Shown: positions 1-30,300 of the stretch, piece by piece | Numbering within the stretch: the stretch's first letter is position 1 | How the letters are laid out: the number at the start of each line of letters is the position of its first letter | DNA from: a virus | DNA length: 30,300 nucleotides | UHGV virus genome: UHGV-1280366 | Reading direction: 5' to 3' (one strand) | Position numbers and translations under genes: made by a program | Notes under the pieces: generated by a model | Seen by the model: only the letters and a program-made list of their open reading frames with translations | Told to the model about the DNA's origin: nothing | The model's database searches: none

Positions 1-287
1 CATGATACCAACTCAGGTTAAAACAATGCTTAACAGTGGAGCAACATCAAGAGATTCAGCAGGGAAGAAACAGGTTCGTGTCTTCAATGCAAAATAACTT
101 CCCGCTGGACCCGAACGACAAAAACAATCAGGCAGCGGTAGACCGTTATTTCGCGCAGGATATCGCGCCTTCGTTTTCCATATCTGATCCGCAGAGCATC
201 AATACACTGGTCACCGTCACAACTAAAAGCGGCATGATACCAACTCAGGTTAAAACAATGCTTAACAGTGGAGCAACATCAAGAGAT
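1..287. repeat. 55-bp exact direct repeat, copies at 1-55 and 233-287 (offset 232 bp)
   Basis: Identical strings catgataccaactcaggttaaaacaatgcttaacagtggagcaacatcaagagat at both positions; flanks diverge (tcagc vs cctgc). Copy 1 may extend upstream of the window. Confidence 0.9.
2..97 (+). CDS. 3' end of an upstream virion gene, truncated by the window start; reads ...MIPTQVKTMLNSGATSRD... then stops at TAA 95-97
   Basis: Open frame 2 from the window edge to TAA at 95-97; shares the 18-aa peptide encoded by the 55-bp repeat with the next ORF. Partial, function unknown. Confidence 0.3.
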   Translation: MIPTQVKTMLNSGATSRDSAGKKQVRVFNAK

Positions 288-1223
288 CCTGCGCTGGTTG
301 TCCCGATGGCAAAATTCTACGGTCAGTTATTCGATAATAATCCGGCGGCAGCGGCAACACTTGATAAAAGTACGATGGCATTTTACGGCAAGGTTTACGA
401 TTATTCCCGCGCTGGCGTGCCGGAGGATAAGGCTGTTGATATGGCTTACAGCCAGGTGTTCCAACAGGATGACCGAATGAAACAGATGCTTTCCACTGCC
501 ATGCGAGACAAAAAATATGTCGCGGCGAGGGCAACTGCTGCACAAAATAACGCCAGCAGTCTGACTTCCTTTGGTTCGTGGTCTCCGGATATTACCGATC
601 CAGGAAAATCAAATGCGGCCTATCAGCGAGATTACCAGACAATTTACGATGCTAACTTTGTACAGACAGGTGGCGATGCAGAACAGGCTGAGAAAATGAC
701 CAATGCCATGATCAGAACCACCTGGGGAGTTTCTACGGTTAATGGCAAAGCAGAGGTTATGAAGTATGCACCTGAGGCATTGTACGGAGTAAATAATGGT
801 GCTGGTAACTGGATACAGGGGCAGTGGGAGCAGGAAAAACGCGAGCTTAAATCAAAATCCTTTGGCGGTCCTCGCAGTGATACGGACTTAATACTTGTTT
901 CTGATGGCCTTACGGCAAGGGATAGGAGTTATGCTGTTATGGTTTTACAGCCTGACGCAAACGGAGCGATAGAACCGAGAAATTATATTGGAGAAAATGG
1001 TCTCCCTGTTCGTTTCAAGCCGGATCAACTGACATCTCCAATGTACAGGCAAACCATTCAGTTACAGCAACAGCGTGTTGATGAGGCTAGAGTGCGGAGA
1101 GAAGGCAATCCGCTGCCGCAGTTCAGCAATAAAGATGGATATACTCCTCCAGATCTGACCAAACCATTCGGTTATGGTTCAGCCAATTACCTTCCGAGCA
1201 ATATATACGCAGGGGGCAAATAA
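36..1223 (+). CDS. virion protein, putative DNA-ejection/internal protein (395 aa); start uncertain (ATG 36 or internal ATG 234)
   Basis: Long ORF with ATG start; stop overlaps the next start (TAATG at 1221-1225), indicating translational coupling within the structural operon upstream of the tailspike. Function inferred from position only. Confidence 0.55.
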   Translation: MEQHQEIQQGRNRFVSSMQNNFPLDPNDKNNQAAVDRYFAQDIAPSFSISDPQSINTLVTVTTKSGMIPTQVKTMLNSGATSRDPALVVPMAKFYGQLFDNNPAAAATLDKSTMAFYGKVYDYSRAGVPEDKAVDMAYSQVFQQDDRMKQMLSTAMRDKKYVAARATAAQNNASSLTSFGSWSPDITDPGKSNAAYQRDYQTIYDANFVQTGGDAEQAEKMTNAMIRTTWGVSTVNGKAEVMKYAPEALYGVNNGAGNWIQGQWEQEKRELKSKSFGGPRSDTDLILVSDGLTARDRSYAVMVLQPDANGAIEPRNYIGENGLPVRFKPDQLTSPMYRQTIQLQQQRVDEARVRREGNPLPQFSNKDGYTPPDLTKPFGYGSANYLPSNIYAGGK

Positions 1224-4200
1224 TGCCGATATATGAACAGAATCCTAAAGAGTTGCTTGGCGAGGATATTCAGCAAATAGCAGCACCTGATGACAGTAAT
1301 TTCTATATGGAAACACCTTCTTTGCTTTCTGCTGTGAACCCATTTACCAGTGATCAACGCGTTCAAAGGTCTAGACAAGCAGCATTTCGTATAGATAACA
1401 CGCTGGGTAGCTTTATTGCCAGTGCTCCTTTCAGTCAGTTTGACAGGGTTGAAGGATATAACCCATTTGATAACGATGCAGCAGATATTAAAGGCTATGA
1501 AGATTTTGCAGATTCGTTTATCAACTCCGGTTCGCATGAAGAAACAATGGCAATTAAACATCGAATCGATAAGCAAAGAACAGATAGAGAATATCTATCT
1601 GAAATGGGTGGTGCTGGTACTATTTCAAGCTTAGCAATGGGAATGATAGACCCGGTTAATGTGGCTGCAATGTTCATCCCTGTAGGGGCGGTAGCGCGTG
1701 GAGGAAGTATTGCTGAGACGGCAGGGCGTTTTGCCCTAGCGAATGCTGCTGGTGGGGGAGTATCAGAAGCCGCATTACAGGCCACTCAGGAAGCTCGCTC
1801 ACCGATGGAGAGCGTATCGAACGTTGTTGTTGATGCTCTCGTTGGTGGGATCCTTGGTGCTGGTGCACAGCTACTTGCTGGACCTAGCGCGCGCGAGGCA
1901 GTGGTTAACTCAGTAGGTAATCATTTGCGAGGTATGGATTCTCCTCAAAGCATTGGTGCAGCTCAGGTTTTCAATACCACACTCGATCAGGAACAGCTCG
2001 CTGGACTTGGACTTGCTAACAAAACGTTGAGTGTCACTCCTGCTGGCCGCTTGGCTCAATCACCATCTCTTGTCTCCCGTCAGATTAACCAGCAGCTTGC
2101 CGAAAATAACTATTTCTTCGCCAAAAATGATGAGGGGTTGGCTACGTTTACGGCAGTCGAGACTAAGATTAAGCAATACGACGCCATGCTTTATAAGCAG
2201 ATGGAAGCCACTCGTGATGCTTACCAGCAGTACAGCAAATCTGTTAGCGCCCGCGGCGTGAAGAGGATGAGCTTTATTGATTTCAATGAAGCTGTTGGCA
2301 TGGCTATGCGCCGTGGTGATCAGAGTGATATTCCTGAGGTTTCACAAGCAGCCGCCAGAATCCGCCCCATTTTCGAGACCACAAAAGCCCGTATGCAGGA
2401 ACTGGGGATCCTTCCTGAGGATATCGATGTCGTGACGGCGAAAAGTTATCTTCCCCGCATTTATAAGTTCGATAAGATACTTTCCGACCGCACTGAATTC
2501 AGAGGGCGAATTGCCAACTGGATACAAGGGATTAGTGCCAAAGGTGCTGACAAAGCAGGTCAGCGAATTGAAAGGATAAATTCATTGCTAAAAACTGCAG
2601 AGGAATCGGCACCGCGCGCTGATGCTCTCGCTAGTGAAATCGCTGAAGCGGAGAAATGGTCTGGTAAAAAAATTCTACTTATGGAAGAACTGGATAAACG
2701 AAATAAGCTTATATCTCAGGAGACTGACACACAGGCGCGTCTTACAAGAATAGAAAAAGAGTTGGCCGAGACTTCATCAGAAAAACTTCAGGCAAGAATG
2801 ATGAAAGAAAGCTCTGACCTTAAAACACGCCTTGATGATATAGCGCAGGCAAAGAGTGAGCTTCCTGTCTATCAGCGCCATATGGAGTTGCTGGATAATC
2901 CACGGAAATATCGTTCTGAGCTTCGCCGACTGCAAAAACGGGCAAATTCAACCACAAGGCTGAATGCAAGCCGCGAACGAGCACTGAAGCAGATGGAGCC
3001 TCTATCCCGAGAGGAAGCAGAGGACGCTGCTGACGAGATCGTGAATAAAATAATAGGCGCACCTTCCGGGCTTGTACCAGCCGATATTATCCCAGAGAGA
3101 CTCGTTGGTCGGGCTGGTTTCACTAAAAGCAGAACGCTGCTTATTCCTGATGAGCGTATAGAAGATTTTCTTGAATCAGATGTTAACTACATCATGGAAA
3201 GTTATCTCCGGCAGGTGGCACCAGAAATTGAGCTGACTGCGCAGTTTGGCCGTAAAGATATGGGGGAGCAAATCCGTCAGGTTAGTGAGGAATATACCCG
3301 GCTAATAAAAGAGGCTAAAACACCTAAACGACGTGCAGTTCTTGAGAAGCAACGGGAGGCTGATATTAGGGATATTACGGCTATGCGTGATCGACTGCTT
3401 GGTACTTACGGTGCACCTCAAGATCCACGCAGTTTCTTTGTTCGTGCCGGGCGAGTTGCTAGGAATATTAACTTCCTCCGTTTGCTTGGTGGAATGACTG
3501 TCTCCGCTGCAACTGATCTGATGCGACCGATGATGCAGCATGGCCTGAGAAAATCTCTCGGACCAATGGTAAGCATGCTTAAAAATATGGACTCAGTGAA
3601 AATTGCAACCAGGGATTTGCGAGAAATGGCCGTTGGGCTTGATTATGTCCTGTCTACGCGTACAAAGGCTATAGCGGATCTTACTGACCCCTATAGCCGG
3701 AGAAGCGCCGCTGAGCGAGGTCTGAACTGGATGACGCAGAAATTCGGTAACTGGACGCTGATGAATCAGTGGAACAGCGCACTTAAATCATGGTCCGGGA
3801 TGATAGTGCAGTCGAGGATACTTGACGCGGCTCGCCAAGTTTCTGCTGGTGGCACGCTCTCCAAAAGTGAAATGCGGAAGATGGCACAGGTCGGCATCAA
3901 TGAAGATGTTCTGCGCCGAATCGGGGAGCAATTCGGGAAGCACGGAGAGGATATGGACGGGCTGTTAACCGGGCATAGTCATCTGTGGGATGACCGTTTC
4001 GCTAGAGAGATTTTCCAGTCTGCAGTGCTGAAAGATGTAGACTCAGTGATTGTAACGCCTGGCGTAGGTGATACACCGCTGTTTTTTAGTAAAGAAGGCT
4101 GGAAGATGATCACGCAGTTCAAAACGTTTATCTTCGCACAGCATAACAGGGTGCTAGTATCTGGTATCCAGCAGGGCGATGCTGCATTCTATCTTGGTGC

Positions 4201-4612
4201 GCTTGGCACGATTGCGCTTGGCTCAATGGTCTATATGATGAAACAGAAGTTAAGCGGTCGCGATATCGACTACAGCTGGAATAACCTTGTGAAAGAGGGG
4301 ATCGACCGGGGCGGAATGCTTGGCTGGCTCTCTGAGCCGCTGAATACCGTTGAGAACATAAGCGGCGGTAGGTTTGGTCTTGGCGCGATGTTTGGTGCGC
4401 CTCCGGTATCAAGGTTTCAGAGTCGTAATGCTATTGGTGCTTTACTTGGTCCTACCTTTGATCTTGGCGGTGATGCCGCGACGGTTGCGAATGGTGTACT
4501 TAACGGAGAATTTGACAGCCAGCAAACCCACGCGGTCCGTAAAATGCTACCTTTTCAGAACCTGTGGGCGATATCACCGTTACTAAATAAAGTTGAAGAG
4601 CAGATGAAATAG
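1223..4612 (+). CDS. large virion protein (1129 aa), putative DNA-ejection/internal virion protein
   Basis: 3.4-kb uninterrupted ORF; Gly/Ala-rich hydrophobic segment near residues 130-230, charged coiled-coil-like central region, hydrophobic C-terminal part. Last large gene of the structural module before the accessory island and tailspike. Family not recognised. Confidence 0.75.
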   Translation: MPIYEQNPKELLGEDIQQIAAPDDSNFYMETPSLLSAVNPFTSDQRVQRSRQAAFRIDNTLGSFIASAPFSQFDRVEGYNPFDNDAADIKGYEDFADSFINSGSHEETMAIKHRIDKQRTDREYLSEMGGAGTISSLAMGMIDPVNVAAMFIPVGAVARGGSIAETAGRFALANAAGGGVSEAALQATQEARSPMESVSNVVVDALVGGILGAGAQLLAGPSAREAVVNSVGNHLRGMDSPQSIGAAQVFNTTLDQEQLAGLGLANKTLSVTPAGRLAQSPSLVSRQINQQLAENNYFFAKNDEGLATFTAVETKIKQYDAMLYKQMEATRDAYQQYSKSVSARGVKRMSFIDFNEAVGMAMRRGDQSDIPEVSQAAARIRPIFETTKARMQELGILPEDIDVVTAKSYLPRIYKFDKILSDRTEFRGRIANWIQGISAKGADKAGQRIERINSLLKTAEESAPRADALASEIAEAEKWSGKKILLMEELDKRNKLISQETDTQARLTRIEKELAETSSEKLQARMMKESSDLKTRLDDIAQAKSELPVYQRHMELLDNPRKYRSELRRLQKRANSTTRLNASRERALKQMEPLSREEAEDAADEIVNKIIGAPSGLVPADIIPERLVGRAGFTKSRTLLIPDERIEDFLESDVNYIMESYLRQVAPEIELTAQFGRKDMGEQIRQVSEEYTRLIKEAKTPKRRAVLEKQREADIRDITAMRDRLLGTYGAPQDPRSFFVRAGRVARNINFLRLLGGMTVSAATDLMRPMMQHGLRKSLGPMVSMLKNMDSVKIATRDLREMAVGLDYVLSTRTKAIADLTDPYSRRSAAERGLNWMTQKFGNWTLMNQWNSALKSWSGMIVQSRILDAARQVSAGGTLSKSEMRKMAQVGINEDVLRRIGEQFGKHGEDMDGLLTGHSHLWDDRFAREIFQSAVLKDVDSVIVTPGVGDTPLFFSKEGWKMITQFKTFIFAQHNRVLVSGIQQGDAAFYLGALGTIALGSMVYMMKQKLSGRDIDYSWNNLVKEGIDRGGMLGWLSEPLNTVENISGGRFGLGAMFGAPPVSRFQSRNAIGALLGPTFDLGGDAATVANGVLNGEFDSQQTHAVRKMLPFQNLWAISPLLNKVEEQMK

Positions 4613-5053
4613 CTATTCACAATTAGTGATGGCGTATGTATCAAATATATTGCCATCACTAAATACATACCTATACTCAATCTCTCCGCCAAGGTGAATA
4701 AATGCTTTCATTTGCCTGTTGGAGCAAATGCTCGATTTTGAATAATTTCGCATTACACTCTTTAATTTATTTTCTAAGGTTACATCACCATTATAAACTT
4801 TTGATAAATAGCTGTTGTTGTAATTAAGATGCGCTACAACTAAGAGTTTGTTTAGTATTGCATTTATTGAAACAATAGACATATTATCATTCAATTTTAT
4901 GGGAAGTGACTTTCCTGCTTCTGATGCAATTTTGTTTGCATGTGCACACATATCCTCATTTATTAAATTCTTAAAACATATGTCGTTTGCAAACGAAAAA
5001 ATTGGTAGGATAAACAAAACGGTAGCTGTAATAGCGTGCATCGGCTTAATCAT
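4613..5053 (-). CDS. small hypothetical protein with predicted N-terminal signal peptide (MHAITATVLFILPIFSFA); moron-like
   Basis: ORF in a visibly AT-rich stretch (about 4620-5050) unlike the flanking phage genes; hydrophobic N-terminus ending in A-x-A-like site. Alternative start at 5041. Diverges from the next gene with almost no spacer. Confidence 0.45.
   Translation of the reverse strand: MIKPMHAITATVLFILPIFSFANDICFKNLINEDMCAHANKIASEAGKSLPIKLNDNMSIVSINAILNKLLVVAHLNYNNSYLSKVYNGDVTLENKLKSVMRNYSKSSICSNRQMKAFIHLGGEIEYRYVFSDGNIFDTYAITNCE
4623..4662. repeat. 11-bp perfect inverted repeat (ttagtgatggc / gccatcactaa) with 18-nt spacer
   Basis: Seen directly, at the convergent junction of the 1129-aa gene and the minus-strand gene 4613-5053; no flanking T-tract. 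Confidence 0.6.
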
Positions 5054-5065
5054 TAGGTGACCTTT

Positions 5066-5515
5066 ATGTTCAAGAAGATGATCAACAGATTAATCGGTGG
5101 TAAGGAGGTTAGCAATAAAATTCAACCTCTTATCTTTAAGGATAACTTTTCAGCTTTTGAGTATGCGTGTAAGTATCTTGACACAAGCCTTTCAGCCAAT
5201 AAACCAATGCCAGCCATCATCATACCTGGTCCCAGTGGGGAACAGCCAGTTTTGCTGGATTCTGGAAGACAAAGGGCAATGCTGAAGGTGTGCTCAGCTG
5301 ATGGTGGATTTTTTGTTATTGCCGATTCATCTTACAGCAAAGGACCAAAGCTGAGGATTGGTGATCTTGTTGCTTGGTTGCCTGTGAGTTATGCCGAAGA
5401 ATTAACGGATAAAATAGAAGATCCTCGCTCCGCTATGGTTGGCTTTATATTGGGAACCATTCATCCTGAACTAACATCTACTGGCTGGAAGGGTAAAGAA
5501 AGATTTCGCAAGTAG
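5066..5515 (+). CDS. hypothetical protein (about 149 aa)
   Basis: ORF; track start 5057 is GTG, so ATG 5066 was chosen, preceded by AGGTGA 6 nt upstream; followed by an intrinsic terminator. Confidence 0.5.
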   Translation: MFKKMINRLIGGKEVSNKIQPLIFKDNFSAFEYACKYLDTSLSANKPMPAIIIPGPSGEQPVLLDSGRQRAMLKVCSADGGFFVIADSSYSKGPKLRIGDLVAWLPVSYAEELTDKIEDPRSAMVGFILGTIHPELTSTGWKGKERFRK

Positions 5516-5529
5516 CGTGACATGTCACA

Positions 5530-5553
5530 GGCCGCTTTCGCGGCCTTGTTTTT
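5530..5553 (+). terminator. rho-independent terminator (GGCCGC-tttc-GCGGCC then TTGTTTTT)
   Basis: Perfect 6-bp GC stem, 4-nt loop, T-rich tail immediately after the stop of 5066-5515. Confidence 0.6.
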
Positions 5554-5593
5554 AACGAATGCCACCGCCGCCCGGGTGGGAATCCGCAGACAC

Positions 5594-5614
5594 AAAAAAG
5601 CCCGCGCCGCGGGC
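5594..5614 (-). terminator. rho-independent terminator for minus-strand gene 5620-6252
   Basis: On the minus strand GCCCGCG-g-CGCGGGC followed by TTTTTT (A-run 5594-5599 on the + strand). Confidence 0.55.
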
Positions 5615-5619
5615 TTCTA

Positions 5620-6252
5620 TTAATGCAGTTTATCTTTGCTTATAACCAGTAGTCTGTGGGTATGCACATCTTTATCACTGCCCCAACAGAAATCAGCCCA
5701 CTGGCTATAGAAATCATCCCATGATGTCATGAAGCTAAGAGGTCTATCTTCTTCAGAGCCATCTGAAACGTATACATTATATCCCGGGGTGTTTATAGCC
5801 CAAGAAATCATTCTTTCCCAGAATCTTCTCCCATCGATTGTTTGTTGCTCATCAGATACAACGATCGCATATTGCTCTAGGAAGAACTGAAAAAAAATCT
5901 GAGGCAAACCATGAACAGCACGGTCATGAATAACATTAGGCGTACGCCATACCATGATCTGCGTACATGTTCTTTTGGCTTCGACGATATCTTCCCGAAA
6001 GATTAACTTAACCGCATACACCGTTTCTGGAGTATCGCTGGTAGTAATCATTCTGTAATGATCGCCATTACAAGATTTTACAAGGCGATAACCATAAGGT
6101 GTTGTGAATCCCGGAAGAACGAAATCAACCACACCTTTCGCTAAGTAGCTTTCGGTGTGACTAGTGTTCTTCTCAGACATGTTCAGTTTTCTATCGAAAT
6201 CTGCTTCTGGGATAATGTATGGCATCGCTTTTCTTGTTGTATTTGTTTTCAT
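5620..6252 (-). CDS. hypothetical protein (210 aa), accessory island
   Basis: ORF with ATG at 6252 and GGAGG 6 nt upstream on the minus strand; bracketed by a terminator and an upstream TTACC-N5-GGTAA palindrome. No family recognised. Confidence 0.6.
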   Translation of the reverse strand: MKTNTTRKAMPYIIPEADFDRKLNMSEKNTSHTESYLAKGVVDFVLPGFTTPYGYRLVKSCNGDHYRMITTSDTPETVYAVKLIFREDIVEAKRTCTQIMVWRTPNVIHDRAVHGLPQIFFQFFLEQYAIVVSDEQQTIDGRRFWERMISWAINTPGYNVYVSDGSEEDRPLSFMTSWDDFYSQWADFCWGSDKDVHTHRLLVISKDKLH

Positions 6253-6311
6253 TTCGTCCTCCCATGTTTGGCTACAGGACGCGTTTTGAAGGGAAGATTA
6301 AAAACGCTTTC

Positions 6312-6326
6312 TTACCCGTAAGGTAA
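6312..6326. promoter_or_regulatory. palindromic motif TTACC-cgtaa-GGTAA(TAT), copy 1 of 3
   Basis: Seen directly, about 60 bp upstream of minus-strand gene 5620-6252; same motif at 7372-7386 and 7754-7768. Confidence 0.35.
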
Positions 6327-6391
6327 TATTACGCGAATCTACATCACATCGCCAATGATTATTTTAAAGGCACATCCCTGTGCCGCCGCCG

Positions 6392-7102
6392 TCAGAAGAA
6401 CCCTGCCTTGTCGTTGATGTACTCCGCGTGCGTCTGGATATCACGCAGGCATTTGCTCACACCGACGATGTAGCAGAACATGGTGGTCAGCTCCGCCGCC
6501 GCGCCCGATACGTCGTGCCCGTCTTCCTGTAACTGGTTCAGCAGATTCATCAGCAGTGAGTTTTCCGTCAGGCCGAGAACACCAGACGGAGAATGAATCA
6601 GGCTGCGGTAGCCGGGCTTCAGTGGGGCGCTGTAGGTTTTGTTCTCTATCTTCATTGCCTGCATCACTGCTGATGCTGTGGCGTTGGCTACCTGGTCGGC
6701 AACCATCTTTATGCGTTCTTCCTGCGGGAGCGAGTTTTTAATGTAACTTCCTGTGCGGCGGATCTGAGGAAGAACCTCACCTGTAACCCATTTACGAAAG
6801 CGGTAGGGGATAGTGCCTGGTGTTACTGCATCGCGGCAGCGGAGGATCAGTGTGTAGAGGCCTGACTCGGAGATGATGTTGATCTCTTTTACTCGGCTGT
6901 CAAAAATTGCACGATGTTCATGCCCTATGTTGAACATAGACCTTTCATCATCATCCAGTTTTTCAAGTGATTGGGTGACGTTTTGGATACGCAGCGCACT
7001 ACAAACGTCTTGGGCTACAAACCATGGTTGGCCATCGATAATGATGGAACGGATAGGGTTAACAGATTCAAATTTGAAGATGGCAGTTTGAGCATTAGCC
7101 AT
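6392..7102 (-). CDS. Bro-N / KilA-N family antirepressor-like protein
   Basis: N-terminal region (FKFESVNPIRSIIIDGQPWFVAQDVCSALRI...) resembles Bro-N DNA-binding domains of phage antirepressors; start moved to MANAQ (ATG 7102) with GGAGATAA upstream. C-terminal domain is paralogous to the product of 7418-7675. Confidence 0.7.
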   Translation of the reverse strand: MANAQTAIFKFESVNPIRSIIIDGQPWFVAQDVCSALRIQNVTQSLEKLDDDERSMFNIGHEHRAIFDSRVKEINIISESGLYTLILRCRDAVTPGTIPYRFRKWVTGEVLPQIRRTGSYIKNSLPQEERIKMVADQVANATASAVMQAMKIENKTYSAPLKPGYRSLIHSPSGVLGLTENSLLMNLLNQLQEDGHDVSGAAAELTTMFCYIVGVSKCLRDIQTHAEYINDKAGFF

Positions 7103-7258
7103 GGTGGTTATCTCCACTTAGTGATTTTAATCACCACCGCAACGCCAATTACTGGTGGTGAACTGGACAAGGTTGGCGTACCGGCCTAAGTGGTACCGGC
7201 GTCCTTTCGGACCCCTGCCCAGCCCACCATAATTCGGATATAGCTGTGCTTAACGCAT

Positions 7259-7280
7259 AAAAAAACCACGTCTGGCGTGG
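7259..7280 (-). terminator. rho-independent terminator downstream of minus-strand gene 7418-7675
   Basis: CCACG-ccaga-CGTGG hairpin followed on the minus strand by seven T (A-run 7259-7265 on +). Confidence 0.55.
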
Positions 7281-7371
7281 TATGCGCCACTTAGTAACTC
7301 GGGACGCCAATCCCGGCACTGGATTTTGCCAGTGCCCGATTACTATGGCACAAGAGGAGTGCAATGTAAAT

Positions 7372-7386
7372 TTACCGCAAAGGTAA
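7372..7386. promoter_or_regulatory. palindromic motif TTACC-gcaaa-GGTAA(ATAT), copy 2 of 3
   Basis: Seen directly; between the stop of 7418-7675 and the terminator at 7259-7280. Confidence 0.3.
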
Positions 7387-7417
7387 ATATAAGCACTCCA
7401 TTTGGTAATTGCAAACC

Positions 7418-7675
7418 TTATCTGGTTTGTTTTCGTAATTGTTCGGCACAATAGTCGAGATGTGTTTGCAGATCCTGCATAGACATCTGTGAGCTGGTGA
7501 CGTAGTTAATCAGTGCAGTCAGTTCGGCAAGTGGGCCATCGACATTAAATCCATCCTTATCGAGATCCCGGAGTAATTTCATCAAGTGCGATCCCTCCAC
7601 CAGTGACCTGACGCCTCCCGGCGTGTGAATCCTTTCGGTAAATCCGTCTTCCAGTGGATAGTGATACTGCTGCAT
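7418..7675 (-). CDS. short antirepressor C-terminal-domain paralog (about 85 aa), candidate SOS-regulated antirepressor
   Basis: Product aligns with the C-terminal 65 residues of the 6392-7102 protein (shared IH.P.GV..L.E.S.LM.LL..L..DG..V.G..AELT...Y...D.QTH). ATG 7675 chosen for GGAGAAG about 8 nt upstream; alternative ATG 7690. Confidence 0.6.
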   Translation of the reverse strand: MQQYHYPLEDGFTERIHTPGGVRSLVEGSHLMKLLRDLDKDGFNVDGPLAELTALINYVTSSQMSMQDLQTHLDYCAEQLRKQTR

Positions 7676-7694
7676 CTTAATCTTCTCCATGCAA

Positions 7695-7714
7695 TAACTG
7701 TATGTTTATACAGT
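7695..7714. promoter_or_regulatory. LexA (SOS) box, aaCTGTATGTTTATACAGta
   Basis: Matches CTGT-N8-ACAG with an AT-rich spacer (consensus TACTGTATATATATACAGTA); 5-20 bp upstream of the start codons of 7418-7675; overlaps a TATAAA -10-like hexamer on the minus strand. Confidence 0.6.
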
Positions 7715-7753
7715 AGCAAATAATTTGTTTGCTATCCAGCACGTTTTGCAAAT

Positions 7754-7768
7754 TACCTGAAAGGTAAT
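7754..7768. promoter_or_regulatory. palindromic motif TTACC-tgaaa-GGTAA(TAT), copy 3 of 3
   Basis: Seen directly, between the LexA-box gene and the tailspike gene (about 100 bp upstream of ATG 7872). Confidence 0.35.
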
Positions 7769-7871
7769 ATCTATTCATATTCACAGTCTTTCTATCCATA
7801 TGTGGTTTTTCAGGTAATAGAATAACCAGATATGCGGCGCAACGGGTGCTGCGACTATCTGGAGATTTAAC

Positions 7872-9980
7872 ATGACGGTCTCAACCAAAGTTGACCACAA
7901 CGAATACACAGGTAACGGCGTTACGACATCGTTTCCGTATACTTTTCGAATTTTCAGAAAATCAGACCTGGTTGTTCAGGTGTCTGACCTGAACGGGAAC
8001 GTAACAGAATTGGTTCTGGATACCGGTTATACGGTAATTGGGGTGGGAGCTTATAGTGGTGGTACAGTGGTTCTTCCGTCGCCGCTTGCTGCTGGCTGGC
8101 GAATCACTATAGAGCGTGTGCTTGATGTGGTGCAGGAGACTGACCTTCGAAATCAGGGGAATTTTTTTCCAGAAGTTCATGAGGATGCATTTGACTACCT
8201 GACGATGCTGATTCAGCAGTCTTTTTCTGGTCTATCTCTTGCACTCAGAAAGCCATCACGTTTATCAAATTATTATGATGCTCGTGATAACAGAATCCAA
8301 AACTTAGCAAGCCCAATTCTCCCGAACGATGGTGTAAACCGTAATTTTGTAGAAAACCTTTTTATTGATAAAAGCGCATCTGCTTCTGCATTGCGCTCTT
8401 TGCTGGAAAGCGCAGCTGGGGCTGGAATAATTGGTACATTGCAGGGATTAACCGTTCAGTCAGTTTTAGATAATGTAAAAATCCCACTGACGTCATTCGT
8501 GTTTTCTATTCCTGATGATTTTGCTAATGCAGATTCTTTAGCAGAATATCTTGAAAATAGATGCTATACCGGCACGCAAGTAATAGTACATGTCTCAGCA
8601 GGCACTCATAATTGGAATACTCTAAATAAGATTTTTGGGAAAGAGTGGGGTTTTGGCCGACTTAAATTTGTTGGTGAAGGAATGGATTTGACAATTATTC
8701 AGTTTCTTAAACAGGACGGAATTTATGCTGAAGCAGGTGAGTGTTATGGTCATGCGCCACAGTTTCCCGTGAGTGGTGGTGATATAATACCAATATTTAG
8801 TAATTTAACTATATCAGGAATTGACAGAGATTCAGGAATTGATGATCCATATCTTGATTCAATGGGGATAAGGGCGTTTGACGGCGGTGTTGTTGTACTT
8901 GATGAAAGCGTAAGAATAACTCAGTTTTCCAGGTGTGGAGTTATGGCTGAGAGGCATGGTATAGCTTTTGTTCCTGGGGTTAAAGTCGATACTACAGGTT
9001 CTGATTGTTTCGCTGCCTCTGAAGGTGGTTATATCTATTGTCCAGACTCTACAGCAAGCAACCCGAAAGGTCATTGCTACATCGCATATTCTGGAGGGCA
9101 GCTTTATATGCCTAACTGTATTGCTCAGAATGCAGAGACACACAACTCGTCAAATGTAGGGGGATCTGGTCTTGTGTTGACCGGAAGCAGTTACGCTTAC
9201 GCTATTAATCTTCAAACTAAAAACAATGCTCAACGTGGAATTAGTGTGGCGTTAGGGTCTTTTCTACGAGCTGACGGGTTTACTGAGAGTGAAAATATTC
9301 TACCTGTGACTGTTTCGCAGGGTTCCACGTTGGTTTCTCCAAATTGCACAATAAACAAACCAGATGCTCTTGCGCTTTTAATTGAGAAAGGAGGAAAGGC
9401 ATTTTTCCAGGTAGCAACAACTGATAAGTTTACTATGTATGGTAGAGCAACAGTACAGTCAATGGGGGTTCTTCATGCACCAGATGGCGACATAACGAAC
9501 AGTTCAGGCAATTCAATATCTGCAATTAACTCAACAGTTGACGTTGACAGAACAACTTTCCATGGTTCTCCTGCTGTAGCTATCTATGCCATGGATGGAG
9601 CGATGGTTAAATGTAGCAATGGAGAATCTCAGACAACTACAGGGACAACAATTATTGCTCAAAATGCAAAGGTTATCGCTGATGGCTTTAAGGTAAAAGG
9701 AAATCCATCAATAGGGTTTAGAGCAACTATGTCTGGAATAATTTCTGCGAAAAACACATCAGTTATCAAGGCCGGTCAATATGGTTACTTTTCTGAAAAT
9801 ATGGGGGCATTTATTGATGCTACAGGTGCTACAGTAGGAGATGCTTTCTCTGGTTTTAAAGCAATAAACGGAGCCAGAATTAATGCTACGCAATCAGATG
9901 CTACAGGATCATATACAGGAGGTGCTTATAGCCCATCAGTAAATTTAGCAGATGAAAAACTAACAATAATAATAAAGTAA
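7872..9980 (+). CDS. tailspike / tail fibre protein (702 aa)
   Basis: N-terminus (NEYTGNGVTTSFPYTFRIF...DLVVQV) carries the conserved podovirus tail-fibre/tailspike N-terminal adaptor motif; Gly/Ser/Thr-rich C-terminal 500 aa consistent with a beta-rich receptor-binding domain; GGAG RBS; last late gene before attP. Confidence 0.8.
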   Translation: MTVSTKVDHNEYTGNGVTTSFPYTFRIFRKSDLVVQVSDLNGNVTELVLDTGYTVIGVGAYSGGTVVLPSPLAAGWRITIERVLDVVQETDLRNQGNFFPEVHEDAFDYLTMLIQQSFSGLSLALRKPSRLSNYYDARDNRIQNLASPILPNDGVNRNFVENLFIDKSASASALRSLLESAAGAGIIGTLQGLTVQSVLDNVKIPLTSFVFSIPDDFANADSLAEYLENRCYTGTQVIVHVSAGTHNWNTLNKIFGKEWGFGRLKFVGEGMDLTIIQFLKQDGIYAEAGECYGHAPQFPVSGGDIIPIFSNLTISGIDRDSGIDDPYLDSMGIRAFDGGVVVLDESVRITQFSRCGVMAERHGIAFVPGVKVDTTGSDCFAASEGGYIYCPDSTASNPKGHCYIAYSGGQLYMPNCIAQNAETHNSSNVGGSGLVLTGSSYAYAINLQTKNNAQRGISVALGSFLRADGFTESENILPVTVSQGSTLVSPNCTINKPDALALLIEKGGKAFFQVATTDKFTMYGRATVQSMGVLHAPDGDITNSSGNSISAINSTVDVDRTTFHGSPAVAIYAMDGAMVKCSNGESQTTTGTTIIAQNAKVIADGFKVKGNPSIGFRATMSGIISAKNTSVIKAGQYGYFSENMGAFIDATGATVGDAFSGFKAINGARINATQSDATGSYTGGAYSPSVNLADEKLTIIIK

Positions 9981-10077
9981 GCAATATGCTATAGTTCATG
10001 ACTTATTAATGATAACTATATGCACAAAGCTTTGCACTTGATTGCAATGCTTTGTGCCATTCTATAGTTAAGGTGGA
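9981..10077. other. candidate attP region between convergent tailspike and int genes
   Basis: 97-bp AT-rich spacer with ctatagtt direct repeats (9989-9996, 10061-10068) and a 9-bp inverted repeat GCACAAAGC...GCTTTGTGC; position by analogy to lambda/P22 attP adjacent to the int 3' end. Core not identifiable without attB. Confidence 0.35.
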
Positions 10078-11236
10078 TCACTCCACCTTTTCATCAAGCC
10101 AGTCCGCCCACCACTGCATCATTTCTCTGCGCTTATCTAGATACTGAGCATGGTTGTAAATACCGCGCACAGATCCGCCGTTGGCATGTGCCAGTTGCAC
10201 TTCAATAGCGTCAGCAGGCCATTCATGCTCGTTCATAATCGTGCTGAATTCATGCCTGAATCCGTGACCGCTTTCCAGACCTTCATAGCCGATTTGTTTG
10301 ATCACAAGTAGCACCGCGTTCTCGCAGATTGGCTTCTTCTTATCGTTGCGTCCGGCAAAAACAAACTCTGATACTGGTTTAGTGATGGAGCTTAGCGTAG
10401 TGAGAAGTTCAACCACCTGGTCTGACATCGGGACCACATGAATTTTGCGTCCCTTCATCACACTGGCGTCGATGGTGATAATCCTGTTTTCAAAATCGAC
10501 GTTCTTCCATTGCATGGAGCGAAGCTCTTTCGTTCTTAGGGCTGTGTAGCGTAAAACTTTGGTCGCAATGAGCGATACGATACTTCCTGAAAATGTTGCC
10601 AGTGCTTTGTTGAATGCCGGGATCTGGTCTGCAGGAAGAAACGGGAAGTTCTTCTTGCGGTATCCCTTCATGGCGTCAGCAAGGTCAGGTGCCGGGTTAT
10701 ATTTAGCCCTACCAGTGACAATAGCGTAACGGAAAACCTCGCCGCATCTTCTGCGGGCTTTGTTGGCTCGCTCCATTGCACCGCGATCTTCAAATCTGCG
10801 GATTACTTCCAGCAGTTGCATCGGCTCAATATCCAGAATCTCGAGACCGCCGATGATGGGTAAAATGTCGTCATCAAACATTTTGGCAAGTTCAGTCGCA
10901 TACCCTACAGACCAGACTTGCTTCTTGTGCTCGTACCATTCCTTGTAAATGGCGCTAAAGGAATTGTTGTTAGACGAAGCCTTTTTCGCTTTTACCGGAT
11001 CTATGCCAACCGAGATGTCTTTCCTCGCAGTCCATGCTCTATCCCTTGCCTCCTGCAAAGTCATAAGCGGATATTTTCCGACAGTCAGGATTTTCTCCTT
11101 ACCGTCAATCTTGTAGCGAAGCTGCCATACCTTTTTCCCGGATACAGGGACATAAAGATACAGGCCATTACCATCGAGAAGGCGGTATGGTTTTTCTTTC
11201 GGCTTTGCTGCTTCAATCTGCTTAACGGTTAGCATG
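10078..11236 (-). CDS. int: tyrosine integrase (P4-like, N-terminal arm-binding domain)
   Basis: N-terminus MLTVKQIEAAKPKEKPYRLLDGNGLYLYV matches the arm-binding domain of P4-family integrases; C-terminal region has catalytic-domain features (HGFRH, tyrosine near the C-terminus). Track start 11271 is GTG; ATG 11236 chosen. Confidence 0.9.
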
Positions 11237-11500
11237 GGTAAAAATCCGGTGGGTAAAATTATTTTATCCACTTTTTACCCGTCATGGTGTGCGGCTGTCA
11301 ACGATCTGACGCGAACCATGACGAACCGTGAATATACGGAAGGCTTGATATTCAGGGGATTTTGCGGACTGGTGCGGATGGGAGCGAACTGATAAATGGT
11401 GTCCCCTGCAGACATCTACTTGAGGCAGCAGGGGATTGATTGGAATGGTGTTTTTGAGATGTGAGAAATATTTTACCCGCTATTTTACCCATTGGCGCGG
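11233..11500. repeat. cluster of GGGTAAAA / TTTTACCC octamer repeats around the int start and the int-xis spacer
   Basis: At least five copies in both orientations (about 11235, 11252, 11273, 11473, 11486); possible Int/Xis or regulator binding sites. Confidence 0.4.
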
Positions 11501-11685
11501 CTTAAGAGCTTATTTTTGAATTCACAATGGTCACGATATAACCATCTTGCTCGTCCGTGGATAACTTTGGCTTTAGGCAGGTCGCCGGACTTAATCCGGT
11601 CATAGATGAAGGTTTTACCGAAGCCAGTATCGGCCATGATGAATTTCAAATCAACCAGTGAATCAGGCTGTAGTTCGTGTTGCAT
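11485..11685 (-). CDS. xis: excisionase / AlpA-like DNA-binding protein
   Basis: Small basic protein immediately upstream of int; ATG 11685 with GGAG RBS; winged-helix-like motif (FIYDRIKSGDLPKAKVIHGRARW). Confidence 0.65.
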   Translation of the reverse strand: MQHELQPDSLVDLKFIMADTGFGKTFIYDRIKSGDLPKAKVIHGRARWLYRDHCEFKNKLLSRANG

Positions 11686-11730
11686 GAGTGCTATCTCCAA
11701 ATAGGGAATCAAACCTGCAAATCAGGCAAT

Positions 11731-11751
11731 AAAAAAACCGCATTGATGCGG
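11731..11751 (-). terminator. rho-independent terminator on the minus strand upstream of xis
   Basis: CCGCA-ttga-TGCGG hairpin followed on the minus strand by seven T. Confidence 0.5.
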
Positions 11752-12071
11752 CGATGGTAGGTCTGGATATCTTGATAAATGAAAATGCCTCATCGAGTGT
11801 GAGGCGGTGTGATTTCTTTATTTCCACTCTTAATGTTTGTCAGTGAATGGTTTCTCCATCTCCATTAATGCCTTATTCATCTCATTTCGTAGCTCTATAG
11901 CCATCCTGACGGCTTCAACTTGTGCAGGATGTCGGTTAATTGCTGGAGAATATCGTCGGGAGCGAAGGATTGAGAAAACAAAGATAATGCAAGCAACTAT
12001 CTGAATTGCATTGCATATTATTGATACAATGTGGATTGCAGCCATCTACTACCCCAAATAAAAAACCGCCA

Positions 12072-12239
12072 TCAGGCGTCTTGGTGTTCTTTCAGTTCTT
12101 CAATTCGAATATTGGTTACGTCTGCATGTGCTATCTGCGCCCATATCATCCAGTGGTTATAGCAGTCGTTGATGTCCTCTGCTTCGATAACTCTGTTGAA
12201 TGGTTCTCCATTCCATTCACCTGTGACTCGGAAGTGCAT
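12072..12239 (-). CDS. small hypothetical protein (55 aa, MHFRVTGEWNGEPF...), not in the ORF track
   Basis: ATG with GGAGATGATAA RBS; stop lies within a terminator-like hairpin (CGCC-tgat-GGCG plus T-run on the minus strand). Confidence 0.4.
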   Translation of the reverse strand: MHFRVTGEWNGEPFNRVIEAEDINDCYNHWMIWAQIAHADVTNIRIEELKEHQDA

Positions 12240-12482
12240 TTATCATCTCCATAAAACAAAACCCGCCGTAGCGAGTTCAGATAAAAGAAATCCCCGCGAG
12301 TGCGAGGATTGTTATTGTCTTTTCTTCGTGCATTTGTCGCACTTTCGGCACCATCCAGATAGGCACATCCGTCCGCAATTAACACATATAGGCCACATCA
12401 TTTTTCCTCTTTTGGTTTATGAATCTGAATGGTCATGCCGCTTTGAGTGGTGACTACAATGACAGAACCAGGCTGAAGACTG

Positions 12483-12680
12483 TTAAGATTGAATGCTTCG
12501 TAAAACGAATCCAAGGCCAGCGCTTTTTTTATTCTTTCGGTTCCACCAACGCCATCCCTTGCTACAGGCTACACTGACAATCCACTGCCCACTCCTGTAA
12601 GCCATATAAAACCAGATGAGCAAAACCTGAAGGAAGGCTATCCAGTCAATAATCGTATATTTCGCGAAGGAGTCCATCAC
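12483..12680 (-). CDS. small hydrophobic hypothetical protein (65 aa)
   Basis: ORF abutting the Lar-like gene (stop/start overlap at 12677-12680); hydrophobic, Trp-rich. Confidence 0.3.
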   Translation of the reverse strand: MMDSFAKYTIIDWIAFLQVLLIWFYMAYRSGQWIVSVACSKGWRWWNRKNKKSAGLGFVLRSIQS

Positions 12681-12973
12681 TTCACCTCCTGCGGAGTAGC
12701 CTTTACAAGCACTGGTGTAAATCCATCTTCATTAAGGTTATGAATATAGACTTCTGTTCTCCTGCGCTCTTCAACGTTTAATATTGTTTCTGGATCATAA
12801 ACCCATACTTTCATTCGACTATTCCATGAAGAAATCGCTTCAGATCTAGTTCGTTTTTCTGGTCCTTGGGCACCACATTTGCATGACACATAGCGCATTT
12901 TCCCTCTGATACTGAATGAGTATCCGATGTTAAGCACAGTGGAACCACAGAATGGGCAGCGATATAGATTCAT
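12677..12973 (-). CDS. Lar-family restriction-alleviation-like zinc-ribbon protein
   Basis: N-terminal CPFCG...CKCGA...AISSWNSR resembles the Lar family; overlaps upstream gene stop (12970-12973). Confidence 0.5.
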   Translation of the reverse strand: MNLYRCPFCGSTVLNIGYSFSIRGKMRYVSCKCGAQGPEKRTRSEAISSWNSRMKVWVYDPETILNVEERRRTEVYIHNLNEDGFTPVLVKATPQEVK

Positions 12974-13554
12974 AAATCATCCACCTTAGGCGCAGCTGAG
13001 ACAGCAACATTCCAGAACTCAGAAAACATATTGTATGCACCAGATAGATTGGAAGTGGCATACCCTCCAAGCTCACTTCTAATCTGAACGGCTCTCATCA
13101 TTTCCGGTGTTAACTCCTTCGGCACCATAACCCAACCATCCGGAGTTACCGGAGAGTTGCCATTTACATCGAAGTTTGGCTCTGCGTCCTGAACCAGGAG
13201 GATGTAACCATTCTTGGCAGTATCAAGTTCTAACGCCTCGGTGACGGTACCGAAATAGCGATTACCTAAATCCGCATCACAAGTGCTTACATCAATGGAA
13301 ACCTCCATGCCTTCGATTAATTCTGGCAAGTTGTAAGTTTGGCTTACAGGTTCTGCTCCCAGTGATGCCAGTGCAATTCGTGCCAGCTCACGCACAACTT
13401 CAGGGGGCGCGTGACGGTCATTCAGGTCATCCCACAGACGTAGCATGTCATCGCTATCAGGGTTAACATCCTCATTAGTTCCGGCCAGCGCACTAATAAC
13501 CTCATCGGCTGCTTCAATAATTTTCTGTGCCTGTTCTCTGGTAATAGTGGTCAT
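12970..13554 (-). CDS. hypothetical acidic protein (194 aa)
   Basis: ORF with ATG start in the early-left operon; no family recognised. Confidence 0.55.
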   Translation of the reverse strand: MTTITREQAQKIIEAADEVISALAGTNEDVNPDSDDMLRLWDDLNDRHAPPEVVRELARIALASLGAEPVSQTYNLPELIEGMEVSIDVSTCDADLGNRYFGTVTEALELDTAKNGYILLVQDAEPNFDVNGNSPVTPDGWVMVPKELTPEMMRAVQIRSELGGYATSNLSGAYNMFSEFWNVAVSAAPKVDDL

Positions 13555-13564
13555 TTGTTATGCC

Positions 13565-13762
13565 TCAATACACGAAATCTGTTTTAAATTCATGGTTACA
13601 TTCTGGACAGCATGTTTCGTAACCTTTTATTTCTTCACATGCCTGTTTAGCTCCAGAAAACTCCCAGAAATCAGCATCACAAAGCAGATCGAAATTGTGA
13701 CCGCATTTTGGGCATTCGGTATCAAGTGACAGATTCCAGTAAGCAGTGGTGTTTTTATCCAT
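13565..13762 (-). CDS. small zinc-ribbon hypothetical protein (65 aa; CPKCG...CCPEC)
   Basis: Internal ATG 13762 chosen with AAGGAG-like RBS; two Cys pairs. Confidence 0.45.
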   Translation of the reverse strand: MDKNTTAYWNLSLDTECPKCGHNFDLLCDADFWEFSGAKQACEEIKGYETCCPECNHEFKTDFVY

Positions 13763-13763
13763 A

Positions 13764-13985
13764 TCAGTCTCCTTTACCCGCTGCTTTCTCCTGCTCTTTA
13801 GCAAGCCGCTCCGCTTCTCTGAAATCCCAGTCAACTCGACGTGCTATATCAATTGCAGAACGCACGGTCCGTTCAATTAGCGTATCCAGATTATCGATTG
13901 TCATTGCCATATCTGGATTGCGAGATAAAATCTCCGCCCTCTGAATCTGCCAGTTGTTGCAGGTTTCAAGTAATGAATTAGCCAT
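13764..13985 (-). CDS. hypothetical protein (73 aa)
   Basis: ORF trimmed to internal ATG; tightly packed with neighbours. Confidence 0.4.
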   Translation of the reverse strand: MANSLLETCNNWQIQRAEILSRNPDMAMTIDNLDTLIERTVRSAIDIARRVDWDFREAERLAKEQEKAAGKGD

Positions 13986-14202
13986 TATCTTTACCCCGCG
14001 CTCCATATGCAGATAAGCACTCTTCAAATCCAGCCTGATTATCCGTTTGACCAAAACTGAAGCCATGCTGAAGACCATGACGAAATGCGCTATCTTGCAA
14101 TTTATCTGCGCTATCGAGCTTCGCTTCCAGTTCAGCGATTCGCTTCTCTGCGGCTTCCAGCTCATCCAGCAGAGCCAGTACGGTTTCAGAGTGGATATCC
14201 AT
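13978..14202 (-). CDS. hypothetical coiled-coil protein (74 aa)
   Basis: ATG at 14202; track start 14211 is GTG. Confidence 0.4.
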   Translation of the reverse strand: MDIHSETVLALLDELEAAEKRIAELEAKLDSADKLQDSAFRHGLQHGFSFGQTDNQAGFEECLSAYGARGKDNG

Positions 14203-14267
14203 GTTGAACACTCAATGCTCTTGGGCTTTCTCTGCTGATTGGCGCAGCGCCTGTTTGTCGATGTTGC

Positions 14268-15029
14268 TCATGCAGCCTCCTCATCTCGTGGCTTACAGAA
14301 AATACCGCACTCAAAATCCATATCCTTCATCGGCCTACCAATAGCATCTGGCGGTAGTTCATCAAGGAACATGCGAACGCCTTTATGGCGAACTAGCCTT
14401 GCTCCGATTCGACGAGACTGCTCAGCGCGATGCTGGAAAACCTCAGGGTGAACTTTTCTTACGTGATTCCAGTAAGTCGGAGATGTGGCTTTTACGCAGC
14501 CAATGCAGTTGGCGTTGTGGTATCCAAGCTGATAGATGCGAGGCAGGACAATTCCGGCCTCGAGTAAAATCGTGAAGCAGTCGCCCTTGGTAAGCCCGGC
14601 ATCAATAAGCACTGGCAGCAAGTCGTGCCGTTCATTTTTGACAAAGTTCTCTGCGCGATGTGCTTCATCTGCCGTAAATCCCAGAACAACATGGTCACAC
14701 TTATTGCTTTGCTCCCAATGCTTCCTGGCGAGCTTCTTGAGTGCTTTGGTGCATGGAGCACCTGCAATGCCAGACATGTACTGTTGGTGGTCCCACACCT
14801 CTACCGCGCTGGCATTAGGGAACATCGGATTTACTACTGACTCGATTCTGATACCCAGCCATCCCTCGACGTCATGCAGAAAGCGGACATTATCTTCATC
14901 CTCTTCAGCGACCGGGTTGTTCAACACGCGAATCTCGTGAGTATCCCCATATTTCTCAAATGTCAGCTTGGCGGCCACGGCGCTGGCAGCCCCGCAGGAA
15001 AACCAAACTGCTATTACCGGCTTGCTCAT
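14268..15029 (-). CDS. PAPS-reductase-like (PP-loop ATP pyrophosphatase superfamily) protein
   Basis: N-terminal VIAVWFSCGAASAV resembles the PP-loop SGGxDS motif; Cys-rich C-terminus; ATG 15029 overlaps the upstream stop (ATGA). Confidence 0.7.
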   Translation of the reverse strand: MSKPVIAVWFSCGAASAVAAKLTFEKYGDTHEIRVLNNPVAEEDEDNVRFLHDVEGWLGIRIESVVNPMFPNASAVEVWDHQQYMSGIAGAPCTKALKKLARKHWEQSNKCDHVVLGFTADEAHRAENFVKNERHDLLPVLIDAGLTKGDCFTILLEAGIVLPRIYQLGYHNANCIGCVKATSPTYWNHVRKVHPEVFQHRAEQSRRIGARLVRHKGVRMFLDELPPDAIGRPMKDMDFECGIFCKPRDEEAA

Positions 15030-15730
15030 GCTGCACCGCCTTTGCGAAGTTTCTGCGCCAGCCATTCGAGCGCCATTACCGGCACACCGATGTGACCAGT
15101 TCCTTCGAACTTCTTGATAAGATGCTCGATTGAAGCGTCCACACCGCTGGCCCGCACTTCAGCCAGGAAAGCGTCGGTGGCCGGGGTGTTGATTTCTGGC
15201 TTGGCATATACCGGCCAGCAATCAGTACCGTCGGAATTCTTGTGGCCAGCATCATCGTGAACATCAAGATACTCACCGCACGGGAGAGGGTCTTCCCATG
15301 TTGGCGGGATAGTGTGCCAGGATAGATAGGCTTGAGGCTTGTCAAACGCAGCCTTCAGCCCCGCATTCTCCGCAGCCAGCGCCGAAAACTTCTCGTGTGC
15401 CAACTTAACGGCTGCATCTGCCTGCCTCATTGCCTCCATTGCTTTCTCGTTATCAGTTGCTAGCGCCGCGCACTTGGCTTCAAGTTCGGCAAACTTATCA
15501 GCCACTGATTTCGGCCCGTCTTCGCCGCAAGCCTGCATCATTGATGACTCCCATGCTCTTTCTGCTGCTTCCGATAGCTTTAATTGCACTTCAAGTAATG
15601 CAATCTTTGATTCAAGCTCACCAAATTTACGCACCAGATATTCAGCGTTTGTTTCGTTAACCTTTAAATCTCGTGGGATGCATTTACCTTTCAGAAATCC
15701 ATACATCTCAATTAGTGTCATTTGTTTCAT
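15026..15730 (-). CDS. Ea22-like coiled-coil hypothetical protein
   Basis: Track start is GTG; ATG 15730 with GGAGTGGG RBS; long Ala/Glu/Lys coiled-coil segment typical of lambdoid Ea22-like proteins. Confidence 0.55.
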
Positions 15731-15887
15731 TTTTTCCCACTCCGCCACATCGCATTCAGATATTTGTTTTGATTCACTGATGGAAAAGAATTTCTCTTAA
15801 GCAATTCCTCTCTCGATGGCATTGGCTTTACGCGTTGGCGAATAATCATTTCTGCTGGAAGAATGCCGGGATTGTATGCAAGTCCTC

Positions 15888-16178
15888 TCATGATTTACTC
15901 TCCACGAACTGGTCAATAGCCATGCTAAGTGACACACCTAAATTCTCGATATGTTGCTGAATATCCTGTAGCGTCTGCGCCTGAGATAACAGGATTTCAC
16001 GGTTGCATAATTCTTTAACCAGATGCTCAAACTTGCTGTAATAACCGATACGGCTTAGTGTTTCTTTCCCTGCATTCTCGCCTTCTTTGATAATTCCTCT
16101 TTCACTAAGAATCAGGTCGTGTTTGGTTCCGGTAATAACGTATTTTCCGAGGTCGATGTTTAGCTTCATTGTTTTCAT
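15888..16178 (-). CDS. hypothetical protein (96 aa)
   Basis: Internal ATG 16178 with GAGGAA RBS; track ORF extended upstream into the neighbouring gene. Confidence 0.45.
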
Positions 16179-16188
16179 GGTAAATTCC

Positions 16189-16482
16189 TCAGTCATTACT
16201 GATAGCGCCATAGCGTGAGCGGTAATTACGCAGGCGCGGGTCAATTTCAGGGAAGTGGGTATATGTGGCTTTGCGGAATGGTCGGATTGATGTCTGGTAA
16301 ATTCGCTCGCGTTCTTCTTTCTCTGCAAGCCATATACAGTGGCGAAATTCCTTTTCCTCTTTCGTTTCCTGCGGTAGCGACATTATCCGATCGTAGTTTT
16401 TTCTGAATTTATCCAGCACCTCCGATACGGAATTGCCGGAACAGCGGCGCGCGTCATCCGCACCATACAGAGGCGCTGGCAT
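16189..16482 (-). CDS. hypothetical protein (97 aa)
   Basis: ORF with ATG start; weak RBS. Confidence 0.4.
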   Translation of the reverse strand: MPAPLYGADDARRCSGNSVSEVLDKFRKNYDRIMSLPQETKEEKEFRHCIWLAEKEERERIYQTSIRPFRKATYTHFPEIDPRLRNYRSRYGAISND

Positions 16483-16505
16483 AATGGGAGCCTTATTTTC
16501 AGTAA

Positions 16506-17093
16506 TCAGAAAGGAGGGTAATCGTTCTGGCTGTAACCATAATCATCTGCATGATTCTGGCTTACGTTTTTAGAGCGATTGTCTTTATCTTTGAGATTGG
16601 CAACCATGTTGGCGATAGTTTCTGGTTGCTTGCCTTCTGCCTTTTCTTTTAGGGTTTGACCTGTTTGTGCAATAAACGGGATGCGTATCTCCATCTGGTA
16701 ACTGTCTGCGCCAGTCTTTTTGTTTGTGGTTAATACTTTCTGGAGCACTAACCCGATTTTCTTTCCGTGAAACTCAGGAGCAACAAATTTACTGGCGGAA
16801 ACCATATGTTGCGTTAATTGCCCAATCCCGGCACACCCCATCATAGCGTGAACGACATTTGCGCCAAATTTGTTTTCCGTGCCGTCATTTTTCTGAACAC
16901 AAACGCTAAGATACTGGATTTTACGACCGTCGTCGGATTCTCCAGAAAACTCAATAAATTTGGCTCCTTTTTCTGATTGCTTTAGTTCTGCTTCAGTAAT
17001 TGTAATGATATGAGCGCCAGTTTCGTTAATAAAACCGCCTTGTCCTGCGGTCAGTGCTGCTTCTTCGTTATAAGTAAAAATCACGTTGCTCAT
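16506..17093 (-). CDS. putative single-stranded DNA-binding protein partnered with the Sak4-like ATPase
   Basis: Start overlaps the stop of the ATPase gene (ATGA); ends in an acidic/aromatic tail (...DDYGYSQNDYPPF) reminiscent of SSB C-terminal tails. Assignment is inferential. Confidence 0.5.
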   Translation of the reverse strand: MSNVIFTYNEEAALTAGQGGFINETGAHIITITEAELKQSEKGAKFIEFSGESDDGRKIQYLSVCVQKNDGTENKFGANVVHAMMGCAGIGQLTQHMVSASKFVAPEFHGKKIGLVLQKVLTTNKKTGADSYQMEIRIPFIAQTGQTLKEKAEGKQPETIANMVANLKDKDNRSKNVSQNHADDYGYSQNDYPPF

Positions 17094-17770
17094 GCGGCGT
17101 TTTCCTTAATTTGATGAACATTATTGATGCCGTAGTAATCACAAACAGTGGCATCGACGAAAGAGAGATCGTTATCAATCTCATTGGAGTCAAACATTCC
17201 CATTGGGGATTTAACAGTGTCTGCACCGTTGTTTTTTGTGGTGAAAAAGAACTGGTCATCGCGGGTAAGAGTGCGAAGAACTATAGTAAACATGCCTTCG
17301 ACAGTGATTTTCTCGTCCAGCATTTTGCCGATAGTCTTCATTTTCACGCGCCCCATAGGGGTTTCTTCGGTGTGCGCAAGAAAATAGACTCTCAGGTCAT
17401 CAGGTGCATCCTGTGCAGCCTTAATCACCTCCCATGCGTGGCGGCCTATCTCAGTAAATTTATCAAACGATTTTTCTTCTGAGCGGCGCATAAACTCATT
17501 GCTCATCACATACTGGAAGTCATCAACAATAACGATTCTTTTTCCGTATTCGTGAGCACGCTTAATTACAGCAACTATTACGTCCCATTTGTCAGTGGTA
17601 ACTACGGTTCCTTTTTTTGCTCTGGCATCCCATGCAAGCCAGTCTTTTGATTTAAATGGTAGCGGCTTGCCTATTGGTTTTATAAGTATTGCATCCTCTG
17701 GATTGATATTTCTCATGCTGGTTGATTTTCCGGTGCCAGACTCACCGAGTATTAATGTTGCAGTTCCCAT
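17090..17770 (-). CDS. Sak4-like RecA-fold ATPase (recombination/annealing module)
   Basis: Walker A GESGTGKST near the N-terminus and hhhhDD Walker B (IVIVDDFQ); size and position match Sak4-type proteins in lambdoid early-left operons. Confidence 0.7.
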   Translation of the reverse strand: MGTATLILGESGTGKSTSMRNINPEDAILIKPIGKPLPFKSKDWLAWDARAKKGTVVTTDKWDVIVAVIKRAHEYGKRIVIVDDFQYVMSNEFMRRSEEKSFDKFTEIGRHAWEVIKAAQDAPDDLRVYFLAHTEETPMGRVKMKTIGKMLDEKITVEGMFTIVLRTLTRDDQFFFTTKNNGADTVKSPMGMFDSNEIDNDLSFVDATVCDYYGINNVHQIKENAA

Positions 17771-17778
17771 AATTTTCC

Positions 17779-17967
17779 TCAGAATGGTAATTCGGATGGG
17801 GAGGAAAGAAACTCGCGCTCATTCATGCGCTCTCTTTGCGCCTGCCATAAACAAAGTTGTTTCTTTGATTTATCTCCCGCTTTACGCCAGTAACGAGCCT
17901 CAGCAATGTGATATTCTCTTTTTAATCTACTTAACTCTGGAGTTTTCGCCAGTTCTACCGGAATCAT
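17779..17967 (-). CDS. small hypothetical protein (62 aa)
   Basis: ATG 17967 with GGAGG RBS, abutting the kil-like stop. Confidence 0.4.
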   Translation of the reverse strand: MIPVELAKTPELSRLKREYHIAEARYWRKAGDKSKKQLCLWQAQRERMNEREFLSSPSELPF

Positions 17968-18077
17968 TTTGACCTCCATTTTCTGTAGGCTTCGACGGCC
18001 TCACGAAACATCTTTTCATCGCCAATAAAAGCGGCGATAGTGAATTTAGTCTGGATAGCCATAAGTGTTTTATCCAT
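17964..18077 (-). CDS. kil: Kil-like host-killing protein
   Basis: MDKTLMAIQTKFTIAAFIGDEKMFREAV... resembles lambda Kil as recalled; AGGAG RBS; sits immediately downstream of cIII as in lambda. Confidence 0.5.
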   Translation of the reverse strand: MDKTLMAIQTKFTIAAFIGDEKMFREAVEAYRKWRSK

Positions 18078-18210
18078 TTTTTGGGACTCCTGGCTGATTA
18101 AGTATGTCGATAAGGCGTTTCCACCCGTTACGTAATTTACGGGTGATTCGTTCAAGTAAAGATTCGGAAGGGCAGCCAGCAACAGGCCACCCTGCAATGG
18201 CATATTGCAT
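18070..18210 (-). CDS. cIII: CIII protease-inhibitor (stabilises CII)
   Basis: MQYAIAGWPVAGCPSESLLERITRKLRNGWKRLIDILNQPGVPKNG is near-identical to lambda CIII as recalled; AAGGAG RBS. Confidence 0.8.
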   Translation of the reverse strand: MQYAIAGWPVAGCPSESLLERITRKLRNGWKRLIDILNQPGVPKNG

Positions 18211-18270
18211 GGTGTGCTCCTTATTTATACATAACGAAAACGCCTCGAGTGAAGCGTTATTGGTATGCAT

Positions 18271-18294
18271 ATAAAAGGCCCTCAATCTGAGGGC
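18271..18294 (-). terminator. tL1-like rho-independent terminator between N and cIII
   Basis: GCCCTCA-gat-TGAGGGC hairpin followed on the minus strand by TTTTAT. Confidence 0.6.
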
Positions 18295-18387
18295 AAAGAA
18301 GATTTCCAATAATCAGAACAAGTCGGCTCCTGTTTAGTTACGAGCGACATTGCTCACATAGCAGACTCGTAAATCTGCTATAGGTGC

Positions 18388-18549
18388 TTATTCGCATCGC
18401 ATGACAACATCAAATTTTTCGAGATTACTTTGTCGCAACAATCCCTCTTCTACGCGGTCAGCTTTTCTATAATTATCAAATTCGAAATGTTTAATTACTT
18501 CTTTCGTTTCTCGCTCTATAACTTCAACGATGTATTTCTTATTCATCAT
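18388..18549 (-). CDS. small hypothetical protein (about 53 aa, MMNKKYIVEVIERETKEV...), not in the ORF track
   Basis: ATG with GGGGAAG RBS; between N and tL1 where lambdoid phages carry small genes such as ral. Confidence 0.35.
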   Translation of the reverse strand: MMNKKYIVEVIERETKEVIKHFEFDNYRKADRVEEGLLRQSNLEKFDVVMRCE

Positions 18550-18663
18550 TCTTCCCCAAGAGATTTGCTGATTGCTGACTGTGCTTTCGATACTTCATCA
18601 GGATAATGGTCATTCCAGTTTTGCTTGTATGCCTTGTTTAGCATCGCTTGCAGGGCATTCCTG

Positions 18664-18801
18664 TTATTTATCCCACCAAGTTCCGTATCTATCTATCCAG
18701 TTACACCAGTCATCGACACTCCATTTTGTTGTGTCGCATTTTGGCAACTGGCATGAATATCTACCTTCTTTGTAAAGTCGACGTTTGACTTTCTTGAGCA
18801 T
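18664..18801 (-). CDS. small Cys/Trp-rich hypothetical protein (45 aa), not in the ORF track
   Basis: ATG 18801 immediately after the N stop; open to TAA. Confidence 0.3.
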   Translation of the reverse strand: MLKKVKRRLYKEGRYSCQLPKCDTTKWSVDDWCNWIDRYGTWWDK

Positions 18802-18809
18802 GGCTCACC

Positions 18810-19115
18810 TCAATCGTAATAAGCCGGAATTGATTTTCCGCGTTGCTTCTGGCGGCCTGAGCAAGTCACCCCCATTTCACTGCGTGGCTTGCGGTAGTAA
18901 ATACGGTTCTGTTTACTCTCGACTTCTTCTGCCTTCTTGCAGCGAAGGCTTCCGAGTGAAGCTGCTTTGTCTGCTCTGACGCAACCGGAGAGCTTTAGCG
19001 CAATTTTTCGCGCCAGTCGCTGCTCTTGCATTGCCTGCTCACGTTGAGCCTGTCTGCGTGCTCTGCGGCGATTTCTGGCGTTATCGTCAGCCAGATATGT
19101 AATGACTACTGCCAT
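18810..19115 (-). CDS. N: antiterminator N (arginine-rich motif; phage-21-like)
   Basis: N-terminal ARM (NARNRRRARRQAQREQ); C-terminal ...ARKIALKLSGCVRADKAASLGSLRCKKAEEVE... matches phage 21 N as recalled; GGAGG RBS; downstream of nutL. Confidence 0.85.
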   Translation of the reverse strand: MAVVITYLADDNARNRRRARRQAQREQAMQEQRLARKIALKLSGCVRADKAASLGSLRCKKAEEVESKQNRIYYRKPRSEMGVTCSGRQKQRGKSIPAYYD

Positions 19116-19220
19116 GTTGACCTCCGATGATTGACTTTGGCGGTGACGCGCCGGGTGCTTATCTTCCGGTTGCCGTCGTGCAGCTGCACTTCACGTCACC
19201 CCAAAGCCAACTACTCTTTG

Positions 19221-19263
19221 GTTCCCGCATTTCGGCGGGACAATCCCATCAATGTTAAAGAGC
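19221..19263 (-). promoter_or_regulatory. nutL (boxA GCTCTTTAACA plus boxB hairpin TCCCGCCGAAATGCGGGA on the minus strand)
   Basis: boxA-like element 5' of a stem-loop; the boxB sequence is identical to that of nutR. Confidence 0.7.
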
Positions 19264-19299
19264 CTGCCAATCTGTTCCGTTTGGCTACCAGCGTCCTGC

Positions 19300-19380
19300 T
19301 GATGGCTTAAATTTAAGATCTCTTTAATTAATGGTCAAGAGTATTTTTGAAGAAAACTTAAATTTTCTTTCGTAACTTAA
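19300..19380 (-). promoter_or_regulatory. pL promoter with OL operators
   Basis: Minus strand: -35 TTGACC (19337-19332), 17-bp spacer, -10 TAAATT (19314-19309); overlapping ATTTAAG...CTTTAAT-type palindromes resembling P22-type operators. Confidence 0.6.
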
Positions 19381-19429
19381 GTTTGGCTTTGATTTTTAAA
19401 GGAAATAAAAAAAAGGGGCGAATGCCCCC

Positions 19430-20080
19430 TTATGGAAGGTTTGCTAGTTTTGCATCGACAACTACGCCGATGATTTTGCAGTTTCCGTTGATCTCGATCA
19501 TCGGATATTGTGGGTTAAGTGGTTTTAGAAACTTCCTGCCTGCATCAATAACTAACTTCTTGAAAGTTGCCTCGTTTTCTCCTTCGAGCTTTGCAACTAC
19601 CAGTTTCCCGTTACGCGGCTCTACTTCAGGATCGACAAGTATTATCATTCCTTCAGGGATACTGAGACCGGCCGGAGCCGTCATTGAGTCTCCCTTCACG
19701 TCCAACCAAAACGAATCTTCTGAACAGTCTACGGTTGTATCGTACCAGTTATCTATTGCACGCTTATGATATGGTTCTACAGCTTCCATCCAGCATCCTG
19801 CGCTCACCCAGCTAATCAGAGGGAATGACCCTCTTGGATCATGCCTACTGTGATAGGCAATGTTTGAAAGACTTTCCTCTCCTTTCATCAGATAGTCAGG
19901 GGAACACTTCAACGCATTAGCCAGGGCGAGAAGATTCTCTCCATTTGGCTCTGTCTCAGAGCGTTCCCACTGAGATATGGCAACATTAGACACGCCGACC
20001 ATCTTTCCAAGTGCGGCCTGCCTGATCTTGAGTTCTTTTCTCCGAGCGCGAATGCGCTCTCCCATCAATTGAGTTTTCAT
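19430..20080 (-). CDS. c2: c2/CI repressor (HTH plus LexA-like S24 autopeptidase domain)
   Basis: Protein is near-identical to P22 c2 as recalled (MKTQLMGERIRARR...VVDAKLANLP); Ala-Gly cleavage site and Ser/Lys peptidase domain. Confidence 0.95.
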   Translation of the reverse strand: MKTQLMGERIRARRKELKIRQAALGKMVGVSNVAISQWERSETEPNGENLLALANALKCSPDYLMKGEESLSNIAYHSRHDPRGSFPLISWVSAGCWMEAVEPYHKRAIDNWYDTTVDCSEDSFWLDVKGDSMTAPAGLSIPEGMIILVDPEVEPRNGKLVVAKLEGENEATFKKLVIDAGRKFLKPLNPQYPMIEINGNCKIIGVVVDAKLANLP

Positions 20081-20150
20081 AGTTAAGACATCTTAAATAA
20101 ACTTGACTTAAGATTCCTTTAGTGGATAATTTAAGTATTCTTTAATTTCG
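20081..20150. promoter_or_regulatory. OR operator region with pR (-35 TTGACT 20103-20108, -10 GATAAT 20125-20130); divergent pRM expected
   Basis: Three P22-type operator palindromes (e.g. AGTTAAGACATCTTAAAT, AATTTAAGTATTCTTTAATT) between c2 and cro; sigma-70 hexamers with 16-bp spacing. Confidence 0.65.
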
Positions 20151-20160
20151 GAGCGAGTCT

Positions 20161-20346
20161 ATGTACAAGAAAGATGTTATCGACCACTTCGGAACCCAGC
20201 GTGCTGTAGCTAAAGCGTTAGGCATTAGCGACGCAGCAGTCTCTCAGTGGAAGGAAGTCATCCCAGAGAAAGACGCCTATCGACTGGAAGTCGTTACAGC
20301 TGGCGCCCTGAAGTATCAAGAAAGCGCTTACCGCAAAGCGGCATAA
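20161..20346 (+). CDS. cro: Cro repressor
   Basis: MYKKDVIDHFGTQRAVAKALGISDAAVSQWKEVIPEKDAYRLE... matches P22 Cro as recalled; GGAG RBS. Confidence 0.9.
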   Translation: MYKKDVIDHFGTQRAVAKALGISDAAVSQWKEVIPEKDAYRLEVVTAGALKYQESAYRKAA

Positions 20347-20351
20347 GCAAA

Positions 20352-20397
20352 TTGCTCTTTAACAGTCATGGTCCTCATTCCCGCCGAAATGCGGGAA
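20352..20397 (+). promoter_or_regulatory. nutR (boxA TGCTCTTTAACA plus boxB hairpin TCCCGCCGAAATGCGGGA)
   Basis: Immediately downstream of the cro stop; same boxB as nutL. Confidence 0.7.
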
Positions 20398-20454
20398 TAC
20401 AACGCGCATAAGTTGATGCGCATAACTTCTTATTTGTTAAGGAAATACTTACAT

Positions 20455-20748
20455 ATGGTTCGTGCAAACAAACGCAACGAGGCTCTAAGAATCGAGAGTG
20501 CGTTGCTTAACAAAATCGCAATGCTTGGAACTGAGAAGACAGCGGAAGCTGTGGGAGTTGATAAGTCGCAGATCAGCAGGTGGAAGAGGGATTGGATTCC
20601 AAAGTTCTCAATGCTGCTTGCTGTTCTTGAATGGGGCGTCGTTGACGACGATATGGCTCGATTGGCACGACAAGTTGCTTCGATTCTCACCAATAAAAAA
20701 CGCCCGGCGGCAACCGAGCGTTCTGAACAAATCCAGATGGAGTTCTGA
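20455..20748 (+). CDS. cII: CII transcriptional activator
   Basis: [97 protein letters not shown] is essentially lambda CII as recalled; the track ORF from 20368 is an upstream extension across nutR. Confidence 0.9.
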
Positions 20749-20780
20749 GGTCATTACTGGATCTATCAACAGGAGTCATT

Positions 20781-20927
20781 ATGACAAAACAACTCAGTCC
20801 TTACCAGGACAAAATTCACAAACACATACTACGTGATCGCTTCCTGTCCAGCTTCAAGCAGCCTGGTCGATTCCGGGCTGAGTTGGAAAAAGTGAAGCTG
20901 ATGCAGAAGGAGAAAGGTCATGAGTAA
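20781..20927 (+). CDS. small ORF (48 aa) between cII and O, possibly P22 orf48-like
   Basis: ATG with AGGAG RBS; stop overlaps the O start region; not in the ORF track (under 60 aa). Confidence 0.4.
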
Positions 20928-21780
20928 TCTTGCAACCGTAACACATTTAAGGCCTTCACAACGGCCTGTGGAGCGTCGTGTGGCAGAAGTTGAAGATGGT
21001 TATACCCGTCTTGCAAATGCCCTGTATGAAGAGCTTATCGGCGCAGATTTAACGAAAAATCAGAGCAAGGTTGCCCACGCCATATGCCGTAAAACATACG
21101 GCTACGGTAAAAAGATGGATCGCATCTCTGATAGTCAGTTAGCTCAAATTACCAGGCTGCCAAGACAGAAGGTAAATAAGGCCAAGAATGAGCTTATCGC
21201 GATGAAGGTTATCCTTCGCGAAGGCCAGCAAATCGGGCCTAACAAGAACATCGAGGAATGGCAAATAGAAGGGTGTCACTACTCTGGTGATAATGTCACT
21301 GCATTGGTGACAAAAAGTGTCACCAAAACGGTGACAGCGCTGTCACCAAAACAGGGACACACAAAAGAAACTATTACAAAAGAAAAAAGAAATAATAAAA
21401 ACACTATGTCCGAAAGTGTTCGGACGGAGTGTGAAAAATCACATGACCGTCACGAAGAAACCGACAAGGCATTCGAGGAAATATTCTGGTGTGCAGGCAT
21501 GCGGAAAGCCGGGAAGAAAAACGCAGCTTCGGCATTCAGAACACAGTTCAGGGAATGGCGTAAAACTACCAGGGGTACGGCAAGAGAGTTTGCCACGATG
21601 CTGGCAGAAGACATCGCATGCAGGAATGGTAAGCAGTTCGGATTCGACAGGTTGTTACCATCGAGCTACCTGAACGGTCAACGCTGGAACGACGAGAAGC
21701 CAGAAACTATTCAACCACAATCCAAACCATCATCCGCAATCACCGTATCGAAAACTGGCTACGTGTTTTTCGACAGGTGA
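20920..21780 (+). CDS. O: replication initiator O-like protein with divergent C-terminal domain
   Basis: N-terminal 110 aa resemble lambda O ([14 protein letters not shown]...DLTKNQSKV...[18 protein letters not shown]...GPNKNIEEW); the gene contains the ori iterons; the C-terminal half is unlike the lambda P-interaction domain. Confidence 0.85.
21273..21400. repeat. origin of replication: iterons (GGTGACA / TGTCACC palindromic repeats) followed by AT-rich tract
   Basis: Repeated tgtcac/gtgaca units at 21273-21350 then an A-rich stretch 21361-21400, inside the O gene as in lambda ori. Confidence 0.65.
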
Positions 21781-21887
21781 ACCATGAAATCAAAAATCAA
21801 ATCGCTACTGGTCGCTGGTTATAACCACGGTTGGTTAAGTATTTCGTTTGTCGATTTCTGGTTTAAAAATCTCAATCTGAGGGAATC

Positions 21888-23768
21888 ATGACGCCAAGTG
21901 AACTCAGCGACCTGCTTTGGGCGCAGGTTGACAGGGTGGCTCCGCACCTGTTGCCAAACGGCAAGAAAGAGGGGCATGAGTGGGTTGCCGGTAACGTCAA
22001 CGGCGACAAGGGAAACAGCCTTAAGGTCAACCTTAGCGGCAAGAAAAAATGGGCTGATTTCGCTGAGGGAGACGGCGGTGACATGCTTGATTTATGGATG
22101 GCATGTCGTGGAATTAACCTGCATCAGGCTATGCAGGAAGCGAAAGCATTTCTCGGTATCAAGGATGACGATCACCATTTCGATGCCAGACGTGAGAAGA
22201 AATTCTCCAGACCTGACCGCAAGAAAATCGCCCGCTACGTTACCAGAACAGAATCCCATCTTGAGTACCTGCAATCGCGTGGCATATCTCCAGAAATCGT
22301 AAAGCGCTACGAGGTTGTCAGCGGCAAGGTGTGGAATGGAGAGCGAGAACTGGATGCTCTGGTGATTCCGTACAAACGCGATGGTGAGTTGTTGCAGGTC
22401 AAGCGAATCAGCACTGAGCGCCCGGACGGGAAGAAAGTCATTATGGCAGAAGGTGATTGCGAACCTTGTCTGTTCGGATGGCAGGCTCTGGACGCTGGCG
22501 TGAGGGCGGTTGTACTTTGCGAAGGCGAAATTGATTGTATGAGCTATGCGCAATACGGCATCTCGGCGTTATCCGTGCCGTTTGGTGGCGGGAAAGGCGC
22601 TAAGCAACAGTGGATTGAGTTTGAGTATCACAACCTCGACAGGTTTGAGGAAATATTCATCTCGATGGACGTTGATGATGTTGGTCGTGAAGCCGCAAGG
22701 GAAATCGCAAGCCGACTCGGTGAACATCGTTGCCGTCTTGTTACTCTGCCGTACAAAGACATCAACGAATGCCTGATGAACGGTGTTACCGAGGATGAAA
22801 TCTGGCAGTACATCGGCACGGCATCCTACTTCGATCCTGAAGAACTCTACAGCGCGCGAGAGTTTTACCAGGACACTATCAACGCTTTCTACGGCAAGCA
22901 GCAGTATCTGTTTAATCCACCGTGGGAATCTCTGGCAGATAAATTCCAGTTCCGTGAGGCCGAGTTGACGCTGGTCAATGGTGTGAACGGTCACGGAAAA
23001 ACGGAGGTTGTCGGGCATATGGCACTTGAGGCAATGCGTCAGGGGGTGAAGACGTGCATCGCGTCACTTGAGCTGAAGCCTGGTATTCTCCTTAAGCGCC
23101 TTACCCGTCAGGCGACGTGCTGCAAGATGCCGCCAGTGCTGGAAATTGACTCTGCATTTAAATTTTATGACGAAAGACTTTGGGTGTTTGGCCTGACCGG
23201 AACGGCGAAAGCCGACAGGCTGATCGAAATATTCGACTACGCTCGCCGCCGATACGGGATCCAGTTATTCATCATCGACAGCCTGATGAAATGTGGCATA
23301 GGCGACGATGACTATAACGGGCAGAAGGCGTTTGTTGACTCGATTTGCGACTTCAAAAACAAAACAAACTCCCACGTCATTCTCGTTACTCACTCGCGAA
23401 AAGGAGACAGCGAAGAAAAACCAACCGGGAAAATGGACGTAAAAGGCTCTGGAGCGATAACAGACCTGACAGACAACCTTTTCATCATCTGGCGTAACAA
23501 GGCTCGCGAGAGAGCGTTACAGAGAGTTCAGAGTGGTGAAAAGATGTCAGAGAAGGACGAACAGCTACTGGCATCTCCGGCATCTGTTTTGATGCTTGAA
23601 AAACAACGTAACGGCGAAGGTTGGGAAGGTGGTGTCCCGTTGTTCCTTGACGAGCAATCGCACCAGTTCCTGCAACTTGAATCAGGATCGCCATATAGCT
23701 ACATCGCCAATATGCCGAAATCGGAATATGACGAGTCGTGGCGACAGGAAAACGTGACGGAGTATTAA
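21888..23768 (+). CDS. bifunctional DNA primase (TOPRIM) / DnaB-family helicase
   Basis: TOPRIM-like motif (VVLCEGEIDCMS), Walker A GVNGHGKT and Walker B LFIIDSL; the N-terminal region resembles a primase zinc-binding domain but lacks the cysteines. Confidence 0.8.
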   Translation: MTPSELSDLLWAQVDRVAPHLLPNGKKEGHEWVAGNVNGDKGNSLKVNLSGKKKWADFAEGDGGDMLDLWMACRGINLHQAMQEAKAFLGIKDDDHHFDARREKKFSRPDRKKIARYVTRTESHLEYLQSRGISPEIVKRYEVVSGKVWNGERELDALVIPYKRDGELLQVKRISTERPDGKKVIMAEGDCEPCLFGWQALDAGVRAVVLCEGEIDCMSYAQYGISALSVPFGGGKGAKQQWIEFEYHNLDRFEEIFISMDVDDVGREAAREIASRLGEHRCRLVTLPYKDINECLMNGVTEDEIWQYIGTASYFDPEELYSAREFYQDTINAFYGKQQYLFNPPWESLADKFQFREAELTLVNGVNGHGKTEVVGHMALEAMRQGVKTCIASLELKPGILLKRLTRQATCCKMPPVLEIDSAFKFYDERLWVFGLTGTAKADRLIEIFDYARRRYGIQLFIIDSLMKCGIGDDDYNGQKAFVDSICDFKNKTNSHVILVTHSRKGDSEEKPTGKMDVKGSGAITDLTDNLFIIWRNKARERALQRVQSGEKMSEKDEQLLASPASVLMLEKQRNGEGWEGGVPLFLDEQSHQFLQLESGSPYSYIANMPKSEYDESWRQENVTEY

Positions 23769-23797
23769 ATGACCATCTACATCACTGAGCTAATAAC

Positions 23798-23830
23798 AGG
23801 CCTGCTGGTAATCGCAGGCCTTTTTATTTT
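23798..23830 (+). terminator. rho-independent terminator (tR2-like) before the nin region
   Basis: AGGCCTGC-tggtaatc-GCAGGCCT stem followed by TTTTTATTTT. Confidence 0.65.
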
Positions 23831-23845
23831 GGGGAGAGGGAAGTC

Positions 23846-24286
23846 ATGAAAAAACTAACCTTTGAAATTCGATCTCCAGCACATCAGCAAAACGCTATTC
23901 ACGCAGTACAGCAAATCCTTCCAGACCCAACCAAACCAATCGTAGTAACCATTCAGGAACGCAACCGCAGCTTAGACCAAAACAGGAAGCTATGGGCCTG
24001 CTTAGGTGACGTCTCTCGTCAGGTTGAATGGCATGGTCGCTGGCTGGATGCAGAAAGCTGGAAGTGTGTGTTTACCGCAGCATTAAAGCAGCAGGATGTT
24101 GTTCCTAACCTTGCCGGGAATGGCTTTGTGGCAATAGGCCAGTCAACCAGCAGGATGCGTGTAAGCGAATTTGCGGAGCTATTAGAGCTTATACAGGCAT
24201 TCGGTACAGAGCGTGGCGTTAAGTGGTCAGACGAAGCGCGACTGGCTCTGGAGTGGAAAGCGCGATGGGGAGATCGGGCTGCATGA
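23846..24286 (+). CDS. ninB: NinB (Orf) recombination mediator
   Basis: Near-identical to lambda NinB as recalled (MKKLTFEIRSPAHQQNAIHAVQQILPDPTKPIVVTIQERNRSLDQNRKLWACL...). Confidence 0.9.
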   Translation: MKKLTFEIRSPAHQQNAIHAVQQILPDPTKPIVVTIQERNRSLDQNRKLWACLGDVSRQVEWHGRWLDAESWKCVFTAALKQQDVVPNLAGNGFVAIGQSTSRMRVSEFAELLELIQAFGTERGVKWSDEARLALEWKARWGDRAA

Positions 24287-24810
24287 CTATCAAATCAAAT
24301 ACGCCAGCACACGACAAGGACTGCTGGCAAACGCCGCTTTGGCTTTTTGATGCACTGGATATTGAATTTGGATTCTGGCTGGATTCGGCAGCGAGCGACA
24401 AAAATGCTCTGTGCGCTCACTGGCTAACTGAGGCTGACGACGCGCTAAATTCTGAGTGGATAAGCCACGGTGCAATCTGGAATAACCCACCGTACAGCAA
24501 TATCAGGCCGTGGGTGGAAAAAGCCGCTGAGCAGTGCATACAACAGCGACAGACGGTAGTTATGCTTGTGCCAGAGGATATGTCAGTCGGATGGTTCAGC
24601 AAGGCTCTGGAGAGTGTCGACGAAGTTCGCATTATCACTGATGGACGGATTAATTTTATCGAACCATCGACAGGGCTGGAGAAGAAGGGAAACAGCAAAG
24701 GCTCCATGCTGCTGATTTGGCGACCGTTCATCAGTCCTCGACGGATGTTTACTACCGTATCCAAAGCGGCATTGATGGCGATCGGGCAGGGCGTCAGGAG
24801 GGCGGCATGA
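24283..24810 (+). CDS. dam: phage DNA N6-adenine methyltransferase (Dam family)
   Basis: [13 protein letters not shown]...FDLD-like N-terminal motif and NPPY catalytic motif; ATGA overlap with the ninB stop; sits where lambda has ninC. Confidence 0.8.
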
Positions 24811-24983
24811 GACGACAGCGACGAAGTTTCACCGACATCATCTGCGAAAACTGCAAATACCTTCCAACGAAGCGCTCCAGAAATAAACCCAAGCCAATCC
24901 CAAAAGAATCTGACGTAAAAACCTTCAACTACACGGCTCACCTGTGGGATATCCGGTGGCTAAGACATCGTGCGAGGAAATGA
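24807..24983 (+). CDS. ninE: NinE
   Basis: [53 protein letters not shown] matches lambda NinE as recalled; ATGA overlap with dam. Confidence 0.8.
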
Positions 24984-25387
24984 CAATGCTTTTAATTCAA
25001 CCTGGATTTGGCCTTAGCATCAAAAAAGGGCACATGTTTGGCGAGAAAGAGTCTCAACGAAAAATGGTGTCGATACAGTTGCCATTTATCAGTATTTGTT
25101 GGCTAAACAGGGAGGCAACAAATTATTGGTATACATGCGCCAGAGCAGCATTTAACGACCCTGACTGGTTTGTGAATAACCACCACGCAGTTCGTCAGGC
25201 AAAGAGAAAGGCCAATACGACATACATGAAGGCGTATCGAAAAGCATGGAAAGAACACCGGGATCGATACCAGCAAGACATGGAAAAGCTTGAATCAGAA
25301 AACATGGAATTAAGACGAAAGCTTGGTGAAGCAAAACGAGACATTGATGCTTACAAGCGACTTTTTAATGGTGAAAGCCATGCTTAG
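24980..25387 (+). CDS. hypothetical nin-region protein (NinX-like by position)
   Basis: ORF between ninE and ninF; track start is GTG, ATG 24980/24986 with GAGGAA RBS; its 3' part lies inside the duplicated unit. Confidence 0.5.
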
Positions 25388-25556
25388 CCCATCCCAATCC
25401 CTTCAATACCAGAAAGAAAGCGTCGAGCGGGCTTTAACGTGCGCTAACTGCGGTCAGAAGCTGCATGTGCTGGAAGTTCACGTGTGTGAGCACTGCTGCG
25501 CAGAACTGATGAGCGATCCGAATAGCTCAATGTACGAGGAAGAAGACGATGAGTGA
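25380..25556 (+). CDS. ninF: NinF (copy 1)
   Basis: [58 protein letters not shown] matches lambda NinF as recalled. Confidence 0.8.
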   Translation: MLSPSQSLQYQKESVERALTCANCGQKLHVLEVHVCEHCCAELMSDPNSSMYEEEDDE

Positions 25557-25671
25557 TTACCTGAAATGGTATCTCTGCCACCGCTGGTTAATTAAGTTTG
25601 CTGTAAAAGACTGGATGACAGCGGATGCCAACAAGCTTAAGCAAAGAGAAAGGCCAATACGACATACATGA
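25549..25671 (+). pseudogene. truncated chimeric copy of the 70-aa gene created by the duplication junction (MSDYLK...[14 protein letters not shown])
   Basis: Same start context as 25991-26203 but the frame runs across the junction into a new stop after 40 codons. Confidence 0.45.
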
Positions 25672-25821
25672 AGGCGTATCGAAAAGCATGGAAAGAACAC
25701 CGGGATCGATACCAGCAAGACATGGAAAAGCTTGAATCAGAAAACATGGAATTAAGACGAAAGCTTGGTGAAGCAAAACGAGACATTGATGCTTACAAGC
25801 GACTTTTTAATGGTGAAAGCC

Positions 25822-25998
25822 ATGCTTAGCCCATCCCAATCCCTTCAATACCAGAAAGAAAGCGTCGAGCGGGCTTTAACGTGCGCTAACTGCGGTCAGA
25901 AGCTGCATGTGCTGGAAGTTCACGTGTGTGAGCACTGCTGCGCAGAACTGATGAGCGATCCGAATAGCTCAATGTACGAGGAAGAAGACGATGAGTGA
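25822..25998 (+). CDS. ninF: NinF (copy 2, identical duplicate)
   Basis: Identical sequence to 25380-25556, shifted by 442 bp. Confidence 0.75.
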   Translation: MLSPSQSLQYQKESVERALTCANCGQKLHVLEVHVCEHCCAELMSDPNSSMYEEEDDE

Positions 25999-26203
25999 TT
26001 ACCTGAAATGGTATCTCTGCCACCGCTGGTTAATTAAGTTTGCTGTAAAAGACTGGATGACAGCGGATGCCAACAAGCTTAAGCAAAGAAAAGACTATTA
26101 CTACGCCAGAATGAAGGAAAACTACTGCTCAATTCGCACTCGCATATTTATTAAAAAAGACCTTCAGTCAATTCTTCAATTGCGAGGGAAGGTAAATGGC
26201 TAA
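25991..26203 (+). CDS. hypothetical nin-region protein (70 aa)
   Basis: ORF with ATG overlapping the ninF stop (ATGAGTGA); intact only in the second copy. Confidence 0.5.
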   Translation: MSDYLKWYLCHRWLIKFAVKDWMTADANKLKQRKDYYYARMKENYCSIRTRIFIKKDLQSILQLRGKVNG

Positions 26204-26486
26204 CCTACGCAAAGAAGCGCGCGGCAGAGAATGCCAGGTACGTATTTACGGCGTATGCAATGGCAACCCTGAAACTACAGTTCTGGCACATTACCGGATG
26301 GCTGGAATTTGCGGAACGGGAATGAAGCCTGACGACCTGATCGGCGCATGGGCTTGTAGCGCGTGTCACGATGAAATCGACCGACGCACCCATAACCTCG
26401 ACAACAAAGACGCCAGACTTTACCACCTCGAAGGCGTGATCAGGACGCAGGCGATACTGCTGAAGGAGGGGAAGATTAAGTCATGA
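26196..26486 (+). CDS. DUF1364-family (YbcO-like) zinc-binding nin-region protein
   Basis: 96 aa with CxxC...CxxCH pattern; positioned immediately upstream of rusA as ybcO is in DLP12. Confidence 0.7.
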   Translation: MANLRKEARGRECQVRIYGVCNGNPETTVLAHYRMAGICGTGMKPDDLIGAWACSACHDEIDRRTHNLDNKDARLYHLEGVIRTQAILLKEGKIKS

Positions 26487-26845
26487 ACGAATATCAGTTT
26501 GTGCTTCCATACCCGCCGTCGGTGAATACCTACTGGCGAAGACGGGGAAGCCAATACTACATCAGCGATAAAGGCCAGAAATACCGAAAAGACGTTCAGC
26601 AAATCATCCACCAACTCAAGTTAGATATTTTCACCAAATCACGACTCCGCATCAAAGTCATCGCAGACGTTCCAGACTCCCGCCGCCGCGACCTCGATAA
26701 CATCCTGAAAGGTTTACTCGACTCCCTTATCCACGCCGGATTTGCGGAAGACGACGAGCAATTCGATGACATTCGCGTAATTCGTGGCGTGAAAGTACCA
26801 GGCGGAAGGCTTGGAATAAAAATCACCGAACTGGAGAACGTATGA
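26483..26845 (+). CDS. rusA: RusA Holliday-junction resolvase
   Basis: 120 aa; conserved motifs (LPYPPSVN.YWR, PDSRRRDLDN, GGRLGIKITE) match RusA. Confidence 0.9.
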   Translation: MNEYQFVLPYPPSVNTYWRRRGSQYYISDKGQKYRKDVQQIIHQLKLDIFTKSRLRIKVIADVPDSRRRDLDNILKGLLDSLIHAGFAEDDEQFDDIRVIRGVKVPGGRLGIKITELENV

Positions 26846-27030
26846 ACGCCACAATTCAAACGATACCAGAGCTTCTTATCCAGACACGAGGCAATCAGAC
26901 CGAAGTGGCGAGGATGCTTTCCTGCGCAAGAGGAACAGTGCTCAAGTACAACCGAGACAGCAAAGGCGAGCGTCACGTAATAGTTAACGGCGTCCTGATG
27001 GTCAAACATGGCAAGAGGGGAAGACGATGA
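26842..27030 (+). CDS. ninH: NinH
   Basis: ...YGNQTEVARMLSCARGTVLKY...VLMV resembles lambda NinH HTH protein; overlaps neighbours by 4 bp. Confidence 0.7.
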   Translation: MNATIQTIPELLIQTRGNQTEVARMLSCARGTVLKYNRDSKGERHVIVNGVLMVKHGKRGRR

Positions 27031-27515
27031 GCATAAGAGAACTAAACCTCACCAAAGAACAGCACGATTGGCTGAATGGCTGGCTTGAACTGTGGGGCGC
27101 ATGGGTTTATTCAGGCCGCCTGGAAAAGCGCATGAGCAGCGTAATAGCGAAGTTCATGGAGAGCGTAGAGCCGGGAAGAGTTATGACAAGGCCAATGTGT
27201 AATGATGATGATGGAATGTTGATTTCTCAGGTCGTCGATTCCGTCATGTACATTGACAAGAAAGCCTTTGGCATCCTCCTCAGCTACTACGCTCATGGAT
27301 CTTCCAAGCATGCCATTGCATCTTACTATCATCGTGTCGCAAGACCTCGCAAGATGTTATGCCGTGGCGGCGGGCGTATTCAAAAACCATCGCTCGCAAC
27401 CTGTCGCCGGGAAGTTGACGAAATCCTTAATGCCTCGTTGTTTATGATTTATCCAGTTCTGGATAGTGCGTTTAAAAACCGGAAATGTGTAGAGAAAATT
27501 AAACATGTAGCATAG
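27027..27515 (+). CDS. Q: late-gene antiterminator Q
   Basis: Positioned before pR'/tR' and the lysis genes; WGAW...PMCNDDDGMLIS pattern resembles Q proteins of the phage 21/82 type as recalled. Confidence 0.75.
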   Translation: MSIRELNLTKEQHDWLNGWLELWGAWVYSGRLEKRMSSVIAKFMESVEPGRVMTRPMCNDDDGMLISQVVDSVMYIDKKAFGILLSYYAHGSSKHAIASYYHRVARPRKMLCRGGGRIQKPSLATCRREVDEILNASLFMIYPVLDSAFKNRKCVEKIKHVA

Positions 27516-27519
27516 AACG

Positions 27520-27560
27520 TGTTGACATCATTGAGCAAATGAGCAACACTATTGGAATAA
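27520..27560 (+). promoter_or_regulatory. pR' late promoter / qut region
   Basis: -35 TTGACA at 27523-27528 just after the Q stop; the -10 is not confidently placed. Confidence 0.45.
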
Positions 27561-27562
27561 GC

Positions 27563-27605
27563 TGCCGTTAGTGACTCTTAAGTTGCAACGGTGGCTTTTT
27601 TATTT
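27563..27605 (+). terminator. tR' terminator
   Basis: CCGTT...AACGG hairpin followed by GGCTTTTTTATTTG. Confidence 0.5.
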
Positions 27606-27679
27606 GCACAACAGGTAAGAGCATTGAACCCGCAGACCTCGCGGAATTGGCGAAAGGTGCCGCGCAGTGCTCTTATCGT

Positions 27680-27806
27680 TGTGGTGAAGCTCAATGGCGA
27701 GCTAGCAGATAGGCGATAGTGAAAATACTAGTCATGTAGCTGACCGCCGCGCGTACTGCAATCGGCAGCGCACCGATGGAAGCCGGTTCGATTCCGGCCG
27801 CCACAA
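27680..27806 (+). pseudogene. tRNA-like remnant (acceptor/D-arm-like 5' part and canonical-looking T-arm plus acceptor 3' part separated by about 55 extra nt)
   Basis: T-arm GCCGG-TTCGATT-CCGGC (27782-27798); 7-bp acceptor pairing TGTGGTG (27680-27686) with CGCCACA (27799-27805); D-arm-like GCTC-aatggc-GAGC; ATCGG-cagcgca-CCGAT stem-loop at 27761-27777. Overall length 127 nt is too long for a functional tRNA. Confidence 0.3.
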
Positions 27807-28051
27807 CCCAAACTGAGCCGTAGCCACTGGCTATCCTGAATTCATCAGTGATAGTTACGCTGCGGCCTTCTACACATGACCTTCGTGAAAGCGGGTGGCA
27901 AGAGGCTGCGCTAACAACCTCCTGCCGTTTTGCCCGTGCATATCGGTCACGAACAAATCTGATTACTAAACACAGTAGCCTGGATTTGTTCTATCAGTAA
28001 TCGACCTTATTCCTAATTAAATAGAGCAAATCCCCTTATTGGGGGTAAGAC

Positions 28052-28375
28052 ATGAAGATGCCAGAAAAACATGACCTGTTAGCCGCCATTCTCGCGGCAA
28101 AGGAACAAGGCATCGGGGCAATCCTTGCGTTTGCAATGGCGTACCTTCGCGGCAGATATAATGGCGGTGCGTTTACAAAAACAGTAATCGACGCAACGAT
28201 GTGCGCCATTATCGCCTGGTTCATTCGTGACCTTCTCGACTTCGCCGGACTAAGTAGCAATCTCGCTTATATAACGAGCGTGTTCATCGGCTACATCGGT
28301 ACTGACTCGATTGGTTCGCTTATCAAACGCTTCGCTGCTAAAAAAGCCGGAATAGAAGATGGTGGAAATCAATAA
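28052..28375 (+). CDS. S: holin S (S107; S105 would start at 28058)
   Basis: Near-identical to lambda S as recalled ([41 protein letters not shown]...), dual-start motif MKM. Confidence 0.95.
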
Positions 28376-28835
28376 TCAACGTAAGGCGTTCCTCGATATG
28401 CTGGCGTGGTCAGAGGGAACTGATAACGGACGTCAGAAAACCAGAAATCATGGTTATGACGTCATTGTAGGCGGAGAGCTATTCACTGATTACTCTGATC
28501 ACCCTCGCAAACTTGTCACGTTAAACCCCAAACTCAAATCAACAGCAGCCGGACGTTACCAGCTTCTTTCCCGTTGGTGGGATGCTTACCGTAAGCAGCT
28601 TGGCCTGAAAGACTTCTCTCCCAAAAGCCAGGACGCTGTTGCGCTGCAGCAGATTAAGGAGCGTGGCGCTTTACCAATGATTGATCGCGGTGATATCCGT
28701 CAGGCAATCGACCGTTGCAGCAATATCTGGGCTTCACTGCCGGGTGCTGGTTATGGTCAGTTCGAGCATAAGGCTGACAACCTGATTGCAAAATTCAAAG
28801 AGGCTGGCGGAACGGTCAGAGAGATTGAGGTATGA
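28359..28835 (+). CDS. R: endolysin R (lytic transglycosylase)
   Basis: Near-identical to lambda R as recalled ([39 protein letters not shown]...). Confidence 0.95.
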
Positions 28836-29299
28836 GCAGAGTAACCGCGATTATCTCCGCTCTGGTTATCTGCATCATCGTTTGCCTGTCATGGGCTGTT
28901 AATCATTACCGTGATAACGCCATCGCCTACAAAGAACAGCGTGATAAAAAAGGCAGTGAGCTGAAGCAGGCGACCGCCACCATTACTGACATGCAGCAGC
29001 GCCAGCGGGATGTTGCTGCACTCGATGCAAAATACACGAAGGAGTTAGCTGATGCGCAAGCTGAAAATGATGCTCTTCGGCGTAAGCTTGATAATGGTGG
29101 TCGGGTGCTCGTCAAAGGAAAATGCCCTGTGCCAGCCTCAGCCAAAACTTCCAGCGCCTCCGGCATGGGCAATGATGCCACCGTCGAACTCTCTTCAGTT
29201 GCTGGACGAAACGTTCTCGGTATCCGGGAAGGAATTATCCGCGACCAAACAGCACTGAGAGCGCTTCAGGAATACATCAGGACGCAATGCCTTCGATGA
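28832..29299 (+). CDS. Rz: spanin inner-membrane subunit Rz
   Basis: N-terminal TM helix ([23 protein letters not shown]) and coiled-coil, as in lambda Rz. Confidence 0.9.
29052..29258 (+). CDS. Rz1: spanin outer-membrane lipoprotein Rz1, embedded in Rz in a different frame
   Basis: Lipobox (LIMVVGC) and proline-rich mature region ([16 protein letters not shown]); lies entirely within Rz. Confidence 0.8.
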
Positions 29300-29724
29300 T
29301 AGCGATAATTTTACTCATCATCCTTCACATCTGGCTCTGTAGACAGGGTGGTGATCACTTCTGGAGTGAATCCAGATTAAACATCTCATTGCTGGTGCTT
29401 GAAGTTGAGCATCTGGCGCGCGGTAAGGGGCTGCGTTGAGATAAGAGCCAGTTCATTACAAAGCCCATCTACGGGTGGGCTTGATAATGAAACCGTGATT
29501 TACATCCCTCACAATCCAGGTATGTAAAAGCTGGATCATGCGAGAACGGATTTAACTAAATCTGTGCACCACCAGTTACGGCAGTACAGCGAAACAACCA
29601 AAGCCAGTAAGTGGGGAAATAACACTGGCAGCCACTGAAAGATGAACCTCCTGCCTTATGGCAAAAAAGATTCTTTGTGGTGGCGGACTGATGGAAAGAC
29701 ATCCGCTGAATCGATAACGAACAA

Positions 29725-29913
29725 GTGGAAGATGTTGCGATGGTTTCCGTAAACAAAGACCAGAAGGAAGGCGTTGAATACATCACTGGTGCTGATGGTG
29801 TGAAAAGGCCAATGGCTTATTACAAATCGGCTGAAGAGAGAGCAAGAATGGAAAATCCCCCTAAATGCGGCTCATTTTTCGACATGCTGAACCTTCAGCA
29901 ATGGAAGTTGTGA
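29725..29913 (+). CDS. small hypothetical protein (62 aa)
   Basis: ORF followed by a terminator-like hairpin; no family recognised; weak RBS. Confidence 0.35.
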   Translation: MEDVAMVSVNKDQKEGVEYITGADGVKRPMAYYKSAEERARMENPPKCGSFFDMLNLQQWKL

Positions 29914-29923
29914 ACAACTAACA

Positions 29924-29946
29924 GGTCGCTCAGGCGGCCTTTTTAT
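29924..29946 (+). terminator. rho-independent terminator
   Basis: GGTCGC-tcag-GCGGCC (one G-U pair) followed by TTTTTAT. Confidence 0.5.
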
Positions 29947-30051
29947 CGCCATCACAAAAGCCATTCCTTACTGAGTGGCTTTGACAATGGCTTATACCCT
30001 ACACGGGATAACTTAACTGATATCCCTTTTAACGGATAAACGGAGCCAACA

Positions 30052-30300
30052 ATGGCAGAGATTATTCCCATGACTGAAGAACAGAAATTCCAGTTAGAGA
30101 TTTACAAGCTGGTCATGAACCAGAACGCAGCCGCAGAGGAAGCATTTCAATTCATTGGCACTGACGAGCTGAAGCTTGAACTATTCAAAATTCACTTCCA
30201 GTCAGGCGGCGCTAATTCAGATATCACGACCCGCACTATCGAAGCGGTGCGTAAATCGAAGGAAGCGTTAGACCTGTTCACTACCGAAGCAGCGGACGCC
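30052..30300 (+). CDS. 5' part of a gene running off the window end (MAEIIPMTEEQKFQLEIYKLVMNQ...), possibly the first packaging/structural gene
   Basis: ATG at 30052 with GGAG-containing sequence upstream; open to the window end; not in the ORF track because it is incomplete. Confidence 0.4.
   Translation, partial: MAEIIPMTEEQKFQLEIYKLVMNQNAAAEEAFQFIGTDELKLELFKIHFQSGGANSDITTRTIEAVRKSKEALDLFTTEAADA

Follow-up and report, generated by a model that had tools for sequence, protein, structure and literature searches.

A 55-bp direct repeat at the start of a 30.3-kb phage sequence, probably the assembly stub of a 232-bp duplication joint within one internal virion protein gene

The window analyzed in this study is a stretch of 30,300 nucleotides from a virus (UHGV virus genome UHGV-1280366), and its first 55 nucleotides recur a short distance downstream within what related phages carry as a single internal virion protein gene. 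We believe that this 55-bp repeat is probably the k=55 stub of a 232-bp duplication joint located at the start of a contig and that the real genome contains an intact gene. We infer that base 1 of the window is also base 1 of the contig and that the joint stems from no fixed mutation. Instead, the library would have contained joint-bearing molecules that either represented a minority variant or had arisen by polymerase template switching in vitro, and an assembler operating at k=55 would have turned them into a loop of the assembly graph. The contig would begin on the back-edge of this loop and hence with the 55-mer leading up to the branch point. Under this explanation, the gene would really be single, no separate "upstream" and "downstream" products would exist, and the length of 55 would reflect the assembler rather than biology. 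The 55-bp repeat itself is most likely no biological feature, and a biologically meaningful element of this length is unlikely.

The repeat and the gene in which it lies

The two copies of the 55-mer (Table 1) are identical, and the match is lost at positions 56/288, where TCAGC stands against CCTGC. Exact repeats of at least 25 nt occur only twice in the 30.3-kb window, at offsets of 232 and 442, and according to our own arithmetic, the chance occurrence of an exact 55-nt repeat in 30 kb is about 1e-25. Window 51-1300 is colinear with positions 6001-7250 of Escherichia phage EC.W1-9 (record L001; 99.7% identity), in which the 55-mer is found once. Bases 56-232 are native and colinear with all of the relatives; the misplaced bases are window 1-50 only, and the GAGAT sequence at 51-55 is common to both partners of the joint. 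The novel joint is oriented head to tail, with window 1-55 (equal to L001 6183-6237) running directly into the sequence that starts at L001 6006. It reads X/TCAGC (window 40-70, with X for the end of the 55-mer), and the alternative junctions are ...GGGAGTGG/GAGATTCAGC and X/CCTGC. The geometry of this joint is exactly that of a 232-bp head-to-tail tandem duplication, the left copy of which is visible for its last 55 nt only. A tandem duplication is recognized by a novel head-to-tail joint and by short homology at the joint; the former is present, and the latter is found both here (GAGAT) and at a second duplication in the same window (GCAAAGA).

The 232-bp unit corresponds to nt 1581-1812 of a gene encoding 915 aa, from the third position of codon 527 to codon 604. 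Because 232 equals 3 x 77 + 1, a second copy shifts the reading frame. An in silico duplication of the unit in the intact gene of the E. coli contig L012 yields a product of 617 aa, consisting of residues 1-604 and 13 frameshifted residues, and the tail of this product is exactly the peptide of the ORF at 2..97. This ORF of 31 aa reads MIPTQVKTMLNSGATSRD followed by SAGKKQVRVFNAK and ends with the stop codon at 95-97, and MIPTQVKTMLNSGATSRD is encoded by both copies of the 55-mer. The 395-aa ORF that follows in another frame (36..1223) has a GTG start, and its nearest in-frame ATG is at 87. A Shine-Dalgarno sequence is visible before neither GTG 36 nor ATG 87.

Window 1-1300 is 99.7% identical to phage EC.W1-9 and approximately 84% identical to two Klebsiella phages. 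In EC.W1-9, the region falls within one CDS of 2,748 bp (915 aa), which is directly followed by a CDS for a protein of 1129 aa, and the same arrangement is found in Klebsiella phage ST512-KPC3phi13.3, with a single CDS of 914 aa. The nearest relatives are 99.7-100% identical to the window, and in EC.W1-9 and 10 E. coli contigs, the 55-mer is present once, inside the single 915-aa gene. A single 55-mer was found in all 12 close relatives, where the bases upstream of window position 51 are ...GATAGGGAGTGG. Among these relatives, L012 (GCA_012403565.2) is 100.000% identical to window 51-8865 (8,815 bp) and contains an intact 915-aa gene with one 55-mer. Furthermore, the profile PHROG 1044 (900 positions) spans residues 1-903 of the 915-aa protein, and the 395-aa ORF of the window covers only profile positions 515-900. 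PHROG 992 matches residues 1-523, which form an N-terminal module common to other phage protein families, and the transglycosylase-type region lies within the N-terminal part that is absent from the window. A Pfam search of the 915-aa protein gave no match. Because the relatives have one gene across the site and the family profile is unbroken, the start of the window is not a boundary between two genes.

A 192-aa protein with a Pfam T7_gp14 match precedes the 915-aa gene, which is followed by the 1129-aa gene, and PHROG annotates the cluster with the terms internal virion protein and transglycosylase. BPP-1-type capsid and head genes (GP7, Bbp16, and Bbp19) are located upstream of the 192-aa gene. 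The identical 1129-aa protein occurs on 24 contigs, and the 915-aa gene and, before it, the 192-aa gene precede it in all 10 places listed. In gene order and PHROG annotations, this region resembles an ejection cluster of the T7 gp14-gp15-gp16 type, as found in BPP-1/EC.W1-9-like prophages; however, the 915-aa family members of this cluster are unsplit, and the repeat is no feature of the family. On these comparisons, the window begins inside a single internal virion (ejection) protein gene of a BPP-1/EC.W1-9-like temperate podovirus.

The 1129-aa protein also has a marginal Pfam match to DUF919, a nucleopolyhedrovirus family (23.4 bits vs. a cut-off of 21, residues 530-575), and its RefSeq name, "DUF919 family protein", is based on this match, which is probably coiled-coil noise.

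A preliminary description of the window reported the exact 55-bp repeat, an upstream ORF with its stop at 95-97, a 395-aa ORF, and a common peptide encoded by both copies, and each of these is present in the sequence or its ORF list. The codon at 36, which was described as ATG, is GTG. The remark about a possible extension of copy 1 beyond the window was apt because this copy is cut by the window start. An ancestral single gene was also proposed, and the uninterrupted gene of 914-915 aa in EC.W1-9, the Klebsiella phage, and the 10 E. coli contigs agrees with this proposal; an alignment with orthologous virion genes, suggested there as a check, gives one uninterrupted gene and a single 55-mer in 12 of 12 relatives. 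With respect to the suggested origin, which was an insertion or duplication of about 232 bp or a recombination scar, the geometry bears out a duplication, whereas an insertion or a foreign scar is contradicted by the native bases at 56-232. The placement of the repeat at the boundary of two virion genes must be abandoned because the "upstream ORF" is a frameshifted continuation of the duplicated piece of the same gene.

Table 1. Coordinates of the repeat, the duplications, and the surrounding genes in the window
Feature	Position	Strand	Basis or remark
Displaced 55-mer (copy 1)	1..55	+	Identical to 233-287; would be the 55-nt end of the left 232-bp copy and the branch vertex of a k=55 de Bruijn graph
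5-nt microhomology GAGAT	51..55	+	Matches the end of the 55-mer and L001 6001-6005 (native bases preceding TCAGC)
232-bp duplication unit, native position	56..287	+	Colinear with L001 6006-6237 and L012 8834-9065
Native 55-mer (copy 2)	233..287	+	Single copy in EC.W1-9 (L001 6183-6237) and L003-L012 (9011-9065)
Frameshifted tail, ...TSRD + SAGKKQVRVFNAK, then stop	2..97	+	ORF list and in silico duplication; no separate gene
3′ part (codons 526-915) of the 915-aa internal virion (ejection) protein gene	51..1223	+	99.7-100% identity to EC.W1-9 and 10 E. coli contigs
1129-aa internal virion protein gene (gp16-position analogue)	1223..4612	+	PHROG 342 "internal virion protein with endolysin domain", E = 4.6e-235
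Perfect 442-bp tandem duplication with 7-nt microhomology GCAAAGA	25199..26089	+	Exact identity at offset 442 over 449 positions

A second duplication and the composite window

The repeat at offset 442 lies in the nin region. Positions 25199-25647 are exactly equal to 25641-26089, and two complete copies of the 442-bp unit are present. The unit, the length of which is 1 mod 3, contains ninF together with the 3′ end of a ninE-like ORF and codons 1-33 of a 70-aa ORF, and one intact copy of each gene remains. Phages E212 and ECP1 contain the unit once, as does a Logan contig from another sample (L021, SRR2298102) that is 99.99-100% identical to window 16990-30195. The 40-mer across the joint of this duplication occurs in none of 5,426 complete E. 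coli genomes. Both duplications are perfect, private, and bounded by microhomology, and the 442-bp duplication is probably a product of the same process that generated the 232-bp joint. According to our own estimate, random joints would carry microhomologies of 5 and 7 nt with a joint chance of approximately 3e-6, and the joints are therefore attributed to polymerase template switching or strand annealing, whether in vivo or in vitro. Neither blunt ligation nor a naive concatenation of contigs accounts for the two joints. The 232-bp case is similar to the microhomology-mediated tandem duplications that arise by slippage in E. coli and phages, by illegitimate recombination, or by in vitro template switching, with which it has in common the head-to-tail joint of native sequence, the 5-nt microhomology, and the perfect identity, and a complete sibling of 442 bp lies in the same window. 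However, the putative 232-bp duplication displays only 55 nt of its left copy.

The window also combines two types of phage. Window 1-9724 corresponds to a BPP-1/EC.W1-9-like prophage (99.7-100% identity), and from approximately 10030 onward, the sequence is that of a P22/HK620/Sf6-like lambdoid phage, with an IntS integrase, early genes, a nin region, Q, and lysis genes. The P22-like part runs to the point where the records of Sf6-/JEP4-like phages end, and from these records, we assume that the terminase genes follow after the end of the window. The tailspike gene (7872-9980) equals the BPP-1-type allele (L003/L012) up to 9589 except for three substitutions, and from 9513 to its end, it equals the P22-type allele (L016) except for one substitution. 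These alleles have long exact stretches in common at approximately 8811-9589, and the crossover lies inside a common stretch. The core of the att site is at approximately 11390-11411. In chromosomal prophages, the match extends on the int side to 11411, which in L016 overlaps the 3′ end of a tRNA-Arg gene (argW), and on the xis side it starts at 11390/11397. Because phage DNA flanks the core on both sides, the site is an attP, and the P22-like part is in the excised or virion form. In the E. coli assembly GCA_014486175.1, both types of prophage are found at separate loci or contigs, with L003 being BPP-1-like and encoding the identical 1129-aa protein and L025 being lambdoid and encoding a 194-aa early protein identical to that of the window. 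Each half of the window is therefore represented by a prophage of its own, and the two prophages reside together in this assembly. The simplest reading is that the window is probably a chimeric assembly path that crosses from one phage to the other through the common tailspike segment, and it is possibly a true recombinant. The private 442-bp duplication and the type-switching tailspike indicate that the assembly is error-prone or the sample heterogeneous.

The length of 55 nt and the rival explanations

In a de Bruijn graph, a duplication joint gives rise to a loop, and the last k-mer common to both continuations (X with CCTGC and X with TCAGC) becomes the branch vertex; a contig that starts on the back-edge of the loop begins with exactly this k-mer. 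Copy 1 is exactly 55 nt long, counted from window base 1, and this length is the default overlap of SPAdes and metaSPAdes. Default metaSPAdes graphs have overlaps of 55 bp (PMC12133742), and the ends of SPAdes contigs overlap by 55 bp (PMC8851603). If the window had started at an arbitrary point of a genuine 232-bp left copy, then the probability of exactly 55 visible nucleotides would be about 1/232. The 55 nt at window base 1 thus imply that the window probably starts at a contig end on a graph loop. A k-mer overlap is further marked by its absence from independent assemblies, and the arrangement is absent from L012, from 12 of 12 relatives, and from the 5,426 genomes. Moreover, contig L012 ends at window position 8865, which is exactly 55 nt past 8810. 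Position 8810 marks the last difference between the window and the P22-type tailspike allele of L016 ahead of a near-identical stretch. This coincidence suggests that the end of L012 is itself a k=55 end and that a sister assembly was broken at the same common tailspike repeat.

The repeat resembles the known k-mer overlaps at the ends of de Bruijn contigs from SPAdes and metaSPAdes in its length of 55 nt, its position at the first base, its perfect identity, and its absence from independent assemblies. Terminal overlaps of this type have been mistaken for terminal repeats (bioRxiv 10.64898/2026.07.08.737226). In the usual case, the genome is circular and its first 55 nt equal its last 55 nt, whereas here the partner copy lies 232 bp downstream, as in a short loop, and the joint X/TCAGC is novel and must derive from reads. 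De Bruijn assemblers invent no joints, and thus joint-bearing molecules or reads must have existed. A 79-bp internal repeat in a SPAdes-based short-read assembly of phage Tokugawa was an artefact according to Sanger sequencing (PMC10438801). The likeness to this example consists of a short exact repeat inside a phage genome in a SPAdes-based assembly; however, the Tokugawa repeat was settled by Sanger and long-read data, whereas the repeat studied here is only a probable artefact. The direct terminal repeats of phages were also considered as an identity and were rejected because both copies lie within a single coding sequence at a distance of 232 bp.

Since coverage guides SPAdes in resolving short loops, the assembly of the 442-bp duplication as two full copies suggests that its joint was not rare, and as a counterpoint to the reading as an artefact, microhomologies of 5 and 7 nt are what replication slippage in vivo produces. 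It is thus conceivable, though on balance rather unlikely, that a genuine 232-bp duplication arose by microhomology slippage in vivo and was fixed; the full left copy would then immediately precede the window or span the two ends of a circular contig. Such a mutation would split the gene into the 617-aa product and at best a re-initiated C-terminal fragment starting at ATG 87 or GTG 36; the stop at 95-97 overlaps ATG 87, and this overlap could allow translational coupling, but neither start has a Shine-Dalgarno sequence. The geometry of the joint and its 5-nt microhomology suit slippage, a complete duplication of similar style is present in the window, random joints with both microhomologies would be very rare, and the joint is not of a kind that assemblers make up. 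In addition, prophages commonly decay through duplication-type mutations. However, the visible copy has exactly the default length of the assembler and begins at window base 1, and the joint is absent from all of the other assemblies searched, including a prophage that is 100% identical. A fixed duplication would also knock out a conserved virion gene, which contrasts with the intact attP of the excised form in the P22-like part, and two private duplications in what are possibly two replicons point to a process at the level of the sample. We consider it very improbable that the duplication is both genuine and fixed in a viable phage, with an essential ejection protein of approximately 900 residues made as two overlapping polypeptides. 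If this were true, then residues 1-604 with a 13-residue tail would be accompanied by a second polypeptide of 378-395 residues from the C-terminus, for which translation would restart at the overlapping stop and start; the split would adjoin the end of the N-terminal module (PHROG 992, residues 1-523), and the internal virion protein would tolerate fission at that point.

A joining artefact produced entirely in silico, in which overlapping contig ends or a rotated circular contig were concatenated without trimming, would require no joint-bearing molecule. Untrimmed overlaps are a known source of tandem duplicates, and this sequence contains two perfect ones. Terminal k-mer overlaps have been discussed (bioRxiv 10.64898/2026.07.08.737226). 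However, plain concatenation predicts a repeat length equal to the offset, and here the match runs 7 nt past the 442-bp offset and the 232-bp unit has a 5-nt microhomology at its border. Chance would rarely produce such features, which template switching typically leaves behind, and the start of the window 55 nt before the joint would be left unexplained. As the main cause, plain concatenation was ruled out because both joints have microhomology beyond the repeat unit, and we hold this explanation as a whole to be highly doubtful. Even less credit, amounting to next to none, is given to the view that two distinct virion genes are parted by approximately 177-232 bp of inserted or recombined sequence (a foreign scar) or that the 55-bp repeat is a functional site for recombination or recoding. 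The bare repeat and the two overlapping ORFs are all that speak for it, and against it stand the native bases at 56-232 and the relatives with one gene and one copy. The family profile is unbroken across the site, and the other features of an element, such as inverted repeats and tRNA genes, are lacking. A foreign insertion or recombination scar was ruled out because bases 56-232 are native and colinear, and a tRNA-linked or inverted-repeat element was ruled out because no tRNA genes and no inverted repeats of at least 30 nt were found.

The probable explanation by an assembly stub is relevant mainly to quality control. If taken at face value, the repeat would burden the annotation of a conserved ejection-protein gene with a truncated gene and a new N-terminus, both of them spurious. 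The 55-nt stub, the 442-bp duplication, and the switching tailspike suggest that this contig is unsuited to claims on gene content or mosaicism that are made without the reads. If the duplications are real, then they are ordinary slippage mutations, one of which disables a virion gene of a prophage.

Searches for the joint in other sequences

The joint is private to this sequence. The region is carried by 120 of 5,426 complete E. coli genomes, and the joint 40-mer occurs in none of the 5,426. It was also absent from IMG/VR, the JGI metagenomes, and the GTDB representative genomes in an exact DNA scan. With the joint 20-mer, four matches of only 20-22 nt were obtained, in an archaeon, a planctomycete, and two unrelated metagenome contigs, and these matches are due to chance. 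Exact protein look-ups found no record of the 31-aa, 395-aa, and 378-aa ORFs, of the 40-aa ORF at the joint of the second duplication, of the hybrid 702-aa tailspike, or of the 265-aa early protein. A search with the joint peptide (...TSRDSAGKKQ...) gave no protein containing it among the matches listed, which is a weak negative because the full-length 915-aa clusters are not among these matches.

The joint-peptide search also returned short frameshifted fragments of the 915-aa gene from several public assemblies (P0002-P0009, 78-148 aa). None of them has the joint, and they look like the products of indel-rich assemblies.

Follow-up and report, generated by a model that had tools for sequence, protein, structure and literature searches.

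In phage P22, the gene sieA is located between genes 16 and 9, and its product SieA blocks the ejection-protein conduit, with escape mutations found in gp16 and gp20 (PMC10883804). Two further proteins of known structure are relevant to the present locus, namely the T2SS pilotin AspS (GspS-beta/YghG) and PA3611 (DUF4146), represented by PDB 4FTF, 3NPD and 5ZDH. They share a conserved disulfide, which is Cys74-Cys111 in V. cholerae AspS, while PA3611, which lacks a lipoprotein signal, is located in the periplasm and was proposed by its authors to bind secretins there; its beta3 is followed by an additional helix (PMC3542185). In addition, the P2-like prophage moron neaT encodes a membrane acyltransferase of PF01757 (PMC3573123).

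The region studied here, positions 4613-6252 of the window (the whole stretch of 30,300 nucleotides that was analysed), holds accessory cargo genes carried by a temperate E. coli podophage of phiV10/epsilon15-like type. A first-pass annotation had compared it with the P22 immI/sieA region and had listed three open reading frames, here called g1, g2 and g3. All three are found where it placed them, the strand of g3, which it did not give, being minus; and P22 sieA is indeed published as lying between genes 16 and 9 (PMC10883804). The features of the region and of its borders are as follows.

1223..4612, plus strand: EjB, the last internal-virion/ejection protein gene, 1129 aa (phrog_342 'internal virion protein', E 5e-235); left border of slot A
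4613..5053, minus strand: g1, 146 aa (PHROG 8772, unknown function)
5066..5515, plus strand: g2, 149 aa (phrog_9944, unknown function); last ORF before the late-operon terminator
5514..5574, plus strand: conserved junction segment, carrying the late-operon terminator hairpin 5529-5546 (terminator scan)
5596..5618, minus strand: strong intrinsic terminator of g3, 10-bp stem with 6 GC and a T-run (terminator scan)
5620..6252, minus strand: g3, 210 aa (PHROG 1349, unknown function)
6369..6384, minus strand: hairpin GGCACA-GGGA-TGTGCC then TTTAAAAT, just past the antirepressor stop codon (read from the sequence)
6392..7117, minus strand: BRO-N antirepressor gene (PF02498, E 3.6e-19; phrog_130 'anti-repressor Ant'); right border of slot B
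7151..7348, minus strand: C4 antisense RNA (7151-7234), isrK (7259-7335) and the a1/b1 targets of C4 (7296-7348) (Rfam)
7872..9980, plus strand: tailspike, 702 aa (phrog_1640/1171 N-terminal domain); far border of the region

Overall, the results show that 4613-6252 consists of two adjacent, independently exchangeable slots, split by the conserved late-operon terminator segment 5514-5574. Slot A, between EjB and the junction terminator, holds g1 and g2; slot B, between the junction terminator and the antirepressor, where at least nine cargo sets (g3 included) replace one another, holds g3 here. The genes had been described as one accessory island, and this description has to be given up, because g1-g2 (14 genomes) and g3 (93 genomes) never occur together in 5426 complete E. 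coli genomes. Matches of the g1-g2 type stop at 5590-5616 and those of the g3 type begin at 5507-5516, and the junction segment is common to prophages with differing cargo on both sides. In phiV10, about 60 bp of this segment are kept at 97% identity with the hairpin annotated 'terminator', and the site holds merely ORFs of 47 and 30 aa. A g2 protein identical to the present one turns up in 2943 indexed blocks of a public assembly collection; in ten of ten different neighbourhoods it stands in the order EjB(1129)-g1-g2, and the same ten neighbourhoods have at least eight gene sets up to the antirepressor, with g3 in none of them. In IHE3034, a near-identical EjB1129 is followed by a 283-aa gene replacing g1-g2 and then by g3.

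That a site of variable cargo separates the ejection-protein genes from the tailspike is well borne out by related E. coli prophages, which carry differing gene sets here: a YafO toxin pair, DUF4760, unknowns of 272/287 aa and 162/167 aa, and tiny membrane proteins. In these prophages, the counterparts of EjB are annotated 'DUF919 family protein', with a core protein of the 'T7 gp14 family' encoded ahead of them. The alternative cargo proteins have no PADLOC match, and their Pfam matches are limited to DUF4760 and, below threshold, a nucleoside deoxyribosyltransferase-like one. As for g1, g2 and g3 themselves, no above-threshold match is found in Pfam, NCBIfam, PADLOC or PDB sequences, and a literature search by accession or PHROG number returned nothing. 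Among 50,697 phage records searched by tblastn, g1 is absent, g2 has one remote match (an Acinetobacter phage) and g3 has four matches, three of them full-length. The lack of recognisable families noted at first holds at the level of sequence searches, but not at that of structure, where g1 resembles a pilotin fold and g3 a GNAT fold (see below). The comparison with defence databases that had been suggested matched no known defence or anti-defence family (PADLOC-DB v2). On the whole, we are highly confident that these are real accessory genes in a two-slot hotspot.

That the three genes are real and under purifying selection follows from pN being far below pS against homologues (0.118 vs 0.392 for g1, 0.074 vs 0.635 for g2, and 0.105 vs 0.810 for g3), by which spurious ORFs are ruled out. 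Their atypical base composition, as reported earlier, is also clear: the G+C content is 0.32, 0.42 and 0.41 for g1, g2 and g3 respectively, against 0.48 for the ejection gene, 0.51 for the antirepressor and 0.465 for the whole window. The start codons of g1 and g2 are 12 bp apart, so that the tight divergent pair is likewise as described. For g2 we take ATG 5066 as the start, which has AGGTGA 5 nt upstream and is the Met at which the PHROG profile begins; the alternative GTG 5057 would give 152 aa. A terminator for each gene had also been claimed, and terminators are present 3' of g2 (5529-5546, plus strand) and of g3 (5618-5596, minus strand) only, whereas g1 has none, its stop codon (4613-4615) abutting that of EjB (4610-4612). 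Except for this terminator the earlier observation is confirmed, and its interpretation is partly supported. Promoter-like sites are not enriched (5 seen vs 7.6 expected from shuffled sequence), and the candidates of all three genes are weak, with consensus matches of 8/12 at best. Beyond the hairpin 6369-6384, which may separate the ant transcript from g3, there is a weak promoter-like site at 6355-6326, also an 8/12 match and not above chance.

No RNA family is found by Rfam within 4613-6252. Just outside, the C4 RNA, isrK and the a1/b1 targets make up an antirepressor control region of the P1/P7 immI type, and since they precede the antirepressor gene the proposed analogy with immI is supported. 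At 7151-7348, RF01695 and RF01394 score 66 and 67 bits, both above the gathering score, and RF03163 scores 44.3 bits, slightly below its gathering score of 46.7. Further on, the Beta_helix match of the tailspike is sub-threshold (E 5.8e-05, 23.2 bits vs a cut-off of 25.9 bits).

We now turn to g1, which is the small minus-strand protein with a signal peptide recognised in the first pass. Its hydrophobic N-terminus ends in SFA|ND, a site of signal-peptidase-I type that would leave residues 23-146 as the mature protein, and beyond the signal peptide no hydrophobic 19-mer exceeds 1.6. None of 15 g1 homologues has a lipobox ([LVI][ASTVI][GAS]C) within its N-terminal 40 residues, the cleavage site being of AxA type, and g1 therefore cannot be a Lol-targeted pilotin. 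Based on structure models, g1 is quite likely a periplasmic protein with the AspS/PA3611 fold. The resemblance to this alpha/beta fold is at the structure level only; two of the five AF2 models, built from an alignment of 9 sequences, are confident (79, 72, 62, 59, 59). The protein has an extra helix past strand 3, and four conserved Cys, of which Cys110 and Cys145 are invariant, near the C-terminus and spaced by 35 residues, against 37 in AspS and YghG, and may correspond to the disulfide of AspS and PA3611; the additional pair is N-terminal (Cys-x9-Cys). Common to g1 and E. coli YghG is 'LPIK' after helix 1, with a Cys...Cys spacing of 35 vs 37, and hhalign of g1 profiles against YghG is not significant (probability 2%). 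The g1 profile against PDB sequences gives only noise. An Ntox35 match (E 0.056, below the cut-off) was dismissed.

The neighbourhood of g1 is strikingly constant. In all loci found (20+/20+, in Providencia, Cedecea and IMG/VR contigs), g1 is convergent with and abuts an EjB1129-type gene. Because homologues down to 29% identity hold the same position beside the same type of ejection gene, g1 is not a fresh acquisition; the suggestion of horizontally acquired cargo thus keeps its support in the atypical composition but fails for g1 as a recent arrival. The gene evolves faster than EjB (29% vs 73% identity in locus L040), with a dN/dS of 0.23, and in locus L026 an unrelated mature domain lies behind the same signal peptide. 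However, the EjB1129 type also occurs without g1, as in IHE3034, and the adjacency may therefore be mere inheritance. Since g1 is found without g2 and g2 without g1, an obligate two-gene system is ruled out. In locus L036, the g1 homologue is extended by a diverged version of roughly the first 100 residues of EjB, after which comes a TM helix, the fused segment being 36% identical to the locus's own EjB over a 102-column alignment (E 5e-17). This fusion is a single ORF in one metagenome-derived viral contig, where a sequencing error could have merged two genes.

Position and this one fused ORF point to g1 acting on ejection proteins as an exclusion factor, a tentative proposal that we hold to be somewhat less probable than its contrary. 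In a lysogen, g1 would be exported via its cleavable signal peptide and remain soluble in the periplasm. The AspS/PA3611 fold is a small alpha/beta module that captures a short stretch of peptide from its partner, and g1 would in this way bind a segment of the ejection proteins that an incoming related phage releases into the periplasm, with the N-terminal part of the EjB-type protein as the likeliest target. Such binding would stop assembly of the trans-envelope DNA conduit, with an outcome like P22 SieA exclusion but with an unrelated soluble protein as the agent.

A different function for the same fold would be that of a decoy pilotin acting on the host. Here g1, as a non-lipidated look-alike of AspS, would bind a secretin S-domain, e.g. 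that of GspD-beta of the E. coli T2SS, and the altered secretin targeting or stability would affect host secretion, virulence or sensitivity to secretin-dependent phages, which is lysogenic conversion and not exclusion. The soluble relative PA3611 has indeed been proposed as a periplasmic secretin binder (PMC3542185), and E. coli encodes the cognate pilotin YghG. Nevertheless we consider the decoy improbable, as g1 homologues in several genera lie only beside EjB-type ejection genes, one of them is fused to an EjB N-terminal copy and to nothing secretin-like, and there is no sequence-level likeness of g1 to AspS.

For g2, the unnamed family comprises 308 representative clusters at E<=1e-3. Many relatives have one to five N-terminal TM helices, two are fused to a Zeta_toxin/AAA_33 kinase, and Zn ribbon fusions also occur. 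In 3 samples, a homologue of 39% identity is encoded 61 bp ahead of a HEPN_AbiU2 gene, and in Acinetobacter phage MD-2021a a homologue follows the CI-like repressor gene on the same strand. In locus L027, no terminator separates g2 from the ejection gene. The dN/dS of g2 is 0.055. No match to g2 is found in Pfam, NCBIfam, PADLOC or PDB, its profile against PDB sequences giving noise; 73 relatives match no defence-system model of PADLOC-DB v2, and a close alignment finds no relative in one-genome-per-species contigs. In this phage the gene lies inside the late transcription unit; its product would be cytoplasmic and probably serves as the regulatory or neutralising part of a conflict system of abortive-infection type. 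On this handful of gene contexts, the chance that g2 is conflict-related falls only slightly short of even. The domain family itself is of interest, being large, unnamed and repeatedly tied to toxin-type effectors.

Fold comparisons suggest that g3 has a divergent GNAT-like fold, which we regard as fairly probable. The resemblance is seen in two independent libraries, with matches including NatD, Hat1, AAC(2')-Ia, AtaT, TacT and viral 'NAT_SF' proteins. At the sequence level, no Pfam or NCBIfam acetyltransferase model is matched, the profile against PDB sequences gives noise only, and motif A (Q/R-x-x-G-x-G/A, the pyrophosphate-binding loop and canonical CoA motif) is present in only 1 of 41 family members. 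Six residues (D134, T138, G141, R143, F144 and W145) make up an invariant cluster at a strand-to-helix junction. The protein probably binds acyl-CoA and would modify, or merely bind, a cytoplasmic target; catalytic activity is rather doubtful. Phages of four architectures carry g3: besides the present podophage, it is found next to Ant/Arc in a Serratia siphophage, in P1-like elements, and in the lambdoid phage LLS, where it follows the lysis cassette. It also stands alone between ppc and metF in the Xenorhabdus bovienii chromosome, and because of this persistence alone in chromosomes its benefit probably reaches the cell and not the phage alone. With variable presence among near-identical phages, its own terminator and a deviating composition, g3 behaves as a self-contained moron, while g1 has no terminator of its own. 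Its travel across four phage architectures and chromosomes suggests a portable single-gene function. The moron neaT is ruled out as a relative of g3, its product being a membrane PF01757 acyltransferase (PMC3573123).

The contexts of g2 and g3 also bear on whether the cargo is anti-defence. In this case g3 would be an acetyltransferase inactivating a host immune protein, and g2 a free-standing toxin-neutralising domain disarming Abi or toxin-antitoxin systems. AcrVA5 is a GNAT anti-CRISPR inactivating a host immune protein in such a manner. The GNAT-like fold of g3, the fusion or adjacency of the g2 domain to toxin-type effectors and the place of g2 within the late transcription unit are all in line with this, but g3 lacks a CoA-binding motif, points away from the late genes with its own terminator as is typical of host-directed morons, and in Xenorhabdus is alone between housekeeping genes, where an anti-defence gene would have no user; moreover, the g2 homologue behind the CI repressor gene is in a lysogen-expressed position. 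The anti-defence explanation is thus quite unlikely. Least likely of all is that g1 and g2 are lineage-specific helpers of the EjB1129 ejection module (chaperone, infection or lysis auxiliary) and not cargo, for despite the strict g1-EjB adjacency across 29-100% identity, the co-orientation of g2 with virion genes upstream of the late terminator and the invariance of the pair in E. coli neighbourhoods, the IHE3034 prophage has a near-identical EjB1129 without both genes, either gene occurs without the other, g1 is AT-rich and runs antisense to the late operon, its product is exported although virion assembly is cytoplasmic, and L026 carries its unrelated mature domain behind the same signal peptide.

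Taken as a whole, the best explanation is two-slot cargo in which g1 serves exclusion, g2 is a conflict module and g3 is a GNAT-like moron, and we give this complete reading about an even chance. The cargo most likely serves phage-versus-phage conflict, all functions being ones that we infer. Prophage cargo hotspots are the usual source of new immunity and exclusion functions, and the present one, which belongs to a family of prophages frequent in pathogenic E. coli, has hardly any annotation. It is possible, though unlikely, that g1 founds a new class of superinfection exclusion, periplasmic and of pilotin fold, and that separately the g2 domain is an unrecognised regulatory module of abortive-infection systems. 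In the novel class, g1 would capture the N-terminal segment of the large ejection protein of an incoming podophage as a pilotin does the secretin S-domain; we found no paper linking pilotins with superinfection exclusion. If true, this would be the first mechanistic role for PA3611/DUF4146-like soluble proteins, with a pilotin-fold protein repurposed by phages as a new periplasmic block of DNA entry, and would give a handle on the poorly understood assembly of epsilon15-like ejection proteins.

In comparison with known systems, the antirepressor bordering slot B resembles P1/P7 immI in having a C4 RNA and a1/b1 targets upstream, although it is of BRO-N type and the known immI circuit does not include g1, g2 or g3. 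In its core alpha/beta fold g3 probably resembles the GNAT superfamily, including the toxins TacT/AtaT and AcrVA5, but it lacks the canonical CoA motif. The AspS pilotin belongs to the T2SS, whereas g1 is phage-borne beside ejection genes, with no lipobox and no profile-level sequence likeness. Like P22 SieA, g1 is the product of a prophage gene that, in a temperate podophage, immediately follows the ejection-protein genes and precedes the tailspike, and the types of SieA diverge strongly (<30% identity), as do the g1 homologues (PMC10883804). However, SieA is polytopic in the inner membrane and carries on its cytoplasmic side the motif FxRYPxEAxxFNK, which is absent from g1, g2 and g3, while g1 would be soluble and periplasmic, of another fold and without TM segments past the signal peptide. 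Finally, g3 is like phage morons in that it stands as one gene followed by a terminator of its own, is read in the direction opposite to the virion genes beside it and has a lower G+C content than its surroundings; some prophages have it while others that are otherwise nearly identical do not, and phages of unrelated types share it, whereas g1-g2 differ from morons in being stably tied to one ejection-gene lineage and not freely mobile.

The window covers most of the genome of a temperate E. coli podophage resembling phiV10 and epsilon15 (Uetakevirus-like), and its closest DNA matches are E. coli prophages together with the phages phiV10, TL-2011b, ZX5, HEMP4 and EC.W1-9. PHROG profiles place large internal-virion (ejection) proteins at its left end (phrog_1044; phrog_342, E 5e-235), followed by the region of the three ORFs studied here (g1, g2 and g3), a BRO-N antirepressor gene, a 90-aa gene, a tailspike with the N-terminal domain conserved in this phage group, and an integrase. 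The first ORF (36-1223) is the C-terminal part only, aligning to positions 515-900 of phrog_1044, and its homologues have 915 aa, so that the window start falls within a gene. In the tailspike (7872-9980), the N-terminal 165 residues are conserved and the beta-helix C-terminal part is variable; its very low GC3 (0.29) is consistent with a separately exchanged receptor-binding module. The features of the region are as follows.

4613-5053, minus strand: g1, 146 aa
5066-5515, plus strand: g2, 149 aa; AGGTGA 5 nt before the ATG, the PHROG profile beginning at the same Met
5529-5546, plus strand: terminator after g2 (terminator scan)
5618-5596, minus strand: terminator after g3 (terminator scan)
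5620-6252, minus strand: g3, 210 aa; GGAGG 6 nt upstream
7151-7234, minus strand: C4 antisense RNA (Rfam, above gathering score)
7259-7335, minus strand: isrK (Rfam, above gathering score)
7296-7348, minus strand: a1/b1 targets of C4 (Rfam, just below gathering score)

All three ORFs lie where the first-pass annotation had called them, and the pN/pS values (0.118/0.392 for g1, 0.074/0.635 for g2 and 0.105/0.810 for g3) show that they evolve as proteins. The tight divergent pair with atypical composition is likewise recovered, with 12 bp between the start codons of g1 and g2 and G+C contents of 0.32, 0.42 and 0.41 for g1 to g3, compared with 0.48 and 0.51 for the genes on either side. Each gene had also been credited with its own terminator, which holds for g2 and g3; g1 has none downstream, its stop codon abutting that of the gene for the last ejection protein (1129 aa, EjB). 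Each protein is assigned to a PHROG of unknown function, with no match in Pfam, NCBIfam or PDB sequences. The defence-database comparison proposed earlier, run on all three, likewise gives no PADLOC match, nor do the alternative occupants described below have one; the region holds no known defence or anti-defence family.

The region consists of two slots rather than one island. Among 5426 complete E. coli genomes, the g1-g2 block is found in 14, always whole and with at least 98.9% identity, and g3 in 93, while none has both. DNA matches of the g1-g2 type stop at 5590-5616 and those of the g3 type start at 5507-5516, and the piece common to both is the terminator segment 5514-5574, which phiV10 also has and whose annotation there is the terminator following its last virion genes. 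In its exact form the g2 protein is abundant (2943 blocks indexed in the assembly collection), and the order EjB(1129 aa)-g1-g2 is kept in each of ten distinct neighbourhoods, with at least eight other gene sets, g3 in none of them, between g2 and the antirepressor gene. Among the alternative slot occupants are a YafO toxin pair, a DUF4760 protein, unknowns of 272/287 and 162/167 aa and a membrane protein of 53 aa; IHE3034 has g1-g2 replaced by a 283-aa gene, with g3 next. The cargo between the g2 terminator and the antirepressor gene at the compared loci L054-L064 (283, 287+69, 272, 162/167, 146, 110 aa and others) is nearly all unannotated, the 162/167-aa proteins having a sub-threshold Nuc_deoxyri_tr3 match. 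The earlier picture of a variable accessory region like immI/sieA therefore stands in outline, P22 sieA being located between genes 16 and 9 (PMC10883804), but not as a single island, since there are two slots and one of them is lineage-stable. The immI comparison is apt because C4 RNA and isrK, with the a1/b1 targets, adjoin the antirepressor gene; this RNA cluster (7151-7348) lies between the 90-aa gene and the antirepressor gene, just upstream of the latter, and amounts to antisense control of the P1/P7 immI type, here in a podophage of the epsilon15 group. In addition, the 90-aa protein (7418-7690, minus strand) is a homologue of the antirepressor's C-terminal third (antirepressor gene 6392-7117, minus strand), both matching phrog_450 and phrog_15539 and each other in phmmer.

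The g3 family (63 clusters, all in Enterobacterales, 199-237 residues, 37-99% identity) has an invariant cluster of D134, T138, G141, R143, F144 and W145 at a strand-to-helix junction. In BFVD, g3 first matches phage proteins that have about 190 aa and are uncharacterised (E 1e-9, TM about 0.65-0.7) and then proteins with the label NAT_SF (E 3e-4). Of 41 family members, 40 lack the canonical CoA-binding motif, and no acetyltransferase HMM matches; GNAT-like is accordingly used for the predicted structure as a fold label only, without claim of catalysis. Five settings are found: behind the antirepressor in the window; beside Ant/Arc between the tail chaperone and tape-measure genes in Serratia siphophages; between a sit-like gene and baseplate genes in P1-like elements; after the lysis cassette in the lambdoid phage LLS; and, as a lone gene flanked by ppc and metF, in Xenorhabdus bovienii (L045/L046:5001-5639, 59% identity), with no phage genes within 5 kb. 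That g3 persists there apart from phages favours a gain for the cell over a role solely in counter-defence.

The close family of g2 is small (13 clusters), and a profile search of 1.84 billion representatives gives 308 clusters at E<=1e-3 and 171 at E<=1e-10. The domain of about 130 residues, which has no name in any library searched, occurs alone, duplicated, with zinc ribbons, in many members behind one to five N-terminal TM helices, and in two members fused to a Zeta_toxin/AAA_33 kinase. In three samples, a homologue (39% identity) precedes a HEPN_AbiU2 gene by 61 bp; these neighbours and kinase fusions are recorded at L049/L050:1499-2665 and under P0112 and P0115. Another (29% identity; L041:4195-5387) comes directly after a CI-like repressor gene, in the same orientation, in Acinetobacter phage MD-2021a; in lambda, the site downstream of the CI repressor gene is that of rexAB-like, lysogen-expressed genes. 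These contexts point towards conflict systems. In the window's lineage, g2 may be read through late in infection, because it lies on the virion-gene strand upstream of the conserved late terminator, and at locus L027 no terminator separates it from the ejection gene and the small membrane ORF that precede it. The two genes of the pair are separable, g1 being found without g2 in Providencia and at L036-L040 and g2 without g1 at L027, while Cedecea keeps the tight divergent arrangement at 30% and 57% identity.

The g1 family is small as well, with nine clusters in a word-indexed search, all from Enterobacterales prophages. Every homologue has an AxA-type signal peptide, none a lipobox, and all have four Cys at fixed spacing (C-x9-C and C-x34/35-C, the last adjoining the C-terminus). 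The AlphaFold2 model, built from nine sequences with two of five models confident, reaches pLDDT of about 90 over residues 30-146 and predicts the AspS/PA3611 (pilotin) fold. Sequence profiles do not connect the two families; the likeness lies in the late-Cys to C-terminal-Cys arrangement, the AspS family disulfide being Cys74-Cys111 (PMC3542185), in the extra helix, which in PA3611 follows beta3 (PMC3542185), and in an 'LPIK' step following helix 1, as in E. coli YghG. Unlike AspS-type pilotins, g1 lacks lipidation, their defining feature, and the pilotin-fold protein it resembles is soluble PA3611, which is periplasmic without a lipoprotein signal (PMC3542185). At the g1 position of another locus (L026:4547-4996, minus strand), a 147-aa ORF has a homologous signal peptide and an unrelated mature part with two Cys, ending in ...SDCD, a sign that the domain behind the conserved export signal has been replaced.

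Homologues of g1 (29-100% identity) are convergent to and abut an EjB1129-type gene at all recovered loci: those of E. coli, Klebsiella-type clusters, Providencia and Cedecea, and those on five divergent IMG/VR contigs. IHE3034 has such a gene without g1, showing that g1 is accessory. With a dN/dS of 0.23, g1 diverges faster than its neighbour: identity is 29% for g1 versus 73% for EjB at L040, and 78% versus 92% at L035. In contig IMGVR_UViG_2619619210_000012 (L036:4980-5849, plus strand), an in-frame fusion joins a g1 homologue to a diverged copy of roughly the N-terminal 100 residues of EjB, followed by a C-terminal TM helix; the copy has 36% identity to the EjB of its own phage (102-column alignment, E 5e-17) and 48% to that of the window over 54 residues. 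The fusion was seen in this one case and may result from an artefactual frameshift.

We tentatively infer that g1 is an exclusion factor, which would act in the periplasm on the ejection proteins of incoming related phages; this is possible, short of probable, and is proposed as the best explanation because g1 would be a peptide-capturing periplasmic module, stationed permanently beside an ejection gene and, in one case, joined to a mimic of the EjB N-terminus. The chief alternative, in which g1 would be a decoy pilotin directed at a host secretin, builds on the only known activity of the fold, AspS binding the secretin S-domain (PMC3542185), but leaves the genomic linkage to EjB unexplained, and we regard it as unlikely. 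The protein g1 is the most interesting element of the region, as a phage-borne, non-lipidated protein of predicted pilotin fold linked to ejection proteins. As an exclusion factor, g1 would resemble P22 SieA in its proposed outcome, an exclusion involving ejection proteins, since escape mutations from SieA map to the ejection proteins gp16 and gp20 (PMC10883804).

Follow-up and report, generated by a model that had tools for sequence, protein, structure and literature searches.

Palindromes in the accessory island of a mosaic phage genome as probable orphaned operators of an epsilon15/SPC32H-type Rep repressor

Three copies of the palindrome TTACC-N5-GGTAA in a 30.3-kb stretch of phage DNA (the window, meaning the whole stretch that was analysed) are very probably operators of the Rep repressor of epsilon15/SPC32H/phiV10-like phages (Uetakevirus), which would have been orphaned from Rep by recombination inside the tailspike gene. 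Elements of this kind are known; what is unusual is the mosaic context, and no new principle is involved. An apparently orphan motif thereby finds its place in a switch of repressor and antirepressor for which experimental work exists in SPC32H.

Results

Three copies of the palindrome in the window

An exact search of the whole window found three matches to TTACCNNNNNGGTAA, where 0.03 are expected by chance, and at least three copies occurred in none of 100 shuffled sequences. The sites, together with a second palindrome close to one of them, are as follows.

6312–6326, unstranded: putative operator copy 1, TTACCCGTAAGGTAA, exact match; upstream of a 210-aa accessory gene
7372–7386, unstranded: putative operator copy 2, TTACCGCAAAGGTAA, exact match; between two candidate tandem leftward promoters of the isrK/C4/Bro-N-ant operon
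7753–7767, unstranded: putative operator copy 3, TTACCTGAAAGGTAA, exact match; in the gap between ant and the tailspike gene
7414–7427, unstranded: second palindrome, AACC-N6-GGTT; just upstream of the -35 of the candidate copy 2 promoter

The first-pass annotation had described three such copies, each followed by (A)TAT, in non-coding DNA beside minus-strand accessory genes and about 100 bp upstream of the tailspike gene, and this description holds. The copies are followed by TAT, ATAT and TAT, respectively, and all three are non-coding: copy 1 is flanked by the minus-strand genes at 5620–6252 and 6392–7117, copy 2 lies 31 nt beyond the stop of a 90-aa gene (ant), and 104 nt separate the end of copy 3 from the tailspike ATG (7872). 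The coordinates given for the first two copies were also correct, while the third lies one base to the left of the reported 7754–7768. A similar density genome-wide, which had been named as an argument against a regulatory site, is not seen in the window, where no TTACC-N5-GGTAA site besides the three exact copies appears in 30.3 kb even when one mismatch is allowed. As for AACC-N6-GGTT, a one-mismatch copy lies at 7794–7807, giving copy 3 a geometry that matches that at copy 2.

The same palindrome in related phages and beside rep

The motif was present in all 87 of the related loci, with one to five copies each, invariant arms and 25 different spacers; these loci span six genera, including Citrobacter, Erwinia, Superficieibacter and Pseudocitrobacter. 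Against an expectation of 0.67, the SPC32H genome carries 10 exact sites and, in addition, near-sites: the gap between rep and the divergent gene holds a tandem row of two exact sites and one with a single mismatch, three sites lie immediately left of rep, and the site at 20013–20027 near ant takes the position of copy 3, a position also occupied by a site in five other genera. Copy 1 has its counterpart in the Rep-encoding DEC9B prophage (L091:26613), and copy 2 in phiV10 (20497), TL-2011b (34385) and DEC9B (27674). The site maps of phiV10, TL-2011b and the DEC9B prophage resemble that of SPC32H, and in all four the palindrome directly adjoins rep, in the rep-cro gap and again just downstream of rep. 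Further copies stand at the ant promoter and at some ten more intergenic promoters. No exact TTACC-N5-GGTAA occurred in about 13 kb of chromosomal DNA next to the DEC9B prophage.

When 3.6 kb was scanned at each of 143 distinct rep loci, covering three Rep classes (down to 42% identity), about 530 exact motifs were recovered, all but two of them at most 100 bp upstream or 200 bp downstream of rep. All three classes conserve the N-terminal HTH region of Rep, in which NLVNRW is invariant. Genomes of the parental phage type contain the motif at about 10–14 sites, all of them intergenic and promoter-associated, which points to a dispersed regulon and not to background. At 98.9% identity, the nearest relative of the left part of the window has a Rep that is 100% identical to phiV10 Rep, with operators adjoining its gene.

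It had been stated that no cognate regulator is evident. One can be named, since the same palindrome flanks rep in every Rep locus examined; it is not evident in the window because Rep is missing there and P22-type C2/Cro immunity is present instead. The dyad symmetry does fit the site of an oligomeric regulator, as had been proposed. According to the literature, SPC32H Rep recognises palindromic DNA sites in the form of a tetramer, and Ant, itself tetrameric, takes the Rep assembly apart (PMC9638917). A paper on vB_EcoP_ZX5 does not define operators, and a full-text literature search for TTACC/GGTAA as a phage operator found nothing relevant.

One alternative is that the main binder is not Rep but the Cro-like product divergent from rep, the Bro-N domain of a 241-aa island protein, or a host factor. 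Cro-type proteins of lambdoid phages share their repressor's operators, Bro-N is a predicted DNA-binding domain, and the sites persist in a window without Rep; moreover, as a Cro-like protein may use the same sites, co-location with rep alone cannot tell Rep from Cro. However, sites cluster around rep on the cro side and on the opposite side alike, SPC32H has the sites in an island without a Bro-N gene, and we know of no E. coli regulator with this half-site and spacing. Persistence of the sites, in turn, needs no function if the crossover was recent, and the left part of the window is 98.9% identical to a Rep-bearing prophage. We consider this alternative improbable and retain Rep as the main binder, with which a divergent Cro-like protein may share its sites.

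Genes, RNAs and candidate promoters around the copies

The island surrounding the three copies, up to the tailspike gene, contains the following features.

5620–6252, minus strand: 210-aa accessory gene (phrog_1349), downstream of copy 1
6392–7117, minus strand: Bro-N antirepressor gene, 241-aa protein (Pfam Bro-N, 3.6e-19)
7151–7234, minus strand: C4 antisense RNA (Rfam RF01695, 66 bits, E 6e-11)
7259–7348, minus strand: isrK-like RNA with a1/b1 target sites of the C4 RNA (Rfam RF01394, 67.2 bits)
7418–7690, minus strand: ant, 90 aa (PDB 5d50_E, E 4.4e-47), probable start at M6, position 7675
7698–7713, unstranded: LexA box, CTGTATGTTTATACAG, in front of ant; the sole match in the window, with 0.05 expected
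7872–9980, plus strand: chimeric tailspike gene, with a recombination joint between epsilon15-like and P22-like sequence and the crossover somewhere in 8644–9724

Two of these genes encode Ant-type domains. By its sequence, the 90-aa gene is orthologous to that of the SPC32H antirepressor Ant (PDB 5D50), its product being 88% identical to that of the annotated SPC32H ant, and the LexA box before it is conserved over five genera. The C-terminal 80 aa of the Bro-N protein likewise form an Ant domain, which matches PDB 5d50_E at residues 160–236 (E 1e-13) and is 42% identical to the 90-aa Ant. The true start of this antirepressor is likely the ATG at 7102, preceded by a GGAG inside the ACUAAGUGG repeat, which covers the ribosome-binding site. 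In the isrK-like RNA, the Rfam isrK match has its 5' end at 7335 and an intrinsic terminator lies at 7265–7281, while the a1/b1 match (Rfam RF03163) scores 44.3 bits, just below the gathering score of 46.7. The 210-aa protein has no match in Pfam, PADLOC or NCBIfam.

Several candidates within the window were considered as regulators or as known elements and rejected. The resident C2-type repressor has P22-type AnTTAAG-N4-CTTnAnT sites in its OR region (20080–20160), and this region contains no TTACC-N5-GGTAA even at two mismatches. No DNA-binding family was found in Pfam, PHROGs, PADLOC or NCBIfam for the 146-, 152- and 210-aa proteins, leaving no dedicated regulator among them, and the 90-aa protein is ruled out as a repressor by its PDB match to Ant. 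The palindrome does not follow the CTGT-N8-ACAG pattern of a LexA box, the true one being the separate box at 7698–7713, nor does it read as an intrinsic terminator or structured RNA, having no GC-rich stem with a T-run and arms that never covary.

Consensus matches place a candidate leftward promoter at each copy, and a second promoter-like site beyond copy 2.

6326–6355, minus strand: candidate promoter TTGGCG-18-TAATAT, from a reading of the sequence; -10 (6326–6331) overlapping the last base of copy 1
7386–7414, minus strand: promoter-like site TTGCAA-17-TATATT, from a consensus scan; -10 abutting copy 2
7342–7370, minus strand: promoter-like site TTTACA-17-CATAGT (with TG), which would start the isrK-like RNA near 7335
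7766–7794, minus strand: weak candidate promoter TAGAAA-17-GATATT (8 of 12 consensus positions); -10 abutting copy 3

The -10 hexamer, as judged by these matches, ends on the first T of the motif at copies 1 and 2 and less clearly at copy 3, where the promoter assignment is weak; the -35 of the site at 7342–7370 lies 1 nt from copy 2. Relatives show the same arrangement: three unrelated sequences upstream of copy 2 keep the spacing of -35 and -10 from the motif (e.g., TTGATT-18-TATCAT and TTGAAA-18-TATTAT), and a -10 signal of the form T-A-n-T-A-T ending on the first T of the motif was found in 29 upstream sequence clusters. The opposite strand shows no such -10 signal, apart from a few promoter modules in flipped orientation.

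This geometry also bears on whether the palindrome could act as a transcribed RNA hairpin, as a 5' stabiliser or terminator, and not as a DNA site. Each copy can be folded (a 5–7 bp stem, -3.3 to -6.8 kcal/mol), but given a -10 whose last base is the first T of the motif, the transcript would begin within the palindrome and so lack part of the hairpin. Furthermore, the arms are invariant in about 250 instances with zero compensatory changes, the one-mismatch variants (TCACC, GGTGA, GGTAT) break pairing on one side only, and the stem is AT-rich with no T-run after it, the true terminators of the region lying elsewhere. A hairpin is thus a most implausible reading, and the evidence favours a DNA site for Rep.

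A mosaic window without Rep

No Rep homolog was found in the 30.3-kb window by tblastn (best E 1.5) or by a profile search with filters off (best E 1.6), and its immunity region is of the P22 C2/Cro type with an S24 autocleavage domain. The window is epsilon15/phiV10-like from position 1 to about 9724 and HK620/P22-like from 8644 onward, the two parts overlapping within the tailspike gene. An epsilon15-like contig (L253) is 98.7% identical over 7702–9724, and a contig without the motif (L252) is 96.3% identical over 8644–10161. The tailspike junction was absent from every complete E. coli genome and phage record searched, and no database record was found for the exact chimeric tailspike protein. 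The recombinant may exist as a phage, or its two parts may have been joined during assembly through the tailspike segment that they share. As Rep is missing from the window, the sites may lack function in this particular genome.

Mosaicism is also seen at the motif itself, where breakpoints coincide with its edges: in pairs of loci similar only upstream, similarity is mostly lost at motif positions 9–16, and in pairs similar only downstream at -4 to +2. In total, 46 pairings are seen among 30 upstream and 32 downstream sequence clusters, with up to six partners per module, and copy 2 has its spacer in opposite orientations in the window and in phiV10. Such a pattern could be expected of a site-specific recombination or cassette-junction site that swaps accessory genes and promoter modules in the manner of integron attC, a reading we regard as quite improbable. 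No recombinase gene travels with the island, and the motif also occupies the classical OR/OL positions beside rep, where there is no cassette exchange. Breakpoints at a shared 15-bp sequence are expected from ordinary or microhomology recombination with selection for intact promoter-operator units, and template switching in palindromes is known to invert spacers. We therefore keep to the reading of the palindromes as Rep operators.

Discussion

A proposed mechanism

We infer that Rep binds the palindromes and that binding has a regulatory outcome. Rep, an HTH protein, appears to control a dispersed set of about 10–14 promoters, with targets that would include both sides of rep (OR and OL), ant, the c4/Bro-N-ant operon and accessory-gene promoters, as well as those of terminase, lysis and integrase genes. 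This suggests a P1-like regulon of dispersed operators, as opposed to the two-operator layout of lambda. In the window, the first base of each site would coincide with the final base of a leftward -10 hexamer; Rep bound there would occupy roughly -8 to +8 and prevent initiation. At copies 2 and 3, a second promoter (of isrK and of LexA-controlled ant, respectively) appears to follow downstream, its -35 lying 1–2 nt from the palindrome, and one bound repressor could thus shut a tandem promoter pair. The genes under such control would be two antirepressors and the 210-aa accessory gene; the small Ant is predicted to be LexA-regulated, and the Bro-N::Ant-domain fusion to be additionally gated by the C4 antisense RNA.

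A crossover in the receptor-binding region of the tailspike would have joined an epsilon15-like virion/accessory module to an HK620/P22-like genome with C2/Cro immunity, and the operators would have been orphaned within the window through the resulting loss of rep. Without Rep from another prophage acting in trans, nothing would repress the three promoters at the operator level, and LexA and the C4 RNA would be the only controls left.

A further step, which we consider unlikely, is that the window is a real recombinant phage that keeps the operators and two Ant-domain antirepressors without Rep as a module acting between phages, with the 15-bp operator as a preferred shuffling joint. If true, the module would be silent only where a resident epsilon15-type prophage supplies Rep, the Ant proteins would induce that resident prophage on SOS induction or infection, and promoter modules and accessory-gene cassettes would be shuffled among these phages at the operator. 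More generally, recombination within a shared tailspike receptor-binding module can part operators and antirepressors from their repressor, which matters when inducibility and cross-talk are to be predicted for mosaic prophages of E. coli. The present analysis also yields a genome-wide operator map for epsilon15/SPC32H-like phages, derived from sequence alone.

Comparison with known systems

The first-pass annotation had taken P22 immI, with its Mnt/Arc operators, as a functional analogue, while pointing out that the sequence is unlike those operators. We agree on the latter: the operator sequence is a different one, no island ORF matches the Arc/Mnt (ribbon-helix-helix) family, and the regulator would be the primary immunity repressor and not a dedicated secondary one. 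The likeness to P22 immI lies in the same genomic place, with virion genes on one side and the tailspike gene on the other, and in the same task of silencing an antirepressor.

For copy 2, the immI locus of phages P1 and P7 is closer, because copy 2 precedes a leader with an isrK-like RNA and a1/b1-like sites, a C4 RNA and the Bro-N antirepressor, whose ribosome-binding site carries a C4 target repeat. In P1/P7, Op51, an operator of the primary repressor C1, stands in front of c4 RNA, icd and ant. The repressor of the window's site type also resembles C1 in that it appears to have many operators dispersed genome-wide. On the other hand, C1 sites are asymmetric 17-mers, whereas those in the window are symmetric 5-N5-5 palindromes of 15 bp; the window has no icd, its antirepressor is a Bro-N/Ant-domain fusion unrelated to P1 Ant, and a scan of the island ORFs and of small ORFs in the early region gave no C1-like protein.

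The order of an isrK-like RNA with a terminator, a C4-like RNA and an antirepressor gene is shared with the IsrK/STnc1160/AnrP locus of Salmonella Gifsy-1 (PMC4825925). The window differs in having a putative Rep-type operator between two candidate tandem promoters; in the passages of the Gifsy-1 paper that were consulted, the isrK promoter is not said to be controlled by an operator or a repressor, and the word 'operator' is absent from the paper.

With SPC32H, finally, the window shares an epsilon15-like virion module, an Ant ortholog (88%), a LexA box before ant and a palindrome at the matching place upstream of ant, and the window palindrome is identical to the sites flanking SPC32H rep. 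The Rep/Ant/LexA lysis-lysogeny switch of this epsilon15-like Salmonella phage was reportedly described by Kim and Ryu in 2013 and by Kim et al. in 2016 (PDB 5D4Z/5D50). In contrast to SPC32H, the window is without rep and has a P22 C2/Cro-type immunity with an S24 autocleavage domain, and it adds a Bro-N-fused Ant domain behind isrK/C4 RNAs together with extra accessory genes, all of which are missing in SPC32H.

Palindromes in the window and beside rep genes

An exact search of the 30,300-bp window returned exactly three copies of TTACCNNNNNGGTAA (6312-6326, 7372-7386 and 7753-7767), against a mean of 0.03 in 100 dinucleotide-preserving shuffles of the window, none of which (0/100) reached three, and a search allowing one mismatch added no palindrome sites to these. 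The first-pass annotation had recognised all three copies but placed the third one base too far to the right; it correctly described the trailing TAT, ATAT and TAT of copies 1, 2 and 3, their location in non-coding DNA and the roughly 100 nt that separate copy 3 from the start of the tailspike gene (7872). The sites are genuine and of functional origin: we consider the palindromes to be predicted operators of Rep, the main repressor of epsilon15/SPC32H/phiV10-like phages (Uetakevirus), and thus a known kind of element, the sole unusual aspect being that the matching repressor has been lost from the mosaic window.

This prediction is made mainly because of the position of the motif beside rep genes. 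The complete SPC32H genome holds 10 exact copies, and 18 copies with at most one mismatch versus 0.67 expected. Two exact copies and one with a single mismatch stand in tandem (34390, 34407, 34437) in the 155 bp that separate rep from the divergent gene, three are found just past the opposite end of rep (33528, 33604, 33666), and one, at 20013, sits between the antirepressor gene ant and the tailspike gene, which is the position of window copy 3. The remaining copies are intergenic: they precede the small terminase gene and gene 004 and follow the replication genes. The same motif map is found in phiV10, TL-2011b and the E. coli DEC9B prophage, all of which encode Rep. From 160 rep loci sampled from IMG/VR with two queries, 143 distinct full-length ones, representing three Rep classes, were analysed over 3.6 kb per locus; of about 530 exact motifs, only two lay outside the 100 bp upstream and the 200 bp downstream of rep. 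Overall identity among the classes is only 42-66%, and the N-terminal HTH region is conserved across them, with NLVNRW invariant, which fits a common operator. The earlier suggestion of an operator therefore appears correct, with this positional association as its main evidence, and a Cro-like partner possibly uses the same sites. Alternatively, the palindrome may be bound by a Cro-like protein, by Bro-N or by a host factor; for Bro-N, this is at odds with SPC32H, which carries the sites yet has no Bro-N gene.

Promoter geometry and module shuffling

All of the 87 loci around ant homologs (87/87), which include Citrobacter, Erwinia, Superficieibacter and Pseudocitrobacter, hold the motif in 1-5 copies each, with invariant arms and spacers of 25 kinds. 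In gene orientation, a -10 pattern (T-A-n-T-A-T) made up of the five bases preceding the motif plus the initial T of the motif is seen across 29 upstream clusters, and a TTG-rich -35 is found 16-18 bp above it; the opposite strand has no -10 signal at the motif, save in a few promoter modules in flipped orientation. The following assignments at copies 1-3 are consensus matches and inference:

6355-6326: candidate promoter at copy 1, TTGGCG-18-TAATAT, read from the sequence
ending at 7386: candidate promoter at copy 2, TTGCAA-17-TATATT, from a consensus scan
copy 3: candidate promoter TAGAAA-17-GATATT, weaker than those at copies 1 and 2
copy 2, second candidate promoter: TTTACA-17-CATAGT, with the isrK-like RNA predicted to start at about 7335
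copy 3, second candidate -35: TTTGCA, in front of the ant promoter (LexA-controlled)

Relatives of copy 2 with unrelated upstream sequence have TTGATT-18-TATCAT or TTGAAA-18-TATTAT at equal distance, and at copies 2 and 3 the -35 of the second candidate lies 1-2 nt downstream. A palindrome-bound repressor would thus sit over the start of one promoter and over the upstream border of the one that follows. That the palindrome acts instead as an RNA hairpin is unlikely, given that its arms show no covariation, variants with one mismatch carry no compensating change, the motif is not followed by a T-run and the predicted transcription start lies inside it.

Another possibility is a recombination site: mosaic breakpoints of the island in the 87 loci coincide with the motif edges, and 30 upstream and 32 downstream sequence clusters are joined in 46 combinations of promoter modules and cassettes. 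Against this, the island comes without a recombinase, the identical motif also occupies OR and OL (the operator positions on the two sides of rep), and crossovers are naturally expected in a 15-bp stretch common to promoters that are unrelated in other respects.

The predicted Rep operators have several neighbours. A second palindrome, AACC-N6-GGTT (AACCAnATAnGGTT), is present at 7414-7427 and 7794-7807 in the window, in phiV10 (L089:20539, 24736, 33132) and in SPC32H (L088:34799), directly upstream of the -35 in promoters that have a predicted Rep operator abutting their -10, and usually 20-45 bp from a Rep site; it may be a putative activator or second-regulator site. Copy 2 is flanked symmetrically by the arms of a longer inverted repeat (7351-7404), whose phiV10 counterpart (L089:20479-20529) is a perfect 18+5+18 palindrome with its 5-bp spacer inverted relative to the window (TTTGC versus GCAAA). 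The conserved blocks before the tailspike gene (7795-7867, plus strand) contain a candidate rightward promoter, TCCATA-17-TAGAAT, with TTCATA in place of TCCATA in other genera, and the 5' leader has a GC-rich inverted repeat (7821-7841 / 7847-7867); this suggests that the tailspike gene may be transcribed from a promoter of its own.

A missing repressor in a mosaic window

No Rep homolog was found in the window by tblastn (best E 1.5) or by matching a three-class Rep profile to its six-frame translation with all filters off (best E 1.6). The earlier remark that no regulator was evident thus stands for the window itself, but Rep can be named from the motif at rep loci. The immunity region of the window is P22-like: its genes code for a 216-aa HTH_3 + Peptidase_S24 repressor, for P22_Cro and for cII, and P22-type operators lie in the intergenic gap. 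The P22-like early-left operon carries a lambda cIII thermoregulator (18165-18223, minus strand; RF01804, 88.5 bits).

Over positions 1 to ~8000 the window shares 98.9% identity with the epsilon15/phiV10-like DEC9B prophage, whose Rep is identical to that of phiV10 and whose operators adjoin the gene, while 10,000-30,300 is 96-97% identical to HK620, JEP4 and other P22-like phages. Identity to an epsilon15-like contig (L253) is 98.7% over 7702-9724 and to a contig without any motif (L252) 96.3% over 8644-10161, and a P22-like prophage of one complete genome also matches from 8644 through the integrase. Judging from these identities, the window is recombinant, its parents being an epsilon15/phiV10-like phage and one of the HK620/P22-like type, with the joint within the tailspike gene at 8644-9724; as both parents match there, the crossover would lie in their shared receptor-binding part of the tailspike. 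The junction was absent from the complete E. coli genomes and phage records searched, and no other record of the exact tailspike protein was found. The recombinant may exist as a viable phage; it may also come from two resident prophages that fused or from a join made in assembly, and in either of these latter cases the same cell could still contain Rep.

Elsewhere in the window, the nin-like region holds two copies of a 77-aa ORF (phrog_672), which is duplicated by an exact direct repeat at least 300 nt long (25199-25498 and 25641-25940, spacing 442 nt). A 146-aa protein (phrog_8772; 4613-5053, minus strand) with a signal-peptide-like N-terminus is encoded on the opposite strand, wedged between the genes of a 1129-aa virion protein and a 152-aa protein (phrog_9944; 5057-5515, plus strand), and a back-to-back terminator pair occupies 5529-5618.

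The antirepressor island and known systems

The genes and RNAs around the palindromes are:

6392-7117, minus: Bro-N antirepressor, 241 aa, Bro-N domain N-terminal
7151-7234, minus: C4 antisense RNA (Rfam, 66 bits)
7259-7335, minus: isrK-like RNA (Rfam, 67 bits), overlapping the a1/b1 model
7296-7348, minus: a1/b1 target model of C4 RNA (Rfam, 44 bits, slightly below the gathering score)
7418-7690, minus: ant, 90 aa, matching SPC32H Ant chain 5d50_E (E = 4e-47)
7698-7713: perfect LexA box CTGTATGTTTATACAG in front of ant, kept in five other genera

In SPC32H, ant is reportedly under LexA control, and Ant is said to inactivate Rep, a non-cleavable repressor, in 2013 work by Kim & Ryu. The Bro-N protein also ends in an Ant domain of 80 residues (5d50_E, E = 1e-13), 42% identical to the 90-aa Ant. 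There are thus two Ant-domain antirepressor genes, the small one behind the LexA box and the Bro-N fusion behind the C4 RNA, which suggests two independent induction inputs on the same repressor. According to a paper citing Kim & Ryu (PMC9638917), Rep occupies palindromic sites as a tetramer, which tetrameric Ant breaks apart.

The first-pass comparison with P22 immI was not borne out: the minus strand encodes, in order, the isrK-like RNA, the C4 antisense RNA and the Bro-N protein, which is the P1/P7 immI layout. A nonamer, ACUAAGUGG (RNA sense), occurs once within the isrK part and again across the Bro-N ribosome-binding site, and is complementary to the C4 loop at 8/9 positions. A P1-type immI module (7151-7348, minus strand; 7104-7122 and 7277-7295) is set within an epsilon15-like island. 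The region shares its layout with the P1/P7 immI operon and with the isrK-anrP locus of Gifsy-1 (PMC4825925); for the putative control of the antirepressor/accessory island from copy 2, P1 immI would be the closest resemblance.

Follow-up and report, generated by a model that had tools for sequence, protein, structure and literature searches.

A small antirepressor gene with a LexA box and a Bro-N/Ant-domain gene behind an isrK-C4 leader: a probable two-gene antirepressor module in a phiV10-like phage sequence

The window, by which we mean the whole 30.3-kb stretch of viral DNA that was analysed, carries two neighbouring genes on its minus strand, a long one for a Bro-N protein and a short one, together with a set of promoter, operator-like and RNA elements (Table 1). 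BLASTP paired residues 155-228 of the long product with residues 2-75 of the short one at 31 identities in 74 positions (42%) with no gaps (E=1e-19), which places the shared region in the last ~80 residues of the long protein. The Smith-Waterman score of the pair was 161, compared with 26.8 +/- 4.3 (maximum 61) in 2000 shuffles (z=31), and the alignment thus exceeds the shuffled controls, a check set beforehand. The paralogy proposed by an earlier, sequence-only reading of this DNA, with the short product as a stand-alone version of the long C-terminal domain, is therefore upheld. A Bro-N domain (Pfam PF02498) was recognised in residues 17-112 of the long protein (69.7 bits, cut-off 25.6, 3.4e-19); for the short protein Pfam gave nothing above threshold, and NCBIfam models matched neither protein. 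The same reading had taken both products to be of antirepressor type, and this agrees with the matches of both to chain E of PDB 5D50, 'Anti-repressor protein' (short protein residues 2-84, E=4e-47 with phmmer; long protein residues 155-231, E=1.2e-13), and with the assignment of the long protein to phrog_130 'anti-repressor Ant' (5.7e-56). The Ant domain of the long protein also matches phrog_450 and phrog_15539, and the PHROG matches of the short protein are confined to phrog_450, phrog_15539 (unknown function) and the C-terminal part of phrog_1760 (anti-repressor). In the AlphaFold2 model of the long protein, pLDDT was 74-85 for Bro-N and below 60 for the linker and the C-terminal domain (~50-60 for the latter), and a Foldseek search of the PDB with this model, in which the Ant domain is of low confidence, returned weak matches to the Bro-N part only.

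Both genes are under purifying selection, with dN/dS values of 0-0.29 for the Ant domain of the long protein (AntC), 0.13-0.40 for Bro-N and ~0.07 for the small ant gene compared with SPC32H and Tyrion. The identical 236-aa protein is present in 165 blocks of the assembly collection, and relatives of this 'BRO-like protein' with at least 70% full-length identity occur in E. coli, Salmonella, Citrobacter, Enterobacter and other genera. phiV10 and the O157 typing phages carry a frameshift in the Bro-N gene, and phiv142-3 has a truncated copy; hence the gene is dispensable in some phages.

Table 1. Genes, regulatory sites and RNA elements of the locus, with positions in the window.
Feature	Position	Strand	Remarks
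210-aa ORF	5620-6252	minus	downstream of the Bro-N gene
TTACC-N5-GGTAA palindrome 3	6312-6326		between the Bro-N gene and the 210-aa ORF, ~60 nt before the start of the latter
Bro-N/Ant-domain fusion antirepressor gene, 236 aa	6392-7102	minus	ATG at 7102, Shine-Dalgarno GGAG 7112-7115
Ant-like domain of the 236-aa protein	~6410-6640	minus	follows a low-confidence helical linker
Bro-N domain of the 236-aa protein	~6767-7054	minus	precedes the linker
Leader target sites	7112-7148	minus	b2 UUGGCGU 7142-7148; a2 CUAAGUGG 7114-7121
C4-type antisense RNA	7151-7234	minus	Rfam RF01695, full length, 66 bits (gathering score 45)
C4 sites		minus	loop a' CCACUUAG 7186-7193; single-stranded b' ACGCCAA 7173-7179
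isrK sRNA	7259-7335	minus	Rfam RF01394, 67.2 bits (gathering score 50)
isrK sites		minus	b1 UUGGCGU 7304-7310; a1 CUAAGUGG 7287-7294; intrinsic terminator 7265-7281
isrK promoter	7342-7370	minus	TTTACA, 17-nt spacer, (TG)CATAGT; promoter scan; start ~7335
TTACC-N5-GGTAA palindrome 2	7372-7386		ends 1 nt upstream of the isrK promoter -35
Small antirepressor gene ant, 85 aa	7418-7675	minus	ATG at 7675, Shine-Dalgarno GGAG 7685-7688; SPC32H Ant orthologue
LexA box CTGTATGTTTATACAG, CTGT-N8-ACAG	7698-7713		as written on the plus strand; 23-38 nt upstream of the short-gene ATG
Inferred small-ant promoter			-10 TACTGT 7710-7715, -35 TGGATA 7733-7738; read from aligned sequences
TTACC-N5-GGTAA palindrome 1	7753-7767		upstream of the small-ant promoter, between the divergent ant and tailspike genes; candidate Rep-type operator

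With 88% identity to ant of SPC32H/SPC32N (tblastn), the short gene is, judged by homology, the orthologue of Ant from Salmonella phage SPC32H. The Ant/Rep system of this Salmonella podophage was reportedly described in Kim & Ryu 2013, J Virol 87:11775, and Kim et al. 2016, PNAS 113:E2480, and PDB 5D50 and 5D4Z are its structures. As summarised in PMC9638917 (reference in PMC7380047), SPC32H Ant is LexA-repressed and disassembles the non-cleavable Rep repressor. PMC9638917 further describes Ant as a tetramer, with the shared domain acting as the oligomerisation domain, that binds two Rep dimers and lifts them off the operator. In the window, CTGT-N8-ACAG has a single perfect match, upstream of the short gene, and its position is kept in 15 of 17 loci, SPC32H included, with invariant half-sites and a variable centre. 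The box probably overlaps the -10 element of the small-ant promoter. Every database phage record with small Ant also carries Rep (35/35). The sequence-only reading had contrasted a LexA box at one gene with no signal seen at the other. The two genes do differ in their regulatory signals and the box exists, at the short gene; the supposedly blank upstream sequence is that of the long gene, and isrK, a C4 RNA and a palindrome resembling an operator are located there.

A c4-a1b1 model (RF03163) overlaps the isrK RNA with 44.3 bits, slightly below its gathering score of 46.7. The minimum free energy fold of the C4 RNA (-43.6 kcal/mol) agrees with the model structure, and the -10 region of the isrK promoter is invariant in eight phages. 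Perfect complementarity to C4 in the window amounts to 8 nt at the a sites and 7 nt at the b sites, in isrK as well as in the leader, where a2 overlaps the Shine-Dalgarno sequence of the Bro-N gene. In each of the eight phages, C4 a' and b' find perfect complements of 7-8 nt in the isrK and the leader of the same phage; the exception is site a1 of Tyrion and EC.W1-9, which contains one G-U wobble and only 4 nt of perfect Watson-Crick pairing. The eight phages show four specificity combinations that are matched in C4, isrK and leader, and the cross-phage matrix displays cognate matching; the a/b sites co-vary three ways. This comparison was made site by site and with the cross-phage matrix because duplex energies of whole RNA elements discriminated poorly against shuffles, and a column-based pair count was dropped since gaps in the MAFFT alignment misregister b2 and a2 of the window. 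The isrK and C4 elements precede the Bro-N gene in all seven relatives that have this gene and are absent from SPC32H; the cassette occurs in 257 phage records, many Stx-converting phages among them. Hence, the upstream region of the long gene probably has the sequence make-up of a complete translational switch of the P1 immI / Gifsy-1 isrK type. The two genes had been described as separated by a terminator, and the 300-bp gap indeed contains a single one, on the minus strand, which belongs to the isrK sRNA gene. The window has no conserved icd-like coupled ORF, the frame ending with TAA at 7108-7110 being closed by a TAG at 7186-7188; the ZX5 equivalent of the interrupted frame is annotated as a 37-aa 'ash family protein', and its amino-acid sequence is not conserved.

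In addition, three TTACC-N5-GGTAA palindromes flank the genes. The one at 7753-7767 is at the same position in relatives, and that at 7372-7386 retains its half-sites around a variable 5-nt centre in 8 of 8 aligned phages. In SPC32H and phiV10, such palindromes cluster on both sides of rep, and we infer, by position alone, that the motif is a candidate Rep operator.

Taken together, the locus probably serves an epsilon15/phiV10-like temperate podophage as its antirepressor (anti-immunity) module, with one repressor-binding domain in two genes under two layers of control. In a lysogen, LexA would occupy the box at the small-ant promoter, and upon DNA damage its removal would allow Ant to be made, the tetramer of which would take two dimers of non-cleavable Rep off the operator as in SPC32H. 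The 236-aa protein joins a Bro-N head and a helical linker to an anciently diverged second Ant domain, through which it may also target Rep-type repressors. The C4 antisense RNA would be excised from read-through transcripts, and pairing of its a'/b' with a2/b2 of the leader could gate translation of the long gene, a2 covering the Shine-Dalgarno sequence. Transcribed from a separate promoter up to a leaky terminator, the isrK RNA carries both sites as a1/b1 and would thereby sequester C4 as a decoy or, to the same effect, refold the leader, as has been shown for Gifsy-1 IsrK; read-through of the terminator and activation in trans have been shown at the Gifsy-1 isrK-orf45-anrP locus (PMC4825925). 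No terminator was found between the stop of the short gene and isrK, thus LexA-controlled ant transcripts should run into isrK and end in its 3' end. The two genes are probably not independent, and through an SOS-induced ant transcript ending in isrK the release of LexA would be linked to translation of the second antirepressor. Such coupling at the transcriptional level is not universal, because TL-2011b and EC.W1-9 carry an insertion of ~1.1 kb that separates ant from isrK. Both promoters have palindromes that resemble Rep operators, which suggests that repression would be relieved further once Rep is removed.

A different role of the long protein, by analogy with the P1 Ant1/Ant2 complex, would be that Bro-N/AntC is not directed at a repressor and assembles with small Ant into mixed oligomers through the shared domain, thereby tuning it, either by enhancing it or by working as an anti-antirepressor. 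The oligomerising function described for the shared domain of the solved Ant (PMC9638917), the conservation of the pair together in three host genera and the central DGHDVSGAAAE motif that Klebsiella small Ant and AntC have in common are compatible with this role, but stand-alone AntC-type genes exist without a small-Ant neighbour, and the class of Bro-N antirepressors, in which we place Gifsy-1 AnrP by its description (PMC4825925), appears to be antirepressing itself. We hold mixed oligomers to be very unlikely and retain the repressor-directed reading of both proteins.

The identity of the repressor needs separate consideration. The sequence-only reading had suggested modelling the shared domain in complex with the c2 repressor, but the known partner of the Ant domain is an SPC32H-type Rep and not a c2 repressor. 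The sole repressor of the window is of the cleavable P22 C2 type, has a Peptidase_S24 domain and is unrelated to Rep. The window contains this repressor along with Cro, CII and P22-type operators, none of which operators lies at the ant locus, and a tblastn search with SPC32H Rep found no Rep homologue in the window (best E=1.3). The module is consequently without a demonstrated target in this sequence. Between SPC32H and phiV10, the N- and C-terminal domains of Rep have diverged to a similar degree (46% and 37% identity, respectively) and thus give no clue to the part recognised by Ant. Up to position 9727 the window corresponds to a phiV10-like prophage at 99.7%, and from ~10023 it carries an HK620-type attP-int region. 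It is either a mosaic or the product of misassembly, with the join lying in the tailspike gene. The join falls within a ~1.1-kb receptor-binding segment of the tailspike that is common to a P22-like viral contig, and one IMG/VR contig shares the C-terminal part of the tailspike and the attP junction only. Searches of complete E. coli genomes and of phage records did not return the junction, a scan of genome contigs was empty, the tailspike protein has no exact counterpart among recorded proteins, and the right end of the window has no similarity to the packaging regions of phiV10 or EC.W1-9.

A recombinant phage with C2 immunity might accordingly have kept Rep-directed antirepressors as an orphaned module, either as baggage without function or with action only in trans, on co-resident phiV10/epsilon15-like prophages. 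The C2-type repressor, Cro, CII and P22-type operators without a Rep, the phiV10-like and HK620-type halves and the constant company of Rep with Ant in database phages are in line with such orphaning, as are the cross-acting antirepressors documented for Gifsy and Fels-1 (PMC3121763). Nevertheless, the join sits exactly where short reads from two prophages in the same host could be assembled into one sequence, it was absent from the complete E. coli genomes and phage records, and the intact ORFs and RNA elements argue against decay. Orphaning is rather unlikely. A further elaboration would be a feed-forward induction circuit. The SOS-induced ant mRNA would itself supply the IsrK decoy with its 3' end and so open translation of a second antirepressor that has the shared repressor-binding domain, and the circuit would have been transplanted into a cleavable-C2 phage as a trans-acting weapon. 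We regard this as improbable; if true, the transplanted circuit would only induce, or break the immunity of, resident phiV10/epsilon15-like prophages.

The sequence-only reading had explained the two Ant domains by a domain duplication, in its recent and local form a doubling of the C-terminal domain in this phage, after which the copies would have subfunctionalised in their regulation, in keeping with two adjacent paralogous genes on the same strand that have unlike upstream signals. In a neighbour-joining tree, however, the small-Ant copies from phages of E. coli, Salmonella, Enterobacter and Klebsiella group in one clade and the copies fused to Bro-N in another, each of the two spanning E. 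coli, Enterobacter and Klebsiella phages, and the latter also includes 95-aa proteins that stand alone as well as AntA and pRha fusions. In more distant members of the family, the Ant domain is fused to ORF6N and P22_AR_N heads; the fused architectures were retrieved by an exhaustive search of representatives, the fragment query having returned short proteins alone. Furthermore, the two copies are 37-44% identical in every phage examined, whereas orthologues of each are 58-100% identical across genera, and Salmonella relatives of the epsilon15/SPC32H type carry the short gene only, the whole isrK-C4-Bro-N cassette being missing. Local duplication is largely refuted by the tree and is now highly improbable; the pattern fits acquisition of a cassette and domain shuffling. 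On the phylogenetic grouping, the two copies belong to old, separate clades that were brought together by shuffling of modules and not by local duplication.

The pair is a well-explained member of known systems and no new kind of element, and the basic picture of antirepressor action is unchanged by these findings. They do provide a concrete, testable function for a widespread 'BRO-like protein', the C-terminal domain of which is the same module as a solved, repressor-disassembling antirepressor, and one locus joins three usually separate literatures, those on SPC32H Ant/Rep, Gifsy-1 IsrK and P1 c4. As the isrK-C4 cassette is spread over so many phage records, including Stx-converting phages, the logic of SOS and sRNA input bears on the induction of prophages and toxins.

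Compared with SPC32H Ant/Rep, the short gene agrees in length, in its position divergent from the tailspike gene and in the LexA box at its promoter, and the C-terminal domain of the long gene is homologous to Ant; in contrast, SPC32H has the small gene alone, without the isrK/C4/Bro-N cassette, and the cognate Rep is missing from the window. With P1/P7 immI (c4 - icd - ant; for the c4 mechanism see PMC12197685), the locus shares a C4-family RNA that lies in an antirepressor gene's leader, a pair of short complementary sites both upstream (candidate a1/b1) and downstream (a2/b2), with one downstream site over a ribosome-binding site, and specificity types that vary between phages, like P1/P7 heteroimmunity. 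It differs in that no icd-like ORF is conserved and a2 covers the antirepressor gene's own Shine-Dalgarno sequence, in that a1/b1 lie in a separately promoted and terminated sRNA, and in that the antirepressor is a Bro-N/Ant-domain protein and not P1 Ant1/2.

The Gifsy-1 isrK-orf45-anrP locus described by Hershko-Shalev et al. 2016 (PMC4825925) similarly has an isrK with its own promoter and a leaky terminator, a structured leader and an antirepressor gene. Its structured leader STnc1160/orf45' corresponds to the C4 element, and IsrK G28/G31, the mutation of which altered anrP translation (PMC4825925), fall within the b1 site found here. The window, unlike Gifsy-1, has no intact orf45 with AUGA coupling, and its locus lies directly downstream of a LexA-controlled ant; the likeness is drawn from the layout of the locus and not from the AnrP sequence, and no Gifsy record was among the best 60 of 1,090 tblastn matches. 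The same logic, a LexA-repressed small protein that inactivates a non-cleavable repressor and is encoded outside the immunity region, is known for Gifsy GfoA/GfhA/GftA, 186 Tum and N15 AntC (PMC3121763). With these proteins no sequence relationship was found in the Pfam, NCBIfam and PHROG matches of the short protein. The SPC32H authors are said to regard Ant as a class distinct from the Gifsy, 186 Tum and N15 AntC small antirepressors. Finally, Bro-N / KilA-N-type phage regulators with shuffled C-terminal modules were reportedly described by Iyer, Koonin & Aravind in 2002, and the long protein shares with them a Bro-N head and a swappable module, the Ant module occurring behind Bro-N, AntA, pRha, ORF6N and P22_AR_N; it differs from them in that its C-terminal module can be tied to a solved and characterised repressor-binding protein.

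Both ORFs called in the sequence-only reading were recovered on the minus strand with the boundaries it had given them, and the paralogy it proposed for their products is real. Residues 155-228 of the long protein align without gaps with residues 2-75 of the short one (31/74 identities, BLASTP E=1e-19), and the Smith-Waterman score of 161 compares with 26.8 ± 4.3 for 2000 shuffles, so the alignment held against shuffled controls. An additional in-frame ATG of the short gene lies upstream at 7690, lacks a Shine-Dalgarno (SD) sequence and is unused in the SPC32H annotation. Pfam recognised Bro-N alone in the long protein (residues 17-112) and gave no match for the short one, while PHROGs placed the long protein in phrog_130 “anti-repressor Ant” and the common domain in phrog_450 and phrog_15539, each of unknown function.

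Features of the antirepressor locus and the immunity region
Feature	Coordinates	Strand	Details
Long ORF	7102 to 6392	minus	236 aa; SD GGAG at 7112-7115
Short ORF	7675 to 7418	minus	85 aa; SD GGAG at 7685-7688
isrK	7259-7335	minus	Rfam 67.2 bits (gathering score 50)
C4 antisense RNA	7151-7234	minus	Rfam 66 bits (gathering score 45)
b1 UUGGCGU	7304-7310		in isrK; exact complement of C4 ACGCCAA
a1 CUAAGUGG	7287-7294		in isrK; exact complement of C4 loop CCACUUAG
b2	7142-7148		in Bro-N gene leader; exact complement of C4 ACGCCAA
a2	7114-7121		in leader; complement of C4 loop; overlaps Bro-N gene SD
Palindrome TTACC-N5-GGTAA	7753-7767		5' of ant promoter; perfect match
Palindrome TTACC-N5-GGTAA	7372-7386		abuts -35 of isrK promoter; perfect match
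Palindrome TTACC-N5-GGTAA	6312-6326		3' of Bro-N gene; perfect match
C2-type cleavable repressor	19430-20080	minus	first 76 aa almost the same as in P22 C2
P22-type operators TTAAG-N4-CTTAA	19313-19361, 20083-20144		at OL and OR only

The short gene product is essentially a known protein. Its single PDB match was chain E of 5D50, “Anti-repressor protein” (E=4e-47); the gene is 88% identical to the annotated ant of two Salmonella phages, SPC32H and SPC32N; the product shares 84% identity with gp19 of epsilon15. As reported by Kim & Ryu (2013) and by Kim et al. (2016), the SPC32H ant gene is under LexA repression and encodes a small antirepressor. The sole LexA box in the 30.3-kb window, CTGT-N8-ACAG at 7698-7713, lies 23-38 nt 5' of the ATG of the short gene; of 17 related loci, 15 have it at the identical offset, with invariant half-sites and a variable centre, and the two Klebsiella phages have ATGT...ACAG at this position. 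In the earlier contrast of a LexA box with none seen, the box belongs to the short gene; the long gene is preceded by isrK and C4. A dN/dS of about 0.07 indicates strong purifying selection on the short gene. In SPC32H, one Ant tetramer is reported to bind two Rep dimers, Rep being a non-cleavable repressor, and so to take apart the Rep tetramer that binds DNA (summarised in PMC9638917; reference entry in PMC7380047).

The long gene encodes a fusion of Bro-N with an Ant-like domain (AntC), residues 155-231 matching the solved Ant (E=1.2e-13). In the AF2 model Bro-N was confident (pLDDT 74-85), the long helical linker was of low confidence and the C-terminal domain was helical, also at low confidence, as is expected for an obligate oligomer. 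The assembly collection has the identical long protein in 165 of its blocks, and each of the 8 listed places is a phiV10-like prophage in which the 85-aa and tailspike genes are its neighbours. Full-length relatives of at least 70% identity, with names such as “BRO-like protein”, come from Escherichia, Salmonella, Citrobacter, Enterobacter, Atlantibacter and Leclercia. Within the long gene, dN/dS ranged from 0 to 0.29 in the Ant domain and from 0.13 to 0.40 in Bro-N. The gene can be lost, since in phiV10 (2512-3191) a frameshift splits it into p23 (194 aa) and p22 (29 aa), which jointly span the full 236-aa protein, and in phiv142-3 it is truncated. In the interval from the virion genes to the Bro-N gene (4613-6252), two minus-strand ORFs (146 and 210 aa) and one plus-strand ORF (152 aa) matched only phrog_8772, phrog_1349 and phrog_9944, of unknown function; this slot varies among related prophages and holds a YafO toxin gene in TL-2011b.

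An exhaustive profile search over 1.84 billion representatives (E <= 0.001) returned only 62 clusters with the Ant domain. The majority are stand-alone proteins of 76-130 aa, and some carry the domain C-terminally in proteins of 150-319 aa headed by Bro-N, AntA, Phage_pRha or ORF6N; a P22_AR_N fusion occurs in TL-2011b and one phiV10-like prophage. A neighbour-joining tree groups the small Ants from phages of E. coli, Salmonella, Enterobacter and Klebsiella in one clade and places the Bro-N-fused domains, together with stand-alone 95-aa proteins and AntA and pRha fusions, in a second. This separation across phages argues strongly against duplication inside this phage, the origin proposed in the sequence-only reading; small Ant and AntC therefore diverged long ago, and the cassette arrived as a module. 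Judged from these sequences, the relation is one of domain shuffling, long known among Bro-N/KilA-N regulators. The observation in that reading was confirmed and its interpretation was partly right. The P22_AR_N fusion is a third Ant-domain gene in some phiV10-like prophages (12222-13160, minus, in prophage L013; 3866-4687, minus, in TL-2011b), its C-terminal domain being about 84% identical to AntC of the window as protein (TL-2011b) and about 95% as DNA (L013); an Arc-like gene lies near it in L013. In prophage L022, also phiV10-like, the gene at 4001-4294, which closes the early-left operon and adjoins int, encodes a stand-alone protein of 97 aa with 98% identity to AntC; this position is Rep-controlled rather than LexA-controlled. 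The two paralogue lineages show signs of having exchanged sequence: P0014, an 84-aa protein, has a small-Ant-type N-terminal and an AntC-type C-terminal half, and Klebsiella phage small Ants (L005, L006) have the AntC-type motif DGHDVSGAAAEL.

A terminator had been read as separating the genes. It is present at 7265-7281 but is isrK's own, and the 300-bp gap also contains C4. A sigma-70-like promoter (TTTACA, 17 nt, CATAGT with TG upstream) ends 7 nt ahead of the isrK start, and at a permissive threshold the Rfam model “a1, b1 targets of C4” overlaps isrK with 44.3 bits, below its gathering score of 46.7. C4 presents CCACUUAG in a hairpin loop and ACGCCAA single-stranded, each with two exact complements, one in isrK and one in the leader. 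We compared these sites in eight phages (the window, phiV10, ZX5, TL-2011b, EC.W1-9, Tyrion, Kp4865-1 and ST512-KPC3phi13.3), among which the pairing sequences of C4 co-vary with those of isrK and of the leader. The b sequences fall into three types (GGCGU, GGUCU, GAGAC) and the a sequences into three as well. In a cross-phage matrix the best-fitting leaders for each C4 are those of the same type, and the sole exception to matching is a single G-U wobble at site a1, seen in Tyrion and EC.W1-9. Covariation of this kind, involving three elements, argues strongly for functional pairing. The a sequence of the window C4 (7186-7193), with its partners a1 and a2, is unlike that of all seven relatives, which suggests a separate RNA-level immunity type. 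The small ORF over C4 is not conserved as a protein, and in the window a stop codon interrupts its frame; the “ash family protein” of ZX5 (37 aa, 1779-1892), annotated on top of C4 (1821-1906), is therefore probably a mis-annotated RNA gene. Both RNAs lie 5' of the Bro-N gene in 7/7 relatives possessing it and are absent from SPC32H, which lacks that gene; the cassette was present in 257 phage records, many of them Stx phages.

The three perfect copies of the palindrome TTACC-N5-GGTAA in the 30.3-kb window all lie at the antirepressor locus, with a mean of 0.54 sites in shuffled controls permitting one mismatch. In a 21.7-kb stretch of SPC32H, 7/8 copies flank rep or sit in the early region, and phiV10 has a similar distribution; 5' of the isrK promoter the half-sites are kept in 8/8 phages around a variable 5-nt centre. 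From their position these palindromes are candidate Rep operators, in which case both antirepressor promoters would also be wired to Rep. They occur here in a window with no SPC32H Rep homologue, and Rep was present in 35/35 small-Ant phage records. The window repressor combines an HTH with Peptidase_S24 (PDB 1ADR, E=3e-37), and its P22 immC-like region also encodes P22 Cro and CII (20161-20346 and 20368-20748, plus strand). Rfam detected a lambda cIII thermoregulator element at 18165-18223 (minus, 88.5 bits). Positions 51-9727 are 99.7% identical to a phiV10-like prophage, and from about 10023 an HK620-type attP-int (intS) leads into a lambdoid/P22 early region. Segment 8644-10161 is common (96%) to a P22-like IMG/VR contig whose tailspike joins a P22 head-binding domain to the same receptor-binding part; therefore the join falls inside a segment of about 1.1 kb common to two phage types. 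By sequence comparison the window is a mosaic whose phage parts meet in the tailspike receptor-binding segment, and it could be a genuine recombinant phage or could have arisen in assembly, by fusion of two prophages of one host at this repeat.

We propose that DNA damage would remove LexA, and that the small Ant then made would inactivate Rep, a step shown for the orthologue. Transcripts from the ant and isrK promoters ending at the isrK terminator would supply a1/b1 decoys, and read-through transcripts would supply C4 and the Bro-N mRNA. Once decoys exceed C4, a2 and the SD would be freed and the second antirepressor translated, as we infer from the covariation and from Gifsy-1 and P1 precedents; by homology of the common domain, it may act on Rep-type repressors. 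The locus is a combination of three already described systems. New in detail may be the recognition of the C-terminal domain of a Bro-N antirepressor as the SPC32H Ant module, an isrK/C4 switch directly behind a LexA-controlled ant gene, and Rep-type operator-like sites at both antirepressor promoters. In the P1/P7 immI operon the ribosome-binding site preceding ant is blocked by c4 RNA (PMC12197685), and the arrangement in the window matches this control ahead of an antirepressor gene. It also matches isrK-orf45-anrP of Gifsy-1, where RNA polymerase continues past the isrK terminator and the IsrK RNA activates in trans the translation of the antirepressor AnrP (PMC4825925); the IsrK residues mutated in that study (G28, G31) fall within the b1 sequence, and the processed orf45'/STnc1160 RNA corresponds to the C4 element.

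Follow-up and report, generated by a model that had tools for sequence, protein, structure and literature searches.

The small minus-strand gene at positions 7418–7675 of the viral DNA analysed here (a stretch of 30,300 nucleotides, called the window below) is, as judged from its sequence, the already characterised SOS-controlled antirepressor gene ant of epsilon15/SPC32H-type phages. The best explanation of its surroundings, which we consider probable, is that a LexA-repressed Uetakevirus ant module lies here out of context, in a phage that has lost the cognate repressor Rep and would use a C2/Cro switch for lysogeny. The original prediction for this region had proposed an SOS (LexA)-controlled antirepressor module, and orthology of the gene product with SPC32H Ant, together with the conserved LexA box, supports such control.

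Identity of the Ant Protein

The gene and its predicted control elements are the following:

7418–7675, minus strand: ant, an 85-amino-acid SPC32H-type antirepressor that is a stand-alone "AntC" domain (SPC32H Ant homology, PDB 5D50, PHROG 450)
7685–7688, minus strand: Shine-Dalgarno sequence GGAG, 9 nt 5′ of the ATG at 7675 (read from the sequence)
7696–7715, no strand: LexA operator (SOS box), the plus-strand 20-mer AACTGTATGTTTATACAGTA (pattern, position weight matrix and conservation)
7710–7738, minus strand: predicted ant promoter with −35 TGGATA (7738–7733), a 17-nt spacer and −10 TACTGT (7715–7710) (conservation and 186 p95 geometry)

Ant has the same length as SPC32H Ant (annotated as ant) and is 88% identical to it by tblastn, and its residues 2–84 match chain E of PDB 5D50 with an E value of 4e-47. 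PDB 5D50 is Ant bound to Rep, with both chains present, and 5D4Z is the Rep C-terminal domain alone. The target of the small protein had been called unknown in the original prediction, but its SPC32H orthologue targets the epsilon15-type Rep, and it is this complex that was crystallised. The SPC32H Ant/LexA/Rep antirepression system was reportedly described by Kim & Ryu in 2013 (J Virol 87:11775). According to one review, a LexA-controlled Ant inactivates its repressor through protein-protein contact (PMC7380047). LexA control and Rep inactivation by the window's Ant would follow by extrapolation from this 88%-identical orthologue.

Closer relatives are found in the E. coli Uetakeviruses phiV10, TL-2011b, EC.W1-9 and HEMP4 and in the widespread phiV10-like prophages, in which Ant is 98–100% identical (an unnamed protein of coliphages TL-2011b and EC.W1-9 is identical over 84 of the 85 residues). 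A search of indexed public assemblies gave 17,548 blocks with the exact protein. It is assigned to PHROG 450, which has no assigned function, and it has no Pfam match above threshold. The module itself adds little, being another copy of a characterised and very widespread LexA-controlled antirepressor, and its main practical value is for annotation, as most E. coli records still list Ant as "hypothetical". The proposal that the small gene shares a C-terminal domain with its Bro-N neighbour held up: Ant is 42% identical to the C-terminal 78 residues of the adjacent protein (E value 7e-17), whose Bro-N domain was confirmed.

Homology of Ant to 186 Tum was considered and rejected (BLASTP E value 0.061, with 14 identities over 46 residues), as was homology to P22 Ant (BLASTP E value 16, and no P22_AR_N or P22_AR_C Pfam match in the window's Ant). 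A relationship of AntC to the P22 Ant C-terminal domain, P22_AR_C, was likewise rejected, with an hhalign probability of 0.07%.

LexA Box and ant Promoter

The LexA box is real and is the sole CTGT-N8-ACAG in the window; it had been placed at 7695–7714 and actually occupies 7696–7715. This pattern by itself occurs at least once in 29 of 100 shuffled sequences, whereas a match as good as the box's to the 20-bp LexA consensus (3 mismatches) was seen in 0 of 100. Scoring with a LexA position weight matrix, a check suggested with the original prediction, gave the box 25.9 bits with a matrix trained on 20 E. coli LexA sites (training range 13.0–25.7 bits); the runner-up in the window scored 15.0 and the maximum over 200 shuffles was 20.4. 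Of 97 relatives, 93 keep the box, 19–22 nt 5′ of the start codon of ant, with its position constant across genera and its spacer variable. In the ant sense (minus strand) it reads TACTGTATAAACATACAGTT, which is identical to the EC.W1-9 box, and in SPC32H it has the same place, 5′ of the Shine-Dalgarno sequence and ATG, with the 4-bp core of its spacer reverse-complemented (AAAC in the window, GTTT in SPC32H, ant sense). The base that differs between SPC32H and SPC32N is the G of the CTG arm of the box. A purely accidental resemblance of the palindrome to a LexA site, or a role for it in a promoter without LexA control, is very improbable and is effectively refuted by the conservation of the box: the short pattern is not rare, but the complete 20-mer outscores all shuffles, its position holds across genera despite the variable spacer, and the SPC32H/SPC32N variant base falls inside it.

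The box ends 5 nt from an in-frame ATG at 7690 and 20 nt from the ATG at 7675. Both distances had been given correctly in the original prediction as those to possible start codons, and by sequence comparison the true start is the ATG at 7675. The Shine-Dalgarno GGAG that precedes it is kept in SPC32H, phiV10, TL-2011b and EC.W1-9, and the upstream ATG is out of frame in SPC32H and in E. coli relatives with a 19-nt box-to-ATG distance; it is in frame in the window because of one extra T. The ant promoter had no call in a consensus promoter scan. Its hexamers are weak, and we placed them tentatively from conservation and from the annotation of the 186 p95 promoter, which has the same geometry and the −10 TACTGT. 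In the window this −10 would be the left arm of the LexA box; the alternative −10 of the original prediction, a minus-strand TATAAA overlapping the box, was found at 7710–7705. The arrangement TGGATA-N17-TACTGT is retained in SPC32H, and its counterpart in Klebsiella phage Kp4865-1 is TGGAAA-N17-TATATG.

The comparison with coliphage 186 Tum made in the original prediction is apt for the operator and not for the protein. The 186 p95 LexA box, TACTGTATGTTTATACAGTA, an annotated LexA site, is identical to the window box at 19 of 20 positions, and the annotated −10 of p95 is the TACTGT arm of that box, as predicted here for ant. The 186 p95-tum and Fels-2/Gifsy systems follow the same logic, in that a small antirepressor gene is under LexA repression and the repressor of the phage itself is not cleaved, but 186 Tum (146 aa, with a DinI-like C-terminus) belongs to another phage lineage and is not an Ant homologue. 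In a lysogen, host LexA would sit on the box at 7696–7715 and keep ant silent, as the −10 region of the predicted ant promoter lies within the box; DNA damage would lead to RecA-dependent self-cleavage of LexA and so to ant transcription. In its native setting the 85-aa Ant, as a tetramer, would then bind the non-cleavable Rep and strip it off its operators, allowing lytic growth.

The isrK/C4 RNA Module

Between ant and the Bro-N gene lies a predicted isrK/C4 RNA module; neither this module nor the Uetakevirus/P22-like hybrid nature of the window (below) was part of the original prediction. Its elements and the gene that follows are:

7342–7370, minus strand: candidate isrK promoter TTTACA-N17-(TG)CATAGT, transcription start at about 7335 (promoter scan)
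7296–7348, minus strand: c4-a1b1 motif overlapping isrK, 44.3 bits and so below the gathering score of 46.7
7259–7335, minus strand: isrK-type RNA (Rfam RF01394), 67.2 bits against a gathering score of 50
7304–7310, minus strand: b1 target of C4 inside the isrK-type RNA (exact complement)
7287–7294, minus strand: a1 target of C4 inside the isrK-type RNA (exact complement)
7265–7281, minus strand: intrinsic terminator of the isrK-type RNA (terminator scan)
7151–7234, minus strand: C4 antisense RNA (Rfam RF01695), 66 bits against a gathering score of 45
7186–7193, minus strand: C4 a′, CCACUUAG (exact complement of a1 and a2)
7173–7179, minus strand: C4 b′, ACGCCAA (exact complement of b1 and b2)
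7142–7148, minus strand: b2 target of C4 (exact complement)
7114–7121, minus strand: a2 target of C4, overlapping the Shine-Dalgarno GGAG of the Bro-N gene (exact complement)
6392–7102, minus strand: Bro-N + AntC antirepressor-like gene, 236 aa from the ATG at 7102 (Pfam Bro-N, PHROG anti-repressor families)

The isrK model begins at 7335, where the candidate promoter would start transcription. The order of a1/b1, c4, a2/b2 over a ribosome-binding site and antirepressor gene is that of P1/P7 immI (c4, icd, ant) and of Gifsy-1 isrK-orf45-anrP, and the Bro-N/AntC gene is the counterpart of Gifsy-1 AnrP and P1 Ant under C4 control. The window differs from these systems in that its C4 module lies directly 3′ of a LexA-controlled ant and that the regulated protein is a Bro-N + AntC fusion. 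The order ant, isrK, C4, Bro-N is kept in phiV10 and Klebsiella phage Kp4865-1, and TL-2011b, EC.W1-9 and HEMP4, like phiV10, combine it with a near-identical Ant; SPC32H, in contrast, has no isrK, C4 or Bro-N gene after ant.

The first terminator found 3′ of the ant stop codon (7418) is that at 7281–7265, with none before isrK, and the LexA-controlled transcript should therefore read into isrK, whose decoy sites would bind C4, the predicted blocker of the Bro-N ribosome-binding site. It is possible, although we hold this only tentatively, that the main output of the LexA-controlled promoter is in fact RNA, with the isrK-type 3′ end titrating C4 and so freeing Bro-N/AntC translation in an SOS-triggered two-step cascade, which would be compatible with the displaced-module explanation given at the outset. 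The exact complementarity of a1/b1 and a2/b2 to the C4 loops, the position of a2 over the Bro-N Shine-Dalgarno sequence and the gene order shared with phiV10 and Kp4865-1 favour this, as does the 140-fold rise in anrP translation that IsrK brings about in trans in Gifsy-1 (PMC4825925). Against it, isrK apparently has its own promoter, SPC32H works on ant alone without isrK/C4, and in the hybrid the Bro-N protein would lack a target just as Ant does, because it carries the same AntC domain.

Hybrid Structure of the Window

7872–9980, plus strand: chimeric tailspike gene (DNA matches to L037 and L009)

The comparisons of DNA sequence indicate a hybrid window, with a Uetakevirus part and a P22-like part that meet within the tailspike gene. 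Its left part is 94–98% identical in DNA sequence to E. coli Uetakeviruses, and to the right of the tailspike gene are IntS, attP(argW), xis and a lambdoid early region. The tailspike gene itself resembles that of Uetakevirus L037 up to about 9754 (98.2% DNA identity over 7702–9754) and that of the P22-like prophage L009 from about 8616 on (95.9% over 8616–11,411), which places the junction in the overlap of about 1.1 kb, 8616–9754, in the C-terminal part. Recombination within the tailspike gene would have linked a Uetakevirus segment with the virion genes and ant to a P22/HK620-like one with integrase, immunity, replication and lysis functions, and such an event would account for the absence of Rep from the window, for three Rep-type operators without a repressor (below) and for lysogeny via C2/Cro. 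The window also lacks the 194-aa two-HTH Rep, the epsilon15-type early region and the lysis genes 3′ of the tailspike gene that are present in the E. coli Uetakeviruses. It contains no tRNA genes; in H104 the annotated tRNA-Arg corresponds to chromosomal argW, beside attB.

Could the juxtaposition of Ant and C2 instead be an assembly artefact, with a Uetakevirus and a P22-like phage joined in silico through a shared tailspike segment of about 1.1 kb, so that the two proteins would never share one genome? The segment at 8616–9754 is the sole link between the halves, and the junction was not found again in the collections searched: of 5,426 complete E. coli genomes none has coverage spanning it, neither IMG/VR nor the JGI metagenomes contain a 48-mer that spans the point where the L037 homology ends, the exact tailspike protein has no record in 153 billion indexed gene positions, and the arrangement is ordinary and unhybridised at 30 places near Ant, IntS or the 210-aa neighbour and ordinary at 80 IMG/VR Ant loci. 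Nonetheless, we consider an artefact unlikely, as the tailspike reading frame is unbroken through the junction, int, attP and xis follow one another as they do in an excised, circular phage genome, which is what a real virion or circular contig should show, and the sequence itself has no sign of a misjoin. Tailspike modules are, moreover, commonly exchanged between podovirus lineages. The interest of the window lies in its mismatch of antirepressor and repressor. Should the hybrid prove real, it would amount to a natural experiment on an antirepressor parted from its repressor, one that might reveal whether antirepressor modules are tied to one immunity type or portable, and whether an SOS-driven ant transcript feeds an isrK/C4 switch that guards a second antirepressor.

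Rep and Its Putative Operators

Rep is a non-cleavable two-HTH repressor of about 195 aa (194 aa in the E. coli Uetakeviruses), and a tblastn search with the SPC32H and phiV10 Reps found no homologue in the 30.3-kb window at E ≤ 0.01; the part of the genome beyond the window might in principle hold a rep gene. All 35 Ant-encoding phage records also encode Rep, and among 50,697 phage records the AntC domain is confined to this Rep-bearing phage type and occurs together with a C2/CI-type immunity region in 0 cases. The ant genes of the window and SPC32H occupy the same genomic slot, divergent from the tailspike gene and with the same TTACC-N5-GGTAA palindrome upstream, but SPC32H has Rep, whereas the window has P22 C2/Cro immunity instead. 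The palindromes and one further gene are:

7753–7767, no strand: TTACC-N5-GGTAA palindrome between ant and the tailspike gene, putative Rep operator (motif count)
7372–7386, no strand: second such palindrome, abutting the −35 of the candidate isrK promoter (motif count)
6312–6326, no strand: third such palindrome, 5′ of gene 5620–6252 (motif count)
5620–6252, minus strand: gene of PHROG 1349 (PHROG)

Three copies of TTACC-N5-GGTAA in the window compare with 0.03 expected; all three lie around ant and none in the lambdoid half of the window. There are 10 copies in SPC32H (two of them in tandem in the rep/cro gap) and 8 in phiV10, and the N-terminal domain of Rep is conserved. From this distribution we infer that the motif is the operator of the epsilon15-type Rep, which would be orphaned in the window.

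Ant would still be switched on by the SOS response but have no partner in its own genome, and it could act only in trans on phiV10-like prophages, which abound in E. coli, or by way of the RNA module that follows its gene. It is most likely a passenger that arrived without its target. The fully intact state of Ant and its box would also fit retention of the LexA/Ant module for a function with the P22-type switch, either inactivation of C2 or relief of repression by the Rep of resident phiV10-like prophages at the three orphan operators, although we regard such retained function as improbable. The C2 option could involve Ant itself, or Bro-N/AntC freed when an SOS-driven ant-isrK transcript titrates C4. 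Antirepressors of other families reportedly act on several repressors (Lemire et al. 2011). Were the module retained in this way, module exchange would have given a C2-type phage a second input to induction or anti-immunity, one gated by LexA.

The C2 Repressor and Ant

19,430–20,080, minus strand: P22 C2-type repressor, 216 aa, HTH_3 + Peptidase_S24 (Pfam, PDB, alignment to lambda CI and P22 C2)
20,081–20,146, no strand: three P22-type OR operators (ANTNAAG-N4-CTTNANT) between c2 and cro (motif)
19,311–19,363, no strand: two P22-type OL operators (motif)

The original prediction of a P22 c2-type repressor with an autocleavage domain was correct. The N-terminal domain of the window's C2 matches PDB 1ADR with an E value of 3e-37, and in the protein Ala94-Gly95 forms the cleavage site, GDSMT holds the catalytic Ser and TFKKL the catalytic Lys; the motif SAGCW is also present. 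By its sequence, C2 has every determinant of RecA-stimulated autocleavage and the C2/Cro switch is complete by itself. SPC32H Rep, on the other hand, has no S24 domain and no significant similarity to the window's C2.

The coexistence of two SOS routes to induction in one phage, as had been proposed, is unproven because it assumes that Ant acts on C2; it is unsupported, as the window's Ant matches Rep-paired copies, AntC occurs only with Rep (above) and C2/Cro is self-sufficient. For Ant or Bro-N/AntC also to inactivate C2, with the switch opened by both RecA-stimulated C2 cleavage and LexA-gated antirepression, is in our estimation quite unlikely. Such action would be consistent with the presence of both elements intact within one window, with the HTH_3 fold common to the Ant-bound Rep C-terminal domain and the C2 N-terminal domain, and with the coexistence of a cleavable repressor and an antirepressor in P22 (PMC7380047) and Stx phage Phi24B (PMC3064807). 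In the latter Ant has been proposed to promote efficient induction (PMC3064807). In P22 (immI and C2) and Phi24B (Ant and CI), as in the window, a cleavable repressor occurs beside an antirepressor gene that adjoins the tailspike gene. These precedents have P22 Ant-type antirepressors, however, not AntC, which has no relationship to the C-terminal domain of P22 Ant; C2 is a known target of P22 Ant, whereas epsilon15-type Rep is the only one known for AntC. The similarity between C2 and Rep is, furthermore, not significant, AntC is never found with C2/CI-type immunity in the phage records (above), and the identity of the window's Ant over 84 of 85 residues to copies paired with phiV10-type Rep argues that it has not adapted to C2.

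The control of the two antirepressors also differs, as P22 Ant (P22_AR_N/P22_AR_C) is under Mnt, Arc and sar RNA and the window's ant is under predicted LexA control. No Arc/Mnt ribbon-helix-helix protein was found flanking ant, where ORFs 4613–5053, 5057–5515 and 5620–6252 have no Pfam domain and belong to PHROGs without assigned function. P22-type operators were likewise not found near ant, and C2 therefore apparently does not control it. Under the preferred explanation, that of an ant module displaced from its Rep, induction of this phage would proceed via C2 cleavage; in P22 itself an ant mutant is still SOS-inducible (PMC7380047).

The LexA box and promoter of ant

The palindrome AACTGTATGTTTATACAGTA at 7696-7715 is the sole CTGT-N8-ACAG found by pattern search in the 30.3-kb window. 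It differs from the 20-bp LexA consensus at three positions, a match equalled in none of 100 shuffles, and it scores 25.9 bits with an uncurated weight matrix built from 20 E. coli LexA sites (training range 13.0–25.7 bits), compared with 15.0 bits for the second-best site in the window and 20.4 bits for the best of 200 shuffles. The LexA box of the original prediction is thus confirmed, with its coordinates shifted by one base. The second-best site (TACTGGATCTATCAACAGGA, 20755-20774) falls between an ORF that ends at 20748 and one that starts at 20920; its score is in the range of weak genuine sites and under the best shuffle score.

On the minus strand 20 nt separate the end of the box from the ATG at 7675, which has the following ribosome-binding signal, read from the sequence:

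9 nt upstream of ATG 7675, minus strand, Shine-Dalgarno GGAG

An in-frame ATG at 7690 arises from one extra T in the window, and the corresponding ATG is out of frame in Salmonella phage SPC32H and in E. coli relatives with a 19-nt box-to-ATG distance, so ant is 7418-7675 (85 aa), the limits first assigned to it. A CTG-N10-CAG box 19–22 nt from the ATG is kept in 93 of 97 relatives, which come from a sample of 35 phage records, from 80 IMG/VR loci and from 10 genome loci, and the SPC32H box, TACTGTATGTTTATACAGTG, lies at the equivalent place ahead of GGAG and the ATG. Of the 601 bases compared around ant, two differ between SPC32H and SPC32N, one of them being the G of the box's CTG arm, which agrees with the LexA-box mutation that reportedly makes ant expression constitutive in SPC32N.

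Variations of the box were observed among relatives. The 4-bp core of the spacer (window 7701-7710 region) occurs as the reverse-complement pairs AAAT (64 loci) and ATTT (14), and AAAC (12, the window included) and GTTT (SPC32H), as though the palindrome centre had flipped instead of acquiring independent substitutions. Klebsiella phage Kp4865-1 has ATATGTATATATATACAGTA upstream of ant, with ATG instead of CTG as left arm, a change that may weaken or alter LexA control in that lineage. Finally, the otherwise ordinary Uetakevirus contig L037 (IMGVR_UViG_2563366870_000004) carries a 1.9-kb insertion (2923-4809) inside the box that parts ant from half its operator; the flanking alignments share 8 bp (7702-7709), resembling a target-site duplication, and the insertion encodes a 172-aa passenger and a 406-aa protein that we take, from its N-terminal sequence, to be a putative ISL3-type transposase.

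A consensus scan called no promoter over the box. TGGATA-N17-TACTGT is common to the window and SPC32H (Kp4865-1 has TGGAAA-N17-TATATG), and we infer that the left arm of the box, TACTGT, is the −10 of ant. Coliphage 186 shows this same geometry at its LexA-controlled promoter p95, with TACTGT as the annotated −10 and a LexA site, TACTGTATGTTTATACAGTA, identical to the window box at 19 of 20 positions. TATAAA at 7710-7705, originally noted as −10-like, is an alternative, and the box would cover the −10 region with either candidate. Upstream of the 186 box (L112 3510-3570) the stretch TTTGCCAATACGTGCT resembles TTTGCAAAACGTGCT of the window (compared over 7696-7752), where it stands 23 bases farther from the box; the two promoters possibly share ancestry.

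Ant and its target

By tblastn Ant shares 88% identity with the protein encoded by the annotated ant gene of SPC32H and is 84–100% identical to unnamed proteins of epsilon15, phiV10, TL-2011b, EC.W1-9 and HEMP4. It matches chain E of PDB 5D50, "Anti-repressor protein", at E 4e-47; that entry also contains the SPC32H repressor Rep, residues 92-198 of which are PDB 5D4Z. In the work of Kim and Ryu (2013) and Kim et al. (2016), SPC32H Rep is said to escape cleavage in the SOS response and to be inactivated by Ant, whose gene is reportedly under LexA repression. Reviews and citing papers agree that Rep is uncleaved and is inactivated by LexA-repressed Ant (PMC7380047; PMC9638917; bioRxiv 2025.11.27.690993). 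The exact 85-aa protein is present in 17,548 blocks of indexed public assemblies, and homologues, mostly labelled hypothetical, occur in Escherichia, Salmonella, Citrobacter, Klebsiella, Enterobacter and Yersinia.

Orthology with SPC32H, conservation of the box and the published account together indicate that the LexA/ant module is genuine and strongly conserved, has been characterised before in an orthologue, and belongs to a known family. In the best-supported reading, LexA would repress ant, SOS would derepress it, and Ant would take out Rep in its native genome. The SOS-controlled antirepressor module that was proposed at the outset therefore stands, given the box and the SPC32H orthologue, but the accompanying statement that the target of the small protein is unknown does not, since the orthologue and PDB 5D50 identify it as Rep. 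The proposed sharing of a C-terminal domain (AntC) with the neighbouring Bro-N protein was borne out by a 42% identical match (E 7e-17). AntC further occurs in fusions with N-terminal domains of the P22_AR_N and AntA types (TL-2011b gp42, L006 31300-32244; L016 10576-11232), so that a single Uetakevirus can have as many as three AntC proteins, encoded respectively behind a LexA box, downstream of C4 and beside an Arc-like gene.

A C2-type switch in a hybrid window

Rep is encoded in 35 of 35 phage records that encode Ant, and among 50,697 records no other kind of phage has the AntC domain, alone or fused. An epsilon15-type Rep was not found within the 30.3-kb window. Its repressor gene (19430-20080, minus strand) encodes a P22 C2 orthologue, with HTH_3 and Peptidase_S24 domains (Pfam) and an N-terminal domain that matches PDB 1ADR (E 3e-37); in the C-terminal domain, which can be aligned with lambda CI, the Ala-Gly cleavage site (SAGCW), catalytic Ser (GDSMT) and catalytic Lys (TFKKL) are all retained. 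The 198-aa Rep of SPC32H carries HTH_3 domains without an S24 domain, and sequence comparison found no significant similarity between it and C2. A search of the window found P22-type operators as follows and none near ant:

20081-20146, between c2 and cro, three P22-type operators
19311-19363, OL, two P22-type operators

The hybrid's own switch is C2/Cro, which would be expected to open when C2 cleaves itself; P22 ant mutants are still SOS-inducible (PMC7380047). The antirepressor with known activity on C2 and lambda CI is P22 Ant (PMC3064807), and the window's Ant might also act on C2, but we consider this unlikely, since 84 of its 85 residues are as in the copies that partner phiV10-type Rep and the P22 Ant C-terminal domain is unrelated to AntC. 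Cleavable repressors and antirepressors are already known together in P22 (PMC7380047) and Phi24B (PMC3064807).

The unusual Ant/C2 context arises because the window is a Uetakevirus-type and P22-like hybrid with a chimeric tailspike. Positions 1 to ~8200 match Uetakeviruses (EC.W1-9 97.9%, HEMP4 96–97%) and 10000-30300 match P22/HK620-like lambdoid phages; the tailspike gene (7872-9980) tracks that of L037 to 9754 (98.2%), and 8616-11411 tracks the tailspike and IntS of L009, a P22-like prophage at argW (95.9%). Downstream of the tailspike lie IntS (10078-11484) and an attP containing the argW 3' end, which places the window in the excised permutation; the order int-attP-xis is that of an excised genome. 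The tailspike junction occurs in no other public sequence searched, and the window's integrase or C2 in none of the 80 IMG/VR Ant loci; the junction reflects either rare recombination or a chimeric assembly made through the ~1.1-kb shared tailspike segment. The sole unreported point, the pairing of the module with a C2-type switch, hangs on this uncorroborated junction.

The Lambda CIII thermoregulator element of Rfam (RF01804) scores 88.5 bits at 18165-18223 (minus strand) and is ordinary in a lambdoid early-left operon. Some P22-like argW prophages have an extra 213-aa HTH_3 and Peptidase_S24 protein within immI (L109 15599-16240; L111 15586-16227) that adjoins a Bro-N + P22_AR_C antirepressor and may serve there as a second cleavable regulator of ant.

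Candidate Rep operators

The window has three copies of the palindrome TTACC-N5-GGTAA (0.03 expected), all of them in its Uetakevirus part:

6312-6326, TTACC-N5-GGTAA palindrome
7372-7386, TTACC-N5-GGTAA palindrome
7753-7767, TTACC-N5-GGTAA palindrome

It recurs genome-wide at promoter-like positions in SPC32H and phiV10 (L003, L005), with ten copies in SPC32H (a tandem pair in the rep/cro gap, and three more immediately downstream of rep) and eight in phiV10. The Rep N-terminal domain, including its ANLVNRW stretch, is conserved across genera despite an overall identity of only 42%. The palindrome is probably a Rep operator, and the window would then hold three putative Rep operators without their cognate repressor.

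An isrK/C4 RNA module between ant and the Bro-N gene

The gap between ant and the Bro-N gene (6392-7102, minus strand) holds the following elements (Rfam bit scores against gathering scores):

7259-7335, minus strand, isrK RNA (67.2 against 50)
7296-7348, minus strand, c4-a1b1 motif (44.3, below its 46.7)
7151-7234, minus strand, C4 antisense RNA (66 against 45)
7287-7294 (a1) and 7304-7310 (b1), first C4 target pair, within isrK, exact complement
7142-7148 (b2) and 7114-7121 (a2), second C4 target pair, just upstream of the Bro-N gene, exact complement

Each C4 loop, a' (CCACUUAG) as well as b' (ACGCCAA), thus has an exact complement twice, and a2 overlaps the GGAG ribosome-binding site serving ATG 7102 of the Bro-N gene. 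The layout is that of P1 immI, and the module is homologous to Gifsy-1 isrK-orf45-anrP, where IsrK in trans raises translation of the AnrP antirepressor 140-fold (PMC4825925). From ant to the Bro-N gene the minus strand has a single terminator, that of isrK (7281-7265), so the LexA-controlled ant transcript should run into isrK, and we hypothesise that it couples SOS to the C4 switch. SPC32H, unlike the window, is without the isrK and C4 RNAs; the order ant/isrK/C4/Bro-N is kept in phiV10 and Klebsiella phage Kp4865-1.

What the first reader, a model, noticed from the sequence alone, without database searches (positions are those of the whole stretch)
7872..9980. Tailspike with conserved N-terminal adaptor and a divergent receptor-binding domain
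The first 110 aa carry the tail-fibre/tailspike adaptor motif (YTGNG.TTSFPYTF), not the P22 head-binding domain, and the remaining 600 aa are Gly/Ser/Thr-rich without obvious similarity to tailspikes I recall. This predicts an uncharacterised glycan depolymerase or receptor-binding specificity that determines host range.
Basis: partly seen in the sequence, partly recalled or inferred. Interest (0 to 1): 0.4.

Follow-up and report, generated by a model that had tools for sequence, protein, structure and literature searches.

The report
Probable K95-capsule tailspike, epsilon15-type anchor
This gene encodes an ordinary modular phage tailspike: a standard epsilon15/phiV10-type attachment domain joined to a rare beta-helix receptor-binding module that most likely recognises, and probably degrades, the E. 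coli K95 capsule, so it probably identifies the gene behind a phage activity reported in the 1990s.

Summary
The ORF is real: 7872-9980, + strand, 702 aa, with a GGAG ribosome-binding site. The motif YTGNGVTTSFPYTF is at aa 12-25.

- **Anchor.** Residues 1-~165 are the epsilon15/phiV10-type tailspike anchor, not the P22 head-binding domain. This matches the upstream virion genes, which are epsilon15-like, not P22-like.
- **Receptor-binding module.** Residues ~196-702 model as a confident right-handed beta-helix. They belong to a very small family, about 10 clusters among 5.8 billion proteins.
- **Module swapping.** The module is 61% identical to the uncharacterised second tailspike of coliphage K5 (orf523). 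It is nearly identical to the module of P22-anchored prophage tailspikes.
- **Specificity.** Only 2 of 5,426 complete E. coli genomes carry the module. They have different O-antigens, but both carry the rare K95 capsule locus (7 genomes). Phage K5 is reported to degrade K5 and K95 capsules, and it has a K5 lyase plus orf523. I therefore infer a K95 capsule tailspike, probably a depolymerase. Chemistry and catalytic residues are untested.
- **Caveat.** This exact ORF is a hybrid of two natural alleles, crossing over at nt 9512-9590. At the same point the flanking genome switches from epsilon15-like to P22-like. This is either a real recombinant or an assembly chimera.

It is a new member of a known kind, of moderate interest.

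The parts
7861..7864 (+). Shine-Dalgarno-like GGAG, 7 nt before the ATG
   Evidence: Read directly from the sequence.
7872..9980 (+). Tailspike gene, 702 codons plus TAA
   Evidence: ORF list. Tail protein, tail-fibre and tailspike PHROG families match. Synonymous changes far outnumber non-synonymous ones against natural alleles.
7872..8225 (+). N-terminal particle-binding anchor, aa 1-118, epsilon15/phiV10 type; profile similarity continues to about aa 165
   Evidence: About 92-93% DNA identity over nt 1-354 of the gene to many E. coli prophage tailspike genes that carry other C-termini, such as endosialidase or GH28-like. 70.6% amino-acid identity to epsilon15 gp20 over aa 1-163. PDB Dpo31/Dpo36 and Carin-1 tail fibre N-termini match at E 2e-27. 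No PF09008 hit.
8226..8456 (+). Neck/linker, aa 119-195, partly helical and modelled with low confidence
   Evidence: AlphaFold2 pLDDT is below 50 up to aa 171, with short helices at aa 158-199. This stretch is specific to the 702-aa prophage tailspikes.
8457..9977 (+). Receptor-binding module, aa 196-702, right-handed parallel beta-helix (K5 orf523 family)
8757..9134 (+). Most conserved core of the module, aa 296-421: DDPYxDxMGxRxFDG, VDTTGSD, NPxGHC and YMPN motifs. Candidate substrate groove or active site (inferred only).
   Evidence: Invariant columns include D304, D324, D325, D329, D337, E360, D373, D378 and H401. Identity to K5 orf523 is 70-80% in the 40-residue blocks covering aa 281-440.
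9512..9590 (+). Crossover interval between two natural alleles
   Evidence: Within the tailspike gene the window differs from the epsilon15-like prophage copy L022 at only three sites (9161-9170) before nt 9590; mismatches are dense from 9590 onward. Over nt 51-9724 the two are 99.73% identical. Against the P22-like E400634 allele, the last clustered mismatch is at 9512 and only one more follows, at 9828.
36..4612 (+). Upstream virion-internal/ejection protein genes of the EC.W1-9 (epsilon15-like) type: the C-terminal 395 aa of a 915-aa protein, then a 1129-aa protein
   Evidence: 97.8% identity to phage EC.W1-9 at 20309-24870. The same genes are present in prophage L022. PHROG 342 and 1044 match.
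4613..7690 (.). Accessory genes between the virion genes and the tailspike, including a Bro-N/Ant-like antirepressor (6392-7117, minus strand)
   Evidence: PHROG 130 Ant, E 1e-56. 96.9% identity to the phiV10-like K1 prophage of strain CE10 over 5591-8225.
10078..11271 (-). IntS-type integrase of the P22-like/HK620-like part; homology to an argW-integrated prophage ends at about nt 11411
   Evidence: PHROG 1 integrase. Window 8616-11411 is 95.9% identical to the E400634 prophage up to a point inside tRNA-Arg.

Best explanation
The gene encodes a virion tailspike, presumed to be a homotrimer, built from two exchangeable parts. Residues 1-~118 (profile similarity to ~165) form the anchor that docks the spike on the tail hub of an epsilon15/phiV10-type (Uetakevirus-like) podovirus, whose virion genes lie directly upstream. 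After a short neck, residues ~196-702 form a right-handed parallel beta-helix that binds the host surface polysaccharide. The most likely target is the K95 group 2 capsule of E. coli, a Kdo- and ribofuranose-containing polymer whose locus encodes an acetyltransferase. The spike most likely also cleaves this polymer as an endoglycosidase, letting the phage reach the outer membrane and so setting host range. Shown here: the ORF, the anchor homology, the beta-helix fold prediction, the module's distribution, and its exclusive co-occurrence with K95 capsule loci in complete genomes. Inferred: K95 as substrate, enzymatic cleavage (hydrolase rather than lyase), the conserved acidic residues at aa 304-378 as the active site, and trimer formation.
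For: **Tailspike identity.**
- PHROG tail protein, tail-fibre and tailspike families match aa 1-165, E down to 6e-95.
- The anchor is 70.6% identical to epsilon15 gp20.
- The gene sits in the tailspike position after EC.W1-9/phiV10-type virion genes.

**Fold.**
- The AlphaFold2 model has 323 residues at pLDDT >= 90 and continuous beta rungs over aa 210-680.

**The module is a mobile receptor-binding unit.**
- The same ~490-aa module occurs behind a P22 head-binding domain (P0002, PF09008), a Tail_spike_N domain (P0005) and a tail-collar fibre N-terminus (P0006).
- It occurs in a myovirus baseplate cluster (L006) and in a multi-spike phage (L017).
- In K5 orf523 it follows an N-terminus, MLQRLSTKLIQ, that resembles the adapter-binding undecapeptide MIQRLGSSLVK of the K1-5 endosialidase (PMC6872550).

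**K95 specificity, line 1 (lysogens).**
- Blastn down to roughly 65-70% identity finds the module in only 2 of 5,426 complete E. coli genomes.
- The two prophages sit at different sites: argW and ybhB-bioA.
- The hosts have different O-antigen clusters: a rare Rha/ManNAc type and O75.
- Both hosts carry the same kps region 2 at 99.9% identity. That region is present at >= 97% identity in only 7 genomes.
- The region encodes a cytidylyltransferase, a 1112-aa Bcs3-like polymerase and a WcbI acetyltransferase.
- Its polymerase is 78.4% identical to that of strain ERP001, and the polymerases of strains 042 and ERP001 are 85.27% identical to each other.
- These figures reproduce the published values K109-K95 78.64% and K74-K109 85.28% (PMC13171606 supplement). 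Strain 042 is O44:H18 (from memory), the serotype of the K74 type strain. The locus is therefore K95.
- The K95 type strain is O75:K95:H5.
- The chance that two random genomes both fall among those 7 is about 1.4e-6.

**K95 specificity, line 2 (literature).** Phage K5 is reported to degrade K5 and K95 capsules (review PMC7344395 citing Nimmich 1994). K5 carries the K5 lyase and, as its second spike, orf523. That gene arrangement is from memory of Scholl et al. 2001 and was not re-read.

**Functional gene.** Synonymous changes greatly outnumber non-synonymous ones.
Against: - No enzymology and no solved close homologue exist. Catalytic residues are not identified, and the model coordinates could not be inspected.
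- The K95 link rests on two lysogens plus a virion-level report for a phage whose orf523 is only 61% identical. Related capsules (K74, K109, K135) share much of their biosynthetic machinery, so the exact type could differ, or several types could be recognised.
- A lysogen's capsule shows what the phage once infected, not necessarily what this allele binds now.
- In K56-43-un the K95 polymerase gene is split into three ORFs and the O75 wzy gene is frameshifted, so that strain may not express either polymer.
- The Nimmich and Scholl papers were not held and could not be read.
- The Pfam Beta_helix hit is below threshold.
- The exact 702-aa sequence is absent from a 15-billion-protein collection and may be a chimera.
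Confidence: 0.65

Rival explanations
1. The module is an O-antigen-specific tailspike, like those of P22, HK620 and epsilon15. It would cleave or bind the lipopolysaccharide O-chain rather than a capsule.
For: Most characterised tailspikes of P22-like and epsilon15-like phages target O-antigen (established knowledge). The beta-helix fold fits equally well.
Against: The only two complete genomes with the module have unrelated O-antigen clusters. One has rfbBDAC-wzx-wecB and an EpsG-type wzy that occurs in only 13 genomes. The other has O75 wzx/wzy. Both share the K95 capsule locus. The K5 relative sits in a phage known for capsule spikes.
Confidence: 0.08
2. The module recognises a K95-related or different surface glycan, or binds K95 without cleaving it. 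In the second case it would be an adhesin-type spike, or an esterase that removes O-acetyl groups.
For: K74, K109, K95 and K135 loci share about 97%-identical accessory genes and 73-85%-identical polymerases, so the polymers are related. No catalytic residues are established. The closest fold match, the Andhra receptor-binding protein, has no demonstrated enzyme activity in the paper read.
Against: None of the 7 genomes with K74- or K109-type loci carries the module. Virion-level degradation of K95 by phage K5 is reported. The block of invariant Asp, Glu and His residues at aa 304-401 is typical of a catalytic groove, but this is inference.
Confidence: 0.17
3. The ORF exactly as it stands in the window is not a natural allele. 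It would be an assembly chimera, joined across the ~1 kb that an epsilon15-like and a P22-like prophage of one strain share.
For: Residues 1-577 equal P0012, which sits in epsilon15-like prophages. Residues 295-702 match the P22-anchored allele apart from 2 residues. All nine public full-length 702-aa proteins examined carry the other C-terminal allele. The exact protein is absent from the 15-billion-protein collection. The flanks switch phage type at the same point. The window's first 55 nt are an exact copy of nt 233-287, exactly one common assembler k-mer length (k = 55 is from memory), suggesting a short-read contig end. Some strains carry both prophage types.
Against: Homologous recombination between phages sharing this module is expected. 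A phiV10-like prophage in strain VG48B2 carries a 135-nt integrase remnant after its tailspike cassette, a footprint of such an exchange. The P22-like part appears in the circular gene order (integrase, attachment site, then early genes), which fits insertion of a circular phage into the resident tailspike gene. Either way both halves are natural and functional, so the functional reading does not change.
Confidence: 0.4

Closest known systems
Coliphage K5 orf523 (AAG59820.1, record AF322018.1; SP6-like Zindervirus)
   Same: 60.8% identity over aa 210-702, E 6e-175. The same ~490-aa module runs to the very C-terminus, with the same invariant motifs. It probably has the same capsule target.
   Different: orf523 has no anchor domain. 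It starts with a short peptide, MLQRLSTKLIQ, that resembles the adapter-binding undecapeptide of the K1-5 endosialidase. It therefore rides on a separate adapter protein in a virulent two-spike phage. It has never been characterised as a protein in the literature I could search.
Tailspikes of epsilon15 (gp20), phiV10 and related prophages, including the K1 endosialidase spike of the CE10 prophage
   Same: Homologous N-terminal anchor: 65-71% amino-acid identity to epsilon15 and phiV10, and about 92% DNA identity to E. coli prophage copies. Same gene position after the same type of virion genes.
   Different: Their receptor-binding parts are unrelated: O-antigen endorhamnosidase, endosialidase, GH28-like and others. 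Similarity ends at about aa 118-165.
P22-anchored prophage tailspikes of E. coli (WP_282656269.1 in E400634, WP_250908294.1 in K56-43-un; 642 aa)
   Same: The receptor-binding module is essentially the same from aa 295 on. The cluster representative P0002 has 2 mismatches there, and the E400634 and K56-43-un copies differ at 4-5 codons over the last 408.
   Different: Their N-terminus is the P22 head-binding domain PF09008. The first ~100 residues of the module are only about 50% identical. They sit in P22-like prophages.
Receptor-binding protein gp15 of Staphylococcus phage Andhra (PDB 8egr)
   Different: Only 14% identity, a Gram-positive host and a different attachment. This is a fold resemblance only.
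K5 lyase KflA (PDB 2x3h) and K1 endosialidases of K1F, K1-5 and related phages
   Different: No sequence similarity. They have different substrates, and KflA ranks only 28th among the fold matches.

Membership tests
epsilon15/phiV10-type (Uetakevirus-like) tailspike | N-terminal anchor domain homologous to epsilon15 gp20 / phiV10 tail fibre | tested here: met
   70.6% identity over aa 1-163 to epsilon15 gp20 and 67% to phiV10. PHROG 1640 E 6e-95.
epsilon15/phiV10-type (Uetakevirus-like) tailspike | Encoded directly after epsilon15-type virion-internal protein genes and the accessory-gene block | tested here: met
   Window 51-9724 is 99.7% identical to an epsilon15-organised prophage (L022). 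Window 51-4612 is 97.8% identical to phage EC.W1-9, whose gene order is epsilon15-like.
epsilon15/phiV10-type (Uetakevirus-like) tailspike | Followed by the holin-endolysin cassette of the same phage | tested here: not met
   In the window the gene is followed by an IntS integrase and a lambdoid early region of P22-like phages. The natural parents L004 and L022 do have the lysis cassette.
epsilon15/phiV10-type (Uetakevirus-like) tailspike | Trimer bound to the tail hub through the anchor | not testable with these tools
   There is only a structural precedent: homologous N-termini are resolved on the tail of phage Carin-1 (8ck1) and in Dpo31/Dpo36.
P22-type tailspike | N-terminal head-binding domain (Pfam PF09008) | tested here: not met
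   No PF09008 hit at E <= 1. The sister protein P0002 has it.
Right-handed parallel beta-helix glycan-binding or depolymerase module (pectate-lyase-like superfamily) | Beta-helix fold | tested here: met
Right-handed parallel beta-helix glycan-binding or depolymerase module (pectate-lyase-like superfamily) | Identified catalytic acid/base residues in a groove | tested here: inconclusive
   Invariant D304, D324, D325, D329, D337, E360, D373, D378 and H401 are listed. No three-dimensional mapping or homologous active site was available.
K5 orf523 family (proposed K95 capsule spike) | Full-length homology of the ~490-aa module to orf523 | tested here: met
   60.8% identity, E 6e-175. The family has only 10 clusters among 5.8 billion proteins, and 5 representatives at E < 1e-30 among 1.84 billion.
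K5 orf523 family (proposed K95 capsule spike) | Prophage copies occur in strains with the K95 kps locus | tested here: met
   2 of 2 complete genomes carrying the module have the K95-type region 2, which is present in 7 of 5,426 genomes. K-type assignment uses the published identities. The sample is small.
K5 orf523 family (proposed K95 capsule spike) | Binds and depolymerises K95 polysaccharide | not testable with these tools
   Only virion-level activity of phage K5 on K95 is reported, second-hand through a review.
K5 lyase (KflA) / endosialidase capsule spikes | Sequence homology of the catalytic module | tested here: not met

The most novel reading that the evidence does not exclude
The orf523 family is the long-unidentified K95 capsule depolymerase. 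It would be a new glycoside hydrolase family acting on a ribofuranose-Kdo polymer. In addition, the window would capture a real event in which a circular P22-like phage recombined into the tailspike gene of a resident epsilon15-like prophage through their shared receptor-binding module. The shared host-range module would then act as a portable homology patch that fuses unrelated phage genomes.
Probability: 0.3. Interest if true: 0.6.

Novelty: new member of a known kind. Interest (0 to 1): 0.4.

Why it matters
Modular tailspikes are well known, so the architecture itself is ordinary. The value lies in three specific points.

- **A gene for a known activity.** A concrete gene family can now be proposed for the K95-specific depolymerase activity reported for coliphages in the early 1990s. 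K95 is an extraintestinal E. coli capsule whose type strain is O75:K95:H5. A cloned K95 spike would serve capsule typing, phage host-range engineering and enzyme-based decapsulation.
- **A possibly new enzyme family.** It would act on a ribofuranose-Kdo polymer and has no structural or sequence precedent.
- **Module mobility.** One receptor-binding module sits on at least six attachment solutions across podoviruses and myoviruses. Such a module can also be the crossover point between unrelated phage genomes.

Tried and rejected
- **Wrong phage label.** I first called the window's phage 'CUS-3-like/P22-like', because the early region matches HK620, Sf101 and CUS-3 and because K1 strains have endosialidase spikes with the same anchor. 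That was wrong for the left part. The CE10 K1 prophage and phage EC.W1-9 are epsilon15/phiV10-organised. The window's 915-aa and 1129-aa proteins have no tblastn match in P22-like or phiV10-like loci.
- **O-antigen as receptor.** Typing the lysogens' O-antigen gave two unrelated clusters, so this was rejected.
- **K100, K18 or K22.** I guessed these because the host is O75 and the polymerase is Bcs3-like. I rejected them: K100 has a 485-aa CDP-ribitol synthase and K18/K22 have no acetyltransferase in the locus, whereas this locus has a 231-aa CTP_transf_3 protein and a WcbI acetyltransferase.
- **K135.** Rejected because its locus lacks the acetyltransferase.
- **Searches with no useful hit.** NCBIfam gave no hit. 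PDB sequence searches with the single sequence and with the profile gave nothing beyond the anchor. The BFVD fold search gave only generic beta-helix spikes. The promoter/terminator scan gave nothing above chance.
- **Papers not held.** Scholl 2001 (K1-5/K5) and Nimmich 1994 (K95 phages) could not be read.
- **Published K-type calls.** Looking up the lysogen assemblies in the kTYPr supplement found nothing.
- **Cross-matching samples.** I considered matching samples that hold the K95 polymerase against those that hold the tailspike, using exact-protein look-ups. I dropped this because places with identical neighbours are collapsed in the output.
Full report
**Observation.** The ORF at 7872-9980 (+ strand) is real. 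It has an ATG start with GGAG 7 nt upstream, 702 codons and a TAA stop. The motif YTGNGVTTSFPYTF lies at residues 12-25. No P22 head-binding domain (PF09008) is detected. The only Pfam signal near threshold is a Beta_helix hit at residues 541-669. The C-terminal 537 residues contain 28.8% Gly+Ser+Thr. The gene is under purifying selection: against a natural prophage copy, codons 101-600 differ at 24 synonymous and 3 non-synonymous codons.

**The N-terminal part.**
- Seventeen PHROG families, about half annotated as tail protein, tail fibre or tailspike, match residues 1 to ~165 and nothing further (best E 6e-95).
- tblastn against 50,697 phage records finds this part in 130 records. Identity is 70.6% to epsilon15 gp20 and 67% to phiV10.
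- In 5,426 complete E. coli genomes, the first 354 nt of the gene recur at about 92% identity in about 390 genomes. There they are fused to many different C-termini, including endosialidases and GH28-like proteins.
- The PDB holds homologous N-termini in Dpo31/Dpo36 and on the tail of phage Carin-1.
- This is therefore the standard particle-binding anchor of epsilon15/phiV10-type podoviruses.

I first labelled the phage CUS-3/P22-like, and that was wrong for this side of the gene.
- The K1 prophage of CE10 that shares the accessory-gene block and the anchor has an epsilon15 gene set, including a capsid staple gp10 and a T7 gp14-like core protein.
- Phage EC.W1-9, which is 97.8% identical to window 51-4612, has the same organisation.
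- A draft-genome prophage, L022, is 99.73% identical to window 51-9724.
- The anchor is what the upstream virion genes require.

**The C-terminal part.**
- An AlphaFold2 model built on 11 sequences gives pLDDT above 90 for most of residues 210-680, as an uninterrupted stack of beta rungs. The N-terminus and the last ~25 residues are unreliable.
- Neither the sequence nor a family profile finds any solved homologue.
- The family is very small: 10 clusters at 90% identity among 5.8 billion proteins. A full HMM scan of 1.84 billion representatives finds 5 at E < 1e-30. The next hits, at E 1e-17 and weaker, are generic beta-helix spikes.
- All members align from an IPxDF motif (aa 213) to the C-terminus. 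A very conserved core at aa 296-421 is rich in invariant Asp, Glu and His.

**A mobile module.** The same module is attached in at least six different ways:
- to this epsilon15-type anchor (P0001, P0012);
- to a P22 head-binding domain (P0002, 64 member sequences);
- to a Tail_spike_N domain in a virulent podovirus (P0005);
- to a tail-collar fibre N-terminus (P0006);
- inside a myovirus baseplate cluster (P0003);
- next to another spike in a multi-spike phage (P0009).

The one hit among isolated phages is coliphage K5 orf523: 60.8% identity over aa 210-702, E 6e-175. Its N-terminus, MLQRLSTKLIQ, resembles the undecapeptide MIQRLGSSLVK through which the K1-5 endosialidase binds the adapter protein (PMC6872550). 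This marks orf523 as the second spike of a two-spike phage.

**What it binds: genomic evidence.**
- Even at blastn sensitivity, only two complete E. coli genomes carry the module: E400634 and K56-43-un. Both copies are on P22-type anchors.
- The prophages sit at different sites, argW and ybhB-bioA.
- The hosts have unrelated O-antigen clusters. One has a rare rfbBDAC-wzx-wecB cluster whose wzy occurs in 13 genomes. The other has O75 wzx/wzy. This argues against an O-antigen receptor.
- Both hosts carry the same group 2 capsule region 2 at 99.9% identity. That region occurs at >= 97% identity in only 7 of 5,426 genomes, and at about 88% in 7 more.
- The region encodes a 231-aa cytidylyltransferase, a 1112-aa polymerase related to Bcs3 and ribofuranosyltransferases, and a 530-aa WcbI acetyltransferase.

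**Typing the capsule locus as K95.**
- The kTYPr catalogue (PMC13171606) describes exactly this gene set for K74, K109 and K95; the related K135 locus lacks the acetyltransferase. It gives pairwise polymerase identities of 85.278% for K74-K109 and 78.636% for K109-K95.
- My blastp values are 85.265% for strain 042 against ERP001 and 78.437% for E400634 against ERP001.
- Strain 042 is O44:H18 (from memory), the serotype of the K74 type strain.
- So 042 is K74, ERP001 is K109 and the lysogens are K95. The K95 type strain is O75:K95:H5, which fits K56-43-un.
- According to that paper, this set of capsules contains Kdo and ribofuranose.
- The chance that two random genomes both fall among the seven K95 genomes is about 1.4e-6. 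The two lysogens represent independent lineages and independent insertion events.

**What it binds: literature evidence.** A review states that phage K5 degrades the capsules of both K5 and K95 strains, citing Nimmich 1994 (PMC7344395). K5 has the K5 lyase and, next to it, orf523. That arrangement, and a suggestion in Scholl et al. 2001 that the ORF might serve K95, are from my memory, because the papers are not held. By elimination, orf523 is the K95 enzyme. I found no paper that characterises it.

**Mechanism proposed.** A trimeric spike is anchored by residues 1-~118. The beta-helix binds K95 polymer along a groove and cleaves it, probably hydrolytically, because the known phage enzymes for Kdo-containing K antigens are hydrolases (from memory). 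The conserved acidic cluster at aa 304-378 is the candidate catalytic site. Fold and distribution are shown here. Substrate, chemistry and residues are inferred.

**A complication in this particular copy.**
- The window's protein equals P0012 for residues 1-577. It equals the P22-anchored allele, apart from 2 residues, for residues 295-702.
- Within the tailspike gene the window differs from the epsilon15-like prophage L022 at only three sites (9161-9170) before nt 9590. It is nearly identical to the E400634 allele after nt 9512.
- All nine public full-length 702-aa proteins examined carry the other C-terminal allele. The exact sequence is absent from a 15-billion-protein collection.
- The flanks switch at the same place. 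To the left are epsilon15-type virion genes. To the right are an IntS integrase, an attachment site, an excisionase-like gene, a lambdoid early region and a lysis cassette that match HK620, CUS-3 and Sf101 as far as nt 30292 of the 30,300-nt window.
- The window's first 55 nt exactly repeat nt 233-287, which suggests the end of a short-read contig.
- The ORF is therefore the junction of two phage genomes. It could be a real recombinant, for example a circular P22-like genome inserted by homologous recombination into the resident spike gene. Exchanges of this kind leave footprints, such as the 135-nt integrase remnant in the VG48B2 prophage. Alternatively it could be an assembly chimera from a strain carrying both prophages; such strains exist.
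- Either way, both halves are natural alleles of the same module, and the functional reading is unchanged.

**Verdict.** This is a new member of a known kind of protein, belonging to a tiny uncharacterised receptor-binding family. It comes with a specific, testable prediction of K95 capsule specificity. Interest is moderate.

Noticed in passing
window 1-55 and 233-287: The first 55 nt of the window are an exact copy of nt 233-287, and the repeated prefix is exactly 55 nt long. Collinearity with related prophages starts at nt 51. This looks like a k-mer-length artefact at the start of a short-read contig.
   Followed up: partly
window 1-9590 versus 9512-30292: The window joins an epsilon15/EC.W1-9-type late region (99.7% to prophage L022) to a P22-like/HK620-like integrase, early and lysis region. 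The switch lies inside the tailspike gene. The P22-like part has integrase, attachment site and excisionase-like gene in the circular (non-integrated) order.
   Followed up: partly
window 9566-9979 (aa ~565-702): Two strongly diverged alleles of the last ~135 residues exist: 131 nt differences and 45 non-synonymous codons over the last 102 codons. In public data one allele goes with the epsilon15-type anchor and the other with the P22 anchor. Only this window mixes them. Whether the C-terminal cap affects specificity or trimer assembly is unknown.
   Followed up: partly
L012 38600-44800 and L011 11770-12844 (E. coli K56-43-un): In this lysogen the K95 polymerase gene is annotated as three separate ORFs and the O75 wzy gene as frameshifted. 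This could be sequencing error, or loss of both surface polymers in a strain that carries a capsule-specific prophage.
   Followed up: no
L020 20535-20669 (E. coli VG48B2): A phiV10-like prophage has a 135-nt integrase remnant, 95% identical to window 10077-10200, between its tailspike cassette and its holin genes. This is a footprint of a tailspike cassette imported from a P22-like phage.
   Followed up: partly
window 6392-7117 and 7418-7690 (minus strand): The 90-aa ORF just upstream of the tailspike is homologous to the C-terminal domain of the neighbouring Bro-N/Ant-like protein. Both match PHROG 450 and 15539, so this is a duplicated antirepressor C-terminal module.
   Followed up: no
protein clusters: Some E. 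coli assemblies encode both the 702-aa (epsilon15-anchored) and the 642-aa (P22-anchored) spike: locus-tag prefix H6297 (EGI1168516/EGI1168169), and probably the neighbouring accessions HHX5311246/HHX5311058. Two unrelated prophages with the same receptor module share one host.
   Followed up: no
L014 (E. coli 042) and L015 (E. coli ERP001): By polymerase identity to the published values, the enteroaggregative strain 042 carries the K74 capsule locus and the red-panda isolate ERP001 the K109 locus.
   Followed up: yes
window 10022-10058: An inverted repeat, GCACAAAGC...GCTTTGTGC, lies in the 97-nt spacer between the tailspike stop and the integrase stop. No T-run follows, and its function was not examined.
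   Followed up: no

Follow-up and report, generated by a model that had tools for sequence, protein, structure and literature searches.

A 97-bp tailspike–integrase spacer as a very probable gap between converging genes, with attP of an IntS-TorI module upstream of int

Introduction

Does the short spacer between a tailspike gene and an integrase gene that converge on it hold the phage attachment site, and does the adjacency of the two genes tell whether a sequence represents a free phage or an integrated prophage? These questions are raised by a 30.3-kb stretch of viral DNA (UHGV-1280366, 30,300 nucleotides; referred to as the window), which encodes virion internal proteins, antirepressors, a tailspike, an integrase, and lambdoid early-left, immunity, replication, nin, Q and lysis functions, and ends just before the terminase region. 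The original prediction read the junction as a phage-form genome with an intact attP in the spacer, on the grounds that integration leaves int at one end of the prophage and the last tail gene at the other. The analysis described here makes it very probable that the spacer is the gap between the converging tailspike and int genes and not attP, and that int belongs to an IntS-TorI module in which attP is located upstream of int.

The tailspike–integrase spacer

The locus is made up of three adjoining features.

7872 to 9980, plus strand: tailspike gene, 702 amino acids, last gene of the late operon, with a T7-gp17-like N-terminal adaptor and a beta-helix receptor-binding part
9981 to 10077, no strand: spacer with convergent genes on both sides, free of an ORF, a tRNA fragment and an att core
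10078 to 11235, minus strand: IntS-type tyrosine integrase gene, 385 amino acids, assigned by Pfam matches and by identity to known Ints

The two genes converge precisely at the positions that had been given, the tailspike TAA codon (9978-9980) and the int stop codon (10078-10080) enclosing exactly 97 bp in the ORF list. The spacer had also been correctly described as lacking a tRNA fragment and gtr or other conversion genes. The gap contains no ORF of at least 50 amino acids, so that no conversion cargo lies between the tailspike stop and the int stop, and a conversion gene is absent because 97 bp are too small for one. No tRNA fragment was found in 9981-10077, and ARAGORN detected no tRNA gene across the whole 30.3-kb window. 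The short direct and inverted repeats reported for the spacer were recovered by a repeat search, and the 130-nt spacer region folds better than shuffled sequences (z = -5.0 on the plus strand and -5.5 on the minus strand; 0 of 200 shuffles folded as well).

The spacer is composed of two parts. The left 42 bp are A+T-rich and were seen only with the same tailspike C-terminal module, namely in the window and in the prophages of E400634 and K56-43-un. The right part of about 55-64 bp (from 10014 or 10023) belongs to the int module; it is always found beside intS, in over 1,000 of the 5,426 E. coli genomes searched, K-12 (KplE1) being one of them. The full spacer is restricted in this genome set to the prophages of E400634 (nearly the same sequence) and K56-43-un, and most matching genomes align only rightwards from 10014 or 10023, beside intS. 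Similarity is lost at these positions because the cargo differs, and not because host DNA begins there.

A search of host genomes with the spacer had been suggested as a way to identify attB and the crossover core. The 5,426 E. coli genomes yielded no attB-like or empty-site match in either near or distant search modes, and no homology breakpoint falls inside the spacer in any of the ~2,400 matching genomes. Furthermore, none of the six copies of the arm-type motif GGGTAAAA present in the window lies in 9981-10077.

Within the tailspike, residues 1-165 match PHROG tail spike/fibre families and residues 1-128 match the Dpo31 tailspike (PDB), and the match to Beta_helix is weak. The C-terminal 1.36 kb of the gene (nt 8616-9980) are 96% identical to the annotated tailspikes of E400634 (L001) and K56-43-un (L007). 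The protein is chimeric, with a junction near 8616; its N-terminal ~165 amino acids represent the T7-gp17-like adaptor, in place of which the tailspikes of E400634 and K56-43-un have an N-terminus of the P22 head-binding type. As seen in three independent contexts, the left 42 bp of the spacer travel as one unit with the receptor-binding part.

The attachment site upstream of int

The attachment site and the excisionase gene occupy the other side of int.

11236 to 11395, no strand: int-proximal arm of attP (the arm that would become attL beside argW), with arm motifs and the likely int promoter
11396 to 11411, no strand: attP core ATGGTGTCCCCTGCAG, the reverse complement of the 16-nt core CTGCAGGGGACACCAT of KplE1, HK620 and Sf6
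11412 to 11492, no strand: torI-proximal arm of attP (the arm that would become attR), with minus-strand arm motifs at 11471-11478 and 11483-11490
11485 to 11685, minus strand: torI/hkaC, excisionase (recombination directionality factor), 66 amino acids, assigned by identity and PHROG

The integrase matches the Pfam families Phage_integrase, Phage_int_M and Arm-DNA-bind_3 (E 1e-25 to 1e-39), and it shows a protein identity of 99.5% with E400634 IntS, 98.7% with Sf6 Int and 98.4% with HK620 Int. At the DNA level, int and its surroundings are ~95-97% identical to HK620, Sf6, CUS-3, IME10, N7, HF4s and the intS of ~2,400 E. coli genomes. The longest int ORF opens with a GTG at 11271, and homology places the start at the ATG at 11235, which gives the 385-amino acid length of IntS, HK620 Int and Sf6 Int. 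The torI product has the same sequence as E400634 TorI (WP_001163428.1) and HK620 HkaC, and it matches the PHROG excisionase family.

On the minus strand, int (10078-11235), the core (11396-11411) and torI (11485-11685) follow one another in this order. The core ATGGTGTCCCCTGCAG is matched exactly at a single place of the window, 160 bp upstream of where int starts. [quoted passage not shown] Six copies of the arm-type motif GGGTAAAA are present in the window where 0.6 would be expected, a tenfold excess, and five of them flank the core: those at 11236 and 11251 (plus strand) and 11273 (minus strand) on the int side, and those at 11471-11478 and 11483-11490 (both minus strand) on the torI side. 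The sixth copy (10858-10865) lies inside the int coding sequence, and an attP repeat is annotated at the corresponding position of HK620 (829-839). The 265 bp between the int start and torI are identical at 255 positions to the HK620 region that is annotated as attP repeats and excision promoter, and the torI-side arm corresponds to the HK620 attP repeat 1441-1463. A TTGACA element at 11303-11298 is likely to belong to the int promoter.

This arrangement agrees with the annotation of related phages. The GenBank records of HK620 and Sf6 show the attP core on the upstream side of int, in the interval that separates int from hkaC (Sf6 gene 18), and the CUS-3 record, which is in prophage orientation, lists the attL core followed by int, neuO and the tailspike. 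In KplE1, the 16-nt core is duplicated at the prophage borders, in argW, and the intS promoter overlaps attL and the arm sites (PMC2951348). The KplE1 recombination module is common to HK620 and Sf6 (PMC3509656), and in Kapi1, Sf6, HK620 and KplE1 attP lies between int and xis/torI, the Kapi1 att, which the core of the window matches, measuring 17 nt (PMC8787464). With attP between int and torI, these two genes come to lie at opposite ends of the prophage. Hence attP, its core, the arm motifs, int and torI are all located in the window, with the attachment site on the upstream side of int. Judging from the near-identity to these experimentally studied modules, the phage represented by the window would be expected to integrate into argW and to excise from it.

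Gene order in integrated prophages

The position of the crossover can be read from lysogens. Partial matches to 11250-11800 among the 5,426 E. coli genomes end at 11411 on the int side and begin at 11395-11397 on the torI side. Since int-side matches end at 11411 and torI-side matches begin at about 11396, the crossover falls at 11396-11411. The placement of attP in the spacer is thus contradicted by breakpoints that lie at the core, with the arms and torI likewise found away from the spacer. In E400634, 13C1065T, EH08-18-36 and CUS-3, the match extends up to 11411 and then runs into argW.

E400634 illustrates the integrated gene order. Its chromosome aligns without a break with window 8616-11411, which covers the tailspike C-terminus, the spacer, int and the int-proximal arm, and continues into the argW body and yfdC. 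At the other prophage end, 40 kb away, the alignment runs from window 11391 onwards, with torI adjoining the host csc genes. The complete order is host, torI, early genes, lysis genes, head genes, then the tailspike and intS facing each other, argW and yfdC. The tailspike–int junction is therefore internal to the integrated prophage.

The tailspike–int adjacency recurs in other prophages. In a survey of 80 IMG/VR loci that encode an IntS-type integrase (L016-L095), sequence upstream of int was available in 39, of which 30 contain a complete argW and seven contain a phage-form junction like that of the window; the latter include the complete phage genomes IME10 and HK633. Seventeen loci with a short tailspike–int gap (63-223 bp) are integrated at argW, the complete argW adjoining int. 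The att core is not included in 41 of the 80 loci, and many predicted prophage contigs begin exactly at the int start codon, which means that automated boundaries cut attL and argW off the IntS module.

The rule that the two ends of a prophage are taken by int and by the last tail gene, respectively, holds for the lambda/P22 type, but not for the IntS/argW type, as seen in E400634 and the 17 IMG/VR prophages. Because the tailspike–int junction persists in integrated prophages, the adjacency of the two genes is uninformative on phage versus prophage form. The view of the window as a phage form with an intact attP can be kept, although neither on the basis of adjacency nor with the spacer as attP: the window is called a phage form only because its true attP is uninterrupted, on the evidence of an unbroken int–core–torI segment and of colinearity with HK620 1-13172. 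A chimeric assembly that joins two prophage ends was considered as well and rejected, given that the tailspike–spacer–int junction recurs in two independent complete genomes and that int–attP–torI is colinear with HK620, Sf6, IME10 and N7.

These relationships can be combined in a simple mechanism. Integration at argW would split int from torI, and int would stay beside the tailspike at one prophage end, where it would be expressed from its own promoter in the attL arm. The tailspike–int junction would then be unchanged across the virion, circular and integrated forms. In agreement with such a scheme, integration has been described to separate int from torI and from the early-left promoters, so that int depends on the attL promoter (PMC2951348).

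K56-43-un offers a different context for the same spacer. Its 97-bp spacer is identical to that of the window and comes after the same tailspike C-terminus; next to it stands an 84-bp intS remnant derived from the 3' end of the gene. Beyond the remnant lie lambda P-arm DNA, the lambda core GCTTTTTTATACTAA (L007 6595-6609) and then ybhB and bioA. The tailspike of K56-43-un thus stands at a prophage end, with the crossover at the lambda core 0.5 kb past the spacer and not in the spacer. The 84-bp intS remnant, together with a hairpin of the spacer (H1, described below), lies beside a lambda-type att region (L007 6200-6610; window 10023-10161), and the same 139-bp segment (window 10023-10161) is also present in phages 434, Gally and JEP4. 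The remnant and H1 are the fossil of a past exchange of integration modules.

Cargo at the tailspike–integrase gap

According to the original prediction, relatives carry gtr or other conversion genes at this position, which is true of about half of them. The window's tailspike N-terminus as a query found no matches in the IMG/VR loci, a result that indicates that the adaptor domain is not of the P22 head-binding type; the search was successful when it was redone with the P22-type head-binding domain. A P22-type tailspike was found within 5 kb downstream of int in 64 of the 80 loci. In 34 of these 64 the gap holds 0.5-3.3 kb (gtrABC-sized or acyltransferase-sized), and in the remaining 30 it is free of cargo, the tailspike stop lying 63-223 bp from the int stop. 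Among named phages, HF4s carries gtrABC, Sf6 carries oac, CUS-3 carries neuO and HK620 carries a gene for O-antigen modification; acyltransferase cargo is present in the loci L002 and L003. Phage Louie has an empty gap of ~240 bp. The cargo-free gap of ~100 bp is the commonest single state, and the window is no exception.

Hairpins at the spacer

Two hairpins account for the right part of the spacer and its border with int.

10022 to 10057, no strand: hairpin H1, a 9+5-bp stem with one mismatch and a 6-nt loop, GCACAAAGC-T-TTGCA CTTGAT TGCAA-T-GCTTTGTGC
10070 to 10089, no strand: hairpin H2, AAGGTGGA TCAC TCCACCTT, overlapping the int stop codon (10078-10080) and followed on the plus strand by TTTTCATC

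H1 is palindromic and can therefore fold on either strand; it has 14 paired positions and a folding energy of -20.4 or -20.7 kcal/mol on the two strands (z about -4.5). Over 1,000 E. coli genomes, K-12 among them, retain H1 beside intS, and the homologous position of HK620 (38289..23) is annotated as the terminator of the prophage excision transcript. H2 forms an 8-bp stem (-12.2 kcal/mol, z -5.0). A few individual relatives suggest selection for structure: IME10 contains an H2 variant, AAGGTGGCA TTA TGCCACCTT, in which both arms are changed and pairing is preserved, H1 of one IMG/VR locus (L047) is a perfect 14-bp stem, and two others (L019 and L056) have an unrelated GC-rich hairpin at the H1 position.

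A consensus promoter and terminator scan flags neither H1 nor H2, their T-tracts being weak; H2 goes unflagged because only four of its eight tail bases are T. A permissive-threshold Rfam search of 9500-12000 returned no RNA families. Across 56 relatives, 88% of the H1 and H2 alignment cells are paired and covariation does not exceed that of shuffles, so the conservation of the hairpins could be plain sequence conservation among close relatives. Lambdoid late transcripts are Q-antiterminated and may ignore such hairpins.

Taken together, H1 is presumed to terminate int transcripts, in line with the HK620 annotation, and H2 presumably terminates the late (tailspike) transcript. The spacer would most likely serve as a two-way transcription stop, or insulator, between the late operon and int. 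As neither hairpin is picked up by the scan or by Rfam, covariation stays at the shuffle level and the support for structure comes from isolated cases, we infer this role and do not claim it as established. According to such a model, H1 would end int transcripts, H2, with TTTTC after it on the plus strand, would end the late transcript, and the paired stops would limit antisense read-through in both directions.

Alternative explanations

The idea that the spacer is attP itself, with the core in 9981-10077 and integration parting the tailspike from int, has some appeal, because in lambda and P22 attP lies past the int 3' end and before the late or cargo genes, the spacer contains inverted and direct repeats, and the tailspike of K56-43-un stands at a prophage end (although the crossover occurred at the lambda core 0.5 kb beyond). 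It is nevertheless scarcely credible, with no breakpoint in the spacer among ~2,400 genomes, a spacer that is internal to the E400634 argW prophage, no empty-site match in hosts, no copy of GGGTAAAA, and the core, arms and directionality factor all found elsewhere. It has also to be asked whether an uninterrupted attP need signify a free phage, as the window could represent the internal junction of tandem prophages or a prophage integrated via another site. An uninterrupted int–attP–torI junction does occur in 17 of the 5,426 E. coli chromosomes, and in one of them, ET151 (L008, NZ_CP100996.1 1513336-1521885), the frameshifted intS and the presence of three att-related places suggest that prophages at argW are arranged in tandem or nested. 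Such junctions are rare, however (17 against ~2,000 split ones), the 30.3-kb window consists entirely of phage DNA without host sequence, and the seven phage-form IMG/VR loci include the complete phages IME10 and HK633; an origin of this kind is considered unlikely.

The origin and role of the spacer itself can be viewed in other ways, too. It might be the deletion scar of a lost conversion gene (gtrABC, an acyltransferase or similar), a history compatible with a terminator role, in which case the left 42 bp and the TATAGTT/AACTATA repeats would be the remnants. The position is a known hot spot for cargo, with 0.5-3.3 kb in 34 of 64 relatives, yet no search matched the left 42 bp to a cargo gene or flank, and they go with the tailspike C-terminal module in three independent contexts. 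In addition, short spacers are as common as cargo, so that the empty state may equally be ancestral, and a scar is judged improbable. The minus-strand minimum-energy fold extends H1 by AACUAUAG/UAUAGUU arms to a duplex of ~22 bp, and H1 with these 8-bp arms (10013-10020 and 10063-10070) could be imagined as a long duplex in read-through RNA, acting as a sib-like RNase III retroregulator of int. Nearly all relatives lack the outer left arm, which is part of the tailspike module, and there is no covariation beyond shuffles. Moreover, as attP is on the other side of int, H1 remains linked to int in both states and lacks the state-dependent control that defines sib. With an unconserved outer stem and an element that is int-linked throughout, sib-like retroregulation is highly unlikely and was rejected. 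The gap between converging genes, beside an IntS-TorI module with attP upstream of int, remains by far the best explanation.

Composition of the rest of the window

The relationship to P22-like phages assumed at the outset does not extend to the virion genes, as the virion module (1-9980) is not P22-like. The internal virion protein of 1129 amino acids (1223-4612) shares 97.7% identity with its counterpart in the unclassified Escherichia phage EC.W1-9, but only 36.6% with that of TL-2011b and ~40% with those of Vibrio podophages. The early region, from ~10 kb to 30.3 kb, is lambdoid and resembles HK620, Sf101 and mEp043, and no phage record by itself reaches 80% coverage of a 25-kb window query. 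The combination of an EC.W1-9-like virion module with a lambdoid early region indicates that the phage is a hybrid.

Just upstream of the tailspike, the minus strand carries three adjacent ORFs (6392-7690), which encode a Bro-N antirepressor of 241 amino acids and products of 100 and 90 amino acids, the latter two ORFs overlapping each other. The 90-amino acid ORF and the C-terminal part of the antirepressor share the PHROG families phrog_450, phrog_15539 and phrog_1760, and the ORF looks like a partial duplication of the antirepressor. In the nin region, 25199-26093 is a 442-bp tandem duplication (2.0 copies, 99% matching, with a 300-nt stretch 100% identical), which could be recent or an assembly artefact.

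H1 is kept at the edge where variable cargo and tailspike modules join, and it might be a preferred recombination boundary among otherwise unrelated temperate podoviruses, a proposal that is to be regarded as quite doubtful. If true, H1 would drive the exchange of tailspike and conversion-gene modules, and in this phage it would have joined the EC.W1-9-like virion module to the lambdoid early region.

Implications and comparison with known systems

For the IntS/argW module, gene order around int is no guide to whether a sequence is a free phage or an integrated prophage, and attP has to be looked for on the upstream side of int rather than in the gap to the tail genes. Applying the lambda/P22 rule in genome scans leads to misplaced attP sites and miscalled boundaries for thousands of E. 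coli and Shigella prophages. The value of these observations is mainly corrective and no new biological question is opened, since the module, its core, its regulation and the adjacent cargo hot spot have already been described in the literature.

The closest known system is the IntS-TorI argW module of KplE1/CPS-53, HK620, Sf6, CUS-3 and Kapi1, with which the window shares the same integrase (98-99.5%), TorI/HkaC (100%), the core, and the order of int, P' arm, core, P arm and torI. The hairpin downstream of int that is annotated as a terminator in HK620 is H1 of the window. Only the neighbour differs, which in the window is the tailspike of a non-P22 virion across a cargo-free gap of 97 bp, and the difference is of no functional relevance. 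The P22-like moron locus (gtrABC, oac, neuO, O-antigen modification) occupies the same position, with H1 as its right boundary, and is empty in the window.

The likeness to lambda and P22 is more general and includes a tyrosine integrase, arm-type and core-type sites, an excisionase, and an int gene that closes the leftward early operon, facing the late or accessory region. Lambda and P22 have attP 3' of int, and there integration parts int from the tail end of the late operon, whereas in the window attP lies 5' of int. K56-43-un has the lambda-type arrangement with the same tailspike and spacer as the window. Finally, lambda sib lies beyond attP and is unlinked from int in the prophage, whereas the hairpins of the window stay with int in both states.

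Follow-up and report, generated by a model that had tools for sequence, protein, structure and literature searches.

Which recombination functions serve a lambdoid early-left operon that keeps cIII and kil and is devoid of Red-beta/Exo and Erf? This question is raised by positions 16506-17770 of the virus genome UHGV-1280366, of which a stretch of 30,300 nucleotides (referred to as the window) was analyzed. An earlier note had read this span, from its letters, as a recombination module formed by a Sak4-like RecA-fold ATPase and an SSB-like partner with an acidic tail, which had replaced the original cassette by mosaic exchange. A six-frame ORF list showed that the coordinates of the two genes correspond exactly to this span. 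Our analysis identified the pair as a near-identical copy of an experimentally characterized and widespread phage module, that of phage HK620, and hence as already known.

Organization of the early-left operon

The layout of the window is that of a P22-like/lambdoid temperate phage. The cI/cro/cII immunity region and a pL-like promoter are located to the right of a leftward gene string, and injection proteins, ant, tailspike, int/xis, an O-like initiator together with a primase/helicase, nin genes, Q, and a lysis cassette are found elsewhere. On DNA level, the best matches to the whole window are mosaic (JEP4, mEp043, HK620, and N7; ~40% coverage, 96-97% identity). The leftward string is tightly packed and reads, in order of transcription, N-like, three small ORFs, cIII, kil, hkaM-like, sak4, ssb, and abc2. 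Its assigned features are as follows.

18810..19115, leftward gene string: N-like antiterminator
18070..18210 (-): cIII, 46 aa, FtsH inhibitor and CII stabilizer (Pfam Lambda_CIII, E = 1.1e-29, residues 35-76 of ORF 18070..18309)
17964..18077 (-): kil, 37 aa, host septation inhibitor (Pfam Lambda_Kil, E = 3.6e-20, residues 44-74 of the 79-aa ORF 17964..18203)
17779..17979 (-): hkaM-like small ORF opening the module, 62 aa (ATG 17967, HK620 annotation) or 66 aa (ATG 17979), PHROG 1723
17090..17770 (-): sak4 (hkaL homolog), 226 aa, predicted core-only, RecA/Rad51-paralog-like ATP-dependent single-strand annealing protein, PHROG 2872
16506..17093 (-): ssb (hkaK homolog), 195 aa, DUF669/N4-gp45-type phage SSB ("SSB-2") with a C-terminal NDYPPF tip, PHROG 743
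16189..16482 (-): abc2, predicted anti-RecBCD protein (RecBCD modifier) and final gene of the Rec module (Pfam Anti-RecBCD_p2, PHROG 656)

The whole four-gene HK620 Rec module hkaM–sak4–ssb–abc2 is thereby present downstream of cIII and kil. Two of its members, abc2 and the hkaM-like ORF, had gone unmentioned in the earlier note. The Pfam match of abc2 is full-length (E = 5.6e-63, positions 1-97 of 97). The retention of kil and cIII stated in that note is borne out by the Pfam matches given above, and both genes have the lengths of the HK620 annotations (114 and 141 nt, respectively). The stated absence of Red-beta/Exo and Erf held as well, since PHROG scans of all sizeable early-left-operon ORFs from int to N revealed no member of the Redβ, Exo, Erf, RecT, RecE, or Gam families. 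The same scans led us to reject the idea that another part of the left operon encodes an additional annealase (Redβ, Erf, or RecT).

A promoter and terminator scan of 15800..19400 located a pL-like promoter (19338..19310) and tL2-like terminator hairpins upstream of cIII, matching the HK620 annotation, and no internal minus-strand promoter within the module was convincing beyond chance. The gaps between the sak4–ssb pair and its neighbors amount to 8 and 23 nt. Within the pair, the stop codon of sak4 and the start codon of ssb share the four bases ATGA, an overlap typical of translationally coupled genes, which suggests coupling of the two; RNA folding at this junction yielded a z-score of -0.05 and thus no coupling structure there.

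Fold and family of the Sak4 protein

The 226-aa protein was assigned to PHROG 2872 ("Sak4-like ssDNA annealing protein") with E = 4.3e-108 over residues 1-220. It carries a Walker A motif (GESGTGKS, residues 9-16) and a Walker B motif (IVIVDD, residues 79-84), and the positions G9, S11, G12, G14, K15, D83, and D84 are unchanged in 34 homologs down to 54% identity. Direct Pfam matches are restricted to AAA_24 and AAA_22, both barely exceeding the gathering scores. Searching PDB sequences with phmmer gave no match to Sak4, and a profile hmmsearch gave P-loop-local matches only (E ~0.8); for the SSB, phmmer returned only noise and the profile hmmsearch nothing, so that no SSB was found. Sequence-only remote homology was therefore uninformative for both proteins and fold prediction was needed. 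For this purpose, homolog alignments were made from database relatives of Sak4 (34) and the SSB (32).

The AlphaFold (AF2) model of Sak4 (pLDDT 85.4, pTM 0.86) retrieved 293 PDB matches at E <= 1e-3 in Foldseek, with RAD51D, XRCC3, RAD51C, RAD51, archaeal RadA, RecA, and KaiC ranking at the top. RAD51 paralogs, RadA, RecA, and the Sak4 of the staphylococcal phage 52A (8rc5) were matched with a Foldseek probability of 1.00 and E-values from 5e-7 to 8e-6. Normalized to the longer recombinases, the TM-score of the model is ~0.33-0.40, versus 0.52 to the 219-residue Sak4 chain of 8rc5. With the latter, the protein has the RecA-core-only fold in common (TM 0.51/0.52), although the aligned structures are only 15% identical in sequence. 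The model confirmed Sak4 as a predicted RecA/Rad51 core fold that lacks the additional DNA-binding domain of ~70 residues. The claim of a Sak4-like RecA-fold ATPase is in consequence upheld by family assignment, Walker motifs, and fold model alike.

One could read the same protein as a generic P-loop/AAA ATPase without a role as recombinase. Its RefSeq names ("AAA family ATPase" or "ATP-binding protein"), the near-threshold AAA_24/AAA_22 matches as the only direct Pfam matches, and the restriction of the PDB-sequence profile search to the P-loop would agree with such a reading. The PHROG Sak4 assignment (E = 4e-108), a fold search dominated by RAD51, RadA, RecA, and Sak4, and, above all, 99% identity to a protein with demonstrated annealase activity speak against it. 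As it is already refuted by published biochemistry, we assign it a negligible probability and regard the protein as a Sak4 annealase.

The SSB partner

The 195-aa protein belongs to PHROG 743 ("single strand DNA binding protein", E = 5.9e-67). Its C-terminus reads ...HADDYGYSQNDYPPF, with the tip NDYPPF intact. This tail is modestly acidic, containing three Asp among its last 15 residues, and all 32 homologs retain its terminal Phe, preceded by an acidic patch. Close homologs carry the NCBI name "DUF669 domain-containing protein"; hmmscan of the protein against Pfam-A revealed no family and no DUF669 even at E <= 10. Support for the DUF669 label thus comes from source annotations, structural neighbors, and a statement in the literature (PMC5928155).

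In the AF2 model of the SSB (pLDDT 79.6), a disordered tail starts at residue 177. The best PDB match in Foldseek is the pCF10 OB-fold protein PrgE (E = 1.6e-3, TM 0.41/0.58). Bacterial SSBs were matched in large number and weakly (E = 0.01-0.1, TM 0.2-0.4), with GFP-type barrels intermixed as noise. Comparison with the viral models of BFVD retrieved DUF669 proteins and annotated N4-like phage SSBs at E = 3e-12 to 4e-7. N4 gp45-type/DUF669 SSBs and PrgE are thus the best structural matches, at low sequence identity (13-24%). The protein clearly belongs to the DUF669/N4-gp45-type lineage and not to the classical bacterial SSBs. In agreement, the HK620 homolog HkaK was linked to N4 gp45, described as an atypical SSB, by HHsearch and to SSB via intermediates, but HHpred did not match it to E. 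coli SSB directly (PMC5928155). On homology of this SSB type to bacterial SSB, the literature is divided (PMC12315714 vs PMC5928155).

The fold predictions, proposed in the earlier note as a check for both proteins, hence turned out RecA/Rad51-like for Sak4 and, for its partner, grouping with DUF669 and N4-like SSBs and weakly with OB-fold SSBs. The description of this partner as an SSB-like protein with an acidic tail needs to be amended: SSB family and tail stand, given PHROG 743 and a tip that is functional in HK620, but the tail is only modestly acidic and the protein is not a classical bacterial SSB.

Membership in a fold group shared with N4-like phage SSBs, together with the characterization of N4 gp45 as an atypical SSB, would also fit a general replicative SSB of the phage that lies beside sak4 by chance and is not specifically coupled to it in function. 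The ATGA overlap suggests coupling, however, and up to 80% of sak4 genes adjoin an ssb gene (PMC5928155). Furthermore, the 99%-identical HK620 protein was directly shown to stimulate Sak4 in a tail-dependent manner and to recruit it onto SSB-coated ssDNA. The published data on the truncated variant SSBΔ6 (PMC5928155) have largely refuted chance adjacency already, and we judge it very improbable compared with a functional Sak4–SSB pair.

Identity to HK620 and distribution of the module

Megablast of the region returned 455 phage records, the best being HK620 and HK629 with 97% DNA identity over hkaM–hkaL–hkaK–hkaJ–kil–cIII. On protein level, the four products compare with those of HK620 as follows.

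sak4 vs HkaL: 224/226 identical (99%); substitutions D26E and D43E
ssb vs HkaK: 193/195 identical (99%); substitutions E153V and N166S; last 15 residues identical
abc2 vs HkaJ: 94/98 identical (96%); one-residue deletion
hkaM-like vs HkaM: 61/62 identical (98%)

The window and the HK620 Rec module (HkaM, HkaL, HkaK, HkaJ) have gene order, orientation, ATGA overlap, NDYPPF tail, Walker motifs, and the place downstream of cIII–kil in common. Sak4 and the SSB differ from their HK620 counterparts by two residues each, the changes in Sak4 being conservative and all four lying outside the Walker motifs and the tail. Abc2 is one residue shorter, and the DNA diverges downstream of abc2, the megablast match to HK620 beginning at about window position 16175. 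In this adjacent region, 15888..16178 (-) within the ORF 15888..16328 encodes a DUF5405/phrog_154 protein ("replication initiation protein") where HK620 has hkaI/hkaH. Sources for the HK620 Rec module are reportedly Clark et al. 2001 and Lopes et al. 2010. A further source is Hutinet et al. 2018 (PMC5928155).

The module is widespread. A sak4–ssb pair occurs in 303 out of 5,426 complete E. coli genomes, every copy being chromosomal. There, RefSeq names sak4 "AAA family ATPase" or "ATP-binding protein", and ssb is listed as "DUF669" or "hypothetical protein". The 90%-identity clusters of the two proteins comprise 1,036 and 1,407 member sequences. In many Stx2a-converting phages (records LC616031-LC616055), the module is 94% identical and split in two to three BLAST pieces, the total span of which exceeds that of the query by ~400 bp to 1.7 kb, suggesting insertions inside or beside it; these records come without annotation.

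Published biochemistry and proposed mechanism

Purified HK620 Sak4 requires ATP for ssDNA binding and for annealing of complementary strands (PMC5928155). On its own it is a weak annealase, increasing oligo recombineering 15-fold, and neither strand exchange in vitro nor stimulation of RecA was observed (PMC5928155). The whole four-gene module increases recombineering 210-fold, a level fully restored by sak4 and ssb, with no further gain from abc2, the product of which redirects RecBCD (PMC5928155). An SSB without its last six residues (NDYPPF) lowered recombineering 10-fold and abolished the binding of Sak4 to SSB-coated ssDNA (PMC5928155). The recombineering assay in E. coli that the earlier note had suggested for this pair was consequently already published in 2018 for the HK620 proteins (PMC5928155).

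This mechanism is assigned to the proteins of the window because they are 99% identical to those of HK620. On this basis, the locus is with high probability an HK620-type Rec module of a P22-like/lambdoid temperate phage which acts by the HK620 Sak4–SSB mechanism. Transcription would proceed leftward from pL through N, cIII, and kil into the module, which fills the slot of lambda gam–bet–exo. The phage SSB would coat ssDNA, and the DNA-bound SSB would recruit Sak4 through its C-terminal NDYPPF tip. Being a RecA-core-only ATPase, Sak4 would then bind the ssDNA and anneal complementary strands in an ATP-dependent manner, presumably not catalyzing strand exchange of the RecA type. Abc2, in turn, would alter the host RecBCD in such a way that phage DNA ends are processed and not destroyed. 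Biologically, the module likely serves recombination-dependent replication or the formation of concatemers, and also mosaic exchange between genomes.

The relative weight of these roles can be seen differently. The pair may serve mainly replication, i.e., a recombination-dependent or rolling-circle switch and the formation of concatemers, with recombineering as a side activity. According to Neamah et al. 2017, as cited in PMC5928155, staphylococcal phages depend on Sak/Sak4 for growth and produce hardly any genome multimers in their absence, ssb mutants showing a similar but weaker phenotype. In addition, lambdoid Rec modules have been implicated in the theta-to-sigma switch (PMC12315714), and the replication module of the window consists of an O-like protein and a primase/helicase and not of O/P. 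We consider this emphasis on replication a serious option, albeit not the favored one. The annealing mechanism is common to both views, which differ only in emphasis, and the assignment as an HK620-type Sak4–SSB annealing pair applies to either.

The HkaM-like protein

HkaM, the product of the first gene of the module, is an orphan of unknown function (PMC5928155). Its counterpart in the window (62-66 aa) has a basic body and the C-terminus ...SPSELPF. Among 1.84 billion representative proteins, 16 relatives were detected, and in an alignment of the short full-length ones the C-terminal P-F is conserved to at least 90%, down to ~45% identity, the tips being ELPF, EMPF, EPPF, DLPF, DMPF, and NCPF. 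Such a [D/E]-x-P-F end resembles both the C-terminus of E. coli SSB (DDDIPF) and the tip of the HK620 SSB (NDYPPF). No meaningful Pfam family was matched at E <= 10. PHROG labels the protein "recombinase"; an experimental basis for this label was not found.

Judged from its tail, HkaM might conceivably be an SSB-C-terminus mimic or adaptor, a speculation to which we attach a low probability. If true, it could dock in the Sak4 pocket used by the SSB tip, or on members of the host SSB interactome such as ExoI, RecQ, PriA, or RecO, and would in this way tune recombination or hijack the host. The whole module including hkaM brought no gain in oligo recombineering over sak4 and ssb (PMC5928155). 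The papers listed by a full-text search for "HkaM" were all unrelated, and none reporting an SSB-like tail for this protein was found.

Further recombination and DNA genes of the window

The nin region encodes a NinB/Orf recombination mediator (23846..24286 (+), phrog_72), a RusA Holliday-junction resolvase (26483..26845 (+), phrog_34), and a DNA methyltransferase (24223..24810 (+), phrog_111). The recombination toolkit of the phage therefore reaches beyond the pL module. NinB/Orf and RusA are accessory recombination functions and not annealases of the Redβ/Erf/RecT kind.

At 20920..23768 (+), an O-like initiator (286 aa) is followed by a fused primase/helicase of 626 aa (phrog_239, E = 2e-171). 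Lambda and HK620 have an O/P (DnaB-loader) pair instead, which makes this arrangement another mosaic swap in comparison with HK620.

Downstream of the Rec module, the early-left operon contains a 265-aa phosphoadenosine-phosphosulfate-reductase-like protein (14268..15065 (-), phrog_424, E = 4.5e-43); a moron, an auxiliary metabolic function, and a role in DNA modification are all conceivable for it. A Lar-like restriction-alleviation protein (12677..12973 (-), phrog_599, E = 4e-18) is encoded close to the int-proximal end, so that the left operon has a Lar-like anti-restriction function in addition to the anti-RecBCD gene abc2.

Chi sites (GCTGGTGG) occur twice in 30.3 kb, at 1748 and 3845, both on the plus strand and in the part encoding virion genes. 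The window is therefore not Chi-rich. Many Chi sites were described for phage LLS, a lambdoid phage without a Rec module, in a 2025 survey (PMC12315714).

Comparison with other recombination systems and significance

Lambda Red (Gam–Beta–Exo) and the P22 module Arf–Erf–Abc1–Abc2 occupy the same slot of the pL operon as the module of the window. All three combine an annealing protein with a countermeasure against RecBCD, and Abc2 is common to the window and P22. In contrast to lambda Red and P22, the annealase of the window is an ATPase of the RecA/Rad51 fold instead of a Rad52-like ring protein. It depends on ATP and on its cognate SSB, and the module is without an exonuclease of its own. Its position in the gam–bet–exo slot and the documented shuffling among lambdoid phages (PMC12315714) substantiate the proposed mosaic exchange of the recombination cassette. 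This Rec-module shuffling was surveyed in 2025 with HK620 as one of the prototypes (PMC12315714).

In respect to phage defense, Sak4 had been put forward as a trigger or target of defense systems. This is documented for two phages of Gram-positive hosts, the Sak4 proteins of which follow the same family concept as that of the window, usually with an adjacent ssb gene: in the lactococcal phage 31, Sak4 was named as AbiK-escape locus (PMC5928155), and in the staphylococcal phage 52A it is bound and inhibited by Stl2 of SaPI2. The claim stands for Gram-positive phage Sak4 only; for enterobacterial Sak4, no report of an AbiK- or Stl2-like defense interaction was found in the literature.

The Sak4–SSB pair is a known and modest recombineering tool. 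The value of the present finding is mostly one of annotation, the RefSeq labels of both genes being generic, and calling them the HK620 Sak4–SSB annealing pair improves the annotation of phages and prophages. Among lambdoid phages, mosaicism of Rec modules has already been catalogued (PMC12315714), and the module of the window illustrates it in textbook fashion.
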